Positions 1-38,380 of a stretch of DNA of 38,380 nucleotides are shown here, piece after piece. Where the stretch lies: contig CAZEDP010000002.1 in NCBI GenBank assembly GCA_964511035.1, positions 1 through 38,380 on the forward strand, written 5' to 3'. Origin of the DNA: an uncultured Gammaproteobacteria bacterium. Its GTDB lineage: Bacteria > Cyanobacteriota > Vampirovibrionia > Gastranaerophilales > CAZEDP01. The notes below the pieces were generated by a model. That model ran no database searches, was not told where the DNA came from, and saw only the letters and a program-made list of their open reading frames with translations. The translations under genes were made by a program, and so were the position numbers. Each line of letters begins with the position of its first letter. The first letter of the stretch is position 1.

Positions 1-451
1 GATAAGTAACACCCTTTGGTTTTGCAATTTCTATATAAATAAGTTTACCTGATTTATCAAAATAAAGACTATCTTGATTATAATTGCCAAATAATCTAAG
101 ACCTGCTTGTGTTGTATTTCTATTTACAGGTTTTGGATTAAGTTCATTTATTAAGTCATCTCTTATGTTTAAAGCTTCTCCTATGTCTACAATTCTATCA
201 AAAATAAATTTATCATCTCTCGATATATTTTTTTTATATCCATTTTTCTTAAAAATTTGTTCCTGCGTTTTTAAATATTCAAAATATGTCTTAGGATATA
301 GATGAGCATTTATTTTAAAATTGCAATCTTTAAAAACAAGCTCTTTTGCTTGGTTAGGTATTCCTACTGCCTCTCTGTAAATAGCAGGTAAATAAAAAAT
401 ACTAAAAATAAATGCAAGAATAGTTGAGATTTTTATTACAGTTAGATTCAT
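1..451 (-). CDS. hypothetical protein; N-terminus in window, C-terminus beyond the left edge
   Basis: Not in the supplied ORF track. Manual reverse translation from ATG at 449-451 gives MNLTVIKISTILAFIFSIFYLPAIYREAVGIPNQAKELVFKDCNF..., open down to position 2. The hydrophobic N-terminus suggests a signal peptide or membrane anchor. Confidence 0.45.
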   Translation of the reverse strand, partial: MNLTVIKISTILAFIFSIFYLPAIYREAVGIPNQAKELVFKDCNFKINAHLYPKTYFEYLKTQEQIFKKNGYKKNISRDDKFIFDRIVDIGEALNIRDDLINELNPKPVNRNTTQAGLRLFGNYNQDSLYFDKSGKLIYIEIAKPKGVTY

Positions 452-807
452 TTCGAAAAAATTTTTGCAAATTTTTAATAACTTTTTTTTCATAATATTT
501 TTTGAAATAATTAATTTTTTAAATATTATACGACAATTGAAATTAATATTATTAATGTATTTTCGGTTTTATAAGCATTAAAATATAATTCAGTATATAA
601 TCTGCAACAATTCATAAAGCTTGGATTGATAAAACCGGAAATTTAAATGCAATAATTTTTGATGTATATGATTTTAGTAAAATGAAAAATCGAGGTGACA
701 TTATAGCTAGAATAAATAACCAGATGGAAACTTGGCAAGAGCATAAAAATATCGAAAATTATTTTGTCATAGTTTTTGTTAAAATAAATAGAGCTAAATA
801 ACCTTGA

Positions 808-1380
808 TTGTTCATGATTGATAAAATTATCGAAAAATTAAATCGCCAAACTGTTGTTAAAAATCTTTTAAAATGGGAGATTATTATATTTGTTTTTGTA
901 AATTTAATTATTTTAACAAATATATTTCCATACATAGCAACATATCTTGCATATATGGGGTATTTATATATTAAGTGGCTATATAAAGCACAAATTGAGG
1001 GCATTTCTGTTATATTGATGTTGGCTATATATTTAATGCCTTTCTTAATAATTATAAAATATTTATTACTACCATTAACAATCTTTATCATATTAAGACT
1101 GAGTAAAAACAAAGAAATCATAACAAGAATAAGACTTGTTTTTCAAAATATTAACATCCAATTAAGGATAATTTTTTATGCTGTAGTAGTTGATATATTT
1201 GCTATTATTCTTTCATATCTAGCTAGATCTTTTATAGAACACTCTTATTATTATTCAGATTCAGATCTATTCTGGAGGTTAATTTTTGGAGGATTAACAG
1301 GGAGTTATCTGGTGCTTTTTTTATTCGGATTTATTTTTAAAAGGCTGAAAGGATTTTCATTATTGAAAAATGGAAAATAA
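808..1380 (+). CDS. multi-pass membrane protein of unknown function, directly upstream of an ImmD-like gene pair
   Basis: 190-aa ORF with several long hydrophobic stretches (IIIFVFVNLIILTNIF, VILMLAIYLMPFLIII, IIFYAVVVDIFAIILSYL, LTGSYLVLFLFGFIF). Its stop lies 2 nt before the next start codon. Confidence 0.5.
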   Translation: MFMIDKIIEKLNRQTVVKNLLKWEIIIFVFVNLIILTNIFPYIATYLAYMGYLYIKWLYKAQIEGISVILMLAIYLMPFLIIIKYLLLPLTIFIILRLSKNKEIITRIRLVFQNINIQLRIIFYAVVVDIFAIILSYLARSFIEHSYYYSDSDLFWRLIFGGLTGSYLVLFLFGFIFKRLKGFSLLKNGK

Positions 1381-1382
1381 TT

Positions 1383-1688
1383 ATGACAAATGAAGCATTA
1401 AATCATATCAATTTTTTGATAAAAATAGCTCAGGATTTCTTGAATAATAAAATTAATATAGACGAATTTTGTATTGAGTTTGAGAATTATCTTGATGATC
1501 ATGGAAATGAAATATGCAAATATCATCAAGAAATCTATGAGTATCTTGATGATATAAGAATCGGGATTGCATATTATGAACCCGATCCTGAAATAAGAGA
1601 TCATCCAAGTCTTATTGATGAAAATGAATTAAGAAAAAGAACCAAAAAAGTACTTGATGCATTGTCAAATAAATATAATCTCAGATGA
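1383..1688 (+). CDS. small acidic helical protein, colicin D immunity (ImmD / Colicin_immun)-like, paralogue 1 of 4
   Basis: 101 aa. Pattern FL..KI...EF ... YEPDPE.RD...IDE.ELRK.TK.VLD resembles my recollection of ImmD (LFLASKITAIEF ... [28 protein letters not shown]). Paralogous to 1685-2002, 8669-8974 and 8971-9288. Confidence 0.6.
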   Translation: MTNEALNHINFLIKIAQDFLNNKINIDEFCIEFENYLDDHGNEICKYHQEIYEYLDDIRIGIAYYEPDPEIRDHPSLIDENELRKRTKKVLDALSNKYNLR

Positions 1689-2002
1689 AGATAAATATGA
1701 CAAATGAAGCATTAAATCATATCAATTTTTTGATAAAAATAGCTCAGGATTTTTTAAATAATAAAATTGATATTGAAGAGCTTGATATTGAGTTTGAGGA
1801 TTATTATGTAAATCATGCAAAAGAAATCTTTAATTATAGTCAAGAAATCTATGAATATCTTGATAATATAAGAATGGGAATTGACTATTATGAAGCTGAC
1901 CCTGAAGCAAGAGATTTGCCATGTTTGCTTGATGAGGATGGAGTGAGAAAGGAAACGAAAAGAGTTCTTGATGTATTGGCTGATAAATATAATTTGAGGT
2001 AA
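1685..2002 (+). CDS. ImmD-like small protein, paralogue 2 of 4
   Basis: The ATGA start/stop overlap with the upstream paralogue suggests translational coupling. An alternative start 12 nt downstream gives MTNEALNH, as in paralogue 1. The last ~40 nt are identical to the 3' end of 8971-9288. Confidence 0.6.
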   Translation: MKINMTNEALNHINFLIKIAQDFLNNKIDIEELDIEFEDYYVNHAKEIFNYSQEIYEYLDNIRMGIDYYEADPEARDLPCLLDEDGVRKETKRVLDVLADKYNLR

Positions 2003-2335
2003 TATGAAGCCGTAAATACGACAAATCAGTCCAAGTACACATTTGGGGGTCAGGTCACAAAGAGAGCTATGGTAATGTGTTTAACGATGGTCGGACTGCT
2101 TCGACTGTATAAGCAGTCTCGCAGTGACATGACCGGAGGTAAAGAGGGTTACGACTCTTGGCTTTGCTCAGAATAACGGTTATGGGATGGAAGAAAAAAA
2201 TGAAGACCTTGCGATGCTGAAATAAATTCGGCATGACGGCTAAACGTCTTGTAAAGCAGATCCTCACGCTCCCGTTGGTCACTGAGGATGACATTATTTA
2301 TGTTGTCTGATTTTATGTAATTATGGGGTATTTTT
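2003..2335. ncRNA. candidate structured non-coding element A (unclassified), related to 9289-9627
   Basis: GC-rich segment in AT-rich DNA. It shares the blocks GACCTTGCGATGC...CATGACGG, GTTATGG..GGGA and GAGGATGACAT with element B. It has a perfect 8-bp hairpin (GACTGCTT / AAGCAGTC, ~2093-2118) and a long-range 7-bp helix (CAGTGAC 2122-2128 with GTCACTG 2278-2284). Confidence 0.3.
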
Positions 2336-2584
2336 ATGAACTATCAAGAAATGTACGCTAAATATCAAACTGCAGTCAAACTCAGGGAGCTGAACATTGA
2401 CGGCAATTATAATCTTTTAAAGGAAATATTCAGAGATAAAATGCTCTCTAATATCTCTCTAAACGCTAACGAAAATATTGTCCCGTATCTTGCGGGTATT
2501 AAAGAAGTGTTCTCTTTTGTTGAAAACGAATCCGAACGGGTCTCTTTTTACAGAGAGGAATTGGATAAGGTTTTTGGGGAGTGA
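2336..2584 (+). CDS. hypothetical protein
   Basis: 82-aa ORF only; no motif recognised. Confidence 0.35.
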   Translation: MNYQEMYAKYQTAVKLRELNIDGNYNLLKEIFRDKMLSNISLNANENIVPYLAGIKEVFSFVENESERVSFYREELDKVFGE

Positions 2585-2586
2585 GT

Positions 2587-2829
2587 CTATGCTAAAACAC
2601 TAAAAACATCATCTGCAAAAACGTCTTTTATCAACCTGTTCGTAACTGTATCTTTAAGAGTTATGAAATCTATTGAGTTTTTTCCACCTGCAAAAGTTTG
2701 CGTTCTTCTGCTAACAACTTCGAAAATGTGATCCGGTTTACTAAGTCGATTTATAGCAGTAAAGAAGTTTGCTCGTTCAGGTCTAACCATTACCCTTTCC
2801 ACATACGGGACTAAGCTTTGTACTTGCAT
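2587..2829 (-). CDS. hypothetical protein
   Basis: 80-aa ORF with non-low-complexity composition; no motif recognised. Confidence 0.35.
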   Translation of the reverse strand: MQVQSLVPYVERVMVRPERANFFTAINRLSKPDHIFEVVSRRTQTFAGGKNSIDFITLKDTVTNRLIKDVFADDVFSVLA

Positions 2830-2934
2830 AATTTAACTCTCCTTTTGGAACACGAAAAATAATTGACAATATAATAAAGAACCCTGAAAATTTTTTTTGA
2901 CAGTAAATCGGATAAATTTTACAAAACTAAATAA

Positions 2935-3273
2935 TTATTTTTCTATGAGTTCAAAATTATCTTTAAACAGGATAGTCCTTAAACAGCCGTATTCTTCCTG
3001 CTTTTCTCCCGTTAATCTTAGCGCTCTGACTATTACGACGGGGACTTTTCTGTTATCTTCAATTCCGTGAACCATAACGGATTTGATAATGAATTTTTCC
3101 GGAACTTCAACACCGGGGAAAAAAAATTGAAAAAAAGCTGTGCCTTCCCCGGTTAGTTTAACAATTCTGTTTTTTAATTTTAGATAATCTGCAATCTTAT
3201 AAGAATTTAAAGGGTTCCCCGAAAATTGAGGAAACCCCTTAAATCTGCTATTTAATCCGATTTTAGCAATCAT
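2935..3273 (-). CDS. hypothetical protein
   Basis: 112-aa ORF, divergent from the scaffold-like gene; no motif recognised. Confidence 0.4.
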   Translation of the reverse strand: MIAKIGLNSRFKGFPQFSGNPLNSYKIADYLKLKNRIVKLTGEGTAFFQFFFPGVEVPEKFIIKSVMVHGIEDNRKVPVVIVRALRLTGEKQEEYGCLRTILFKDNFELIEK

Positions 3274-3419
3274 AAATAGTTATTTTCTTTTCTTACAGAG
3301 TAATTTATTGGCAAATAAAATTACATTGGACATATGGATTTAAAAACAAGTGTTTGTCTAAATGTTAATTGAATTTTAATTTATATTATAACCCAATTTC
3401 ACGCAACACAGGAGTTTAT

Positions 3420-4133
3420 ATGGAAAACGAAAATTTCAGCACATCAGAAAATTCAAGCTTGAACCCCGTTCAGAATGAAAATGAAAGTTCACCTACAAAT
3501 GTTCAAGGAAACATTATTAATAATGAGCCGGATTCAATTCCTCAAATTACTGAAAAAACCGATAATACCTTATCTCAACTGGAAGAAGAAAGGAAATTAA
3601 GACAAAAATATGAGGACGCAATCTTTGAACTTAGTGAAAAAGAAATAAATTCTCAGAATTTACAGGCACATTATGATTATCTGCTAAAAAATAAAGGTGA
3701 AGCATATGCAAATCAGTGGCTTGACAACAAGCTAAAGAATTTTTCCGCTGTTCAGACTGAAAACCAGTCTGTCTTAAGAAATGTTCAGACAAAATATCAA
3801 GAATTATATGCCGTTCCTGAAGTTAAGCAGGCAATTGAAGCATATTTACAAATGGATATGAACCAGAATGAAAGCCTGAAAGAACAGGGCTTTGAAGATG
3901 CTGTTGAGTATATTTCTTCGATTTATAAAGCAGGCTATGATGCGGCTTTGAAAATGAAATCTGAAAATAATAATGCAAAATCAAGACTGCAGTCTTCGGT
4001 TAACTGCGGTGTACCGTCTTCCAATACCTCCAGAGCATTTACCAGAGCAGAAATAGCTGCAATGGATACCGAAACTTTTTCTAAAAATGAAAAAGTGATT
4101 TTTGATCAAATGGCAAAAGGCTTGATAAAGTAG
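3420..4133 (+). CDS. phage scaffolding-like protein
   Basis: I prefer the ATG at 3420, preceded by AGGAG at ~3410, over the TTG at 3369. The protein is Q/E/K/N-rich and coiled-coil-like and lies immediately upstream of the capsid gene. Its C-terminal tail FTRAEIAAMDTETFSKNEKVIFDQMAKGLIK is the type seen at scaffold C-termini. Confidence 0.55.
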   Translation: MENENFSTSENSSLNPVQNENESSPTNVQGNIINNEPDSIPQITEKTDNTLSQLEEERKLRQKYEDAIFELSEKEINSQNLQAHYDYLLKNKGEAYANQWLDNKLKNFSAVQTENQSVLRNVQTKYQELYAVPEVKQAIEAYLQMDMNQNESLKEQGFEDAVEYISSIYKAGYDAALKMKSENNNAKSRLQSSVNCGVPSSNTSRAFTRAEIAAMDTETFSKNEKVIFDQMAKGLIK

Positions 4134-4278
4134 CAAAGATTATTTATCAGTTTTGGCGGGACAGCACCTGTTTGCCCCGCTTGCTTTATCTGTCTGATGC
4201 GAAGTTCTCTTTAATCTCTAATATTCTATATATTTACGTTACTAGAACACCAGCTGATTAGCTTGAAAGGAAAAAAAT

Positions 4279-5121
4279 ATGGCTAATGACTTAACAAATT
4301 TTGTACCGGAAATTTGGTCGAAAAAATTGACCACATTGCTTGATAAATCCGGCGTTATGATGCAGTGCATTAACAGGGATTTTGAAGGCGATATAAAAAA
4401 TTCCGGCGATACGGTATATATCCGTTCTTTCGGCAATGTAACCGTAAAAACATATTCCGGCTCTATAACTTATGATGATTTGACTTCGCCCTTGCAAACA
4501 TTGTTAATCGATCAGAAAAAATACTTTGCATTCAAGGTTGATGATGTTTCCAAAGCTCAGTCAAACATCAACATCATGAGCGGCTACCTTGAAAGAGCCC
4601 GTGTTGCTATCGACCTTGCCAAGGACAGTTTTTTACTTGCAAAACATGCAGATGTCCCGAGTGAAAACGTCGTAGGTTCGGAAGAAACACCGGTTGAACT
4701 TACAAAAGACAATATTTATTCGAATTTTGTTGCTATGGCAAAAGCTCTTAAAAAGGCTAACGCTATCACAAAAGGGCAAAAACCCTGGATTGTCATAAAT
4801 CCTGATATCGAAGCTCTTTTAATACAGGCTCCGGAATTCATCCATGCTACTCATTCAGGTGATAATACCTTGAGAGAAGGTTCTATCGGAAAGATTGCCG
4901 GCTTGGACGTTTTGGTCTGTACTAATTTTGAAGCAACTGCCGGCAAATATTATGTGCTTGCAGGTACAAACAATGCCGTTACCTTTGCCTCTCAGGTCGT
5001 TGAAGTTGAATCGATCAGGCTTCAGGATTCATTTGATACAGCCGTCAGAGGTCTCTATGTTTACGGCGCTAAAACAGTCGTAGCAAATGCGCTTGCCAAA
5101 TTAATCTGCACTATATCATAA
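4279..5121 (+). CDS. phage major capsid protein (HK97-fold; P22-coat / N4-gp56-like N-terminal signature)
   Basis: 280 aa. N-terminus NFVPEIWSKKL...NRDFEGDIKNSGDTVYIR is typical of this coat family as I recall it. RBS GGAAAGGAAAAA is present, the gene follows the scaffold gene, and a strong terminator follows it. Confidence 0.75.
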   Translation: MANDLTNFVPEIWSKKLTTLLDKSGVMMQCINRDFEGDIKNSGDTVYIRSFGNVTVKTYSGSITYDDLTSPLQTLLIDQKKYFAFKVDDVSKAQSNINIMSGYLERARVAIDLAKDSFLLAKHADVPSENVVGSEETPVELTKDNIYSNFVAMAKALKKANAITKGQKPWIVINPDIEALLIQAPEFIHATHSGDNTLREGSIGKIAGLDVLVCTNFEATAGKYYVLAGTNNAVTFASQVVEVESIRLQDSFDTAVRGLYVYGAKTVVANALAKLICTIS

Positions 5122-5145
5122 TTGCGTTTCCGTTGGGGTTGTCGT

Positions 5146-5181
5146 CCGGACGGCGGGTAAAACCGCCGTCCGGTTTTCTTT
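5146..5181 (+). terminator. rho-independent terminator after the capsid gene
   Basis: CCGGACGGCGG gtaaaa CCGCCGTCCGG (perfect 11-bp stem) followed by TTTTCTTT. Confidence 0.75.
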
Positions 5182-5204
5182 ACAAACAAAATTGAGGATG
5201 ATTT

Positions 5205-5519
5205 ATGAATGATTATAATGAAATAGAAAAACAATTATTAGGTAATAAAGCCGATTCTTATGAGACTGAAGTTAATTTCGGCCTTGAAAATGAAATAGCG
5301 GAAGCACGGGAACTCAAAGAGAAAAAATTGAGCCCCTTGAAAATAACAGATATCAACAAAATATCACCTGATAAAAAATACGATAAAAATTCCATATATA
5401 GAGTTTTTAACAGAAAAAACAAAACTGAAACATACGTCAACGGTGAGCAGGCCGAAAATATGGTCAAATATACGGAAGATTATATTATTCGTTTTGATCA
5501 TCGGATTGAGATGGTGTAG
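5205..5519 (+). CDS. hypothetical protein (phage module)
   Basis: 104-aa ORF with GAGGATG-type RBS context. Its 3' end overlaps the convergent TPR gene by 35 nt. Confidence 0.4.
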   Translation: MNDYNEIEKQLLGNKADSYETEVNFGLENEIAEARELKEKKLSPLKITDINKISPDKKYDKNSIYRVFNRKNKTETYVNGEQAENMVKYTEDYIIRFDHRIEMV

Positions 5520-6225
5520 CAAGATCTTTTTTTACTTTTGTAAAATGAGGATTGATTTCGAGAGCTTTTTGATAATTTTCAACGGCCAAGTCTTTTAAAC
5601 CAACTATTTCATAAACTACAGCCAAATTGTAATAATTTATTTCCGAATTAGGTTCGCGTTCAATCAATTCTTTATAAATGCTGATAGCAGAGGTGTAATC
5701 ATGCCTGATAATGTAAATAGCTGCAATCTTATTGAGCGACCAATCAGACATAGCATAAGAAGCCGGTAATTTTTTAAAATTATCGAAAGCTAAGTCAATC
5801 GATTTTATTTCAAAATATGTGTTAGCCAGATTTTCAACCGCTATATTTAATGAAGGATTTATCTTAATAGCCTTTTTAAAACTATCTATTGCTTTATTGA
5901 AATTCTTTTTTCTGAAATACAAAGAACCAAGATTATTGTATGTTAAATCATCAGAAGGGTTCAATTCTAAAGCTTTTTGGTAACTTAAAACAGCTTGTTT
6001 TACCATCCCTTTTTTAGTATATGCCAGCCCTAAATCATAAAATATTTTGAAATTTTGAGGGTCATTTTTTAAAGCTCTTTTATATGATTTTATGGCTGAA
6101 GTGTAATCCCCGTTATTGTAAAAATCAATGCCTTCTTGTAAATAACTGTTATTATTCAGTTCTTGAGACAAAGCTAAATTGCAATAAATCAAAACTAAAA
6201 ATAAAGTAGAAAATATTTTTTTCAT
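5485..6225 (-). CDS. secreted TPR-repeat protein (opposite-strand insert in the virion module)
   Basis: Signal peptide MKKIFSTLFLVLIYCNLALS-QE. Repeated TPR signatures (AIKSYKRALKNDPQN, AVLSYQKALELNPSD, AIDSFKKAIKINPS, AVENYQKALEINPH). Confidence 0.8.
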   Translation of the reverse strand: MKKIFSTLFLVLIYCNLALSQELNNNSYLQEGIDFYNNGDYTSAIKSYKRALKNDPQNFKIFYDLGLAYTKKGMVKQAVLSYQKALELNPSDDLTYNNLGSLYFRKKNFNKAIDSFKKAIKINPSLNIAVENLANTYFEIKSIDLAFDNFKKLPASYAMSDWSLNKIAAIYIIRHDYTSAISIYKELIEREPNSEINYYNLAVVYEIVGLKDLAVENYQKALEINPHFTKVKKDLATPSQSDDQNE

Positions 6226-6357
6226 TAAAAATGATTCCGTTACAAATTAATTAAATCTTAGCAAAATTGACATTTGGGGTAAATCGCCTTATAAAAACTA
6301 TACTTAACCGAAAAAGTACTTGGATTAGAAATTAACAATTCTTGAAAGGAAAAAATA

Positions 6358-7077
6358 ATGACTAACTTTGACGATATATTGAAAAATGTTTGCGTGCTTG
6401 TTCATGAGGAGCCGCCTGTCAATTTTGACGACGATAACCCGCCGTTTCCGGAAATCAAACAGTATATTAAAGAAATCTTGAGTGAAGTCTGTTTAAGGTT
6501 CCCTTTTACCTTCAGGGAAAGAAAATATACTTTCCAAACCACATCAGGACAAAAAGAATATGATATTTCCGCAAATGTTCAACTCAACAGCATTCTTAAA
6601 GACGGGGTAAGAATTGAAGATACTCTTCTGCCTCTGTATTTTGTTAAGCACAGTGACCTCGATAAACTTTCGGAAGAAAGCGGAAAGCCGTTAAGATATT
6701 CTATTTTCGGCGGAAAATTAATACTTGACCCGATACCGGACAGTTCTTATTCCGTTCAGATTAAATTTTTGACGCAGAACTGCGCTTTTAACAGTGATAA
6801 AACTGAAGAAAAAGATAATCTTGAAGATGCAGCAGATGTACCGCTAATACCCGAGAAGTTCATAAAAGTAATTGAATGGGGGACAGCGTCCCTTTACAGA
6901 CAGAATTACAAACCCGATGAAAAATACAAGTTCACAAGAGAAAAATTCCTTGAGTATCTGCTTGAAATGCAAAGACAGGACGGTTACGGCGGAGATTCCG
7001 AAGGGAGAATTGTGTTCGAAAAGGGATTTGATAGTAATTCGTCGCTTATAAAAGAATTTTTCAGAACAGATATTTAA
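6358..7077 (+). CDS. phage structural protein (possible head-tail adaptor)
   Basis: 239-aa ORF with RBS GAAAGGAAAAAA, located between the capsid and other virion genes. Assignment is by position and general resemblance only. Confidence 0.35.
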   Translation: MTNFDDILKNVCVLVHEEPPVNFDDDNPPFPEIKQYIKEILSEVCLRFPFTFRERKYTFQTTSGQKEYDISANVQLNSILKDGVRIEDTLLPLYFVKHSDLDKLSEESGKPLRYSIFGGKLILDPIPDSSYSVQIKFLTQNCAFNSDKTEEKDNLEDAADVPLIPEKFIKVIEWGTASLYRQNYKPDEKYKFTREKFLEYLLEMQRQDGYGGDSEGRIVFEKGFDSNSSLIKEFFRTDI

Positions 7078-7100
7078 CAATAAATTAATAGGAAATAATT

Positions 7101-8657
7101 ATGAATAAAAGAGATTATACGGGGTATGTAAACCCGAAATTGAATGATTCGAATAAAATATTCACAAGGGAAGAAATCGCGAAAATGCCGAGGGCTGAAT
7201 TTGCGGCTAATGAAAAAGCTATTGATTATCAACTAGGAACAATCGGAATACCATCCGAAAACGATTTGCAGGGTAGCAGCGGGGTTGTCCATGTCAGAGC
7301 ATATACAAAAGGTGACGGAACCGACGTAAGAGAACATTATCGCTCTGCTCCCAATCGACAGTCAAATACTTGGGGAATGGGAGTTGATGAGGATAAAAAT
7401 AACAAACCTGATTCAGATGAGGATAAAACACCCGCCCCTAATCCAAAACCGACTGAAGATCCAAACACTGATAAAAATCCAAATCCAAAAACTCCCGATC
7501 CCGAAAATAATTCCGGCGATGTGCTCAAAGGCGGAATAGTTATTAATGAATACAACGAAAATGCTAAAGGAAGTATACCCTATCTTGCAATTGCTATTGC
7601 TATAGGCGCTTTAGTTTTAACAGCGGTAAAAATTGCTGCAGCAATCGCCGGAACCAAATCTCAACAGACTATATCCGGTAGTCCAATTAATGCAATTGAA
7701 ATTAATAATAATAGTTCCGAAAGAATTAAAACGCATCAGGCAAGAAATGTTCAAATACAAAATTATAAAGCTCAATTAGTAAATATAATTAAAGAATCCA
7801 GAACATTGCTGGAAAAACAAAAGTCAGAACTCCAAAGTTTCGAAAACAAAATAGCTAAAAATAATAACCAATCTGTTCATAAACAATTGTGGGCTGAATA
7901 TTCAGCTAATAAATCGTTGTATCAAGACAACAAAGCTAAAATCGACAAATTGGAAAATATGGTAAATAATAACCAGTTTCAGGAAATTGCAAGGGATTAT
8001 AAGAATTCATACGCAGAAGAAGGAGGAGGAGGAAATCCTAAATCATCTGGTAATGACAGATTAAAAGGTTTTAGACCATTATCGTATAATTGGAAAACAG
8101 CTGTACAACAATCTCGAGAAGCAACTATAAATGACTTAATAAACTACGGACTCTTTTCCGCAAGTTTTGCAGGTGTTCCCGGCATTGAAGAACAGGCTAT
8201 CGCAAAAGCTCTACCTATTGTTGGCAAGATGGGACAAGGGGCTTTGGCTAGAACTCCTTTAATACGAAACGTATATGAGAGGCTCTCGGAAAAAGCAATA
8301 ATAAAATTTATTGAAGAAAAAGTTGCTCAAATGCCGAAAGTATACAAAGGAAGACCTTCAAATCCCTCTCTTTACAAAGAAAAACTTTATAGAACATATT
8401 ATACTTTGAAAAATAACGGTTATTTGGTAAATCGTCATGCAGTGCCAAGAATTGTGCAACGGATTAATCAGGGTAAAATCAGTTCGGTAGAAAAAATTCT
8501 AGAAGTTTTAAAAAAGGGTCATTTGTATTATGATCCTGTTGAAAATAATTATGTGCGTTACGCAGACAATGTGGCTGTAATTATTGATAGATATACAGGT
8601 GAAATAGTAAATGCAATTGGTAGGGGAACTAACCCTTACTGGATTTTGAAAAAATGA
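7101..8657 (+). CDS. virion-module protein with scaffold-type N-terminal motif, one TM helix and a C-terminal RelE/BrnT/DUF4258-like putative RNase toxin domain
   Basis: aa 21-45 FTREEIAKMPRAEFAANEKAIDYQL matches the scaffold tail. A P/D/N/K linker follows, then a TM helix at aa 159-184 (IPYLAIAIAIGALVLTAVKIAAAIAG). The C-terminus reads NRHAVPRIVQRINQGKISSVEKILEVLKKGHLYYD...NVAVIIDRYTGEIVNAIGRG. ImmD-like genes start 11 nt downstream. Confidence 0.5.
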   Translation: MNKRDYTGYVNPKLNDSNKIFTREEIAKMPRAEFAANEKAIDYQLGTIGIPSENDLQGSSGVVHVRAYTKGDGTDVREHYRSAPNRQSNTWGMGVDEDKNNKPDSDEDKTPAPNPKPTEDPNTDKNPNPKTPDPENNSGDVLKGGIVINEYNENAKGSIPYLAIAIAIGALVLTAVKIAAAIAGTKSQQTISGSPINAIEINNNSSERIKTHQARNVQIQNYKAQLVNIIKESRTLLEKQKSELQSFENKIAKNNNQSVHKQLWAEYSANKSLYQDNKAKIDKLENMVNNNQFQEIARDYKNSYAEEGGGGNPKSSGNDRLKGFRPLSYNWKTAVQQSREATINDLINYGLFSASFAGVPGIEEQAIAKALPIVGKMGQGALARTPLIRNVYERLSEKAIIKFIEEKVAQMPKVYKGRPSNPSLYKEKLYRTYYTLKNNGYLVNRHAVPRIVQRINQGKISSVEKILEVLKKGHLYYDPVENNYVRYADNVAVIIDRYTGEIVNAIGRGTNPYWILKK

Positions 8658-8668
8658 GGTAAATAAAT

Positions 8669-8974
8669 ATGGTAAATGATGCAATGAATCATATCAATTT
8701 TTTAATAAACATGGCTAATGATTTTTTGAATAATAGAATTGATATATATGAATTTTGTATTGAGTTTGAAAATTATCTTGAAGATAATATGACAAACATA
8801 TCAGATTATAACAGCGAAATCTATGAATATCTTGAAGATATAAGAATGGGAATTGCAAATTATGAATCTATTCCCGAGGCTAGGGATCGTCCTTACTTTC
8901 TTGATGAGGACGGAGTGAGGAAGAGAACTAAAAGTGTTCTCGATAAATTATCAAGCAAATATAATCTCAGGTGA
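8669..8974 (+). CDS. ImmD-like small protein, paralogue 3 of 4 (candidate cognate immunity)
   Basis: 101 aa with GAGG RBS. Same motif set as 1383-1688 (FLNNRIDIYEFCIEFENYL ... YESIPEARDRPYFLDEDGVRKRTKSVLD). Confidence 0.6.
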   Translation: MVNDAMNHINFLINMANDFLNNRIDIYEFCIEFENYLEDNMTNISDYNSEIYEYLEDIRMGIANYESIPEARDRPYFLDEDGVRKRTKSVLDKLSSKYNLR

Positions 8975-9288
8975 AGATAAATATGACAAATGAAGCATTA
9001 AATCATATTAAATTTTTAATAAATATGGCTAATGATTTTTTGAATAATAGAATTGATATAGAGGAATTTGATATTGAATATCAAGATTATTTTGAAAATC
9101 ACTCAAAAGAAATTTTAGAATATAATAAAGACGTTTATGAATATCTTGATCATATATATATGGGTGTTGAGTACTATGAATCTATTCCTGAGGCTAGAGA
9201 TCGCCCTTACTTTCTTGATGAGGACGGAGTGAGGAAGAGAACTAAAAGTGTTCTTGATGTATTGGCTGATAAATATAATTTGAGGTAA
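8971..9288 (+). CDS. ImmD-like small protein, paralogue 4 of 4
   Basis: GTGA overlap with the upstream gene. An internal ATG gives MTNEALNH. Roughly two-thirds identical by eye to 1685-2002, with an identical 3' end. Confidence 0.6.
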   Translation: MKINMTNEALNHIKFLINMANDFLNNRIDIEEFDIEYQDYFENHSKEILEYNKDVYEYLDHIYMGVEYYESIPEARDRPYFLDEDGVRKRTKSVLDVLADKYNLR

Positions 9289-9627
9289 TTGGGAATATAT
9301 TAATGTGAAGTTGGGATTCATTCACACGTCCCATTTGGACTGGACTGACACTGTGAATGGTATTCTTTGCTTGCGCTTAGTTCTGGCATTATAGGGACAG
9401 ATCCCCACGTTCGCGGAGTTTACACTGAGCAGAGCGAATGTACTCTCTGAGGATGACATGGTTTGTTATGGTTGGGATACGACCTTGCGATGCCGTGTCG
9501 GTACACGACATGACGGGGGCTTTTTGGATTGCTTCGTCACTCTGCTCCTTGCAATAGGGGTATTCGCTTTTGTGGATTTTTAGCGTTTTTAAATGTTAGA
9601 AAAAGTTTTTAATATTACTAATCATTA
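9289..9627. ncRNA. candidate structured non-coding element B (unclassified), related to 2003-2335
   Basis: No ORF of 60 aa or more on either strand. By hand count, 34 of 60 bases are G/C at 9481-9540, against 8 of 60 at 9001-9060. Helices: ATTCACA 9320-9326 with TGTGAAT 9352-9358; GAGCAGAG 9427-9434 with CTCTGCTC 9540-9547. Shares conserved blocks with element A. Confidence 0.3.
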
Positions 9628-11103
9628 ATGAACAAGGAAATATTGCACATGGCTAAATTTAATTATTTTAATAACACAGGCGGGCTGAATAAATTTCTGT
9701 CCGAAGCGCAGCTAAACGAAAGCCCGAAAAGAACAGATTGGTTTGACGCTCAAAATGTAGAGTGCTATAAATCAGGCGGTATTCGCAAAATGAAGGGATG
9801 TAAAAATATTTTATTCTCCTCATTGCCCACAGACACTAGAATACTGGGGATTTTTGAATATGTTCGAGCAGGGGAGATTTATCCCGTTATCAACACTTCA
9901 GAAGGGAAATTGTATAAATTCGAAATAGAATCCGGCGAACTGAGCCTTTTGTATTCGGGACTTGATGCTAATGCAAAATGTCTTTATGCCAATTACAACA
10001 ACGGAGTAATTATTACCAACGGCATTGACAGCCCTATATTTTACGAGCTGGGAAACAATCCTGTTACACTTGGAGAAGACGCCCCCAAAGGACTGTCTTT
10101 GGAAATATTTAAATCAAGAGTATTCATAGCTAAAGATTCAACATTGTATTACAGCGCTCTGGGCAATCAGTTTGACTGGACAACAGAAAAAGATGCAGGT
10201 TATATCGGTAATTTTCATAATGACGCAAGCCCGATTACCGCTCTGAAAAATTACGGGGAATTCTTGGCAATATATAAGGAAAAAAGTGTTTATATTCTTT
10301 CGGGAAGCTCTCCTGATGATTATTCCATTAGTCCGGTAGCTGATAAAGGGTCTTTAAGTCCGTTTGGAATTGGAACAATTAACAACAACCAGTTTTTCTT
10401 CAACGGGGAATCCATTACACCGTTAAAATTCAATGAACTGGGACAGATTTTGCTCGACAACGACATCAGCATAAAAATTAAACCTGTCTTTGAAGAACTG
10501 GATAAAACAAAATTCAGTCAAACTATTTGCGTTCCTTATAAAAATAAAAATCAGATATGGTTTTATTTCGGAACAAAAGATTCTGATTGTTTAGATGAGT
10601 GTTATGTTTTTGATTATCTCAACAACTGCTGGTACAAAAGGAAAGGCATTCCCATAGTCTGCGCCGGAATTATTGACGGTGAAATCTATACCGGAACTTC
10701 CGACGGAAGAATACTTCAGGAAAACTCAACCGATAGTTTTGACGGAGAAAATATTGAAGCATGGTGGGTATCACCGTGGTTTTGTTTTGACTCCCCTCAA
10801 AATGAAAAGGAAATGTCGGATTTTAATATCTGGCTCTATGAATCTCAAAAGTGCCCCATTGAAATCAGCTTTTATAAGAATTTCAAAAATATTCCGTTCA
10901 AAACAGCGGGAGTCAGCGTTTATAACAATAAAACACTGGTTTGGGACGGTAATAACTGGGTAGAAAATAACTATGCGAACGAGTATTCAAAAAGAAAGAA
11001 TGTGAAAATTAACGGAAGATTTGAACAATTACAGATAAAAATAAGCAATTTGAATGCTAATGAACCTTTTGAAGTTCTGGGGTTTTCATTTGAGCTTGAG
11101 TAG
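9628..11103 (+). CDS. phage virion structural protein (tail/nozzle-type guess)
   Basis: 491-aa ORF. An alternative start at ATG 9649 has an AAGGA RBS. The N-terminus NNTGGLNKFLSEAQLNESPK...AQNVECYKSGGIRKMKG resembles podovirus structural proteins as I recall them. No firm family assigned. Confidence 0.4.
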   Translation: MNKEILHMAKFNYFNNTGGLNKFLSEAQLNESPKRTDWFDAQNVECYKSGGIRKMKGCKNILFSSLPTDTRILGIFEYVRAGEIYPVINTSEGKLYKFEIESGELSLLYSGLDANAKCLYANYNNGVIITNGIDSPIFYELGNNPVTLGEDAPKGLSLEIFKSRVFIAKDSTLYYSALGNQFDWTTEKDAGYIGNFHNDASPITALKNYGEFLAIYKEKSVYILSGSSPDDYSISPVADKGSLSPFGIGTINNNQFFFNGESITPLKFNELGQILLDNDISIKIKPVFEELDKTKFSQTICVPYKNKNQIWFYFGTKDSDCLDECYVFDYLNNCWYKRKGIPIVCAGIIDGEIYTGTSDGRILQENSTDSFDGENIEAWWVSPWFCFDSPQNEKEMSDFNIWLYESQKCPIEISFYKNFKNIPFKTAGVSVYNNKTLVWDGNNWVENNYANEYSKRKNVKINGRFEQLQIKISNLNANEPFEVLGFSFELE

Positions 11104-11148
11104 TTGTTTTTGTAATTGATTAATTGCTATTTGGAATGGAAAAAATAC

Positions 11149-11691
11149 ATGATTAAATTTATCCCGATAAGAGCTGATTTTGAAAACGGGAAATTTGAGA
11201 ATCAGCAGTATTTGCCTTATATTTTAGAGACTTTTTATAAATATAAAGGCATTCTCACAGATGACTATTATCCTGAAAATAATTTCGAACTGCTCTCTCA
11301 AGTTATAGCCGAAATCAACGACCTGTACCCCTGGTTTTTGCTGTGCCTTTACGAAGGTAAGCCTGCCGGCGCGGCATGGGTTTCGCATTGGCATGGAAGT
11401 GAGAAGAAAATTCATTCCTGTCAAATTCAGTGCTTTGTAGATAAACAATACTGGGGAAGAAAAGCCGTTGAAATGGCTGATACGTTTTTAAAACTGCTCT
11501 TTGAAAACTACAAAATTGAAAGAATACAAATGGAAGTGCCGGAGCATAACGCCAGAGCTCGAGCTTTTGTCGAAAAGTTAGGCTTTGTCAAAGAAGGCAC
11601 AATAAGATGCGCAACATTAAAAAATAATAAACCTTTGAATCATATACTGTTTAGTAAACTGAAAGGAGAACATATATATGGGAAGAAGTAA
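11149..11691 (+). CDS. GNAT-family N-acetyltransferase (RimJ/RimL-like)
   Basis: Motif A-like region QYWGRKAVEMADTFLKLLFENYKIERIQMEVPEHNARARAFVEKLGFVKEGTIR. I prefer ATG 11149 over the TTG at 11116. The 3' end overlaps the next gene by 14 nt. Confidence 0.75.
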   Translation: MIKFIPIRADFENGKFENQQYLPYILETFYKYKGILTDDYYPENNFELLSQVIAEINDLYPWFLLCLYEGKPAGAAWVSHWHGSEKKIHSCQIQCFVDKQYWGRKAVEMADTFLKLLFENYKIERIQMEVPEHNARARAFVEKLGFVKEGTIRCATLKNNKPLNHILFSKLKGEHIYGKK

Positions 11692-12370
11692 AGCACCAAA
11701 AGCACCTGCATATCAACCGTCAGAAATTAAATACGGAGATACAGTCATAGGAAAAACCTATGTTGACCCCACAACAGGAGCCATCGTAACGCAGTATATT
11801 CCCGATCCTGCCGAAGCTCAAAGACAAAGTCTTGTTCAGCAAAAAATCAACGAAATTGCTCAATCATTAGGCACAACTTCGCCTGAACTAAATGAACAAT
11901 TTAACCAGACGCAAAATGCGTTTATTGATGATGCCAAAAGACAATTCTCAGATCAGTATGACCCTTCGTTAAAAAATCTGAGAGAAGATACCGCTTCAAG
12001 ATTTGGAACTTTGAATACGTCAGAATTCTTTAACGGATTAAATGATCTGGAAAAAATTAAGTCTAATGCTCTTATAGATATAATAAACAGAGGTAAAATG
12101 CTGAAAAATGACCTTGTTAACCAGAATGAAGCGAACAAGCTAAATGCGCTTGCGGCTTTAAACGGAACGTTAAGCTCGGATTCTGCAACTTCGCTTCAAA
12201 ATATGGATTCTTCATTGGCTTCATCAAATGCTCTTAATGGTTTTCTTAACAGTCAGTGGATGACTCAGCTGAATTATTATATGCAGAATCAAGCTAATAA
12301 AAGAGCTTATACCAGCTCTTTAGTCAATAAGCTGGGTCCTTTGGGAATAATTTTAGGGAAGTTGGGCTAA
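11678..12370 (+). CDS. hypothetical virion-module protein (Q/N/S-rich)
   Basis: 230-aa ORF overlapping the GNAT stop (coupled). No motif recognised. Confidence 0.4.
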   Translation: MGRSKAPKAPAYQPSEIKYGDTVIGKTYVDPTTGAIVTQYIPDPAEAQRQSLVQQKINEIAQSLGTTSPELNEQFNQTQNAFIDDAKRQFSDQYDPSLKNLREDTASRFGTLNTSEFFNGLNDLEKIKSNALIDIINRGKMLKNDLVNQNEANKLNALAALNGTLSSDSATSLQNMDSSLASSNALNGFLNSQWMTQLNYYMQNQANKRAYTSSLVNKLGPLGIILGKLG

Positions 12371-12372
12371 TG

Positions 12373-12978
12373 TTATTTTGTAAGACTGTATATTTCTTTG
12401 GTTTTGAATTCTCTAAATGTTAATTTGAGTTTTGACATCTGTCCTATTGGAACTAAGGTGTTTACGTTTATTGATTCTCCGGAATTTAGTATTCCTATTT
12501 CAACTTGATTAGGGTATGCAAGAGATTCGTTTCTGGCTTTTTTGTTAGCAGCATGATTCCCTGCATATATAAAGGGAGTTGAAACAAGAGCTACCAAAAA
12601 TGTAATACCTAAAGAGACAAAACCTAAAACAAATCCTCCGCCTATTGTTGCTCCTATTGCTGCAGCTGAACTCTTTTCGACATTAAGGTATCCCATTTGA
12701 CCAGTGATGCCGTCAGTGATTTGACCTGATAAAATATCAATTTCAAAAGGATTTTTGTTTGTAATTGTGTATTGATATCCGCTATAAACTTTGTTTAAAC
12801 GACTGTGTAGAGGTATTAAGTTCTTTGTAACTTCAATGTTTTCTATAGGATTTATGTCACTCAAAACTGCAGAATCTGTATTTGATTGTGTAGAAACAGA
12901 TTGAACATCTGCATAAGCAAAACACGGAAATAATCCTGAAATTATCAGACTGAGTAAAAAACTGAACAGTTTTTTCAT
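12373..12978 (-). CDS. secreted / membrane-anchored protein with C-terminal glycine-zipper segment (opposite-strand insert)
   Basis: Signal peptide MKKLFSFLLSLIISGLFPCFAYA-DV. C-terminal segment AAAIGATIGGGFVLGFVSLGITFLVALV. Confidence 0.55.
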   Translation of the reverse strand: MKKLFSFLLSLIISGLFPCFAYADVQSVSTQSNTDSAVLSDINPIENIEVTKNLIPLHSRLNKVYSGYQYTITNKNPFEIDILSGQITDGITGQMGYLNVEKSSAAAIGATIGGGFVLGFVSLGITFLVALVSTPFIYAGNHAANKKARNESLAYPNQVEIGILNSGESINVNTLVPIGQMSKLKLTFREFKTKEIYSLTK

Positions 12979-13045
12979 TTTATTACCTCTATTTAAACAA
13001 TTAACAAAATTAAAATAACATAAAAGATTTATAGGAAAAATAAAA

Positions 13046-13285
13046 ATGAATTATACGCTTGAACCTGCGCTTGCGGCAGTTGTTATCTCTGTCGTGGGTT
13101 TCTGTATCCAGTTCGGAATGTTCGTAAGACCTGAACAATTGGAAAAAAAACATCGGGAAATTCTTGAGGATGCAGAAAAGAAATTTGCCTCGTTGAGTAT
13201 GGTAAATGACTTGAAATGCCAATTTAACGAAATAAAACAAAAAATTGACCAGATTTATGAGATTTTGTTGGATAAAAAAGGGTAA
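13046..13285 (+). CDS. holin candidate
   Basis: 79 aa with one N-terminal TM helix (LAAVVISVVGFCIQFGMFV) and a charged coiled-coil tail. It ends 5 nt before the endolysin gene. Confidence 0.45.
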   Translation: MNYTLEPALAAVVISVVGFCIQFGMFVRPEQLEKKHREILEDAEKKFASLSMVNDLKCQFNEIKQKIDQIYEILLDKKG

Positions 13286-13290
13286 ACTCT

Positions 13291-13743
13291 ATGGTTGAAA
13301 TATGTTCGCCTGAAATGTTATACATAAAACTCGTTTCCGAGGGTTTTCCGATAAATTCCAACCTGTTTGCAACCAAGAACTTTAGGTGGAAAGAGTTGTT
13401 AATAAATCAAACCAAAGTTCCAACTCTGGCAGTAATCGTGAATTTGTTCAAAACAGCTTCTCTACTCCAGAAATACAGAGAGCTGATTTTTGAAAATTCC
13501 CCGATAATAATAACATCAGGTTGGAGATCAAAAGAATATAACAAAAAAATTGGCGGAGCTCCAAATTCATATCATATTCATGGCATGGCTCTCGACTTTG
13601 TTTGCACCAAGTTTTCCCCTCAGAAAGTACAAAAAAAATTAAATCCGGTTCATCAGGGGGGATTGGAGTTCGCACCCACATGGACACATATTGACATTAG
13701 AAAGGAAAGAACCAGATTTGACAGTAAAGGAAGGGTTGTGTAG
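13291..13743 (+). CDS. peptidase M15A-type (zinc D-Ala-D-Ala carboxypeptidase fold) endolysin
   Basis: SGWRSKEYNKKIGGAPNSYHIHGMALDF (H-x6-D) and a distal TWTHIDIR histidine: the Peptidase_M15_3 signature. Confidence 0.8.
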   Translation: MVEICSPEMLYIKLVSEGFPINSNLFATKNFRWKELLINQTKVPTLAVIVNLFKTASLLQKYRELIFENSPIIITSGWRSKEYNKKIGGAPNSYHIHGMALDFVCTKFSPQKVQKKLNPVHQGGLEFAPTWTHIDIRKERTRFDSKGRVV

Positions 13744-13776
13744 ATTTAAATTAATCAAAAATGATACATTTTAACT

Positions 13777-13804
13777 AAGCCGCTTGCAAAAGCGGCTTTT
13801 TTTG
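13777..13804 (+). terminator. rho-independent terminator after the endolysin gene
   Basis: AAGCCGCT tgcaaa AGCGGCTT followed by a T run. Nearly the same hairpin recurs at 28670. Confidence 0.7.
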
Positions 13805-13903
13805 TGCCTAAATGTAAATTTTTGCAAAATCTCCCCTTTAAATTAGCAATGATTTTTATTTACAGCATTTTATTTATTAAGAAAAGAATTCGAGATTTTT
13901 TAT

Positions 13904-15298
13904 ATGAATTATATCGGCAACTTATCAGTTAATTTACCCAAAAAGAACACTTATTCTTCAGTTTCTTATCGCATAAATAACGGTTGCTCATTTAAAGAAA
14001 CCGTTTACATTAAAGAAAATTCTAAAAACCCTATGTATTTTTTGAATGCACGCAGACAAGAAGTAGCTCAAAAAAATCCTTATCAAGAAACAAATTATCT
14101 TCTAAATAATTTTAGAACAGAAGAGGGGTTGAGTTATAAAGATGAAATTACCAAACACATAATAAGAATACTTCCTGTTTCCGGTTCTATTGCTCCTCCG
14201 TCATTAGAAACAAAAATTAACGCAGATGAGTTCGTAGCAAATCAAAAATTTATGCCTGATTTCAAGTTAAAGCCTGAGTATCGTATTCTTGAACAAATAT
14301 CTGAAATTATGACTAACAACATCTCTTATGAAGCGGGAAAATCCTTGGAAACAGAATTTCCTGTAGAAATTGAGAAACTTTATGAACAATCTTTAAAAGT
14401 TAAAGAAAATACTTCTGAATTTGTGAATTTTACAAAAAATTTCTATGAATTTATGGCACAGGGTGCAACTTTTGAATTGAATACAGATAGATTAAAAGAA
14501 CTGGCACAATCAGATGAAGCAACCATTTTTATTACCAGACATGCGGGTGACGCTTTTGATTTGGCAAGGACAATGGGATTTGTATCAAAGCTTTATGAAG
14601 AATATGAAAAAAATGAAAATCCCGCAATTTACCCAAAAATGAACTACACAATTCTTAAAAGGAAAGTTGATTCATTTCCTGATAAATTGAGAGCTGTTGC
14701 CCTTAAAGCAGGTTTAGTCGGACTGGACAGTACTGCATATCCAACAAAAGAAAAGTTTGAATATAACAAAATAGCTAAAGATGAATTAGTAGATGATTTT
14801 ATTAAAAATAAAAGCCATATTTTTATGTTTCCTGAAGGAGCAAGGTATGATTATCGTGATAAATTAAAACCTTTGGACAGATTTCAATACGGCATTTCAA
14901 AAATAATAGTTAAATCTGCAAGAAAGAAAAAAAGAGTAAAAATTGTAACCCTTGGAATGGATAAAAGAGGAGGATTATACATTGGTAAACCTCTTTATTT
15001 TGAAAACAGAAACGGCGTTTTATATGTAAGCAAAGGGAATTTCACAACAGATTCTAAAATAGCTCAAGAAAACAGTTTCTTCAGGAATCTGGCTAAAACA
15101 AATGAAGATGAATTGAAACCTATTACATATGGAGGAAAAGAAATTAAAGATACTGATGCAAAAGGTTCTAAAGCTTTGGCAAGACTGGCATCAGGAATAA
15201 TTTCGGAAGACTTGGAAATTTCAATGAACACAGCCGAAAAATTATATAAAAACCTACAACATAATAATTTGACTGATTCTTATTATGGAGATAAATAA
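13904..15298 (+). CDS. hypothetical protein with a weak acyltransferase-like motif
   Basis: 464-aa ORF. FMFPEGARYDY resembles the PlsC-family FPEGTR block, but no clean HxxxxD motif is present (RHAGDAFD only). Confidence 0.3.
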   Translation: MNYIGNLSVNLPKKNTYSSVSYRINNGCSFKETVYIKENSKNPMYFLNARRQEVAQKNPYQETNYLLNNFRTEEGLSYKDEITKHIIRILPVSGSIAPPSLETKINADEFVANQKFMPDFKLKPEYRILEQISEIMTNNISYEAGKSLETEFPVEIEKLYEQSLKVKENTSEFVNFTKNFYEFMAQGATFELNTDRLKELAQSDEATIFITRHAGDAFDLARTMGFVSKLYEEYEKNENPAIYPKMNYTILKRKVDSFPDKLRAVALKAGLVGLDSTAYPTKEKFEYNKIAKDELVDDFIKNKSHIFMFPEGARYDYRDKLKPLDRFQYGISKIIVKSARKKKRVKIVTLGMDKRGGLYIGKPLYFENRNGVLYVSKGNFTTDSKIAQENSFFRNLAKTNEDELKPITYGGKEIKDTDAKGSKALARLASGIISEDLEISMNTAEKLYKNLQHNNLTDSYYGDK

Positions 15299-15451
15299 AT
15301 TCAATTAATTAAAGATAAAAAACTCGGATATTGTAGTTCTGGCAGCATTATTCTCTTAATTGAAAACAAAAAACAGGGTATTTACAGGGAAATTTATAAA
15401 CTATATTTCTGTGTTTGCCTTGAATTTAAATGAAAATGCTCCTTTAACCAT

Positions 15452-15480
15452 AAATTCCCTGAAAGAATATCAGGGAATTT
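15452..15480. terminator. hairpin between convergent genes (possible terminator)
   Basis: AAATTCCCTGA aagaata TCAGGGAATTT, an 11-bp perfect stem with weak flanking U tracts. Confidence 0.3.
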
Positions 15481-15542
15481 ATTTGGAATATCTGCGAAAT
15501 GCTTATTGATAATAATTGATAACCTAAGCTTTTATCCTTAAA

Positions 15543-18500
15543 TTATGAATGCCAGGACATAGCAATAATATTCATCAACCCGGCATTTGCTTTGACAGCA
15601 TTAACACTGGTCAGACTAATGCCATTAGCAGCTGCATAAGCTGTCATGTCCTGAAGAATTAAGTTAACGTCCGTATTGGTTATGTAACTATTGTCGCTTA
15701 ATTGGATTTTTTCTATTTGTCCGCTTGCTGAATTCCAGTTTTTAACCTTGATTACATCAGCGTTTCCTGTTTCACCGTAATCCAAATATAAATTTCCGGC
15801 ATTATCTTTGAACATGGCAATGTTTGTTTTATCAACACTTGAACCAAATTTTATAACATCATCACCGCCGGTATCCTTGACCGTGTCTATGTTATCACCT
15901 TTCTCAAATACGTAAACATCATTTCCTCCACCGCCATTCAAATCATCGTTTCCTACTTCACCGATTAAAAGGTCATCTCCAAGTCCGCCGTCAATTTTAT
16001 CATCTCCTCCATTGCCGATTAAATTATCATTGTCTTTGTGACCGTTGATGGAATTATCGCCTGAATTGCCTAATATTGTATTACTGCCAGAATTTCCATT
16101 GGCATTGATATTATCAACTCCATTCATAGTCAGGTTTTCCACATTTTCGGGCAATGTATAACTGACGCCGGAAATTATTTCGTCCGTTCCCTCACCTGAA
16201 TTTTCAGTAACAATGTCACCGTTATTATCAACGTAATAGACGTCATCTCCGCCGCCGCCTGCCATAATATCAGCACCGCTTCCGCCGTCTATAACATCAT
16301 CTCCTCCGGTTCCGATCAAACTGTCATCAGAATCAGAGCCTTCAATGACCGCAAATAAGCTTTCAATGTCTGCGGAGGTTAATGAAGATCCATCGGCAAA
16401 TTCTAATTTTTCGATTTTGTTCTCAGCAACTAATTGATTTGTAATCAGTATGCTGTCCTGTGTCAAATTGCCATCCGCATCTTTTAGCGTAATCAAAACA
16501 TCATAATCTGATACAGATTTTGTTATAACCAAATCATTCTGAGTAATTCCTTCACCGAATACTATTTTGTCATCAGCTCCTGCATCAAACCATGAAAATC
16601 CTTCACTATCACTGTCAAATATTGTATCCTGACCGTCGCCTCTGTTAAATATATATGTATCGTTATCGCTTCCACCGCCGAGAAGGTCATCACCGGTTCC
16701 TCCGGTTAGTATATCATTTCCGTAACCGCCTTCTAAATCATCACTGCCGTTTTCTCCGTAAAGAAAATCATCTCCGTCATCGCCATAAAGTGTGTCATCT
16801 CCTTCACCGCCGTATATGTTATCAGTACCGCCTCCGGCATAGAGGGAGTCATTTCCGCCGTTTCCGTAAATATCTTCATTGGTAGTTGAACCGAATATTG
16901 TATCGGCTTCGTCAGTGCCCTGTTTAATAATCTTTCCATAGGTTATTATCGACTCGACATCATCGCAGGAAATACTGCTTCCGTTAGCAAATTCAAAGGT
17001 TTCAATTCTATAATTTGCAGAGGATTCATATTGATATTGCACTATAATCTGGTCATTGGATAGTCCGTTAACAGGGTCTTTGATTTTAACTAACAGATCG
17101 AGATTTTGTTTTTCAAACGACAAATTATCAAGGGTGATTCCTTCTCCGAACCTGATTGTATCCGTCCCGTAGTTCTCTCTGATTTTGTCCTGACCGTCTC
17201 CGATATTGAAGACATAGACATCATCTCCGGAACCGCCAATTAGCTCATCATTGCCCGTGCCGCCGTTTAATATATCGTTTCCGGAACCGCAGTTTAAAAT
17301 GTCATCACCTGCTTCGCCGTAGATGGTCATGCTGCCGGTATAATATCTCCATAATGAATTGGTATGATAACTCCAGACATAATCATTTCCGTCACCGCAG
17401 TAAACTGTATCATTACCGTCCCCTACATCTATAAAGTCATTTCCTTCTCCACCGTACAGCATGTCATCTCCGCCGTTACCCTGCAAATTATCATCACCTG
17501 ATTCGCCGTAAATCCTGTCACCGAAATTACTGCCGCTGATTGTATCATTTCCTGACGTGCCGTGTGTTGAAAATGTGCTTTCCAGTTCGTCTGACGTTAA
17601 CACCGTTCCGTCAGCAAATTCAAAGTTCTCTATCCTTGATAATCTTGTATCCCAATAGTCTTTAACGAAATATTCGTACAACTCAATCTTATCTGTGCTG
17701 TTTTTATAGGTAATCTCCAAACTGGCTCCGTTAACGCTGAAATTAAGGTCATCCAGCGTTATTCCTTCTCCGAACCTTATAGTATCATTTCCATAGCTTT
17801 CCCTGATTTTGTCCAGACCGTCTCCGATATTGAAGACATAGACATCGTCTCCGGAACCGCCCATCAACTCATCATTGCCCGTGCCGCCGACCAATAAATC
17901 ATTCCCCGGTCCGCAGTTTAAAATGTCATCGCCTGCTTCGCCGTATATGGTCATGCTGCCGGTATAATATCTCCATAATGAATTGGTATGATAACTCCAG
18001 ACATAATCATTTCCGTCACCGCAGTAAACTGTATCATTACCGTCCCCTACATCTATAAAGTCATTTCCTTCTCCACCGTACAGCATGTCATCTCCGCCGT
18101 TACCCTGCAAATTATCATCACCTGATTCGCCGTAAATCCTGTCACCGAAATTACTGCCGCTGATTGTATCATTTCCTGACGTGCCGTGTGTTGAAAATGT
18201 GCTTTCCAGTTCGTCTGACGTTAACACCGTTCCGTCAGCAAATTCAAAGTTCTCTATCCTTGATAATCTTGTATCCCAATAGTCTTTAACGAAATATTCG
18301 TACAACTCAATCTTATCTGTGCTGTTTTTATAGGTAATCTCCAAACTGGCTCCGTTAACGCTGAAATTAAGGTCATCCAGCGTTATTCCTTCTCCGAACC
18401 TTATAGTATCATTTCCATAGCTTTCCCTGATTTTGTCCAGACCGTCTCCGATATTGAAGACATAGACATCGTCTCCGGAACCGCCCATCAACTCATCATT

Positions 18501-20606
18501 GCCCGTGCCGCCGACCAATAAATCATTCCCCGGTCCGCAGTTTAAAATGTCATCGCCTGCTTCGCCGTATATGGTCATGCTTCCCGTATAGTATCTCCAA
18601 GAAGAATTAGCATGATAACTCCAGACATAATCATTTCCGTCACCGCAGTAAACGGTATCTTGCCCTGCTCCTACGTCAATGCTGTCATTTCCTTTTCCGC
18701 CGTACAGAGTGTCATCACCTTCCCAGCCTTTTAGGGCATCCGCAAAAGACATTCCGATAAATACTTGTACACTGCCGTTAAGAATATCATAATGTTTTTG
18801 GTCTATTTTCCCTTCGAAAAGAGTGTAAGGCATGTTTCCTTCGTCGCTCAGCGTTTTTAAGATTAAACTCATATAATCTTTGCCGATATCGGTTTGAGAA
18901 TTCATCTGTTCGGCAATACTGTTTACAGCAGACGAAATATCTGAAGGAAAGATTATTTTATCGGATGCGAGATCGTACTGAGCCTCGCTAAAAGAACCGG
19001 CAAGCTGACTTTGCGCAACAAAATGAGCAAACATAAGGTCTCTTAGTTTTTTATAAGACATATCTATGTTACCAATAACTTCTGAAATCAGCGGAACCTC
19101 TGTTGAAAATTCGTCAGTGCTGCCGGGAGGATAGTATTTGTATACTTCTCCCATAAACTTTTCGAGTATCGAGAGTTTCCTGTCATTATAATAAGGTCCC
19201 CTTCCCGCATTGATGTCCACATCATCCACCCCTGCCCATTTAGCAAGAAGCTCATCCATTGCGGAACACACTTCTGATAAGTCAGTCAGGTTTGTCATTT
19301 CTGAAACAAAGTCTTTTAATTCGGGATTTTCGCTCATTGCGATTGAGAGGTCTTTTACATCCCCGTAGCCTTTTAATAAAGGCAGTCCGATAATTGAAGC
19401 ATCCAGAACAATCGGACCCGTTGTAACAGAGTTAATTTGATTAATTAATAAATTCACATCGGCGGCTGTTTGTGTCCTTCCGTCGGAATAAGTGAAGGTC
19501 GAAACTTCCGAAATGAGATTTTCGTTATTAAGTTGGTTTACACTTGCAGGGTTGAGGTTAATTGACGTTATACCCAAATCCGATAAGGTATTTACTTCAT
19601 AGCTCTCTGCAATTCCGTTTCCGTCAATATCACGCCAGACTTTAATTTGATTGAATATTTCATCGTTTGCGTCAATGATGTTATCGTTATTGGTATCATT
19701 GGTTTTCATTTCTTCAAAGCCTGTTATTTCAGGGCTTCCGAATAGTTCGCTAATCCCGTCAATCTGACCGTTATTATTCCCATCAACGACAAGTATCCCG
19801 TTATTTGGGCTTATCCAACCGACTCTTTCTGCTATGCCGTCTCCGTCGAGGTCAAAATAAGCATTTGAATTTGTAATGGCTATTGTCTCAATTCCGCCAC
19901 CGTCAAGGTCTATAACCAACGGGTCAAGCCTTGTATGGACACTGTTATTATAACAAAACTGTGCGGAGTTGATTACAGGGTTGAGGGATGGGGGTATAAC
20001 CGGTTCCATGTCTGGCAGCCAGTCGCCGGGGGCAAATTCTCCCTCGCCAGGGATGGTCAGTAAGTCACCGGGCTTGATGAGGACAAAAGACTTATCGGCA
20101 TTCGTCCTGTCGGCAAGCCAAGGGTTGGCAGAGAGCAGTTCGTCAAGGGTTTTGTTGTGTTTTTGGGCAATCGCCCATAAAGAGTCTCCCGATTTGACAG
20201 TGTAAAAAGAATTTAGCTCATAACCAGTGTCAGATAGAGAATTTTCATTATAATTATTCTCACTTTTTAATTTTTCAAAAATGCTGTCACATGTTGTTTT
20301 TATTGCCCCTTCACTTTGTAAATTCCAAGTATTTATACTATAAAAAACATAACCCGCTGTAGCAAGGGAAATCGCCCCACACCCAAATGTACCGGTTCCT
20401 AACGTAGATGCCTCACAATAAGCAAAAACTACCGTACCTGTTGCTAATGAAGTCGAAATTTTAATATCTTGAAGACCATTTTGAACCAATGCTTCAGAGA
20501 TGTTACAAGTTAAAGCTTGAGTAGCATCACTTTTGTCATCTCTAATTTTCATGCTTGTTATTAAAAGTTCTAAAATATCAGTAAATACTTTTAAATAATT
20601 TTCCAT
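15543..20606 (-). CDS. giant RTX-repeat exoprotein with N-terminal hydrophobic Gly-rich segment and LysM domain
   Basis: 1687 aa. LysM at aa 135-185 (YTVKSGDSLWAIAQKHNKTLDELL...IKPGDLLTIP, nt ~20052-20204). PLVIDLDGGGIET / FDLDGDGIAE / DGNNNGQIDG block typical of large RTX proteins. Dozens of GGxGxD nonapeptides (e.g. GGTGNDELMGGSGDDVYVF). Confidence 0.9.
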   Translation of the reverse strand: MENYLKVFTDILELLITSMKIRDDKSDATQALTCNISEALVQNGLQDIKISTSLATGTVVFAYCEASTLGTGTFGCGAISLATAGYVFYSINTWNLQSEGAIKTTCDSIFEKLKSENNYNENSLSDTGYELNSFYTVKSGDSLWAIAQKHNKTLDELLSANPWLADRTNADKSFVLIKPGDLLTIPGEGEFAPGDWLPDMEPVIPPSLNPVINSAQFCYNNSVHTRLDPLVIDLDGGGIETIAITNSNAYFDLDGDGIAERVGWISPNNGILVVDGNNNGQIDGISELFGSPEITGFEEMKTNDTNNDNIIDANDEIFNQIKVWRDIDGNGIAESYEVNTLSDLGITSINLNPASVNQLNNENLISEVSTFTYSDGRTQTAADVNLLINQINSVTTGPIVLDASIIGLPLLKGYGDVKDLSIAMSENPELKDFVSEMTNLTDLSEVCSAMDELLAKWAGVDDVDINAGRGPYYNDRKLSILEKFMGEVYKYYPPGSTDEFSTEVPLISEVIGNIDMSYKKLRDLMFAHFVAQSQLAGSFSEAQYDLASDKIIFPSDISSAVNSIAEQMNSQTDIGKDYMSLILKTLSDEGNMPYTLFEGKIDQKHYDILNGSVQVFIGMSFADALKGWEGDDTLYGGKGNDSIDVGAGQDTVYCGDGNDYVWSYHANSSWRYYTGSMTIYGEAGDDILNCGPGNDLLVGGTGNDELMGGSGDDVYVFNIGDGLDKIRESYGNDTIRFGEGITLDDLNFSVNGASLEITYKNSTDKIELYEYFVKDYWDTRLSRIENFEFADGTVLTSDELESTFSTHGTSGNDTISGSNFGDRIYGESGDDNLQGNGGDDMLYGGEGNDFIDVGDGNDTVYCGDGNDYVWSYHTNSLWRYYTGSMTIYGEAGDDILNCGPGNDLLVGGTGNDELMGGSGDDVYVFNIGDGLDKIRESYGNDTIRFGEGITLDDLNFSVNGASLEITYKNSTDKIELYEYFVKDYWDTRLSRIENFEFADGTVLTSDELESTFSTHGTSGNDTISGSNFGDRIYGESGDDNLQGNGGDDMLYGGEGNDFIDVGDGNDTVYCGDGNDYVWSYHTNSLWRYYTGSMTIYGEAGDDILNCGSGNDILNGGTGNDELIGGSGDDVYVFNIGDGQDKIRENYGTDTIRFGEGITLDNLSFEKQNLDLLVKIKDPVNGLSNDQIIVQYQYESSANYRIETFEFANGSSISCDDVESIITYGKIIKQGTDEADTIFGSTTNEDIYGNGGNDSLYAGGGTDNIYGGEGDDTLYGDDGDDFLYGENGSDDLEGGYGNDILTGGTGDDLLGGGSDNDTYIFNRGDGQDTIFDSDSEGFSWFDAGADDKIVFGEGITQNDLVITKSVSDYDVLITLKDADGNLTQDSILITNQLVAENKIEKLEFADGSSLTSADIESLFAVIEGSDSDDSLIGTGGDDVIDGGSGADIMAGGGGDDVYYVDNNGDIVTENSGEGTDEIISGVSYTLPENVENLTMNGVDNINANGNSGSNTILGNSGDNSINGHKDNDNLIGNGGDDKIDGGLGDDLLIGEVGNDDLNGGGGNDVYVFEKGDNIDTVKDTGGDDVIKFGSSVDKTNIAMFKDNAGNLYLDYGETGNADVIKVKNWNSASGQIEKIQLSDNSYITNTDVNLILQDMTAYAAANGISLTSVNAVKANAGLMNIIAMSWHS
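17190..18730 (-). repeat. 624-bp (208-aa) tandem repeat, ~2.5 units, inside the giant RTX gene
   Basis: CGATATTGAA anchors at 17201, 17825 and 18449 give a period of 624. About 17290-17957 and 17914-18581 are near-identical, and exact from ~17323. The flanking partial units are more diverged. Confidence 0.9.
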
Positions 20607-20652
20607 TCCTATTCTCCTATTTTATTTTTCACATACTTGACTAGGATGCTTA

Positions 20653-21498
20653 TTATAATGAATTAGCTTCTTTTAATTTATTTTGTTTAAGATACAACAA
20701 CCTCAAGTCATTTATTACGGAAGATTTTTTTTCTTGTTTGTAATTGCCATATGCCGTAATTGAACTTATATAAGCTTTTTCAGCACCAGAATAATTTTTC
20801 TCAATTTCATAGATATAACCTAAAAATGCTAGTGTATCAGCATAATCAATATTTCTATTTTTTATTTTATAAAAATCCATTGCTTTAAAACAAATTGCCT
20901 CAAGCTTGTCAAACTTCTTTTGTTTAAAATACAAAATTATTAAATTTTTTAATATTGAATCATATAAGAAATCAGGACTTTCTTTACTGTATTGGGAGAA
21001 ATTATCACTATTAGAAAGACTATCCTCATAAGTTTTTAACGCTTTCAGAAAATACGTTTCGGCTTCATTATATTGTTTTCTAGTCAAATTCAAGCACCCA
21101 AGTCGATCATAGACTGCAACCACACTAATATGAAATTCACCAAACTGCTTAATCCTCGATTCCAATAAAGTTTGATACAAATTATTTGCTTTTATATACT
21201 TTTCCTCATCAGAAAAAAGCTGAGCTAATTCAAAAATTATTATTGATTTTTTAAAGTTTGTATCGTGATTATAATTTGTTGCCAATGCCTTAAGGCTTTC
21301 ATTGTAATTTTCTTCCGCTATTTTGCCGAATTTAGTTTGGTGATTCTCTTGATATATTTTATGGGCATTTCTTGCTATGAAATAGTGAATATCAAAAGAA
21401 TAATAATTCCAGATTGTTGGAAAAGAATAAACAACCAAAATAACAAATAATATCACTGATAGTATTTTAAAAAATTGATTTTTACTAATATTTTTCAT
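20653..21498 (-). CDS. membrane-anchored TPR-like protein (immunity/accessory candidate)
   Basis: I prefer the start at MRMKNIS or MKNIS (21504 / 21498), just after the AAAGGGG RBS in the conserved spacer. N-terminal TM helix FFKILSVILFVILVVYSF. TPR-like units (YNEAETYFLKALKTYED, YSGAEKAYISSITAYGN). Confidence 0.6.
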   Translation of the reverse strand: MKNISKNQFFKILSVILFVILVVYSFPTIWNYYSFDIHYFIARNAHKIYQENHQTKFGKIAEENYNESLKALATNYNHDTNFKKSIIIFELAQLFSDEEKYIKANNLYQTLLESRIKQFGEFHISVVAVYDRLGCLNLTRKQYNEAETYFLKALKTYEDSLSNSDNFSQYSKESPDFLYDSILKNLIILYFKQKKFDKLEAICFKAMDFYKIKNRNIDYADTLAFLGYIYEIEKNYSGAEKAYISSITAYGNYKQEKKSSVINDLRLLYLKQNKLKEANSL

Positions 21499-21500
21499 TC

Positions 21501-21958
21501 TCATCCCCTTTATATATCTATCATCAAAACTTACTATAATAATAAAATATTCTAATTTCAATAAATATTTGAATCGTTTTCTATATCACATGCCGAGTTC
21601 AAGCCGCTAACCTTTCTAAATCCTCAATTGGTCTGAACAGATACGCACTCCCGTCGGATGTTTTTATAAAATCCACAGCCGGAGCAGTTTTGTTCTGTGC
21701 ATTTTTTAGGAATTGGTTGATAACGGTAATTGAATCATCGGGTGAATCAGGGAAAGTCATTACCAGATTGTCTCCGTCTCTTGTACATTTCACATCGGTA
21801 AAGTTGCTCCCGTAGCCGAAAGAAATCGAGTTGCCTCCCGACAAATCGTTTATTATATCGTGTCCGTCCCCTCGATTGAAAACATAATCATCCGCGCCAT
21901 CACCGCCTGATAATACGTCATTGCCTGTTCCGCCGACAAGGGTGTCGTTACCGGCTCC
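21501..21958 (-). repeat. ~458-bp near-identical repeat (copy 1): 3' end of an RTX effector gene plus downstream spacer
   Basis: Aligns at a 4220-nt offset with 25721-26178, with only scattered mismatches by eye. Confidence 0.9.
21533..21561 (-). promoter_or_regulatory. putative sigma70-type internal promoter in the conserved spacer
   Basis: On the minus strand: TTGAAA, 17 nt, TATAGT. The AAAGGGG RBS of the downstream gene follows. Confidence 0.45.
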
Positions 21959-22855
21959 GCCTATAAGCAAGTCGTTTCCAGTTCCACCGTATAGTTTGTC
22001 ATTTCCTCCACCACCATTTAATGTTTCTCCGCTGATATTCCAAGCATAGAGTATATTATCGTTACTATCCCCTTCACTAGGGAAATGTAATAATTCGTCT
22101 TGTTTTAATAAGACATAAAGATGGTCTTGATTTACATAAAGACCTCTATCTTGACCTACGATCCACGAATTATTTTTTTCCATAGTGTATATAAGCCAAT
22201 CCAGAGGAGCATCATCATAACCTGGTGTGAAACCTCTATTTCCTAGCTCACGATATATATCGTTTACAGAAACTAATTCATACGTATCTAAACCATTTGC
22301 TATATAAATATGATTTATTCCTCTATCAAGAATACCACTATATTTAATGTAGTCTTTTATGTCATTGAGAGATTCAGCCATATTTAAGTGTATAACTAAG
22401 GTTCCTGATAATTCAGCAGCGCTATACAGTCCCCCATAAAGCCTGTCATATTCTTCCTTGATTTTTGTTTTTCTAAAATCATCAGCTATTGCAGTTTGGT
22501 AAGTTGATCCGATAAGAGAAACCAGACTGCCTATTACAGGAATAAGTTGACCTACTGTCGTAGTAATAGAACCAATTGTCAAGTTTTGCTTGAGGTTATT
22601 AATTTCTATCTGATATTCTTCTTCGGAAAGCTTTGTAAAATTAATTTTATACTCTGACAGCAATACCGAATATACTGTGCCAACAACAGCAAATGGACGA
22701 GGAATGAAAGCTTGAGCAATATATGAAAGAGTTGTTGCTAAGTCTTGTTCTGGATAATTAAGTATTGGGTTTAGATCATAGTTTACAGAAGGCTGTTGTG
22801 AAAGATTAATATCATCTGGAGTTATACAGCTATTATTTTGAACAATGTTTAGCAT
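21599..22855 (-). CDS. RTX effector with unknown N-terminal domain (hydrophobic Gly/Ser/Thr-rich helices)
   Basis: 418 aa. The N-terminal ~290 aa have no recognised motif but contain IGSITTTVGQLIPVIGSLVSLIGSTY. Then come GGGGNDKLYGGTGNDLLIGGAGNDTLVGGTGNDVLSGGDGADDYVF and a C-terminal ~100 aa identical to that of 25819-27240. Confidence 0.8.
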   Translation of the reverse strand: MLNIVQNNSCITPDDINLSQQPSVNYDLNPILNYPEQDLATTLSYIAQAFIPRPFAVVGTVYSVLLSEYKINFTKLSEEEYQIEINNLKQNLTIGSITTTVGQLIPVIGSLVSLIGSTYQTAIADDFRKTKIKEEYDRLYGGLYSAAELSGTLVIHLNMAESLNDIKDYIKYSGILDRGINHIYIANGLDTYELVSVNDIYRELGNRGFTPGYDDAPLDWLIYTMEKNNSWIVGQDRGLYVNQDHLYVLLKQDELLHFPSEGDSNDNILYAWNISGETLNGGGGNDKLYGGTGNDLLIGGAGNDTLVGGTGNDVLSGGDGADDYVFNRGDGHDIINDLSGGNSISFGYGSNFTDVKCTRDGDNLVMTFPDSPDDSITVINQFLKNAQNKTAPAVDFIKTSDGSAYLFRPIEDLERLAA

Positions 22856-22856
22856 T

Positions 22857-23993
22857 TTATTTCTCCTTTAAAACTCTTTTTACTTTTTCTAATTGGTCAT
22901 ATTGCTTCAATGTTTTAAGATCTCTCAGGTATAAATCTTTTATAATTTCAATAGTGGGATTTTTCATATCTGACTGCTTTTTTATAATATATTCGATATA
23001 ATCTTTAAAATCAGGATTGTTTCGACATTTATATGTAATTGGAATCATCAATGGATAAGTACTTAGCGCATCCATACTCAATCTCATTTTTAAGCCATAA
23101 CTCAAAGTGCCTTGATTTGCGAAATAATAATCTCTAATCTCTTTATCGGAATCAGCAAATACTTTCAGGAATATATCATTGCAATCCAGCTTATAGTTAT
23201 AAAACTTAGCCTGTAATATCGAAAGAGAAAAGTCATGTCTTAATTTTGCTCCCCAAATTTTGCTGTTAGAAACAAAATAATCATAAGAGTCTTTTTCATA
23301 TTTTTTTGAGTAATCAACAAGGTTTATATAAATGTTATAAACCTTGTCATATTTTTGAGCGTGATTTATAGCGGGATACATTCCTTCTCTTCTAAATGGA
23401 CCCCATTTACCTTGTTTTTCTGCTCTTAATTCTCCAGATAAGCAGTTATCTATATCCTGACTTAATATTGCCAAGTTAACAAAAAGTGCTAGTTTTTGTT
23501 TTCCAAATTCTTTATCTGTAATTTTAGCTTTTGCCATAGGTTCTATATGGCTATATAGTTCATTATTCCACATAATAAAATCATTAACTTTACTGTATAG
23601 ATATTTTTTGGGATATTTATTTAAGGTATATTCAAATAATTTATCCTCAACAAGTTCTCTAAACTCTGCATATCTGATTTTGTACCACCATATCTCTTTT
23701 TCCCCCTCATTTTTTGGGAATTTTGATAAACCTGTATTGTATAATTTATCTCTTACAAAGTAAAAAGGTTCAGTAACAGGATGATCCCATCTTGTTAGAT
23801 GAGATAAAGGAAAAATATAGAGTTCATTTATTTTCTCTGCTGAGAGCATGTATGTTCTTGCTGAAGCAAAAGAGTTATTCATAGTTGCATTAACTATTCC
23901 AGTGAAAACTATAAAGTTAAAAACTATAAAACATAGGACTATAACGGCAATAGTTGCAGTTAATAAATATATTTTTTTTATTATCTTTTCCAT
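22857..23993 (-). CDS. membrane-anchored hypothetical protein; first full gene of module 2
   Basis: 378 aa with N-terminal TM helix YLLTATIAVIVLCFIVFNFIVFTGIV. Its stop lies 1 nt before the effector ATG. Confidence 0.55.
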   Translation of the reverse strand: MEKIIKKIYLLTATIAVIVLCFIVFNFIVFTGIVNATMNNSFASARTYMLSAEKINELYIFPLSHLTRWDHPVTEPFYFVRDKLYNTGLSKFPKNEGEKEIWWYKIRYAEFRELVEDKLFEYTLNKYPKKYLYSKVNDFIMWNNELYSHIEPMAKAKITDKEFGKQKLALFVNLAILSQDIDNCLSGELRAEKQGKWGPFRREGMYPAINHAQKYDKVYNIYINLVDYSKKYEKDSYDYFVSNSKIWGAKLRHDFSLSILQAKFYNYKLDCNDIFLKVFADSDKEIRDYYFANQGTLSYGLKMRLSMDALSTYPLMIPITYKCRNNPDFKDYIEYIIKKQSDMKNPTIEIIKDLYLRDLKTLKQYDQLEKVKRVLKEK

Positions 23994-23994
23994 C

Positions 23995-24093
23995 TTATTC
24001 CCCTCTCTTATTCCAACCTAAACTGTTGTAAACAAATTCCAGCTCACTTCGAACTAATATCATAAATACTAATTTTTTACTCAACACTTTCAT
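23995..24093 (-). pseudogene. 32-codon remnant of the Kelch-gene 5' end, acting as an upstream ORF
   Basis: Manual translation gives MKVLSKKLVFMILVRSELEFVYNSLGWNKRGE*. Its first ~12 codons match MKVLSRKLVFVL of 27277-28434, and the same GAGGAGAAGG RBS is present. Its stop lies 1 nt before ATG 23993. Confidence 0.6.
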
Positions 24094-24272
24094 TTCCTTC
24101 TCCTCAAATCTGTATAAATACTCATTCTCGCTGTAAAACCTACCTTAATTAATAACCTAACCTTTCCCTCCATGCTGTGCGATAAATATAATTCTAGTTA
24201 TTATACAGAATCATCATCTCATTTGCCATAAAATCTTGAGATTCATTTTCAAATATTTACAAGGTTTTGAAG
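24064..24272 (-). repeat. ~210-bp duplicated promoter/leader region (copy 1)
   Basis: Aligns with 28405-28612, e.g. CTCATTCTCGCTGTAAAACCTA...CCTAACCTTTCCCTCCATGC...GCGATAAATATAATTCTAGTTATTATACAGAATCATC...CAAATATTTACAAGGTTTTGAA. Confidence 0.85.
24200..24228 (-). promoter_or_regulatory. putative promoter of module 2
   Basis: Minus strand: TGGCAA, 17 nt, TATAAT. The sequence is conserved in both leader copies, but the -35 element is weak. Confidence 0.3.
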
Positions 24273-24327
24273 TTTTTGGATAAATGCGGCTATTTATATA
24301 CATCGTTTTCTATATCACATGCCGACC

Positions 24328-25128
24328 TTACGCCGCTACTTTATAACAAAACTGCGCGGAGTTGATTACAGGGTTGAGGGCAGGGGGTATAACGGGTTCC
24401 ATGTCGGGCAGCCAGTCGCCCGGGTCAAATTCTCCCTCGCCAGGGATGGTCAGTAAGTCGCCGGGCTTGATGAGGACAAAAGACTTATCGGCATTCGTCC
24501 TGTCAGCAAGCCAAGGATTAGCTGTCAGCAGTTCGTCAAGGGTTTTGTTGTACTTTTGGGCTAAATTGCCAAAAGTTAAAAAGGATGCGAGCATTCCTTC
24601 AATTCCTGTCAAAGTATTTATAACACCTTCTTGAAAATAATTTGCAATACTCAATAGATCATCTATATGAAATAGATTTGCAGTAATATCAAGCTTTCCA
24701 TCTGCTTTATAATCCCAATATATAGTATCACATAAGGCTGAACTAGCAGTCCAAGTTGCATCAAGACACCTGCCAACTACAAGTCCAACAACTGCACTTG
24801 CCATAAATGCAGCACCTCCTGTTAAACCTGCAGTCACTCCCATAGTGATAGCAACAGTTCCCACTCCTGTAACAGTAGCCTGAAATACATTTTCAGTTTG
24901 CAAGCTTACTGCAATATCTATTAATGACATGGTAGCTGCATTAAAAAATCTTACCCCTTTTATCAAGCCAGGTCCATTTTCGCCAACTTCCAAAATTGCC
25001 TCTCTAATTGCTGCTGGATATCCCCCAATCGTAACATTTACTATATCTTGTAATGTTGGCTGAAGAGGATTTGCATTATTTGTTGTCGTTACATTAGTTG
25101 AACCAGAAGTCATAAATATATTCTCCAT
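24328..25128 (-). CDS. Gly-rich hydrophobic N-domain protein fused to a truncated LysM/linker segment (chimeric paralogue of the giant RTX N-terminus)
   Basis: 266 aa. VTGVGTVAITMGVTAGLTGGAAFMASAVVGLVVG segment. The last ~76 aa (NKTLDELLTANPWLADRTNADKSFVLIKPGDLLTIPGEGEFDPGDWLPDMEPVIPPALNPVINSAQFCY) are near-identical to aa ~151-226 of the giant protein. The nt repeat is 24341-24568 = 19948-20175. Confidence 0.7.
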   Translation of the reverse strand: MENIFMTSGSTNVTTTNNANPLQPTLQDIVNVTIGGYPAAIREAILEVGENGPGLIKGVRFFNAATMSLIDIAVSLQTENVFQATVTGVGTVAITMGVTAGLTGGAAFMASAVVGLVVGRCLDATWTASSALCDTIYWDYKADGKLDITANLFHIDDLLSIANYFQEGVINTLTGIEGMLASFLTFGNLAQKYNKTLDELLTANPWLADRTNADKSFVLIKPGDLLTIPGEGEFDPGDWLPDMEPVIPPALNPVINSAQFCYKVAA

Positions 25129-25134
25129 TAAGTA

Positions 25135-25716
25135 TTAAAATCTTTTGCCCGATAATTCCTCAATTTTATCCTTAAATTCCTGCCAATTTGATATTGAATC
25201 CATAGGTATGAGTTTCCCTTGTACGGTTTTTAAGTAAAAAACAGGATATACAGGATTCTTATCTACCCTAATAAAATCTATATCGGAGTATTCTATATTC
25301 AAAGAACCAAAAAGCTTATCCAAAAGAGGAAAAGCAGGCAGGATTAATATTCTAATATTTGTCAAAACCGCAATTTTAGAATAAATCGCTAATATCGTGA
25401 GAATTGAAATAGCTATCATTACTGTAAATATAAAAATGAAGGTTCCTGTTAGCACGCTAATTTTTTGGAAATCAGTATTGATCCAGAATGGTAATATATA
25501 GCCTACACCACAACCAATTAATAAAGGAACAAGATAATCTAACATTAATGTAAATTTTGGGATATATTTGATTTCTTCATTTTCTTTTAAATTATTTTTT
25601 ATTCTTTTAAAACCCAAAGATCTTAAATAAGGTCTAAAAGGTAATATTAAAGCCAAAAATATGATCCCTGTTAATGCCATTAACCTACCTAATTCTGCAT
25701 TTAACATTTCTTGCAT
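25135..25716 (-). CDS. polytopic membrane protein (candidate lipase immunity/accessory)
   Basis: 193 aa with about 4 hydrophobic helices (LMALTGIIFLALILPF, LVPLLIGCGVGYILPFWI, LTGTFIFIFTVMIAISILTILAIY). Preceded by the conserved spacer, promoter and AAAGGGG RBS. Confidence 0.6.
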   Translation of the reverse strand: MQEMLNAELGRLMALTGIIFLALILPFRPYLRSLGFKRIKNNLKENEEIKYIPKFTLMLDYLVPLLIGCGVGYILPFWINTDFQKISVLTGTFIFIFTVMIAISILTILAIYSKIAVLTNIRILILPAFPLLDKLFGSLNIEYSDIDFIRVDKNPVYPVFYLKTVQGKLIPMDSISNWQEFKDKIEELSGKRF

Positions 25717-25720
25717 TTTC

Positions 25721-26178
25721 TCGTCCCCTTTACATATCTATCATCAAAACTTACTATAATAATAAAAATTTCTAATTTCAATAAATATTTGAATCGTTTT
25801 CTATATCACATGCCGAGTTCAAGCCGCTAACCTTTCTAAATCCTCAATTGGTCTGAACAGATACGCACTCCCGTCGGATGTTTTTATAAAATCCACAGCC
25901 GGAGCAGTTTTGTTCTGTGCATTTTTTAGGAATTGGTTGATAACGGTAATTGAATCATCGGGTGAATCAGGGAAAGTCATTACCAGATTGTCTCCGTCTC
26001 TTGTACATTTCACATCGGTAAAGTTGCTCCCGTAGCCGAAAGAAATCGAGTTGCCTCCCGACAAATCGTTTATTATATCGTGTCCGTCCCCTCTGTTGAA
26101 AACATAATCATCCGCGCCGTCACCGCCTGATAATACGTCATTGCCTGTGCCGCCGACAAGGGTGTCGTTACCGCCCCC
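25721..26178 (-). repeat. ~458-bp near-identical repeat (copy 2)
   Basis: See 21501-21958. Confidence 0.9.
25753..25781 (-). promoter_or_regulatory. putative sigma70-type internal promoter in the conserved spacer
   Basis: Minus strand: TTGAAA (25776-25781), 17 nt, TATAGT (25753-25758). Confidence 0.45.
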
Positions 26179-27240
26179 GCCATCTAATAAATCATCACCA
26201 ACTCCGCCGATAAGTATATCATTACCACCTAAGCCCGCGAGAATATCATTGCCACCGTTACCATAAATGATGTCACAACCAATCACATTATCTATTCCTA
26301 TTAGGGATTGTGAACCAGCCGTACCATTCTCGTCTTTATCTGTTCCAATAATTATATCTTTGAAATCATTTATTCGGTAATGTAAAACACTTTTAATATA
26401 TTGAGGCATGCTTTCGAGAATATTTACTGCATTTAGTAAATCGTTTTCGAAAACTCTGGTTTTTAGTACTGAACCTAAAACTTGGTTATTTATATCATAA
26501 GCCCATAATGCCCATGCTTCTTTAGTGCCAAATTCAAGAGGCTTGCTAAATATAGGACCAAAATTTTGTTCAGAATACTTTAATATGCTAAAGTGGGTAT
26601 CATCATTTAAAGCTCCCAGAAATCCATTTTGTATTGGCTGAGGTGCAATATAATAAGTATAACCTAGATGTGCTCTTAAATTTCCGACATAATCGTTCAT
26701 TATAACAAAATTTGTAATATTATCTTGTGAATCATAAACGAATTCTATGTTTGGATCATCGGTGATTAAACGAACCTGTCCCATGTAATAGGGATTACTA
26801 TATAATTCCTGTAATAGGTCTTGAACTCCAGGAGCATTATAAGTATATGCAGTTGTATTTGTACAAGCACCGACCAGCTGTGCTAAAGCCCCTCCAAGTG
26901 AATGGCCGGTAATTGTTATATTAGCTCCAGGGTATTGTTCTTTTGCACATTCATACAACCATAATGCATCATAAAATTGATTCATGACTTGATTAAAAAG
27001 AATTGCGCCATCATTTACAACTAAATCATCCCAACTTATATCTGTCCCTCTAAATGCAACGACTATATCATTTGGGTCATTATCATTTTGGTAAATAGCG
27101 CCAGCAAAACCTCTATCAGTTATATAATATTTTTCTTGATTAATATATACTTGTGTATAATAAGTTGGTCTAGCAGTCTCATTCTCACCCCCATATACAG
27201 CTCGAGCTAGATTCATATAATCTTCATAGATTTCGGACAT
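25819..27240 (-). CDS. class-3 / family I.3-like lipase fused to RTX repeats
   Basis: Nucleophile elbow ITITGHSLGGALAQLVG. Then GNGGNDILAGLGGNDILIGGVGDDLLDGGGGNDTLVGGTGNDVLSGGDGADDYVF and the shared C-terminal module. Confidence 0.85.
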   Translation of the reverse strand: MSEIYEDYMNLARAVYGGENETARPTYYTQVYINQEKYYITDRGFAGAIYQNDNDPNDIVVAFRGTDISWDDLVVNDGAILFNQVMNQFYDALWLYECAKEQYPGANITITGHSLGGALAQLVGACTNTTAYTYNAPGVQDLLQELYSNPYYMGQVRLITDDPNIEFVYDSQDNITNFVIMNDYVGNLRAHLGYTYYIAPQPIQNGFLGALNDDTHFSILKYSEQNFGPIFSKPLEFGTKEAWALWAYDINNQVLGSVLKTRVFENDLLNAVNILESMPQYIKSVLHYRINDFKDIIIGTDKDENGTAGSQSLIGIDNVIGCDIIYGNGGNDILAGLGGNDILIGGVGDDLLDGGGGNDTLVGGTGNDVLSGGDGADDYVFNRGDGHDIINDLSGGNSISFGYGSNFTDVKCTRDGDNLVMTFPDSPDDSITVINQFLKNAQNKTAPAVDFIKTSDGSAYLFRPIEDLERLAA

Positions 27241-27276
27241 GATTATTATTTCTCCTTGTTGTTATTAATTTGTAAC

Positions 27277-28434
27277 CTACTCAATAAGTGCTTCAATTAA
27301 GGGATTTTTATTCCCTCCAATAATTAATAATTTGCCATTTTGCAGATCCACCAGATTAGGGTTTGAACGCGGCAAAATCATATATCCTACAAATTTGAGT
27401 TTGTGAGTCACAGGGTCAAATTCTTGAATATCTCTTAAACTGTGAATTTTCCAAGCTATACCAGTCGAACCTCCAATTATCAGGACTTTGCCGTTTGGTA
27501 ATACCTTTGTGGCAAAGCTTGCTCTATCATCAAGGTATCCTATTGTTTTAAACAAGCCGGTTTTAGTATTATATAGTTCTATTTCTTTAACACGCCATTG
27601 TTTATTGTTATAACCTCCTAAAACCAAAACATTTCCGTCATTAAGTAATACCATAGTCAAATAACCACGGTTAACATTTAGATTTCCTGTTGGATAGAAC
27701 TTATTTGTTTTGGGATTATATATTTCAGCCTTATTACTATAATCACCTGATTTATCTCCACAAACTCCGCCACCTGCGATTAAAACTCTGCCATCAGTTA
27801 ATAAGACTGCTGAATGTCTCCACCTTCTTGGATAAACCATACCACTAGTTAAATCAAATCTTTTTCCATTCGGATCATACAGTTCAGCTTTATTTGGACA
27901 GGTTCTATATTTATTAATAATTGGACCTGCACTTCCTCCAATTATTAATACCTGCCCGTCATTTAGTAAAGTTGCCGTATGTTCTGCATGGGTATAATTA
28001 AGTTTACTTCCATTTTTAAATTCTTGTGTTTTACTGTCAAATAATTTAGTTTCATTAACGTCATTACTATGTAAGTCCCTACCCCCAGCAATCAGGACAT
28101 TACCATTAGAAAGAAGTGTCGCTGTAAAATCAGATTGATTTATTGAATTATCATAAAGCCCCATGTAATGAGATTTTTTAGTTTTCGGATCAAATATTTC
28201 AATTGTATCTGTTTTAACTGAACCATATTGACTACTATCTTTAGATTCTATTTCACCTCCCATTGTTAAAATTTTCCCGTCATTTAGTTTTATAGAATGA
28301 CTATTAAACCTTGCATAAAACATCTTTCCTGCAGGCTTTGTAATCACATCTTTGTTATTTTTGTAATTTATAATAATAGATACCAGCGTAATGACTATCA
28401 GTACAAATACTAATTTCCTACTCAACACTTTCAT
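27277..28434 (-). CDS. membrane-anchored Kelch-type beta-propeller protein
   Basis: I prefer ATG 28434 (MKVLSRK), with a GAGGAGAAG RBS, over the TTG at 28458. N-terminal TM helix. Repeated blades: ATLLSNGNVLIAGG, ATLLNDGQVLIIGG, SAVLLTDGRVLIAGG, MVLLNDGNVLVLGG, KVLPNGKVLIIGG, DLQNGKLLIIGG. Confidence 0.8.
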   Translation of the reverse strand: MKVLSRKLVFVLIVITLVSIIINYKNNKDVITKPAGKMFYARFNSHSIKLNDGKILTMGGEIESKDSSQYGSVKTDTIEIFDPKTKKSHYMGLYDNSINQSDFTATLLSNGNVLIAGGRDLHSNDVNETKLFDSKTQEFKNGSKLNYTHAEHTATLLNDGQVLIIGGSAGPIINKYRTCPNKAELYDPNGKRFDLTSGMVYPRRWRHSAVLLTDGRVLIAGGGVCGDKSGDYSNKAEIYNPKTNKFYPTGNLNVNRGYLTMVLLNDGNVLVLGGYNNKQWRVKEIELYNTKTGLFKTIGYLDDRASFATKVLPNGKVLIIGGSTGIAWKIHSLRDIQEFDPVTHKLKFVGYMILPRSNPNLVDLQNGKLLIIGGNKNPLIEALIE

Positions 28435-28612
28435 TTTCTTCTCCTCAAATCTATACAAATACTCATTCTCGCTGTAAAACCTAGCTCCTAAAAAATCCTA
28501 ACCTTTCCCTCCATGCCTGTGCGATAAATATAATTCTAGTTATTATACAGAATCATCCTCACATTTGCCATAAGATATTGAGATTCTTTTTCAAATATTT
28601 ACAAGGTTTTGA
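28405..28612 (-). repeat. ~210-bp duplicated promoter/leader region (copy 2)
   Basis: See 24064-24272. This copy includes the intact Kelch start and the TATAAT box at 28542-28547. Confidence 0.85.
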
Positions 28613-28669
28613 ATTATGCGGTTTGGGTTTTAATGTACCGAAAATTAAATATACGTTATGTATTATTGT

Positions 28670-28695
28670 AGCCGCTTTTTCAAGCGGCTTTTTTT
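28670..28695 (+). terminator. orphan plus-strand terminator-like hairpin
   Basis: AGCCGCTT tttc AAGCGGCT followed by a T run. No credible plus-strand gene lies upstream. Confidence 0.45.
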
Positions 28696-28729
28696 GTGTC
28701 GATAATTTAACTTTAAATTATAAAAAACT

Positions 28730-28816
28730 CGGAGGAGGGGGGATTCGAACTCCCGGTGGCCTTGCGACCACGACGGTTTTCAAGACCGCTCCTTTAAACC
28801 ACTCAGGCACTCCTCC
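28730..28816 (-). tRNA. tRNA-Ser (anticodon UGA), class II with long variable arm
   Basis: The reverse complement reads GGAGGAG-TG-CCT..AGG-A-GCGGT-CTTGAAA-ACCGT-(CGTGGTCGCAAGGCCACC)-GGGAG-TTCGAAT-CCCCC-CTCCTCC-G. It has a 7-bp acceptor stem, a 3-bp D stem and a TTCGAAT T-loop. There is one A-C mismatch in the T stem, and no encoded CCA. Confidence 0.85.
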
Positions 28817-28881
28817 AAGAGTATAACTATATTACTATATAAGCTAAATTAATGCCAACAGATTTTTTTTGAAAATAAAAA

Positions 28882-29250
28882 TTATTCATCAACAACAATA
28901 GGCAGCTCATAGTTTGATCTCAAATAATTTCCTGTTTTCACTCCCTGAGAAATTATTGAATATAAATATTCTTTCAAAAGCTCTCTTTTTTCGCTTTCGT
29001 TTATGTATTTAAGCATTTCAACTGCAGAGTGTACCCTTTCGTCTGTGTCATACCATCTTCGTCTACTAGCAACGTAACCGGAATTGAGTTGTTCTAAAAA
29101 TTCATCGAGTTCGGGAGGGAATTTGTTATTAATAATTATCTGCATTAAATCTTCAGCGGCTTCGAATCTGATGCCTTCTTCCAAGGATTCAATCGTATCA
29201 AGGATAAATCTTATCCTGTCATCTGAATCGTACCAGCGGGTGTAGTCCAT
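28882..29250 (-). CDS. hypothetical protein with an internal RWYD(S/T)D(D/E)R duplication
   Basis: 122 aa. TRWYDSDDRIRFILDTIESL and RRRWYDTDERVHSAVEMLKYI mark two related halves. Confidence 0.5.
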   Translation of the reverse strand: MDYTRWYDSDDRIRFILDTIESLEEGIRFEAAEDLMQIIINNKFPPELDEFLEQLNSGYVASRRRWYDTDERVHSAVEMLKYINESEKRELLKEYLYSIISQGVKTGNYLRSNYELPIVVDE

Positions 29251-29363
29251 AATTTATATCCCTACTTTTTCAGTAAATTATAATATAAATTTCTTCTCAA
29301 AATTTAGCAATTTTTGTTTGCTTTTAGTTTTTAAGAAATAGTAATGATTTTAAGGAATATCAA

Positions 29364-30017
29364 ATGGCTGGAATTAGTAGTATTTCATCAGCAGCTTATA
29401 AACCGTTAAATGCAACTTTGCCAAAAGCAAGATATGTAGATGAGCTGAAGCTAAATCTTGAAATAGGAGAAGCTGTATTAAATGAATTCAGAAGAGAATT
29501 AGGGTATCCTCGTTCATATACTTTTGCATGCCAAATCGATTATACCGGAAATACTAAGAATTATTCTGTACTAAAGAATGCCATCGGGCAAAGAATTTCA
29601 GAATTTGATGATCTTATTTACGATAATTTAAGGGAAATTTTTGATTATGATTGTAATGCAAGCATATTAGCATCTAATATGAAAAAATTAAACGCCGGAA
29701 ACTGCTATGAACAGTCAGCAATAATACATGATAAGATACTTAAAAGAAATATAAATGCAGTCACAGTAATTACTAACATTAAAAACTGGGATAAAAAGAG
29801 ACGTTTTAATGATCATTGGTTTGTGGTCTTTGGGTTTGATAAATTATCAGATTTGCGTAAAGAACCAAGATACTGGGGTAAAAATGCTGTTGTAGTTGAT
29901 CCATGGGCTGATATCGTAGGTAATGCTATAGATTGGGAAAAGAAGATCTCTGATTTTTTGAGCATTAAGCCCTATGAGAAGATAATAACAACTGGTCTTA
30001 GAGAATTGCCCTTTTAA
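29364..30017 (+). CDS. hypothetical protein with a transglutaminase/papain-like Cys-His-Asp pattern
   Basis: AGNCYEQSAIIHD ... NDHWFVVFG ... VVVDPWAD, in the order and spacing typical of transglutaminase-core cysteine peptidases. Confidence 0.4.
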   Translation: MAGISSISSAAYKPLNATLPKARYVDELKLNLEIGEAVLNEFRRELGYPRSYTFACQIDYTGNTKNYSVLKNAIGQRISEFDDLIYDNLREIFDYDCNASILASNMKKLNAGNCYEQSAIIHDKILKRNINAVTVITNIKNWDKKRRFNDHWFVVFGFDKLSDLRKEPRYWGKNAVVVDPWADIVGNAIDWEKKISDFLSIKPYEKIITTGLRELPF

Positions 30018-30110
30018 AATGTATCTGACATAAATAACTTTACGTCTGTTTGCAAATTACATCCGTCTTTGCTAAGACTATATTAAACTAAATATTTGAG
30101 GATTATTTGT

Positions 30111-31556
30111 ATGACTGATATACGCGTTCGAATTGCACCTAGTCCGACAGGTTTTTTGCATGTCGGAACGGCAAGAACGGCTCTTTTTAACTATCTTTTT
30201 GCAAAAAAAAATAACGGCAAGTTTATCTTAAGAATTGAAGATACAGACCTCGACCGCTCTGATGAGCAGTACACAAAAAATATTTTTGACAGTCTTAAAG
30301 CAATGGGGCTGAATTGGGATGAAGGACCGGATGTCGGCGGTTCGTACGCTCCTTATAAACAATCAGAAAGGCTTGATATCTATAAAAAATATTGTGAAAA
30401 ACTTATAGAAAGCGGTCATGCCTACTACTGCTGGTGCACTCAGGAAGAACTGGCGACAGAAAAAGAAGCAGTGTTAGCCGAAAAGAAACAGTATGTTTAT
30501 TCGCAAAGATGCAAAAATCTCTCCCCCGAAATAATTGAACAATACAAAAAAGAAGGCAGAAAACCTACAGTAAGGTTTTGCATGCCTGTCAGAAACCTCG
30601 AATTTGATGACATAGTGAGAGGAAAGGTTTCTTTTGACACAGGCTTAACAGGGGATTTCGTCATAATGAAATCAAACGGCATACCGACGTATAACTTTGC
30701 CGTTGTTGTCGATGATATTGAAATGAGAATTTCTCATGTTATCCGAGGGGAAGACCATATATCAAACACACCCAGACAGATTGTTCTTTATGAAGCCCTT
30801 GGAGCTAATGTTCCGCAGTTTGCGCATGTCGGCATGATTCTTGCGCCGGACAGGACAAAGCTTTCTAAAAGACACGGGGCAACTGCCGTGAGTGAATTTA
30901 TGGAACAGGGATATATGCCGGAAGCGTTTGTGAATTTCCTTGCTCTTTTAGGCTGGGCACCTGAAAATAATGCCGAAATAATGAATTTGAATGAATTAAT
31001 CGAAGCTTTTTCGCTTGAGCGGATTTCTCCAAGCCCTGCCATATTTGAGTTTGACAAATTAAACTGGATGAACGGGCATTATATACGAGAGATTCCGATT
31101 GAAGAAATAACTGACAGGGCAAAAAGTTATTTGCAAGATTATAATCTTGCCGAGTATTCCGAAGAAAATCTTCAAATGCTTGTCGCCGCTGTTAGAGAGC
31201 CGTTAACAAAATTGAACGAAATAGCTAATTCTGTGGGCTACTTTTTCGGTGACAAAGTTGAAATTTCTGATGAAATTAAAGAAAAAGTACTTGTTAAGGA
31301 AGAATCTCAAAGAGTGCTGAGTGATTTTTCGGAGTTTTTGAAAACAATTAATTATGAAAATATTGATGAAATTCATCAGAAGCTTGAGGAATTCAGGCAG
31401 TCATACACTGACCTGAAACCTAAGCAGGTCATGTGGGCGGTTAGAGGAGCATTGACAGGACTGACCAAGGGCGCAGACCTTGCAAAGATTATTTATCTTT
31501 TGGGAAAAGACAGAGTTGCGCTGAGGGTTGAAGAAGCCCAAAAAATTCATGCTTAA
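30111..31556 (+). CDS. gltX: glutamate--tRNA ligase
   Basis: RIAPSPTGFLHVGTARTALFNY (HIGH region), KLSKRHG (KMSKS), DDIEMRISHVIRGEDH. ATG 30111 follows a GAGGA RBS. Confidence 0.95.
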   Translation: MTDIRVRIAPSPTGFLHVGTARTALFNYLFAKKNNGKFILRIEDTDLDRSDEQYTKNIFDSLKAMGLNWDEGPDVGGSYAPYKQSERLDIYKKYCEKLIESGHAYYCWCTQEELATEKEAVLAEKKQYVYSQRCKNLSPEIIEQYKKEGRKPTVRFCMPVRNLEFDDIVRGKVSFDTGLTGDFVIMKSNGIPTYNFAVVVDDIEMRISHVIRGEDHISNTPRQIVLYEALGANVPQFAHVGMILAPDRTKLSKRHGATAVSEFMEQGYMPEAFVNFLALLGWAPENNAEIMNLNELIEAFSLERISPSPAIFEFDKLNWMNGHYIREIPIEEITDRAKSYLQDYNLAEYSEENLQMLVAAVREPLTKLNEIANSVGYFFGDKVEISDEIKEKVLVKEESQRVLSDFSEFLKTINYENIDEIHQKLEEFRQSYTDLKPKQVMWAVRGALTGLTKGADLAKIIYLLGKDRVALRVEEAQKIHA

Positions 31557-31614
31557 TTAAATGATGAAAAACTGATAAATTTATATAAGATAAGTTTATT
31601 TGAAACGGAAAATT

Positions 31615-33012
31615 ATGAAACTCTACAACACATTAACGGGACAACTTGAAAAATTCGAGCCTCTGAACGGCAACAAAGTAACAATGTACGTTTGCGGTCC
31701 TACGGTTTACGATTATCCGCATTTGGGACACGCAAGATGTTATATTACGTGGGATACAGTTGTAAGGTACTTGAGATACAAGGGTTATAAAGTTAAATAT
31801 GTACGCAATATAACTGATGTTGACGATAAGATAATAAAAAAAGCTAAAGAAACCAATAGCACCCCCAGCGATATAGCTCAAAAATATTATGAAGAGTTTC
31901 AAAATTCAATGAAAGCATTAAATGTTGCGGAGCCTGATAAAGAGCCAAAGGCAACCGAGAATATTCAGGAGATGATAAATATAGCTCAAGCCTTGATTGA
32001 TAAGGGCTATGCTTATGAAGTAGATGGCGATGTTTATTTCAGGGTGAAAAAATACAATAAATACGGCGAGTTAGGTAAAAAGAACGTAGAAGACCTCGAA
32101 GCCGGCTCAAGAGTGGGAGTTTCTGAGCAAAAAGAAAATCCTCTTGATTTTGCACTCTGGAAAAGCGTTAAAAACGACAGTGAAATATCTTGGGACAGCC
32201 CTTGGGGTAAAGGTAGACCCGGGTGGCATATAGAATGCTCGGCGATGTCAGAAAAATATCTCGGCAAAACAATAGACATCCACGCCGGCGGACTGGATTT
32301 GGTATTTCCTCACCACGAAAACGAAAGAGCCCAGAGCGAATGTGCATTCGGGCATACTTTTGTCAAATACTGGCTTCATAACGGTTTTGTATTGACTAAC
32401 AAAGAAAAAATGTCAAAATCACTCGGGAATTTTGTAACCATTGATAAATTGCTGGAAAAATTTGACGCAAATACGATAAGATTTTTTATTCTGACAAACC
32501 ACTACCGCACTCCGGTTGATTTTAACGAGGAGGGTTTGCTTTCAGCGAAGGCAGGAGTTAGGAATCTTCAAAATGCTGTTAACGTTGGTGCTAAATTTAC
32601 AGACAAACCTGTAACAAATTATGATTATAAACTGGTTGAAGATATTAACAAGTTTGAAGAAGCAATGGATGAGGATTTTAATACATCCGAAGCTCTGGCT
32701 TATTTATTCTCACTTGTAAAAAGAATTCATAAGTCCGTAGAAGAAAATAATCAAGAGAAATGCGGAATTTATTTATTGGCTTTATTAAAGCTTTCATCAG
32801 TTCTCGGGTTTAACTTTGAGAATGTTTCATCAAACAATGAAAATTTGAAAATTCCCGTTGAAGCAATCGAGAAAAAAATCGAAGAGCGCAGAATCGCAAA
32901 ACAAAACAAAGACTGGGCAACTGCTGATAAAATCCGCGATGAACTAAAAAAGGATGGCATTATTCTTAAAGATGAAAAAGACGGAACAACAAGCTGGGAA
33001 GTCATTGACTGA
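31615..33012 (+). CDS. cysS: cysteine--tRNA ligase
   Basis: MYVCGPTVYDYPHLGHAR (HIGH), GWHIECSAM, HHENE, KMSKSLGNF. I prefer ATG 31615 (MKLYNTLTG). Confidence 0.95.
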   Translation: MKLYNTLTGQLEKFEPLNGNKVTMYVCGPTVYDYPHLGHARCYITWDTVVRYLRYKGYKVKYVRNITDVDDKIIKKAKETNSTPSDIAQKYYEEFQNSMKALNVAEPDKEPKATENIQEMINIAQALIDKGYAYEVDGDVYFRVKKYNKYGELGKKNVEDLEAGSRVGVSEQKENPLDFALWKSVKNDSEISWDSPWGKGRPGWHIECSAMSEKYLGKTIDIHAGGLDLVFPHHENERAQSECAFGHTFVKYWLHNGFVLTNKEKMSKSLGNFVTIDKLLEKFDANTIRFFILTNHYRTPVDFNEEGLLSAKAGVRNLQNAVNVGAKFTDKPVTNYDYKLVEDINKFEEAMDEDFNTSEALAYLFSLVKRIHKSVEENNQEKCGIYLLALLKLSSVLGFNFENVSSNNENLKIPVEAIEKKIEERRIAKQNKDWATADKIRDELKKDGIILKDEKDGTTSWEVID

Positions 33013-33406
33013 AAATCGTGATTTTTCGATAAGAGCTTATGCGCATCTTGGTGATGCCGTTTATGAGGTTTTCGTACGCGAAAAGGCTATAATGCTTACT
33101 TCCAATGCTCAAAAACTGCATAAGATAACTGTTTCTTTTGTAAATGCCGAGTTTCAAACTGAAATACTAGCCGAAATTGAGAAAAAAGAAGGACTCTTAA
33201 ATGAAGACGAAACGGATATCATAAGAAGAGCAAGGAATTTGACTGTTACGACCGCCCGACGAACCAACCAAAAAATCCACAGGCAGAGCACTGCATTTGA
33301 AGCATTGATAGGGTATCTATATTTGAATGATAAGCTTAGACTCTCAGCTGTTTTTGAAATTCTGAGCGGAATAATTGAAGAAAATACACAAAAACAAATG
33401 TTTTAA
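32954..33406 (+). CDS. mrnC: Mini-ribonuclease 3
   Basis: AYAHLGDAVYEVFVRE and STAFEALIGYLYL motifs, in the conserved position after cysS. The true start is uncertain: ATG 32954 or 32972, or TTG 33005 overlapping the cysS stop. Confidence 0.8.
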   Translation: MALFLKMKKTEQQAGKSLTENRDFSIRAYAHLGDAVYEVFVREKAIMLTSNAQKLHKITVSFVNAEFQTEILAEIEKKEGLLNEDETDIIRRARNLTVTTARRTNQKIHRQSTAFEALIGYLYLNDKLRLSAVFEILSGIIEENTQKQMF

Positions 33407-33506
33407 TCTTGATTTTTGTAACGAATTACCGTTATTTGCGAAAAACCTTCCCTGAAAATGTTTTTAAATTAATAGATAGCGTTATCATTTACGGGAAGGC
33501 ACAAGT

Positions 33507-34481
33507 GTGGAAGAAGCAATAAGACAGGTTAATCCTTTCTCTTCTCAAATACCGTTTAAGCAAATCAGCCCGGAATTAGAGAAAAAACCAAAAACTGAAA
33601 CTATTGAAAGCAGGATTTGTAATAATTACAAATCTTTTAACGATGTTAAAAATCAAATAATCAATGATATAAATAAGCTGGACTATTTTATCAGCAACAA
33701 TAAAGAAAATGCCCAAACAGCATTTTCTGCACTGAGCCCTGTTATCCCCCTAAGAAGAATTTCATCCGTGCCCGACAATATTGAAAATGGGGATTATGCA
33801 AGGGCGGCAGGATTAGTAGCTGTTGCGGGAGTTATGCTTCCCGAAGATGTCAGAGATATGAAAGACGCTTGGAATCAGATTGTACATAAGAAACTGCCAA
33901 ACTATGACTACAAGAATTCTCAAGCTCCGTTCAGGTTTATTAGAGGAACTTATGCAGAAGATCCCGTAAACAAACTCGGCAAATACGGCTATTATGCTCA
34001 CGAATTCGATAAATCTTTTGCCGAAACAAATTTTGGTAAAAAATTAAAACAATTGCTTAATGTCAGGCTTGGAAAACCTGAATATACAGGAAGAACTGTT
34101 CCGATAATTATTAATGATGATGGTGAACCTCTTAAAGTAATGGCAAAAGTTTATGCAGAAAAACTTAAAGGTCCGTTTATAGGGAAATTACTTTATAGAG
34201 CTATGCAAAGAACAACTGTCATCGGTTCTGTAATATTATCAGCACTGTGGATACCTTCCATAATAAAATCATTTTATAAACCGGAAGATTTAAACGATAA
34301 ATTTGTTAATGCGGGAAAGCAAACAATAAAAGCATCCGTAAATGTTATCTCTATCTTAGCCGGTATTGGAATTTTGGGCGCTCTGGGAGCAAAAAAAGGA
34401 CCGGCAGGCTCAGTAATAGGTATGGGAATTGGCGCTGTTACAGGTTCATATATATCTGACAAAATTAATAAAACTATATAG
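33507..34481 (+). CDS. hypothetical membrane protein with C-terminal glycine zipper
   Basis: GTG start after a GGGAAGG RBS. C-terminus VISILAGIGILGALGAKKGPAGSVIGMGIGAVTGSY. Confidence 0.5.
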   Translation: MEEAIRQVNPFSSQIPFKQISPELEKKPKTETIESRICNNYKSFNDVKNQIINDINKLDYFISNNKENAQTAFSALSPVIPLRRISSVPDNIENGDYARAAGLVAVAGVMLPEDVRDMKDAWNQIVHKKLPNYDYKNSQAPFRFIRGTYAEDPVNKLGKYGYYAHEFDKSFAETNFGKKLKQLLNVRLGKPEYTGRTVPIIINDDGEPLKVMAKVYAEKLKGPFIGKLLYRAMQRTTVIGSVILSALWIPSIIKSFYKPEDLNDKFVNAGKQTIKASVNVISILAGIGILGALGAKKGPAGSVIGMGIGAVTGSYISDKINKTI

Positions 34482-34511
34482 ATTAATTTATCAAATCTGC
34501 ATATATGGAGG

Positions 34512-34856
34512 TTAAAGGATTATATTTCCACCTATGCCGATTATTTGAGGTAACTCTTCTTTGAGCCAATCTTTGATACCATTACCAACTGAAGAGTCTT
34601 GTGCAATTTCTTTCAAAGTAGCTTTTATGCGGGGATGATTAGGATCAACATCGTGAGCAAGACCTTGCAATTTGTCTAATAGATTTCTGTCACCTTCATT
34701 TTTGCATAATAGCCATAATGTTCTGATGAAGCTATCTTCGCGCTTTTTAAACGACACTCTGTCCTGCAATTCATTCCTATGCAATGATAGAGCATTATTT
34801 TTATTATTAATTCTTCGTTCCTGATGAAACAGCGGGACTTTGCCTACAACTAACAT
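34512..34856 (-). CDS. hypothetical protein
   Basis: 114-aa ORF; no motif recognised. Confidence 0.4.
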   Translation of the reverse strand: MLVVGKVPLFHQERRINNKNNALSLHRNELQDRVSFKKREDSFIRTLWLLCKNEGDRNLLDKLQGLAHDVDPNHPRIKATLKEIAQDSSVGNGIKDWLKEELPQIIGIGGNIIL

Positions 34857-34930
34857 TAGTCTAACTCTCTTTTTATTTTCTGATTATATAAAACCAGAAA
34901 ATAAAAAAAATTGCTTTATTTTAAAAAAAA

Positions 34931-35713
34931 TTATGAATTTTCTTTAAGTTCGCTCTTAGCTCTGTTCCACAGTCCGTCAAGCTCGTCGATTGAGAACTCG
35001 CTGAGTTCTTTATCAGCTAATGATTCCATCAGCTGAAAGCGCATCTTGAACTTTCGATTTGCTTTTATAAGAGCTGTTTCTGCATCAATTTTATGCCAAC
35101 GGGCAATGTTTACTATACTAAATAAAATATCGCCCAATTCTTCTTCCATTTGATCTTTATTTTCAGCTTCAACCGCAGAATAGAATTCCTTAACTTCTGA
35201 CAAAAAACAATCTTTCAAGGAATCTTCACTCGGCCATTCAAAACCAACTTTAACAGCTTTTTTACTCAACTGTTGAGCGCTCATAAGCGCAGGTTGAGAT
35301 TTTACCACGCCCGATAGAGCAGAGTCTCTCTCGGGCTTTTCTTTTTTCTTGATTTTGTCCCAGTTATCTATTACTTCATCCGAATCTTTTACCGTTATGT
35401 CGCCGAAAACATGCGGATGACGTCTGATTAGCTTTTCTCCGATAGTTTTCGAAATATCATCTATACTATATTGCCCTGCTTCTTCAGCCATTTGAGCATG
35501 CAAAAGAACCTGTAAAAGCAAATCACCAAGCTCTTCTTTTAGTTCTTCCGGATTATTGCTGTCAATAGCATCAATAGTTTCATAAGTCTCTTCAAGTAAA
35601 TTCCTTTTTATTGACTTATGATTTTGCTCCCTATCCCAAGGACACCCTTCGGGAGAGCGTAATTTTGCAATTATTTCTACAAGTTTTTTGAAATTTTCAA
35701 TGCTGTCAGGCAT
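34931..35713 (-). CDS. mazG: nucleoside triphosphate pyrophosphohydrolase MazG
   Basis: GCPWDREQNHKSIKRNLLEETYE, ELGDLLLQVLLHAQ, and a second EELGDILFSIVNIARW repeat. Confidence 0.9.
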   Translation of the reverse strand: MPDSIENFKKLVEIIAKLRSPEGCPWDREQNHKSIKRNLLEETYETIDAIDSNNPEELKEELGDLLLQVLLHAQMAEEAGQYSIDDISKTIGEKLIRRHPHVFGDITVKDSDEVIDNWDKIKKKEKPERDSALSGVVKSQPALMSAQQLSKKAVKVGFEWPSEDSLKDCFLSEVKEFYSAVEAENKDQMEEELGDILFSIVNIARWHKIDAETALIKANRKFKMRFQLMESLADKELSEFSIDELDGLWNRAKSELKENS

Positions 35714-35897
35714 AGTAGCTTAAAATTGGCGGTTGTTCTTCAAAAAGATGAGGCTCTTTTGACTGCATAGGTTGACATAATAACTGTTCTTCGGTTGTAA
35801 CAATATTTCTTTGATTACCCCTAAATGTTAAAGGCTGACAGTTTAATGATCTGTAAAAATTCAATGCTGACAATGGTTCTGATCCCTTCATTATCAT
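35706..35897 (-). CDS. small hypothetical ORF (doubtful)
   Basis: 63-aa ORF overlapping the mazG start by 8 nt; no motif recognised. Confidence 0.2.
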   Translation of the reverse strand: MIMKGSEPLSALNFYRSLNCQPLTFRGNQRNIVTTEEQLLCQPMQSKEPHLFEEQPPILSYYA

Positions 35898-35992
35898 CTT
35901 CCCTCTTCCCTAATTTACCTCATATTACATATTTATTATATTTTAAAAACCTAAACAGGTGTCAATTTGTAAAGAGATTTGTAACATAATTT

Positions 35993-37234
35993 TTAAAACA
36001 GAATCAGATGCTTCTCCGAAGCAAGGAGCGATAGTATCGAATTCTTTTTCAGGTAGTTATTAGCACAATCCATTATTTGCTCTTTTGTAACAGCATTAAT
36101 AAGCTCAGGGATTTTTAAGTCAAAATCAGCTCCCAATCCCATTACATCAAAGTATCCCAAATAGTGGGCTTCTCCCGAATTTGTTTCATGGAAAAATGCC
36201 CGCTTACCAAGGTAGTTTTCTTTTGCGTTTTCAAGTTCTTTATCTGAAACATATTCTCTGCACATCTTCTCTATTTCTATATTAAAACCTTCAACAGCGG
36301 TTTTTATGTTCTCGGGAGAAGTACCTATGTAAATCGAAAATAATCCGGAATGCTTGAATGGCTCATAAGAACTTCTAACATGGTATGCCAGACCTTTTTT
36401 ATCCCTGAGTTCAAGAAAAAGTCTTGAACTCAAACCGCTTGAGCCCAGTATCATGTTAAGCAATACCATGGGCGGAAAATCTTTGTCAGATACTGTCGGT
36501 GCAGTCCAACCCTGAACGACTTGCGCCTGAGCTGCATCTTCCTTAGTTATTTTCAAAATTTTATTTTCAGGTATAACAATACTTTCCGCTTCTGTGTTTT
36601 TGGGTGAATTAGCTGAAACAGCCCTCAGTTTTTCATTAAAAGCAAGTTTTACCCGATTTTCATCAAAATCACCGACTGCTGATATAATTATTGAATCGGC
36701 TGTTATTGAGTTTGTATAGCAGGATTTTACTTCATTAAGGCTTATTTTGTCTATATCCTCAACTATCCTTGTCAGGGTATTGCCGTAAGGATGGTTTACA
36801 AAAACGTTCCGCACAAGGTTATCGAATGCTTTAGTTTTAGGCGAATCAAGTTCCATATCAATTTCGCCCCTAAATTTAATCTTTTCCTTTTCAAACTCGT
36901 TAAAAGTCGAATTCAAAACTATATCAGAGAGAATATCCAAAGCTTTATCGAAATCTTCATTGAGAAACAGGCATTTGATTTTGGTGTAATCCTGTTTAAT
37001 GTCTATATTCATCTCAATGCCGTTGATATCCAGTTCGGCCGCAAGCTCGGAAGCATCACGATTTGTCGTCCCCTGCATAAGAAGTCTGCTCATTAGCCCT
37101 GCCGTTCCGGCTTTGTCCTCTCTGCATGTGCGGGATTTTATAAAAAGATTGACTGCCGTACGGGGAGTATTGGGGTTTTCTTTTGTTATCAGCCTTATTC
37201 CGTTATCTAAAGATGTTATATTTATTGATTTCAT
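35993..37234 (-). CDS. M16-family (pitrilysin-like) peptidase subunit, probably non-catalytic
   Basis: Typical M16 N-terminus LDNGIRLITKENPNTPRTAVNLFI, but GTAGLMSRLLMQGT stands where HxxEH is expected. Confidence 0.8.
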   Translation of the reverse strand: MKSINITSLDNGIRLITKENPNTPRTAVNLFIKSRTCREDKAGTAGLMSRLLMQGTTNRDASELAAELDINGIEMNIDIKQDYTKIKCLFLNEDFDKALDILSDIVLNSTFNEFEKEKIKFRGEIDMELDSPKTKAFDNLVRNVFVNHPYGNTLTRIVEDIDKISLNEVKSCYTNSITADSIIISAVGDFDENRVKLAFNEKLRAVSANSPKNTEAESIVIPENKILKITKEDAAQAQVVQGWTAPTVSDKDFPPMVLLNMILGSSGLSSRLFLELRDKKGLAYHVRSSYEPFKHSGLFSIYIGTSPENIKTAVEGFNIEIEKMCREYVSDKELENAKENYLGKRAFFHETNSGEAHYLGYFDVMGLGADFDLKIPELINAVTKEQIMDCANNYLKKNSILSLLASEKHLILF

Positions 37235-37252
37235 TTATTTTTCCTTTCAGCC

Positions 37253-38380
37253 TTAGTTGGGAATTAAAATCGATATAGATGCTTTATTCAAATCCAAATA
37301 TTTCTTTGCACAGGCAAGAATATCGTCTTTTGTAACAGATTCAACGGCGGGCAGGTAATCCGCATAGTATTTTATGTCTCCGCATACGGTAAAAAATTCG
37401 CCTATTGAATCGCCAATTTCTGAAACTGTTTCGGACTTTTCTGCAAAACGGATTTTTAGCTTTTTTCTTGCTTTTATAAATTCCTGTTCTGTGACTTTTT
37501 CTTGAGAAAGCATAATTATTTCGTTTTTCAATGCTTCAACAGCCTCGTCTTTTTTATCGGGAAGAAAGTTTGACTGTACAAAGAATGTATTTCCTTCTTT
37601 CATTTCATACTGCCCGCTTCCGACTATGTTAAAAATAGGCACAGGCGGCTTCTCTATCAGATTTTGATATAATCTGCTGCTTTTACCTTCGCCTAAAATT
37701 ATGCTGAGCATATCAAGGGCTATTGATTCTTTTAGCTCTGACGCACGAGGTCCGTGAAAACCCATCATCGCAAAACCTGTGTTTATGTTGGCTTTATTTT
37801 CAACAATTCTGGGTGCGATTTGTTCAGATTCATTATCAAATTCCTGAAGCAGGGCTTCGTCTGTATTTTCAAAAACAAAATTTTCTTCAACTGCTTTAAA
37901 GGCTTCCTGCTTGTCAATTCCCCCGACTATTATCGTGATAAAGTTATTCGGGCTGTAGCGTTCCTTATAATAAGCATAAATTGTATCCCTTGGCATCTGT
38001 GCAATTATCTGCTCCGTTCCGATAACGTCTTTTTTATAAGGGTGTGATGTGTACATTATGGAATTGAGGTTGTTATAGGTTTTCGACCACGGCTGATCGT
38101 CACGCATTTTAATTTCTTCAATTACAACATATCTTTCTCGTTTTTCTGAGGGGCTTTCGTTATCATAATCAAATACAGGTCCTATTTCTTCCTGCGGTAT
38201 CAAAGCATTAAGCATCATATCGGCATGAAGCTCTAATGCTTTGTAAAAGTTTTTATTATCTTTGCCCAAAGGCAAAGTTACGTAATAAAAAGTATAATCT
38301 TTCCAAGTAGCGGCATTAACTATTGCACCTTTTCCGTTTTCATCGAACCAGTTTCTAATCCATTCTGTGCACTTCTCAAC
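37253..38380 (-). CDS. M16-family peptidase; N-terminus beyond the right edge
   Basis: The track's M at 38275 is a TTG (Leu). The frame stays open to 38380, reading VEKCTEWIRNWFDENGKGAIVNAATWKDYTFYYVTLPLGKD, which matches the M16 G..NA.T..D.T.Y block. The HxxEH motif would lie outside the window. Confidence 0.8.
   Translation of the reverse strand, partial: VEKCTEWIRNWFDENGKGAIVNAATWKDYTFYYVTLPLGKDNKNFYKALELHADMMLNALIPQEEIGPVFDYDNESPSEKRERYVVIEEIKMRDDQPWSKTYNNLNSIMYTSHPYKKDVIGTEQIIAQMPRDTIYAYYKERYSPNNFITIIVGGIDKQEAFKAVEENFVFENTDEALLQEFDNESEQIAPRIVENKANINTGFAMMGFHGPRASELKESIALDMLSIILGEGKSSRLYQNLIEKPPVPIFNIVGSGQYEMKEGNTFFVQSNFLPDKKDEAVEALKNEIIMLSQEKVTEQEFIKARKKLKIRFAEKSETVSEIGDSIGEFFTVCGDIKYYADYLPAVESVTKDDILACAKKYLDLNKASISILIPN

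Follow-up and report, generated by a model that had tools for sequence, protein, structure and literature searches.

The window, by which we mean the whole 38,380-nt stretch of DNA analysed here, carries within a block of phage structural genes an open reading frame for a 518-aa protein (Table 1), and the question raised by this locus is what such a protein does there. Read from its sequence alone, it had been taken for a polymorphic toxin that is addressed to the phage head by a scaffold-like motif, ends in an RNase domain of the BECR type and is accompanied by ImmD-like immunity genes. After following up this sequence-only reading by homology searches, profile comparisons and structure models, we consider it, with its four parts taken together, to be probably correct. 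That the protein is a polymorphic toxin with immunity is very likely, and the chances that it is packaged into particles through the scaffold-like motif are roughly even, inclining slightly towards packaging.

The element hosting the gene is podovirus-like, probably comes from a gut Melainabacteria relative and has a portal and an adaptor of the SU10 type. The target reading frame (7101–8657) lies between the SU10-type adaptor gene, which ends 23 nt upstream, and a nozzle-like gene, and its ATG is preceded at 6–11 nt by the ribosome-binding site AGGAAA; in the relative L001/L002, a paralogue of the toxin is encoded directly 3' of the portal gene. The designation 'nozzle' for the product of 9628–11103 is a suggestion from its place after an SU10-type adaptor and from a weak Kelch/propeller match. 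Reverse-strand genes of cellular type are interleaved in the structural operon, namely that of a TPR protein (5485–6225) in the window and that of CrcB in L001, so that the structural block appears to tolerate insertions. The stretches of the relatives' clusters that were examined showed no genes for replication or integration, and the intergenic insert at 9295–9562, considered as a structured RNA, gave a folding z-score of −1.5 and no match in Rfam.

Table 1. Features of the window that bear on the 518-aa protein, with positions counted from the first nucleotide of the window
Feature	Position	Strand	Remarks
CT-B remnant, C-terminus of a disrupted second toxin paralogue	601–801	+	66 codons
Multi-TM protein, candidate CT-B immunity	808–1380	+	190 aa; homologue of the gene 3' of P0004 in L002
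Second ImmD-like pair	1383–2002	+	1383–1688 (PF09204, 33.6 bits) and 1685–2002 (24.6 bits); cut-off 22
Scaffold-like protein	3369–4133	+	254 aa; motif at C-terminus, aa 216–249, nt 4014–4115; directly 5' of major head gene
Major head protein	4279–5121	+	phrog_267, E=5.7e-51; L002 homologue carries PF25209 Phage_capsid_4
Head-to-tail adaptor	6358–7077	+	PF24175 SU10_adaptor, E=6.1e-10, 40.3 bits
Target polymorphic toxin gene	7101–8657	+	518 aa; N-terminal module, variable linker/TM, helical region, junction, swappable C-terminal cassette
N-terminal module of ~85 aa, proposed virion-incorporation or trafficking domain	7101–7355	+	aa 1–85
Peptide FTREEIAKMPRAEFAANEKAIDYQL, common to target and scaffold-like C-terminus	7161–7235	+	aa 21–45; BLASTP and profile
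Linker and hydrophobic helix, variable among relatives	7371–7655	+	linker aa 91–150, helix aa ~159–185
Long helical region	7713–8015	+	aa 205–305; weakly conserved in relatives
Junction (…QFQEIARDYKNSYAEEGGGGN), meeting point of conserved and swappable parts	7962–8036	+	L002 comparison
Swappable C-terminal cassette 'CT-A'	8034–8654	+	aa ~312–518; hydrophobic helical part aa 331–395, toxin domain aa ~413–518
Toxin domain of CT-A	8337–8654	+	aa ~413–518; H446, R450, R454
ImmD-like immunity gene 1	8669–8974	+	101 aa; PF09204, E=1.2e-3, 19.8 bits, just under cut-off 22
ImmD-like immunity gene 2	8971–9288	+	105 aa; 4-nt overlap with gene 1; PF09204, E=1.5e-7, 32.3 bits
Virion structural protein, nozzle-like	9628–11103	+	phrog_3287 'virion structural protein', E=1.6e-22

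Direct family searches with the 518-aa protein in Pfam, PHROGs, NCBIfam and PDB returned nothing usable. A MuF domain was found in none of Pfam, PHROGs and NCBIfam, in agreement with the sequence-only reading, which had seen no MuF-like region, and membership of the MuF class was rejected because the domain is absent. A signal peptide was not detected either, nor was any domain of a known secretion system, and the protein has one recognisable effector domain only, with no processing peptidase (MPTase) detected. The P/D/N/K-rich linker, single hydrophobic helix and Gly hinge that had been described from the sequence were all recovered: the linker consists of 17% P, 15% D, 15% N and 12% K, the one hydrophobic stretch reaches a Kyte–Doolittle maximum of 2.43 (19 residues), and GGGG is located at aa 308–311. 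In P0003 and P0004, the closest relatives, a Pro/Glu-rich stretch takes the place of the linker and the hydrophobic helix is missing, which makes a conserved translocation role of these two elements doubtful; DNA homology of the window to L002 is likewise absent over 7368–7814, a span that includes the linker and TM stretch. In the helical region, the two are 72.5% identical in DNA over 7815–7984. The single-sequence AF2 model of the target was poor (pLDDT 41.8), and only its long helices were used (205–253, 257–289 and 292–305, pLDDT 60–80).

The front end of the protein bears a peptide that is also found in the scaffold-like protein, and the two copies lie where the earlier reading had placed them: a recount of target aa 21–45 (nt 7161–7235) against scaffold-like aa 224–248 (nt 4038–4112) gave the same 13 identities in 25 positions, and BLASTP aligned the pair with 13/31 identities (E=2e-5). 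A module profile was then derived from 25 further proteins, with the window sequence and the scaffold excluded, and run with filters off against all 593 stop-to-stop ORFs of the window. The target was found at E=2.5e-39, and the sole other match was the C-terminus of the scaffold-like protein (aa 216–249, E=5.5e-6 vs 0.54 for the next ORF), a similarity that is thus significant in a profile search as well. Nowhere is the scaffold-like family (15 proteins) better conserved than in the shared motif, which is also present in a 204-aa gene located between portal and capsid in a distant cluster of 53% GC. In each of the related elements that were examined, the scaffold-like protein that bears it is encoded beside the capsid gene, as is a homologue of this protein in eight IMG/VR contigs. 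No family or structure match was obtained for 3369–4133 in Pfam, PHROGs and PDB, and a PHROGs search with the 15 scaffold-like proteins yielded no scaffold family. It is a small helical protein encoded next to the major capsid gene and conserved at its extreme C-terminus, all of which are traits of scaffolding proteins, and from position, size and conserved C-terminus, rather than from a family match, we infer that it is the scaffold. That the front end of the target repeats the C-terminal peptide of the likely scaffold suggests a route by which the toxin could be loaded into particles.

The peptide is part of a larger module. At E<=1e-3, 382 representative proteins matched the target, nearly all of them via the region of the N-terminal module, which stands at the N-terminus in about half of the matching proteins and at the extreme C-terminus in about half. 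Invariant in the module alignment (A4) are N11, E24, Q44, G49, P51, V65, Y68, V76 and R81, and the second conserved half of the module reads GIP…GVVHV.AYTR.DGT.V..HYRS.P. Searches of Pfam, PHROGs, NCBIfam and PDB with the module, a PDB profile search included, gave zero matches, and tblastn against GenBank phages gave none. The module is rare in IMG/VR (9 loci) and almost confined to Gastranaerophilales, a gut lineage for which we know of no cultured phage. Among well-flanked genome loci of module proteins, only 5 of 30 have recognisable head genes within 10 kb. Partner domains found in 147 module proteins include Lipase_3/Mbeg1, PBECR1, GH108, Gln_amidase (Tox-PL1) and LPD3.

Comparison of 46 complete homologues showed that all 1035 pairs are alike at the N-terminus, the 85-aa module being present in every protein, and that the last 120 aa fall into unrelated clusters of 33, 11, 1 and 1. 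The polymorphism of C-terminus and immunity cassette anticipated by the sequence-only reading is found among the homologues, and an orphan cassette is present in L002. In this syntenic relative the C-terminal cassette of the window is a separate orphan gene, P0008, which begins at the conserved junction, is followed by three ImmD-like genes and encodes a product identical to the target at 84% of positions over aa 288–518 (phmmer) and at 89% over the last 130 aa (BLASTP). The main gene and the orphan cassette of L002 are near-identical over approximately 65 nt of the junction and then diverge; past the Gly run, it is the orphan cassette that the window sequence matches, and DNA identity between the window and L002 amounts to 85.8% over 8022–9294. 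The window lacks L002 positions 10918–13281, which is the expected outcome of an in-frame fusion of the orphan to the main gene.

L002 also carries a 119-aa fragment of CT-B, the other C-terminal type, of which the window holds a remnant (601–801). At the DNA level the remnant is 88% identical to the end of P0004 (3' side) in L002, and its frame-1 translation matches the C-terminus of P0005 except for the first six residues; CT-B has no match in Pfam and no meaningful one in a PDB profile search. Further from the window, the orphan P0107 matches, with its first 72 aa and at 96% identity, aa 538–609 of the 759-aa protein encoded upstream, and P0164, which repeats the leader MIGGE.ITASYIGKLLEKLKK, is located in an array with CdiI_3, DUF2247 and Tdi1_C genes. 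The C-terminal domain was found as an orphan cassette with junction homology at three unrelated loci.

When only the C-terminal domain served as query, a word-indexed homology search retrieved a single protein, whereas an alignment query reached the family. In its approximately 34 proteins the H-A-x-x-R…R pattern noticed in the sequence proved to be the conserved core, with H446, R450, R454 and G458 each conserved in at least 90% of 33 sequences. The AF2 model based on these 33 sequences (pLDDT 92.7) is a small alpha+beta domain of two helices (H59–68 and H75–84) and a subsequent four-stranded sheet. The modelled fold is not that of a virion structural protein, its domain-sized matches being of the BECR/RelE type only: CdiA-CT NC101 (prob 0.91, TM 0.47), ParE, colicin E5 and RelE2 were recovered from PDB by Foldseek. 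It should be noted that no fold match of the model is significant (best PDB E-value 0.058; E=0.07–0.7 and TM 0.3–0.5 for the BECR matches). Fold matches in BFVD include a 'cytotoxic translational repressor' and a DUF4258 protein. By sequence, DUF4258 (PF14076) gave no match in the window protein itself, 19.4 bits with P0002 (under the Pfam cut-off of 25) and sub-threshold matches at E=3.4e-5 with two trimmed subfamily members, and it matched at E<=1 in only 1 of 33 members of the C-terminal family. A PDB profile search with the domain retrieved no BECR chain by sequence, and tblastn against GenBank phages produced matches at chance level only. DUF4258 overlaps Ntox49 and has been placed in the colicin-like BECR branch (bioRxiv 10.64898/2026.08.28.747851). 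Sub-threshold and non-significant matches, together with the context, make it reasonably likely that the C-terminal domain is a BECR-type RNase. Membership of colicin D proper was rejected, as the residue pattern differs.

The two ImmD-like genes reported 11 nt downstream are indeed present, with PF09204 scores on either side of the cut-off (Table 1); gene 1 starts at that distance past the toxin stop codon, has a GAGG ribosome-binding site and aligns with other members of the ImmD-like family. With a profile of this family, the top PDB matches were the colicin D immunity chains 1tfk_B and 1v74_B (E=0.12, residues 5–85 of 91). Tox-ColicinD is countered chiefly by ImmD immunity proteins (PMC3482391). 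An ImmD-like gene directly 3' of the C-terminal domain was observed in five independent contexts (the window, the L002 orphan, L090, L005 and L006), and the linkage of ImmD-type immunity to a putative DUF4258/Ntox49-like toxin domain, instead of colicin D proper, is a new pairing. The second ImmD-like pair of the window has no adjacent toxin domain, and hence consists of orphan immunity genes; it forms a direct-repeat family with 8658–9271. Genes of the multi-TM family come after 23 of the 45 module-bearing toxin genes.

On the reading that we prefer, the peptide in the first half of the module would dock the toxin on the inner procapsid surface or on the scaffold/portal assembly, and docking by this scaffold-copied peptide would cause the toxin to be co-assembled into particles. 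The variable spacer, comprising linker, hydrophobic helix and long helices, may aid the crossing of the recipient's envelope, as in ejection proteins, and the conserved junction (…QF.E…GGGGN) may serve as a recombination site. The last ~105 aa, putatively of the colicin-like BECR type and DUF4258/Ntox49-like, would most likely act as a metal-independent RNase, in which H446 would probably be the general acid/base, with R450 and R454 predicted to line the site. Protection from the toxin, in the producer as well as in other cells that carry the element, would come from the two ImmD-like proteins. Packaging, delivery into another cell and RNase activity are predicted properties of the protein. 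One argument against this reading is that a toxin entering a cell with the phage DNA would damage the phage's own new host, except where immunity proteins are made early or the particle cannot infect.

On a more far-reaching reading, the compact structural-plus-lysis clusters, whose examined stretches showed no recognisable replication or integration genes, would form a domesticated particle system together with the toxin genes, many of which are scattered over other parts of the chromosome. We tentatively propose, as a possibility to which we would give somewhat less than even chances, that tailed-phage capsids of Gastranaerophilales have a natural portable cargo tag and have been domesticated for GTA-like delivery of toxins between strains. 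The tag would be made up of a ~30-aa peptide from the coat-binding C-terminus of the scaffold and a beta-hairpin-like half of ~40 aa, and could be placed at either end of a protein; its cargo would comprise BECR RNases as well as lipases, lysozymes and glutamine deamidases, and also the uncharacterised domain that is accompanied by multi-TM immunity genes.

The ejection proteins of T7 and P22 offer a comparison for the position and the helices of the target, and both its place between adaptor and nozzle genes and its hydrophobic helix and long helices are typical of podovirus ejection proteins. The protein might be an ordinary member of this class, with a C-terminal nuclease that shuts off host translation early and ImmD-like proteins that protect the producer only, so that no interbacterial weapon would be involved; the GH108 lysozyme, PBECR1 and LPD3 domains of its relatives, which resemble phage polyvalent early effectors (PMC5512222), would suit such a role too. 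We nevertheless regard this as unlikely, because the orphan toxin/immunity cassettes and extra orphan immunity genes look like the product of diversifying selection between strains and would not be needed for a fixed takeover function. Moreover, the C-terminal domain is also found in non-phage orphan arrays with CdiI- and Tdi1-type immunity genes, and the examined stretches of the relatives showed no replication or integration genes.

Packaging itself would be dispensable if the locus were a toxin–immunity moron in the structural operon, membrane-anchored or released at lysis, with the module serving another kind of export or oligomerisation. The hydrophobic helix, the tolerance of the structural block to insertions (TPR protein, CrcB) and the distance of more than 10 kb from recognisable head genes at 25 of the 30 well-flanked Gastranaerophilales loci are all in line with this. 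It is quite unlikely, however, given that the first half of the module equals the conserved C-terminal peptide of a scaffold-like protein beside the capsid gene, that paralogues are encoded directly 3' of portal and of adaptor genes, that neither a signal peptide nor a known secretion-system domain was detected, and that PBECR1, LPD3 and GH108 are partner domains typical of virion-carried proteins. A purely structural virion protein, with a C-terminal domain that is no toxin and ImmD-like genes that are unrelated neighbours, would agree with the setting in a structural operon and with the lack of a significant match to any toxin family or fold. This role was rejected as highly improbable since it is contradicted by the behaviour of the cassette, which recurs as an orphan with junction homology at three unrelated loci and precedes an ImmD-like gene in five contexts; the near-invariant His and Arg residues and the replacement of the C-terminus by unrelated domains in homologues speak against it too.

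Read as a polymorphic toxin with immunity, the target belongs to a family of phage-borne polymorphic toxins distinct from the MuF class. It conforms to polymorphic toxin systems in the sense of Zhang et al. (2012) in that a constant N-terminus is joined to different C-termini from homologue to homologue, an immunity gene stands right behind the toxin domain, and stand-alone cassettes have the junction in common with the main gene. To our knowledge, phage-borne polymorphic toxins have so far been known essentially via the MuF family; a very short module whose first half is a scaffold-like terminal peptide provides a concrete and testable hypothesis of capsid addressing. The locus and its relatives also document interbacterial-conflict machinery and phage-like elements for the uncultured Gastranaerophilales. 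MuF toxins are the precedent for polymorphic toxins packaged in heads (PMC3482391, PMC5576092). Like them (PMC3482391, PMC5576092; Bxa, PMC11699363), the target is encoded in the head/packaging block of a phage-like element, has a conserved N-terminal part and variable C-terminal toxins, among them BECR RNases and glutamine deamidase, is followed by small immunity genes, sometimes two, and is predicted to travel in the capsid. Unlike them, it lacks the Phage_Mu_F (SPP1 gp7-like) domain; the conserved part of its family is only ~85 aa long, occurs at either protein end and has one half in common with a scaffold-like protein, orphan C-terminal/immunity cassettes lie inside the structural operon, and the module is found almost only in Gastranaerophilales rather than in Firmicutes or Bacteroidales.

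With colicin D and ImmD the locus shares immunity genes that fall in PF09204 and have ImmD as best PDB matches, and the toxin domain, as modelled, would share with the colicin-like BECR branch a helix with a conserved His and basic residues followed by a four-stranded sheet. In contrast to colicin D, with its KK/HxxD/S pattern (PMC3482391), the target conserves H…R…R, and neither its sequence nor its fold matches colicin D itself significantly. PBECR1, LPD3 and lysozyme domains occur both in polyvalent proteins, which are predicted to be injected with DNA (Iyer et al. 2017, PMC5512222), and in relatives of the target that have the module. Polyvalent proteins unite several effector domains, often with a processing peptidase; the target, by contrast, has just one effector domain, together with immunity genes of its own. 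The paper on polyvalent proteins (PMC5512222) nowhere uses the word 'scaffold', and the module is without a Pfam match.

As at CDI (CdiA) and Rhs loci, displaced C-terminal toxin fragments that retain the pre-toxin junction and have immunity genes of their own are found after the main gene, and toxins are swapped through recombination at the junction. [quoted passage not shown] By analogy with capsid-targeting peptides, proteins that are otherwise unrelated would be directed into an HK97-fold shell by a short terminal peptide. Known peptides that address proteins to capsids are the capsid targeting sequence of the T4 internal proteins and the cargo-loading peptides of encapsulins; the putative tag of the target differs from such peptides in being accompanied by a second conserved half. 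In engineered P22 nanocages, cargo is fused to the C-terminus of the P22 scaffold (PMC9962691), a principle paralleled by the match of the target's peptide to the C-terminus of the scaffold-like protein; the putative tag described here would be natural, however, and is borne by toxins and hydrolases. If its proposed function is true, it would be the natural counterpart of engineered P22 scaffold fusions and encapsulin loading peptides.

Encoded on the + strand, a phage-like block of structural and lysis genes (table) takes up the window's first ~13.8 kb; beyond it the sequence is chromosomal, and ORFs read by eye from their translations include glutamyl- and cysteinyl-tRNA synthetases, a MazG-like protein, M16-type peptidases and RTX-repeat proteins. 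The window starts within the element, whose left end lies outside it. In the closest relative, contig CAZXPD010000004.1 (loci L002, L008 and L009; 84–88% DNA identity), a large terminase gene, two HTH genes, an SU10-type portal gene and a first toxin paralogue, P0004, are located upstream of the block. No integrase or replication genes were found in the available stretches of the related loci L001 and L002. The compact parent block, seen in IMG/VR contigs, comprises genes for nozzle, capsid, scaffold-like protein, adaptor, a ~115-aa protein, GNAT, portal and terminase; the GNAT acetyltransferase is conserved in the structural block of all related elements (L049, L052, L076, L080–L088), between the ~115-aa gene and the portal gene. 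Cellular-type genes on the reverse strand are interleaved, namely a TPR protein with a signal-like N-terminus inside the window's structural operon (5485–6225, −) and, in a relative, a CrcB fluoride channel gene adjoining the portal gene (L001 9550–9930, −), an uncommon arrangement for a compact phage head module.

Features of the structural block of the window and gene order in the syntenic locus L002
Feature	Location	Strand	Remarks
Scaffold-like gene	3369–4133	+	In structural block
Major head protein	4279–5121	+	phrog_267, E=5.7e-51
SU10-type adaptor	6358–7077	+	PF24175
Target toxin gene	7101–8657	+	After adaptor
Two small ImmD-like genes	8669–9288 (8669–8974, 8971–9288)	+	PF09204
Nozzle-like virion protein	9628–11103	+	phrog_3287
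GNAT acetyltransferase	11116–11691	+	Downstream of nozzle-like gene; gene for 230-aa protein next
Peptidase_M15 endolysin-like gene	13291–13743	+	After gene for 230-aa protein
P0003, main gene with CT-B	L002		First in row
Multi-TM gene	L002		After P0003
119-aa CT-B fragment	L002		After first multi-TM gene
Second multi-TM gene	L002		After CT-B fragment
P0008, stand-alone 227-aa gene	L002		After second multi-TM gene
Three ImmD-like genes	L002		After P0008

Homologues of the target retain its N-terminal ~90 aa and helical region but end differently: P0002 carries the same C-terminal domain, and P0003–P0007 end in an unrelated domain of ~170 aa, CT-B (…HNAT.Y….D..G….I.D.YDF…). Among 46 complete proteins with the N-terminal module (45 from species-representative genomes and that of the window), the N-termini were similar in all 1035 pairs, and the last 120 aa formed clusters of 33, 11, 1 and 1, the window's type being a singleton. 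Judged by sequence, the target thus behaves as a polymorphic toxin, and the L002 locus is the strongest evidence for this. There, the orphan P0008, 84% identical to window aa 288–518 (89% over the last 130 aa), starts with MAENGQFEEGVNNYGGGGGNA, the junction of the main gene; main gene and orphan are near-identical in DNA over ~65 nt of this junction and divergent beyond. The window lacks exactly the L002 segment 10918–13281, so the target gene has the appearance of an in-frame fusion between the main gene and the orphan cassette.

The middle part of the target is the least conserved, with no DNA homology to L002 over 7368–7814, and P0003 and P0004 have a Pro/Glu-rich stretch in place of its hydrophobic helix. 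The sequence-only reading had described a linker, a TM helix, a coiled coil and a Gly hinge; the linker composition, a single hydrophobic helix (aa ~159–185, Kyte-Doolittle 2.43) and GGGG at 308–311 were confirmed, and an otherwise poor single-sequence model shows long helices at aa 205–305.

Debris of another toxin paralogue is present in the window: a 66-codon CT-B remnant (601–801), a multi-TM gene (808–1380) and an orphan ImmD pair (1383–2002; PF09204, 33.6 and 24.6 bits). The remnant is the C-terminus of a second toxin paralogue and matches the end of P0005 apart from the first six residues. The first ~600 nt (23% G+C) have stop codons in all three + strand frames, which, together with the remnant, means that the post-portal paralogue (cf. 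L001 and L002) is disrupted or truncated in the window. CT-B itself (e.g. P0004 aa ~380–552; L002 12304–12663) outnumbers every other C-terminal domain in the family and always has multi-TM genes after it; its G, D.YD and Q positions are invariant. With no match in Pfam or PDB, it is an uncharacterised toxin domain that probably acts on the envelope.

The H-A-x-x-R...R pattern in which a toxin domain had been recognised proved to be the core of a conserved domain, with H446, R450, R454 and G458 at least 90% conserved. AlphaFold2, run on an alignment of about 34 relatives (mostly 80–240 aa), gave a model with pLDDT 92.7 and pTM 0.84, in which helices 9–21, 34–50, 59–68 and 75–84 precede four strands; helix 59–68 begins right behind the conserved His and carries both Arg residues. 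Foldseek against PDB returned nothing significant (best E=0.058), and the only domain-sized matches, all non-significant, were BECR/RelE-type toxins: CdiA-CT NC101 (5i4q_A; prob 0.91, TM 0.47 on target, rmsd 3.6 Å over 62 columns), ParE (6x0a), colicin E5 (2dfx_E, 2a8k, 2fhz_B, 3ao9_B) and RelE2 (3g5o_B). The remaining PDB matches were fragments of large proteins (TM <0.15). The best BFVD matches were small phage proteins (A0A646QWN3, TM 0.76), and a 'cytotoxic translational repressor' and a DUF4258 protein also appeared in that list. Pfam DUF4258, which overlaps Ntox49 and was placed in the colicin-like branch of BECR RNases (2026 preprint, bioRxiv 10.64898/2026.08.28.747851), was matched only by the P0002/P0009 subfamily. 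The score is sub-threshold with the full-length protein (P0002, 19.4 bits vs cut-off 25; trimmed domains, E=3.4e-5). The domain is thus only a candidate member of DUF4258, and probably a BECR RNase.

Genomic context carries more weight than fold. In five of five contexts (the window, the L002 orphan, L090 after P0002, L005 and L006), the gene that comes next aligns with the ImmD-like family. At L005, P0107 is an orphan whose N-terminal 72 aa match aa 538–609 of the upstream 759-aa protein at 96% identity; at L006, P0164 lies within an array of CdiI_3, DUF2247 and Tdi1_C genes and shares its leader peptide with another fragment of that locus. That the two genes downstream of the target are ImmD-like was borne out by PF09204 (colicin D immunity) matches of 19.8 and 32.3 bits, only the latter exceeding the cut-off of 22. 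The two top PDB matches of the family profile were the colicin D immunity proteins 1tfk_B and 1v74_B (E=0.12), aligned over nearly the entire chain (residues 5–85 of 91). From sequence and gene order, we conclude that the C-terminal domain is a predicted toxin that would be neutralised by ImmD-type proteins.

The window's four ImmD-like genes form a direct-repeat family (1372–1985, 8658–9271) with 73–80% DNA identity. Their 3' halves are mosaic, …YESIPEARDRPYFLDEDGVRKRTKSVLD being common to 8669–8974 and 8971–9288 and the 3' half of 1383–1688 matching the third L002 copy, which suggests gene conversion among the immunity genes. A metagenomic protein, P0174 (144 aa), has the N-terminal part of Tpt1/KptA RNA 2'-phosphotransferase (PF01885) fused to the toxin domain from the catalytic His on, and may be a recombination product.

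The motif reported as common to the target and the scaffold-like protein withstood re-examination: 13 of 25 residues are the same (target aa 21–45 vs scaffold-like aa 224–248), and BLASTP of the two proteins gave E=2e-5. In a stricter test, a module profile built from 25 other proteins, excluding window and scaffold sequences, was searched with filters off against all 593 stop-to-stop ORFs of the window; besides the target, the sole scoring ORF was the scaffold-like gene, at its C-terminus (aa 216–249, E=5.5e-6; next ORF 0.54). This terminal peptide, [IV]FTRE[ED]IG.MSG.EF.KNEK.IM.Q.KQGLIK, is the best-conserved part of the 15 scaffold-like proteins, which are otherwise only ~25% identical, and stands at the protein end. 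The scaffold assignment of this family had no family or structural match (PHROGs on the 15 proteins; PDB profile search). A distant 53%-GC cluster lies in record MW495066.1; between its portal and capsid genes, the canonical place for a scaffold, is a 204-aa gene that ends in RFSRQQIAQMSLPEFLKHEAAINEALKNNRVQ. Scaffold C-termini are coat-binding elements in P22, phi29 and 80-alpha. Because of this property, the shared peptide supports, by analogy, a co-assembly of the toxin into procapsids.

Among GenBank 'phage' records, MW495066.1 (200675–225481, our L089), filed as 'Microcystis phage MaAM05', matches the capsid (45.8%) and the nozzle-like protein best. Its ~10-kb cluster (portal, scaffold-like, capsid, adaptor, nozzle, M15) is surrounded by lepA, proS, ftsH, hppA and a tRNA, with no terminase nearby, and the record looks like a bacterial contig or domesticated cluster deposited as a phage genome.

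A search of 1.84 billion representative proteins yielded 382 matches at E<=1e-3, nearly all via aa 2–90. Of the best 150, 78 had the module at the N-terminus and two had it internally; in 69 it stood at the extreme C-terminus, where its first half is often present twice. Partner domains among 147 module proteins were DUF6973 (10), Lipase_3/Mbeg1 (8), PBECR1 (5), GH108 lysozyme (4), Gln_amidase/Tox-PL1 (4) and LPD3 (3); the module itself had no match in Pfam, PHROGs, NCBIfam, PDB or GenBank phages. Species-representative genomes contained 72 module loci, several in some genomes, most labelled Candidatus Gastranaerophilales or Melainabacteria and nearly all the rest bearing generic 'uncultured bacterium' titles, with four other labels. 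Recognisable head genes lay within 10 kb of the module gene in only five of 30 genome loci (those with at least 18 kb fetched). At L015, L025 and 23 other genome loci the module-bearing toxin genes are more than 10 kb from such genes; these dispersed loci may supply effectors to a particle whose genes are elsewhere. In Gastranaerophilales genomes, the majority of toxin genes with the module encode ~330-aa proteins ending in CT-B, usually with a multi-TM gene next.

A mechanism can be proposed as follows. The ImmD-like proteins would block the toxin in the producing cell, and the module would carry it into assembling procapsids; after adsorption, it would exit, alone or together with DNA, through the channel formed by portal, adaptor and nozzle, and its C-terminal domain would cut RNA in cells without the matching immunity gene. 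Cassettes would be exchanged by recombination at the QF.E…GGGGN junction, and additional immunity genes would guard against toxins of sister strains. The particles may be either infectious phages or a domesticated device for delivery. A further possibility, though less likely than not, is that the module is a natural capsid cargo-loading tag serving a GTA-like toxin delivery system.

Several features around the block deserve mention. A G+C-richer intergenic stretch of ~270 nt (9295–9562) separates the second ImmD-like gene from the nozzle-like gene and contains a terminator-like hairpin (9543–9562). It is missing from L002, whose spacer measures only ~140 nt, it had no Rfam match, and its RNA folding was not exceptional (z=-1.5). 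A hairpin-plus-T-run, AGCCGCTT…AAGCGGCTTTTTTT, occurs in two copies (76% identical), one (13778–13822) directly after the M15 peptidase gene, i.e. at the element's end, the other (28670–28714) adjoining tRNA-Ser (28729–28817). The copies flank a toxin-rich region on both sides, and are probably simply terminators. A battery of secreted-toxin-like genes (15543–28458, −) adjoins the element and includes a 1687-aa protein with RTX-type Ca-binding repeats and an internal 624-nt unit present three times. The proteins of 21599–22855 and 25819–27240, the latter with a lipase GHSLGG motif, have an identical C-terminus of ~140 aa, and over 300 nt covering the 3' ends of their genes and the adjacent downstream sequence the identity is 99%. 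Duplication is also seen for N-terminal segments (19948–20168 and 24341–24561).

Among described systems, the MuF polymorphic toxins (PMC3482391, PMC5576092, PMC11699363) come nearest and follow the same logic; however, their defining MuF domain is absent from the target, which instead has a short module partly common to the scaffold-like protein. Polyvalent proteins (PMC5512222, where the word 'scaffold' does not occur) are linked to the family via relatives with PBECR1 or LPD3. The orphan-cassette organisation is that of CDI and Rhs loci, and the toxin/immunity pair most resembles colicin D/ImmD and DUF4258/Ntox49.

What the first reader, a model, noticed from the sequence alone, without database searches (positions are those of the whole stretch)
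9289..9627. GC-rich ORF-free ~330-nt element after the immunity pair, conserved in blocks with a second copy 7 kb away
Directly after each second ImmD-like gene the composition jumps. By hand count, 34 of 60 bases are G/C at 9481-9540, against 8 of 60 at 9001-9060. No ORF of 60 aa or more exists here.

Element B shares ordered blocks with element A (2003-2335):
- (G)GATGACATG
- GTTATGG..GGGA
- GACCTTGCGATGC, then a hairpin, then CATGACGG
- GTCAC

The hairpin between GCGAT and ATGACGG differs in sequence between the two copies but pairs in both. A has GCTGA aataaat TCGGC. B has CCGTGTCG gtaca CGAC(atg)ACGG. That is the pattern expected for a conserved RNA structure.

B also has an outer helix (GAGCAGAG 9427-9434 with CTCTGCTC 9540-9547) and a 5' hairpin (ATTCACA 9320-9326 with TGTGAAT 9352-9358). 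GAGCAGAG can alternatively pair locally with CTCT at ~9443-9446.

I could not match the element to any RNA family I know. It could be a structured RNA, for example a late-gene leader or antiterminator, or an RNA partner of the toxin-immunity cassette. It could equally be a protein-bound recombination site; the recurring (G)ACATGAC / CATGACGG words fit that reading.
Basis: seen in the sequence. Interest (0 to 1): 0.75.

Follow-up and report, generated by a model that had tools for sequence, protein, structure and literature searches.

The report
Clusters of mobile REP-type hairpin repeats
The two GC-rich, gene-free stretches after the immunity genes are clusters of short palindromic "REP-type" hairpin repeats of a known kind found in many bacteria and phages, not a dedicated RNA partner of the toxin-immunity genes.

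Summary
B (core 9300-9560) has 49% GC in a 35% GC window, has no ORF of 60 aa or more, and shares two exact 13-mers with A.

The explanation is ordinary. Read on the minus strand, both elements break down into hairpin units with the grammar of CGTC-tagged REPs (Di Nocera 2013). That is the class of Neisseria dRS3/NTS and the "Ssn-related motifs" cut by small GIY-YIG nucleases (Chenal 2025).
- A holds units Y, X and W.
- B holds units Z, X and Y, plus an untagged hairpin.

Patterns taken from these units find many copies elsewhere:
- 84 stretches in IMG/VR.
- 33 stretches in GTDB genomes: Flavobacteriia, Sphingomonadales and Treponema, and five loci in one Melainabacteria MAG, the likely host clade.
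- Related phage contigs carry such units in many intergenic gaps.
- Eight of the 33 genome loci have a 92-aa GIY-YIG gene beside the unit.

There is no link to ImmD. The closest relative has three ImmD genes and no units. No locus carrying A/B-like units has an ImmD gene.

Rfam finds nothing and fold z-scores are weak. Its "protein-bound site" alternative is close to the mark.

This is a new member of a known kind, of low to moderate interest.

The parts
2004..2238 (-). Mosaic module of element A, containing units W and X. It recurs in a 505-nt metagenome contig (L171) with different DNA on both sides.
   Evidence: blastn gives 81% identity over 259 columns including two indels; alignment. L171 was found through the spurious 75-aa ORF.
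2092..2129 (-). Unit W. Minus strand reads TGTC-ACTGC...GCAGT-CCG. It is Z-like with a compensatory change (ATTGC/GCAAT to ACTGC/GCAGT) and contains the inner hairpin GACTGCTT/AAGCAGTC.
   Evidence: Read from the sequence. ...GTCTCGCAGTGACAT matches ...GTCTCGCAATGACAT in L031. The Z profile gives only a weak hit here (E 3.8).
2211..2238 (-). Unit X_A. Minus strand reads CGTC-ATGCCGAA-TTTAT-TTCAGCAT-CGC: tag, 8-bp stem starting AT, 5-nt loop, 3-nt tail. One C.A mismatch on the tag strand is a G.U/G.T wobble on the + strand.
   Evidence: The family profile hits 2241-2208(-) at E 4.3e-11, the only significant hit in the window. It is 93-97% identical to units in Tenacibaculum, Chitinophagales and Treponema.
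2257..2293 (-). Unit Y_A. Minus strand reads TGTC-ATCCTCA-(16-nt loop)-TGAGGAT-CTG.
   Evidence: The 5' end AGATCCTCACG is identical to units in the relative L007 and in IMG/VR contigs L164, L166, L168 and L169.
9320..9358 (.). Hairpin V (ATTCACA ... TGTGAAT) with a 25-nt loop. It has no CGTC/TGTC tag and no homologue was found.
   Evidence: Present in the sequence. Family membership is not shown.
9398..9458 (-). Unit Y_B. Minus strand reads TGTC-ATCCTCA-(40-nt loop)-TGGGGAT-CTG. The loop carries an inserted sub-module.
   Evidence: The best A-B local alignment falls here.
9410..9445 (-). Sub-module inside the Y_B loop (GAGCAGAGCGAATGTACTCTC hairpin region). It recurs as an insertion inside the A-like module of L171.
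   Evidence: 92% identity over 36 nt to L171 212-247; seen in the alignment.
9487..9515 (-). Unit X_B. Minus strand reads CGTC-ATGTCGTGT-ACCG-ACACGGCAT-CGC: tag, 9-bp stem starting AT, 4-nt loop, 3-nt tail. This is a canonical CGTC-REP.
   Evidence: It is the only match in the window to the strict CGTC-REP grammar; 300 shuffles give a mean of 0.03. The 9-bp stem appears in the minus-strand MFE fold.
9525..9559 (-). Unit Z_B. Minus strand reads CCCT-ATTGC-(18 nt)-GCAAT-CCA. The tag is degenerate and the tail CCA is canonical.
   Evidence: The family profile hits 9555-9525(-) at E 3.4e-7. A pattern derived from it matches 84 IMG/VR stretches. The X_B+Z_B pair (9479-9554) is 84-86% identical to L025 and L027.
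9563..9627 (+). AT-rich leader of the nozzle-like gene 9628-11103. It lies inside the finding's coordinates but is not part of the repeat cluster.
   Evidence: 90% identity to L003/L004 upstream of the orthologous gene; the homology starts at 9563.

Best explanation
**What it is.** Elements A (about 2004-2293) and B (about 9398-9559, perhaps from 9320) are intergenic clusters of short palindromic interspersed repeats of the REP class. More precisely, they belong to the CGTC/TGTC-tagged superfamily, which includes Neisseria dRS3/NTS and the 'Ssn-related motifs'.

**Unit structure.** Each unit is a hairpin whose stem begins with AT. It is preceded by an unpaired CGTC or TGTC tag and followed by a 3-nt tail. 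In this window all tagged units have the tag on the minus strand. That is why the + strand shows recurring ...ATGAC(G/A) words.

**Why it is GC-rich.** The units keep their own sequence whatever the GC content of the genome that carries them. In a 35% GC phage they therefore stand out as a GC-rich, ORF-free island.

**How it most likely works (inferred, not shown).**
- The units are selfish or commensal DNA that spreads within and between genomes as single-strand hairpins.
- They are handled in trans by small single-domain GIY-YIG (Ssn-type) nucleases encoded elsewhere, probably by the host. The window encodes none.
- They settled in, or arrived with, the non-essential DNA at the 3' edge of two toxin-immunity moron cassettes.
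- Once there, their likely effects are generic. They would form stable stem-loops in the read-through late transcript, acting as a 3'-exonuclease barrier or partial terminator, as shown for E. coli REPs. They would also provide dispersed homology and ssDNA cleavage sites that favour recombination.

They are not a specific RNA partner of the ImmD-like genes.
For: **Shown by tool results.**
1. *Grammar.* X_B fits the published CGTC-REP definition exactly: tag, 9-bp stem starting AT, 4-nt loop, tail. Shuffles give 0.03 such hits per window. X_A fits with one mismatch. Y_A, Y_B and W carry the TGTC variant tag, and Z_B carries the CCA tail (definitions read).
2. *Family membership.* Independent family profiles hit X_A at E 4.3e-11 and Z_B at E 3.4e-7, and nothing else in the 38 kb.
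3. *Dispersal.*
   - The Z pattern (24 fixed bases) matches 84 IMG/VR stretches in contigs of 32-71% GC.
   - The X pattern matches 33 GTDB stretches in Flavobacteriia, Chitinophagales, Sphingomonadales and Treponema, in five loci of one Melainabacteria MAG, and in Ca. Spyradomonas.
   - The Y pattern recurs in IMG/VR.
   - The metagenome scan found B-like units (L025, L027) and A-like units (L031 between proB and proA; L042 beside an unannotated transposase-like ORF).
4. *Hairpin under selection.* There are 98 tag+8/5/8 hairpins in 1.38 Mb of fetched loci, against about 1.4 that I estimated by hand from base-pair odds. Their stems covary: ATGCTGAA, ACCCTGAA, AAACTGAA, ATTCCGAA and others.
5. 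*Nuclease link.* Eight of the 33 X loci carry a small GIY-YIG gene within 850 nt or less, often bracketed by units. One of them (92 aa) scores PF01541 at 3.6e-16. This matches the published NTS-ssnA-NTS architecture.
6. *Phage relatives.* Relatives of this phage from Melainabacteria-labelled contigs carry about 25 such units in many intergenic gaps and in both orientations.
7. *No ImmD linkage.* L003 has three ImmD genes and no unit. None of the other 169 loci has an ImmD gene.
8. *Mosaicism.* A 2004-2238 recurs in L171 with different flanks. A piece of B's Y loop is an insertion in that copy.
Against: - The published degenerate SRM search string has no match in the window. It also fails on the consensus of the X and Z families. 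Assignment to Ssn substrates therefore rests on grammar and on GIY-YIG neighbourhood in other genomes, not on the published pattern.
- Only the two X units have canonical stem and loop sizes. Y, Z and W have 5-7-bp stems and 16-40-nt loops, and V has no tag.
- All units here point the same way (head-to-tail). The literature describes mostly head-to-head dimers and rare clusters.
- No GIY-YIG gene is in the window, and I did not show that the host has one.
- Both clusters sit directly after the two ImmD pairs and nowhere else in 38 kb. By my own rough estimate that has a chance of about 1 in 300 if some 25 intergenic gaps were equally likely. Some tie to the cassettes is therefore not excluded, for example co-acquisition or a role in cassette recombination.
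- Transcription and any RNA-level effect are untested.
- Wobble-pair counts give no strand preference (3 against 5).
Confidence: 0.8

Rival explanations
1. Portable recombination flank. The repeat clusters are kept at the 3' edge of the cassettes because they supply homology, or ssDNA cleavage sites, shared with host and other phage DNA. Toxin-immunity cassettes would then be captured, duplicated or swapped by recombination at the repeats. From my own knowledge, dRS3/NIME arrays have been proposed to play this role around exchangeable cassettes in Neisseria.
For: - Both clusters, and only they, follow the two ImmD pairs.
- Sequence identity between the cassettes ends abruptly at the ImmD2 stop codon after 40 identical bases, while dS is 0.59.
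- The A module recurs in L171 behind a different upstream ORF.
- In relative L010, a block of host-like genes (RelA/SpoT-like and H+-PPase) has a Z-type unit at one edge and a partial one at the other.
- Relatives L006-L009 have no cassette between the adaptor and nozzle genes, so the cassette is an insertion.
Against: - L003 carries a cassette with three ImmD genes at the same site without any unit.
- There are no units at the 5' edges of the cassettes.
- Units in the relatives also lie between core structural genes.
- The evidence rests on one window and one 505-nt contig.
Confidence: 0.12
2. Dedicated cis-acting structured RNA on the + strand. This could be a leader or antiterminator for the downstream late gene, or an RNA component of the toxin-immunity system. 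It is the first reader's preferred reading.
For: - The position lies between co-oriented genes.
- Hairpins pair in both copies despite different sequence.
- X_A pairs better on the + strand (G.U) than on the minus strand (C.A).
- A weak terminator-like site lies at 9543-9562.
Against: - There is no Rfam match even at E <= 10.
- The + strand fold z-scores are -1.1 and -0.9.
- The order of shared blocks differs between A and B.
- The orthologous nozzle gene in L003/L004 keeps its leader but lacks the element.
- The downstream genes of A and B are unrelated.
- The same units occur in both orientations and in unrelated contexts.
- There is no ImmD linkage.
Confidence: 0.04
3. Decayed or real coding sequence. 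Candidates are a degraded third ImmD copy, a remnant of a higher-GC gene, or a small gene on the minus strand of A: the 75-aa ORF 2067-2294, with promoter-like sites at 2347-2320 and a terminator-like hairpin at 2022-2009.
For: - The 75-aa ORF and the consensus sites are present.
- Both elements begin ATG TCA TCC TCA (MSSS) on the minus strand.
- The first 23 nt of A resemble the ImmD-ImmD junction.
- Each element is close in length to one 314-nt ImmD unit.
Against: - Local alignment of A or B against ImmD units scores no better than shuffles (z < 1).
- The 75-aa ORF has no Pfam match. Its single database relative is the translation of the same repeat module in L171.
- The 62-aa + frame stretch of B has no relative.
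- Spacing differences between the shared blocks are not multiples of three. The gap between TGGGAT and GACCTTGCG is 16 nt in A and 2 nt in B; the X hairpin inserts are 14 and 15 nt.
- The shared MSSS is simply the TGTC tag plus the stem of unit Y.
Confidence: 0.03

Closest known systems
CGTC-tagged REP superfamily (Di Nocera, De Gregorio & Rocco 2013, BMC Genomics 14:522; PMC3733652)
   Same: - An unpaired CGTC tag, or its described variant TGTC.
- A stem that starts with AT.
- An 8-9-bp stem and 4-5-nt loop in the two X units.
- A 3-nt tail (CCA in Z_B).
- Multicopy, intergenic, found in several phyla including Bacteroidetes and Spirochaetes.
- No transposase gene nearby.
   Different: - Here the units sit in a phage genome and in Melainabacteria, neither of which is among the five phyla the paper lists for CGTC repeats.
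- Units Y, Z and W have short stems and long loops.
- The units form same-orientation clusters rather than head-to-head dimers.
- I could not compare them with the paper's four family consensus sequences, because the figures are not held.
NTS/dRS3 and 'Ssn-related motifs' with Ssn GIY-YIG ssDNA nucleases (Chenal et al. 2025, Nat Commun 16:2388; PMC11893778)
   Same: - The layout matches NTS (CGTC-ATTCCCGC-GMAV-GCGGGAAT-CYRG): tag, AT-initiated palindrome, then a C after the palindrome.
- The X family flanks small single-domain GIY-YIG genes in other genomes, like NTS-ssnA-NTS.
- The units cluster around particular genes.
   Different: - The published SRM search string does not match any unit here.
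- No Ssn gene is in the window.
- Cleavage, and membership of the neighbouring nucleases in cd10448, were not tested.
- The Neisseria role in natural transformation need not apply to a phage.
Classical REP/BIME and REPIN-RAYT systems (E. coli, Pseudomonas)
   Same: - Short GC-rich extragenic palindromes clustered into mosaic elements between co-oriented genes.
- They are probably transcribed as part of operon mRNA.
- They are non-autonomous and served in trans by an enzyme that recognises hairpins.
   Different: - Those carry a GTAG tag and are tied to Y1 HUH transposases (RAYTs). These carry CGTC/TGTC tags and are tied to GIY-YIG genes.
- Classical REP sequences are lineage-specific. The Z and X units here are nearly identical across contigs of 28-71% GC.
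   Same: - Arrays of tagged palindromes separated by 20-100-nt segments that are themselves reused elsewhere.
- They lie next to exchangeable or variable cassettes.
   Different: - The unit sequences differ.
- The organism and replicon differ.
- No evidence here that a recombinase or phage integrase targets them.
   Same: Two copies per genome of a roughly 70-300-nt structured non-coding stretch upstream of gene blocks.
   Different: - put and nut sites are collinear copies tied to promoters, strand-specific and phage-specific.
- Here the copies are mosaics of units that also occur in bacterial chromosomes in both orientations.
- The closest relative lacks them.

Membership tests
CGTC-tagged REP superfamily (PMC3733652) | Unpaired terminal tag CGTC (variants TGTC, CCTC) next to the palindrome | tested here: met
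   X_A and X_B carry CGTC. Y_A, Y_B and W carry TGTC. Z_B has a degenerate CCCT and V has none (definition read).
CGTC-tagged REP superfamily (PMC3733652) | Stem of 8-9 bp with complementary A-T in the first and second positions; loop of 4-5 nt | tested here: inconclusive
   Met by X_B (9 bp, 4-nt loop). Met by X_A with one C.A mismatch (8 bp, 5-nt loop). Not met by Y (7 bp; loops of 16 and 40 nt), Z_B (5 bp; 18-nt loop) or W (ACTGC stem). The paper notes families with other loop lengths.
CGTC-tagged REP superfamily (PMC3733652) | Short unpaired 3-nt tail, mostly CCA | tested here: inconclusive
   The tails are CGC (X), CTG (Y), CCG (W) and CCA (Z_B). All have a C directly after the palindrome.
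CGTC-tagged REP superfamily (PMC3733652) | Many dispersed, mostly intergenic copies in genomes | tested here: met
   84 IMG/VR stretches (Z pattern) and 33 GTDB stretches (X pattern), including five loci in one Melainabacteria MAG. In relative L006, where I compared unit positions with the gene table, the units lie in intergenic gaps.
CGTC-tagged REP superfamily (PMC3733652) | Predominantly head-to-head dimers; clusters rare | tested here: not met
   In the window all tagged units point the same way, in clusters of three. Head-to-head pairs of the same families are common in other loci. This is an organisational tendency, not a strict criterion.
Ssn-related motifs / Ssn nuclease system (PMC11893778) | Match to the published degenerate string HGTCWYN(0-2)YYVSBRHN(0-5)WNVSBRGN(0-2)RNCYNB | tested here: not met
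   No match on either strand of the window. The string also fails on the X and Z family consensus, while it does match NTS itself.
Ssn-related motifs / Ssn nuclease system (PMC11893778) | Repeats flank a small single-domain GIY-YIG (cd10448) gene in genomes that carry them | tested here: inconclusive
   Eight of the 33 X loci have a small GIY-YIG gene within 850 nt or less, several bracketed by hairpins. One (92 aa) scores PF01541 at 3.6e-16. CDD cd10448 membership could not be tested. None is in the window or in the fetched Melainabacteria loci.
Ssn-related motifs / Ssn nuclease system (PMC11893778) | Site-specific cleavage of the tag-strand ssDNA by the cognate Ssn | not testable with these tools
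   This is a biochemical assay.
Curated structured RNA family (Rfam 15) | Covariance-model match at or near the gathering score | tested here: not met
   Only a tRNA is found in the window at gathering thresholds. At E <= 10, A and B give only chance-level hits (E 1.2-1.4, far below gathering).
MITE (miniature inverted-repeat transposable element) | Terminal inverted repeats and target-site duplication around a discrete insert | tested here: inconclusive
   The A module has sharp homology ends against L171 (2004 and 2238). I saw no convincing terminal inverted repeat, and no empty site was available to define a duplication.
Decayed ImmD (PF09204) gene copy | Residual nucleotide or protein similarity to the adjacent ImmD units | tested here: not met
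   Smith-Waterman scores against all four ImmD units are no better than shuffles (z from -1.2 to 0.9). Only the first 23 nt of A resemble the inter-gene junction.

The most novel reading that the evidence does not exclude
The tagged hairpin clusters are not mere passengers. They would be the device by which this phage lineage acquires, duplicates and exchanges accessory cassettes such as the toxin-immunity pairs here and the host-like gene blocks in relatives. They would supply sequence shared with the Melainabacteria host chromosome and with other phages. They would also supply sites where a host Ssn-type nuclease nicks single-stranded replication or recombination intermediates. Recombination would then be channelled to cassette edges. 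That would make REP/SRM repeats a general 'moron-capture' signal in phages.
Probability: 0.12. Interest if true: 0.55.

Novelty: new member of a known kind. Interest (0 to 1): 0.3.

Why it matters
- **It removes a false lead.** A GC-rich, ORF-free island with compensatory-looking hairpins in an AT-rich phage looks like a new regulatory RNA. It is repeat DNA of a described class. The same trap will recur wherever such repeats sit in AT-rich genomes.
- **It extends the range of the class.** CGTC-tagged / Ssn-type hairpin repeats are here found in a podovirus-like phage and in Melainabacteria.
- **It adds independent support for the nuclease link.** The X subfamily in Flavobacteriia shows the same GIY-YIG association that was published for Neisseria in 2025. 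The 2013 survey had found no dedicated enzyme.
- **One open question is worth a population-level test.** Both clusters lie exactly at the 3' edges of the two toxin-immunity cassettes. This leaves open whether such repeats help phages pick up or shuffle accessory genes.

Tried and rejected
- **Rfam**, whole window at gathering thresholds and both elements at E <= 10: only a tRNA and chance-level hits.
- **tRNA/tmRNA scan:** only tRNA-Ser at 28729-28817.
- **blastn of A and B against 50,697 phage records:** only short chance matches.
- **First IMG/VR scan** with GACCTTGCGATGC...CATGACGG: two chance hits in GC-rich coding DNA.
- **Protein-anchored IMG/VR scans** with the nozzle protein, one ImmD protein and an ImmD alignment: no relatives.
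- **Exact look-up of the window's own nozzle protein:** not on record.
- **Alternative genetic code or hidden ORF:** six-frame translation shows stops in all frames of B.
- **Loose 'AT-stem-ATGAC' hairpin scan:** not specific, 25 hits against 19 in shuffles. I replaced it with the strict published grammar.
- **Promoter/terminator scans:** counts do not exceed shuffles; isolated sites only.
- **Literature search by sequence strings and by typical spurious peptide strings:** nothing useful. Keyword searches then led to the two key papers.
- **Protein search with B's 62-aa open frame:** no candidates.
- **IMG/VR scan with a 23-mer from unit W:** no match.
- **Strand asymmetry of wobble pairs** across the family, to decide which strand folds: 3 against 5, uninformative.
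- **Decayed-ImmD hypothesis:** rejected.
Full report
**1. Setting**

The window has 35% GC. It carries a podovirus-like structural module:
- major capsid protein at 4279-5121;
- SU10-type adaptor at 6358-7077;
- a nozzle-like virion protein at 9628-11103;
- an endolysin at 13291-13743.

Homologues of the nozzle protein come from contigs labelled Candidatus Melainabacteria or Cyanobacteria UBA9579.

Four ImmD-like genes (PF09204) form two tandem pairs, at 1383-2002 and 8669-9288. In relatives L006-L009 the adaptor gene is followed directly by the nozzle gene. The block 7101-9627 is therefore an inserted accessory cassette.

**2. The observation**

B has no ORF of 50 aa or more. A has a 75-aa ORF on the minus strand.

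A and B share two exact 13-mers and CATGACGG, which is more than shuffles give. They are not collinear copies:
- CTGAGGATGACAT follows the GCGAT-hairpin-ATGACGG block in A but precedes it in B.
- The ImmD2 genes are 81% identical (dS 0.59) and their last 40 nt are identical. Even so, ungapped identity drops to random directly after the stop codon.
- The last 65 nt of the finding's range belong to the conserved leader of the nozzle gene.

**3. RNA tests**

- Rfam finds nothing for either element, even at E <= 10.
- Folding z-scores are -1.1 and -0.9 on the + strand, and -2.5 and -1.8 on the minus strand.
- Related phage loci contain no homologue of the GC-rich core.
- The closest relative (93% identical nozzle protein; L003/L004) has three ImmD genes. 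These are followed by a 224-nt AT-rich spacer without the element.

**4. Finding homologues**

One metagenome scan with GACCTTGCGATGC-N(8-30)-CATGACGG gave 33 loci. About that many chance matches were expected, by my own estimate before the scan. Four AT-rich loci were real:
- L025 and L027 share B's hairpin block and the following GGATTGCTTCGTCAC...GCAA block.
- L031 carries the A-type hairpin between proB and proA.
- L042 carries the A-type hairpin beside an unannotated transposase-like ORF (my reading; no domain search was run).

These showed that A and B are built from modular hairpins with a common layout.

**5. The grammar**

Read on the minus strand, the units are:

| Unit | Minus-strand reading |
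|---|---|
| X_A | CGTC-ATGCCGAA-TTTAT-TTCAGCAT-CGC |
| X_B | CGTC-ATGTCGTGT-ACCG-ACACGGCAT-CGC |
| Y_A | TGTC-ATCCTCA-(16 nt)-TGAGGAT-CTG |
| Y_B | TGTC-ATCCTCA-(40 nt)-TGGGGAT-CTG |
| W (in A) | TGTC-ACTGC...GCAGT-CCG |
| Z_B | CCCT-ATTGC-(18 nt)-GCAAT-CCA |

This is the definition of CGTC-tagged REPs given by Di Nocera et al. 2013:
- a tag CGTC, often TGTC or CCTC;
- stems of 8-9 bp that begin with AT;
- loops of 4-5 nt;
- a 3-nt tail, mostly CCA;
- presence in several phyla;
- no dedicated transposase.

The strict grammar finds X_B as the only hit in the window, against 0.03 per shuffle. X_A differs by one mismatch.

**6. The families are widespread**

- *Z pattern.* A pattern taken from Z_B (24 fixed bases) matches 84 stretches of IMG/VR contigs with 32-71% GC. 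It often forms head-to-head pairs with GTCATTGCGAGCGAAGCGAAGCAATCC.
- *X pattern.* A pattern taken from X_A matches 33 stretches of GTDB genomes. These include Tenacibaculum, Mesonia, Dokdonia, Chitinophagales, Sphingomonadales, Treponema, Ca. Spyradomonas, and five loci of one Melainabacteria MAG.
- *Y pattern.* Y-type units recur in IMG/VR.
- *Profiles.* Profiles built from these collections hit X_A (E 4.3e-11) and Z_B (E 3.4e-7), and nothing else in the window.
- *Counts.* Across all fetched loci there are 98 tag+8/5/8 hairpins, where I estimated about 1.4 by chance. Their stems covary.

**7. Link to a nuclease**

Eight of the 33 X loci encode a small single-domain GIY-YIG protein within 850 nt or less. 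Several of these genes are bracketed by a left hairpin (GTCACCCTGAA...TTCAGGGTC) and the X hairpin. One of them (92 aa) scores PF01541 at 3.6e-16.

Chenal et al. 2025 showed three things relevant here:
- Neisseria NTS (CGTCATTCCCGCGMAVGCGGGAATCYRG, which includes dRS3, a CGTC-1 REP) is bound and cut in single-stranded DNA, not RNA, by the GIY-YIG nuclease SsnA.
- Thousands of homologues are flanked by similar hairpins.
- The NTS-ssnA-NTS layout resembles an insertion sequence.

Their degenerate SRM string does not match the units here or the X and Z consensus. I therefore file the elements under the broader CGTC-REP class and treat the Ssn connection as likely but unproven. The window encodes no GIY-YIG protein.

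**8. No tie to ImmD, but a tie to cassette edges**

- Relatives L006-L012 carry about 25 Z-, Y- or X-type units in both orientations. In L006, where I checked unit positions against the gene table, they lie in intergenic gaps between structural genes.
- Among 171 fetched loci (1.38 Mb), ImmD homologues occur only in L003/L004, which lack units.
- A's module 2004-2238 recurs in L171 behind a different ORF and before different DNA. A 36-nt piece of B's Y loop is an insertion in that copy.

The elements are therefore mosaics of reusable pieces, like BIMEs or NIMEs. They are not decayed ImmD copies.

One thing remains unexplained. The only two clusters in 38 kb both lie directly after ImmD pairs, and all tagged units point the same way. 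Co-acquisition with the cassettes, local duplication followed by rearrangement, or a role in cassette recombination are all possible.

**9. Mechanism**

*Shown:*
- the identity of the units as REP-class tagged hairpins;
- their dispersal;
- stem covariation;
- GIY-YIG neighbourhood in other genomes;
- absence of ImmD linkage.

*Inferred:*
- they spread as ssDNA hairpins handled by host Ssn-type nucleases;
- in the phage they act at most as generic hairpins in the late transcript, or as recombination-prone sites.

Wobble-pair counts do not say which strand folds.

**10. Verdict**

The finding is real but ordinary: a new member of a known kind. It is of modest interest for three reasons:
- the repeats lie in a phage and in Melainabacteria;
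- the GIY-YIG link is independently confirmed for another subfamily;
- the question about cassette edges remains open.

Noticed in passing
window 7101-9288, compared with L006-L009 and L003: A 518-aa protein with no recognised toxin domain, plus two ImmD-like genes, is inserted between the adaptor and nozzle genes. Relatives L006-L009 have these two genes adjacent. L003 has a different 566-aa protein, four small ORFs and three ImmD genes at the same site. This looks like a variable toxin-immunity moron slot inside the virion gene module.
   Followed up: partly
window 808-1380: The first ImmD pair is preceded not by a toxin-like protein but by a 190-aa, apparently multi-pass membrane protein with a TTG start and no Pfam or PHROG match.
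   Followed up: no
window 1965-2004 and 9251-9290: The last 40 nt of the second ImmD gene, including the stop codon, are identical in the two cassettes, although the genes differ by dS 0.59. Identity then ends abruptly. This suggests recent gene conversion or a recombination boundary at the stop codon.
   Followed up: partly
window 2004-2026: ATGAAGCCGTAAATACGACAAAT resembles the ImmD-ImmD junction and gene start (ATGAAGATAAATATGACAAAT). It may be a relic of a further ImmD copy. The match is not significant on its own, and the same string is present in L171.
   Followed up: partly
L005 2455-4950, L010 2597-6246, L012 4221-7890: Relatives of this phage carry an H+-translocating pyrophosphatase gene (PF03030) on the opposite strand between the capsid and adaptor genes. 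In L010 a RelA/SpoT-like gene sits beside it. This is an unusual cargo inside a structural gene cluster. In L010 one edge of the block has a Z-type hairpin unit and the other edge a partial one.
   Followed up: no
L046-L125 (IMG/VR) and L130-L162 (GTDB): The Z unit (GATTGCTTCGTCGCTNNGCTCCTCGCAATGAC) and the X unit (GCGATGCTGAAACAAGTTCAGCATGACGG) are almost identical in contigs ranging from 28% to 71% GC and across several phyla. That is far more conserved than lineage-specific REPs and implies horizontal spread or a strong sequence constraint.
   Followed up: partly
L137 182-210, L141 1403-1431, L150 3379-3407 (Melainabacteria MAG CAKUTX01): In three loci the X hairpin abuts the ATG of a prepilin-like gene (MDFTKKVAFTLAEVLITLGIIG...) with no room for a ribosome-binding site. 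An in-frame ATG inside the hairpin would add MLNLFQHR to the protein. This could have a regulatory effect or cause start-codon mis-annotation.
   Followed up: no
L027 about 290-530, and L025: A B-like X+Z unit pair interrupts or truncates a GIY-YIG-like ORF (MENKAYIYVLKCPISGLVRYVGST...; PF01541 E 2.5e-4, just below the cut-off). The two 1-kb contigs look like permuted assemblies of the same repeat-rich region.
   Followed up: partly
window 2347-2009, minus strand: Sigma-70-like sites (TTGATA-16-CATAAT at 2347-2320), the 75-aa ORF 2294-2067 and a terminator-like hairpin at 2022-2009 line up as a possible antisense transcription unit across element A. Site counts do not exceed shuffles, and the ORF is a translation of repeat DNA.
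   Followed up: partly
window 17463-17513 and 18087-18137, inside ORF 15543-20606: Identical 51-nt strings lie 624 nt apart inside the 1687-aa protein, which has an N-terminal transglycosylase/peptidase-like region. This indicates a long internal tandem duplication.
   Followed up: no
window 28729-28817, minus strand: tRNA-Ser (anticodon TGA) with a long variable arm is the only RNA gene detected in the window.
   Followed up: no

Follow-up and report, generated by a model that had tools for sequence, protein, structure and literature searches.

We analyzed a window of 38,380 nt, which comprises the whole contig, from an uncultured bacterium. From position 1 to ~13.8 kb it carries a podovirus-like prophage with genes for a major head protein (4279-5121), an SU10-type adaptor (6358-7077), a virion protein or amidase-like protein (9628-11103), a GNAT (11116-11691) and an M15 endolysin (13291-13743); neither an integrase nor a terminase gene lies on the contig. 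A ~300-nt unit occurs four times in the prophage, at 1372-1985 and 8658-9271; its copies are 73-80% identical and make up two pairs of adjacent ORFs (101 and 105 aa). Farther along lies a tRNA-Ser(UGA) gene (28729-28817, minus strand): to its right are the housekeeping genes gltX, cysS, mini-RNase III, mazG and those for M16 peptidases, and directly downstream of it, all on the minus strand, are two tandem units that contain the RTX genes described here. The best PDB match of the GluRS comes from Thermotoga and is of no taxonomic use.

Unit 2, next to the tRNA gene, opens with a block that we call U (28613-28405), followed by the gene for a Kelch beta-propeller of 385 aa with an N-terminal signal-anchor (27277-28434), the gene for a 473-aa lipase that joins a class-3/Mbeg1-like head (GHSLGG) to RTX repeats and a cap (25819-27240), a shared module and spacer, TM193 (193 aa, three hydrophobic segments; 25135-25716) and an ORF of 266 aa (24328-25128). 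In unit 1 the order is U (24271-24064), a 32-aa remnant ORF (23995-24093) ahead of the gene for p378, a 378-aa protein with an N-terminal TM anchor (22857-23993), the gene for a 418-aa RTX protein built of an orphan N-domain (residues ~1-265), RTX repeats and a cap (21599-22855), the same module and spacer, TPR302, a TPR protein with an N-terminal TM anchor (20653-21498, probable start MKNIS), and a 1687-aa FrpC-like RTX protein (15543-20606). The gap between p378 and the 418-aa gene is 1 nt.

The two smaller RTX genes end in a direct repeat of 464 nt with an offset of 4220 nt, copy A at 21498-21961 and copy B at 25718-26181, which differ at 10 positions (97.8% identity); the extents given in the preliminary description (21501-21958 and 25721-26178) are essentially correct. 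Copy A comprises the last ~120 codons of the 418-aa protein, its stop codon and a ~100-nt spacer, and in copy B a matching module and spacer follow the lipase head and reach to the ATG of TM193. On the coding (minus) strand, the 5' edge of the repeat falls within the RTX nonapeptides of both ORFs, and the 3' edge coincides with the ATG of the next gene, the TPR gene after copy A and TM193 after copy B. The coding part of copy A consists of RTX nonapeptides plus a cap, with the C-terminus ...EDLERLAA. Six of the mismatches are synonymous changes at the 5' coding edge and four lie in the spacer; the central 324 nt are identical. Upstream of the repeat, the 418-aa and 473-aa proteins are unrelated except for generic GGxGxD repeats, which bears out the earlier observation of unrelated heads in front of a near-identical tail.

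The spacer carries an RBS (AAAGGGGA) that is conserved in both copies before the ATG of the following gene, as had been noted. Promoter-like matches such as the good promoter claimed for the same spacer (TTGAAA-17-TATAGT) number 40, and shuffled sequence leads one to expect 44, so that this motif occurs at chance frequency. We found no terminator on the coding strand of the spacer and no indication that it forms a structured RNA (z-score 0.45, no Rfam match). Because the window holds no inverted repeats, an integron- or shufflon-type site is unlikely. The post-stop motif recurs as a third, partial copy (~37 nt) at 24302-24338, after the 266-aa ORF; a scan of metagenome and viral contigs for the 24-nt motif gave 0 matches, in a collection that evidently lacks the motif-bearing JGI sample.

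Besides the repeat, the two units have two further conserved blocks in common, which had escaped the first reading. Over 208 nt the U blocks (28405-28613 vs 24064-24271) are 91% identical: copy 2 holds a promoter-like ATGGCA-18-TATAAT with TG, a 5'UTR, an ATG and the first ~10 Kelch codons, and copy 1 holds the same promoter, 5'UTR and ATG, which here opens the 32-aa remnant ORF. The third block, of 221 nt, encodes LysM (24341-24561 vs 19948-20168, 93% identity). Between the blocks the genes are unrelated: Kelch faces p378, the lipase head faces the orphan head, and TM193 faces the TPR gene. Since unrelated genes thus lie between conserved flanks, the variable piece, from U to the module and spacer, consists of a partner gene plus the head of an RTX protein. 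The units number two, and cassette exchange is read from this one comparison together with an analogous locus (L022, below).

A repeat of this kind invites the question of whether it was made by the assembler. Short-read Logan contigs are indeed interrupted at the edges of the repeat (L006 stops at 21514, and L008 begins at 25763). Against this, both head-to-module junctions and the module-to-downstream-gene junction recur in independent assemblies from four samples: copy B and both its junctions in L007 (ENA ERR1823511), L009 (JGI 3300022666) and L010 (Logan ERR14947319), and the head-to-module junction of copy A in L006 (Logan SRR8925823). Copy A is confirmed in L006 only; L006 matches the window at 100% identity, and the two may come from the same sample. 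In addition, copies A and B retain 10-16 diagnostic differences. Because the junctions are reproduced in the assemblies of other samples, an assembly duplication, which the preliminary description had named as a possible flaw, is excluded, and we consider the chance of a duplication or chimera of this origin to be negligible.

Comparison with these samples also reveals how the near-identity may have arisen. Just six positions (25993, 25992, 25959, 25904, 25837 and 25832) distinguish the window from L007, L009 and L010 in 2.4-3.7 kb of compared sequence; all of them lie inside copy B, and at 6/6 the window's copy B has the copy A base. On both flanks of this tract B-specific sites are kept (26176-26094 and 25769-25723). 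The minimal tract is thus 162 nt long (25832-25993, minus strand), and its full length is below 326 nt, a limit set by the bounding B-specific sites 26094 and 25769. One of the six changes alters the C-terminus of the lipase-RTX protein, from EKLAA to ERLAA. The 162-nt tract is the footprint of an A-to-B gene conversion, unless the assembler switched paths between the repeat copies, which could produce the same pattern. With this proviso, the six-site footprint agrees with the recent recombination or gene conversion that had been proposed.

The same kind of homogenization is seen elsewhere. In L022, tandem Kelch-lipase units have gene bodies that are 76-87% identical and a junction that is 97-99% identical; this homogenized junction consists of the last ~12 codons (KVSFSIAA*), the intergenic DNA and the region upstream of Kelch. 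L022 is an independent lineage with junction homogenization of the same type. Within the giant RTX gene of the window, the stretch 17127-18674 consists of three tandem 624-nt repeats, 86-91% identical, which encode near-identical RTX and HCBP units; they suggest internal concerted evolution like that between the two small RTX genes.

Rather than a special address tag, the shared module is a generic RTX building block, a beta-roll with its cap, of the CyaA block V type. RTX nonapeptides (PF00353) are matched above the cutoff in both proteins (E = 1.7e-12 for the 418-aa and 1.2e-9 for the 473-aa protein). The closest solved relatives of the module are CyaA RTX block V and its cap (5CVW; phmmer E = 5e-5), and it matches PF06594 (HCBP_related) weakly (E = 0.009). 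An AF2 model of the module, built from a small alignment (pLDDT 86, pTM 0.82), superimposes on 5CXL with a TM score of 0.78 and an rmsd of 3.4 Å, and next in the Foldseek ranking are T1SS family I.3 lipases (2ZVD, 2QUA). Together, the 5CVW match and the 5CXL superposition place a capping structure C-terminal to the last RTX block.

The distribution of the module points the same way. An exhaustive phmmer search against 1.84 billion representatives gave 7,407 matches; nearly all of the best 150 belong to giant proteins, in each of which 8-39 stretches match (35-49% identity). The module also aligns to five internal units of the neighboring 1687-aa protein (32-41% identity). It had been presented as a dedicated C-terminal address module, a view that is hard to maintain for an ordinary RTX and HCBP-like unit repeated in this way. 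The suggested search for more genes ending in it returned, at high identity (96%), only the two window proteins among these representatives; a word-indexed search gave 4 weak matches, and the best match in a scan of GTDB genomes, in a Gastranaerophilales MAG, is 45% identical. With no third high-identity carrier, and with the head of the 418-aa protein an orphan, the proposed family of swappable N-termini is not borne out.

How are these proteins likely to leave the cell? A scan of hydropathy showed no N-terminal hydrophobic signal segment in either the 418-aa or the 473-aa protein. The CyaA cap nucleates a Ca2+-driven folding from the C- to the N-terminus and works as a Brownian ratchet in type I secretion; residues 1631-1647, within this cap, have a part in secretion, which does not require the last 24 residues (PMC8953716). 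The match to CyaA RTX block V and its cap supports the earlier view that the tail is of the kind in which type I secretion determinants reside. Because a CyaA-type cap is combined with the lack of an N-terminal signal segment, the type I route is the likeliest for both proteins, and we infer that they are most likely exported by a T1SS (ABC/MFP/OMF) encoded elsewhere in the genome. The search for cognate transporter genes that had been recommended was run on the 38-kb contig, and none of its scanned ORFs encodes an ABC, MFP or OMF component, a result that applies to the window only.

The end of the module deserves separate consideration. It stops within the helix that comes first behind the cap; the giant protein, L021, L001 and P0002 continue with a tail of ~28-45 aa that is missing here, and a match to an RTX-hemolysin profile stops at position 879 of 930. 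Because of this missing tail and the early end of the profile match, the module's competence for export is putative. Uncleaved C-terminal secretion signals, which the ABC transporter recognizes, form a class without sequence consensus; the module lacks the tail seen in the giant, L021 and P0002, but CyaA, too, can do without its last 24 residues. Substrates of the T1SS protease and HasA type terminate with an acidic residue and then hydrophobic ones. The C-termini of proteins from this type of neighborhood are hydrophobic-Ala-Ala (RLAA, KVAA, LLAA, SIAA): in the window they are encoded at 21602-21613, 25822-25833 and 24331-24342, and they are also found in the lipase genes of L021 and L022, including the RTX-less lipase of L022. 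Among lipase-family C-termini, AA is found in 8/101 and A in ~25/101, counts that are uncorrected for phylogeny or truncated sequences. Such an end could be a terminal signal for export or stability.

The head of the 473-aa protein matches PF01764 (31.1 bits, cutoff 22) and PF11187 (22.5 bits, cutoff 21.1) and has a nucleophile elbow of the GxSxG form (GHSLGG, residues 111-116); it is a predicted alpha/beta hydrolase of the class-3/Mbeg1-like family. Homologues of this head occur with RTX repeats (P0156, P0157, P0160, P0163, P0164, P0173 and P0244), alone, or with XVIPCD (the distant homologue P0217). The gene upstream of the lipase is the one that travels with it: at the lipase-RTX locus L021 there is an upstream signal-anchored Kelch protein (33% identity over 404 aa, E = 8e-48), and at the lipase loci of L022 an upstream Kelch is present in two Kelch-lipase pairs. 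The genes downstream of the lipase vary or are missing at divergent loci. In a search of the block proteins against PHROGs, the Kelch protein alone gave a strong match, to phrog_16216 (E = 4e-55), a phage family of unknown function; similar propellers are encoded by phages.

The downstream genes had been taken as immunity genes, TM193 among them. In at least two other samples (L009 and L010), TM193 is interrupted after codon 8 (window position 25691/25690; L009:3712-3834, L010:2857-2886), and the lipase gene there is intact. The inserted foreign DNA opens with TGACCTGAACCCC and encodes MKKSRFTEEQIIRILK, which resembles the N-terminus of an IS3-family OrfA; both contigs end inside this element. 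The immunity assignment does not survive this interruption next to an intact lipase, the conserved neighbor of the lipase being the upstream Kelch gene, and what is found at the locus differs in this respect from the downstream, co-conserved cognate immunity gene of classical polymorphic toxins. Because TM193 is interrupted and the upstream Kelch gene is linked to the lipase in other lineages, the upstream gene is the likely cognate partner of the lipase. By its linkage to the lipase gene, Kelch is a candidate for an immunity or accessory role; the searches detected no immunity-type family.

The corresponding genes of unit 1 have fewer relatives. The N-domain of the 418-aa protein contains one weak Gly-rich hydrophobic segment and, at 229-263, before the RTX repeats, a weak LysM-tail-like stretch. 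No homologue of this head was found by sequence search and no match in the PDB, and its single-sequence AF2 model has a pLDDT of 37.8, too low to be of use. The p378 protein gave no match to known families.

The giant protein of unit 1 is organized as an N-region, LysM, a self-processing module (SPM), five RTX/HCBP units and a C-terminal tail. Its SPM matches 6SJW (E = 2.6e-28) in an alignment that begins at P229, with D228 just before it, so that an Asp-Pro autocleavage site is predicted at D228-P229 (~19920-19925, minus strand). These features mark it as an FrpC-like "clip-and-link" protein, here from an uncultured bacterium of low GC content. The 266-aa ORF of unit 2 combines a Gly/Ala-rich hydrophobic segment with the LysM block in common with the giant and ends in CYKVAA*; its homology to the giant runs through LysM and the linker to "SAQFCY", 9 residues short of D228. 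It resembles a truncated paralogue of the giant or, alternatively, the giant's clipped N-fragment encoded as a protein of its own.

The position of the block beside the tRNA gene bears on its origin. In a relative at ~82% nucleotide identity (which includes NCBI GCA_964643065.1), homology ends exactly at the 3' end of tRNA-Ser. A different prophage occupies the same tRNA-Ser 3' end in this relative (L011:6717-8393, L012:1755-3431), with genes for a large serine recombinase, DUF2924, a terminase and a ParB-methylase. The tRNA-Ser gene is evidently an integration hotspot in the lineage, as judged from these contigs. Because homology breaks at the tRNA gene and relatives carry different cargo there, the RTX block is strain-specific DNA at a tRNA hotspot. 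A direct repeat of ~30 nt (15298-15328 and 28704-28733) with a 14-nt exact core (ATAAAAAACTCGGA), the last 5 nt of which equal the tRNA-Ser 3' end, brackets 13.4 kb of RTX block and may be an att-like duplication bounding an islet. A boundary at this repeat is only tentative, since U-like promoter DNA also lies beside tRNA-Ser in the relative L014; no integrase was found within the 13.4-kb block. The promoter part of U (28526-28613; extended -10, TGTATAAT) is conserved beside tRNA-Ser in this relative (L014:893-980). There, the U-like promoter and a terminator are kept, and an unrelated 157-aa gene lies downstream of that promoter, which suggests that the U promoter may be a resident one that captures different downstream cargo.

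It is instructive to compare this arrangement with known systems. The small RTX proteins resemble RTX/T1SS proteins (CyaA block V, 5CVW and 5CXL; the MIS38 lipase of Pseudomonas; LipA of Serratia) in their GGxGxD repeats, beta-roll and cap, in having an N-terminal head, and in lacking an N-terminal signal peptide. They differ in that they stop at the terminal helix of the cap, have no transporter genes nearby and are exported by prediction only; from the family I.3 T1SS lipases they differ also in their class-3/Mbeg1-like head. In the giant, the FrpC-type SPM is shared with the FrpC/FrpD system of Neisseria meningitidis, in which an upstream lipoprotein binds an N-terminal fragment of FrpC, and at the window locus, too, membrane-anchored partner genes lie upstream of RTX genes. 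Here, in contrast, the two small RTX proteins have no SPM, and no FrpD homologue was detected.

The preliminary description saw the locus as a mirror image of polymorphic toxins. The reversed polarity is real: instead of a conserved N-terminal trafficking region and a variable C-terminal toxin, the window proteins have a variable N-terminus and a conserved C-terminus, and no Rhs, CdiA or other trafficking domain is present in them. Conserved blocks flank unrelated cassettes as in polymorphic toxin, CDI and Rhs loci, and recombination between tandem copies is plausible; the differences are the polarity, the candidate partner upstream and a number of cassettes limited to two. The polarity is not new, however: X-Tfe effectors of the Xanthomonadales T4SS carry a conserved C-terminal XVIPCD behind variable heads, with an immunity gene upstream (PMC6759196), and lipase-head homologues are among the proteins with this domain (P0217). 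The window pair shares with them a variable enzymatic head, a conserved C-terminal domain and an upstream partner gene. It differs in that its C-terminal domain is an RTX cap, which implies another secretion route, and in that the partner is only a candidate immunity protein; XVIPCD (PF20410) is absent from both window proteins.

Taken as a whole, the locus is probably best explained as tandem paralogous operon-like units with a gene-converted RTX tail, likely T1SS export and a cognate partner encoded upstream. Each unit would consist of U, a membrane-anchored partner, an RTX protein, the spacer, a membrane protein and a LysM-bearing protein. U, the RTX tail with its spacer, and the LysM segment would stay near-identical as the intervening DNA is replaced by unrelated sequence, the replaced piece being the partner plus the RTX head (Kelch and lipase in unit 2, p378 and the orphan head in unit 1). 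The common tail of 111-125 aa forms a calcium-binding beta-roll with a CyaA-block-V-type cap, a unit that nucleates folding from the C- to the N-terminus outside the cell and in CyaA contains secretion determinants. Gene conversion between the tandem copies would maintain the near-identity, perhaps helped by selection that keeps both tails compatible with a single transporter, and the spacer would be co-converted because it lies inside the homology block, rather than because of a dedicated promoter. Of these elements the repeat, the mosaic, the fold of the module, the conversion footprint, the linkage of Kelch to lipase and the interruption of TM193 are observed; T1SS export and any role as toxin or immunity protein are inferred.

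Other readings were weighed against this one. According to the preliminary description, a dedicated T1SS address module follows swapped toxin heads, and each effector has its own independently transcribed downstream immunity gene (TM193, TPR302). The identical tail and spacer behind unrelated heads would fit, as would the RBS and TTGAAA-17-TATAGT match conserved in both spacers, the membrane proteins encoded downstream and the use of the lipase-head family in antibacterial T4SS effectors. We nevertheless hold this account to be very unlikely: its promoter belongs to a class of matches found at chance frequency, TM193 is interrupted where the lipase is intact, it is the upstream Kelch gene that is conserved with lipase-RTX homologues, and the module is a generic RTX unit that no third protein carries. 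What stands of the earlier interpretation is the RTX export or folding tail and the gene conversion; the special module, the wider family of heads and the downstream immunity genes do not, and the architecture has precedents.

Antagonism may also play no part at all. The proteins would then be ordinary exoenzymes or surface proteins (a T1SS lipase comparable to those of family I.3, a small RTX protein and an FrpC-like protein) in a duplicated, decaying variable region, the tail would reflect a recent duplication with neutral gene conversion, and the membrane proteins would be passengers. T1SS lipases with RTX tails are indeed classical (as the Foldseek matches 2ZVD and 2QUA recall), the region is strain-variable and lies beside a tRNA gene and a prophage, signs of decay are visible (the 32-aa remnant ORF, the truncated 266-aa paralogue and the interruption of TM193), and there is no detected immunity-type family. 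Yet the linkage of Kelch and lipase recurs in three divergent lineages, in two cases as tandem arrays, and this recurrence points to a functional pair and not to passengers; moreover, the sharp alternation of ~91-98% identical with unrelated blocks is unlike simple duplication and decay. On balance, we consider this account possible but unlikely. At the other extreme, the locus could be a T1SS counterpart of polymorphic effector-immunity arrays, in which two-gene cassettes (an upstream periplasm-facing immunity protein and an effector head) are exchanged by homologous recombination between two handles, U on one side and the RTX cap with its spacer on the other; Kelch would be a new class of lipase immunity protein, and the hydrophobic-Ala-Ala end, present even on an RTX-less paralogue, would be part of the export signal. 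This proposal is speculative, and we rate it as decidedly doubtful.

Returning to the tandem units with a gene-converted tail, the locus is at present mainly a clean natural case in which gene conversion homogenizes tandem RTX genes of an uncultured bacterium at their functional 3' end and regulatory junction, and the assignment of the partner gene is corrected from the downstream to the upstream position. If the exchange of two-gene cassettes should prove true, T1SS substrates would diversify like polymorphic toxins, with the polarity reversed; the RTX cap would serve both as an export and folding module and as a recombination handle, and a secreted phospholipase-like enzyme would have a Kelch propeller as its conserved partner.
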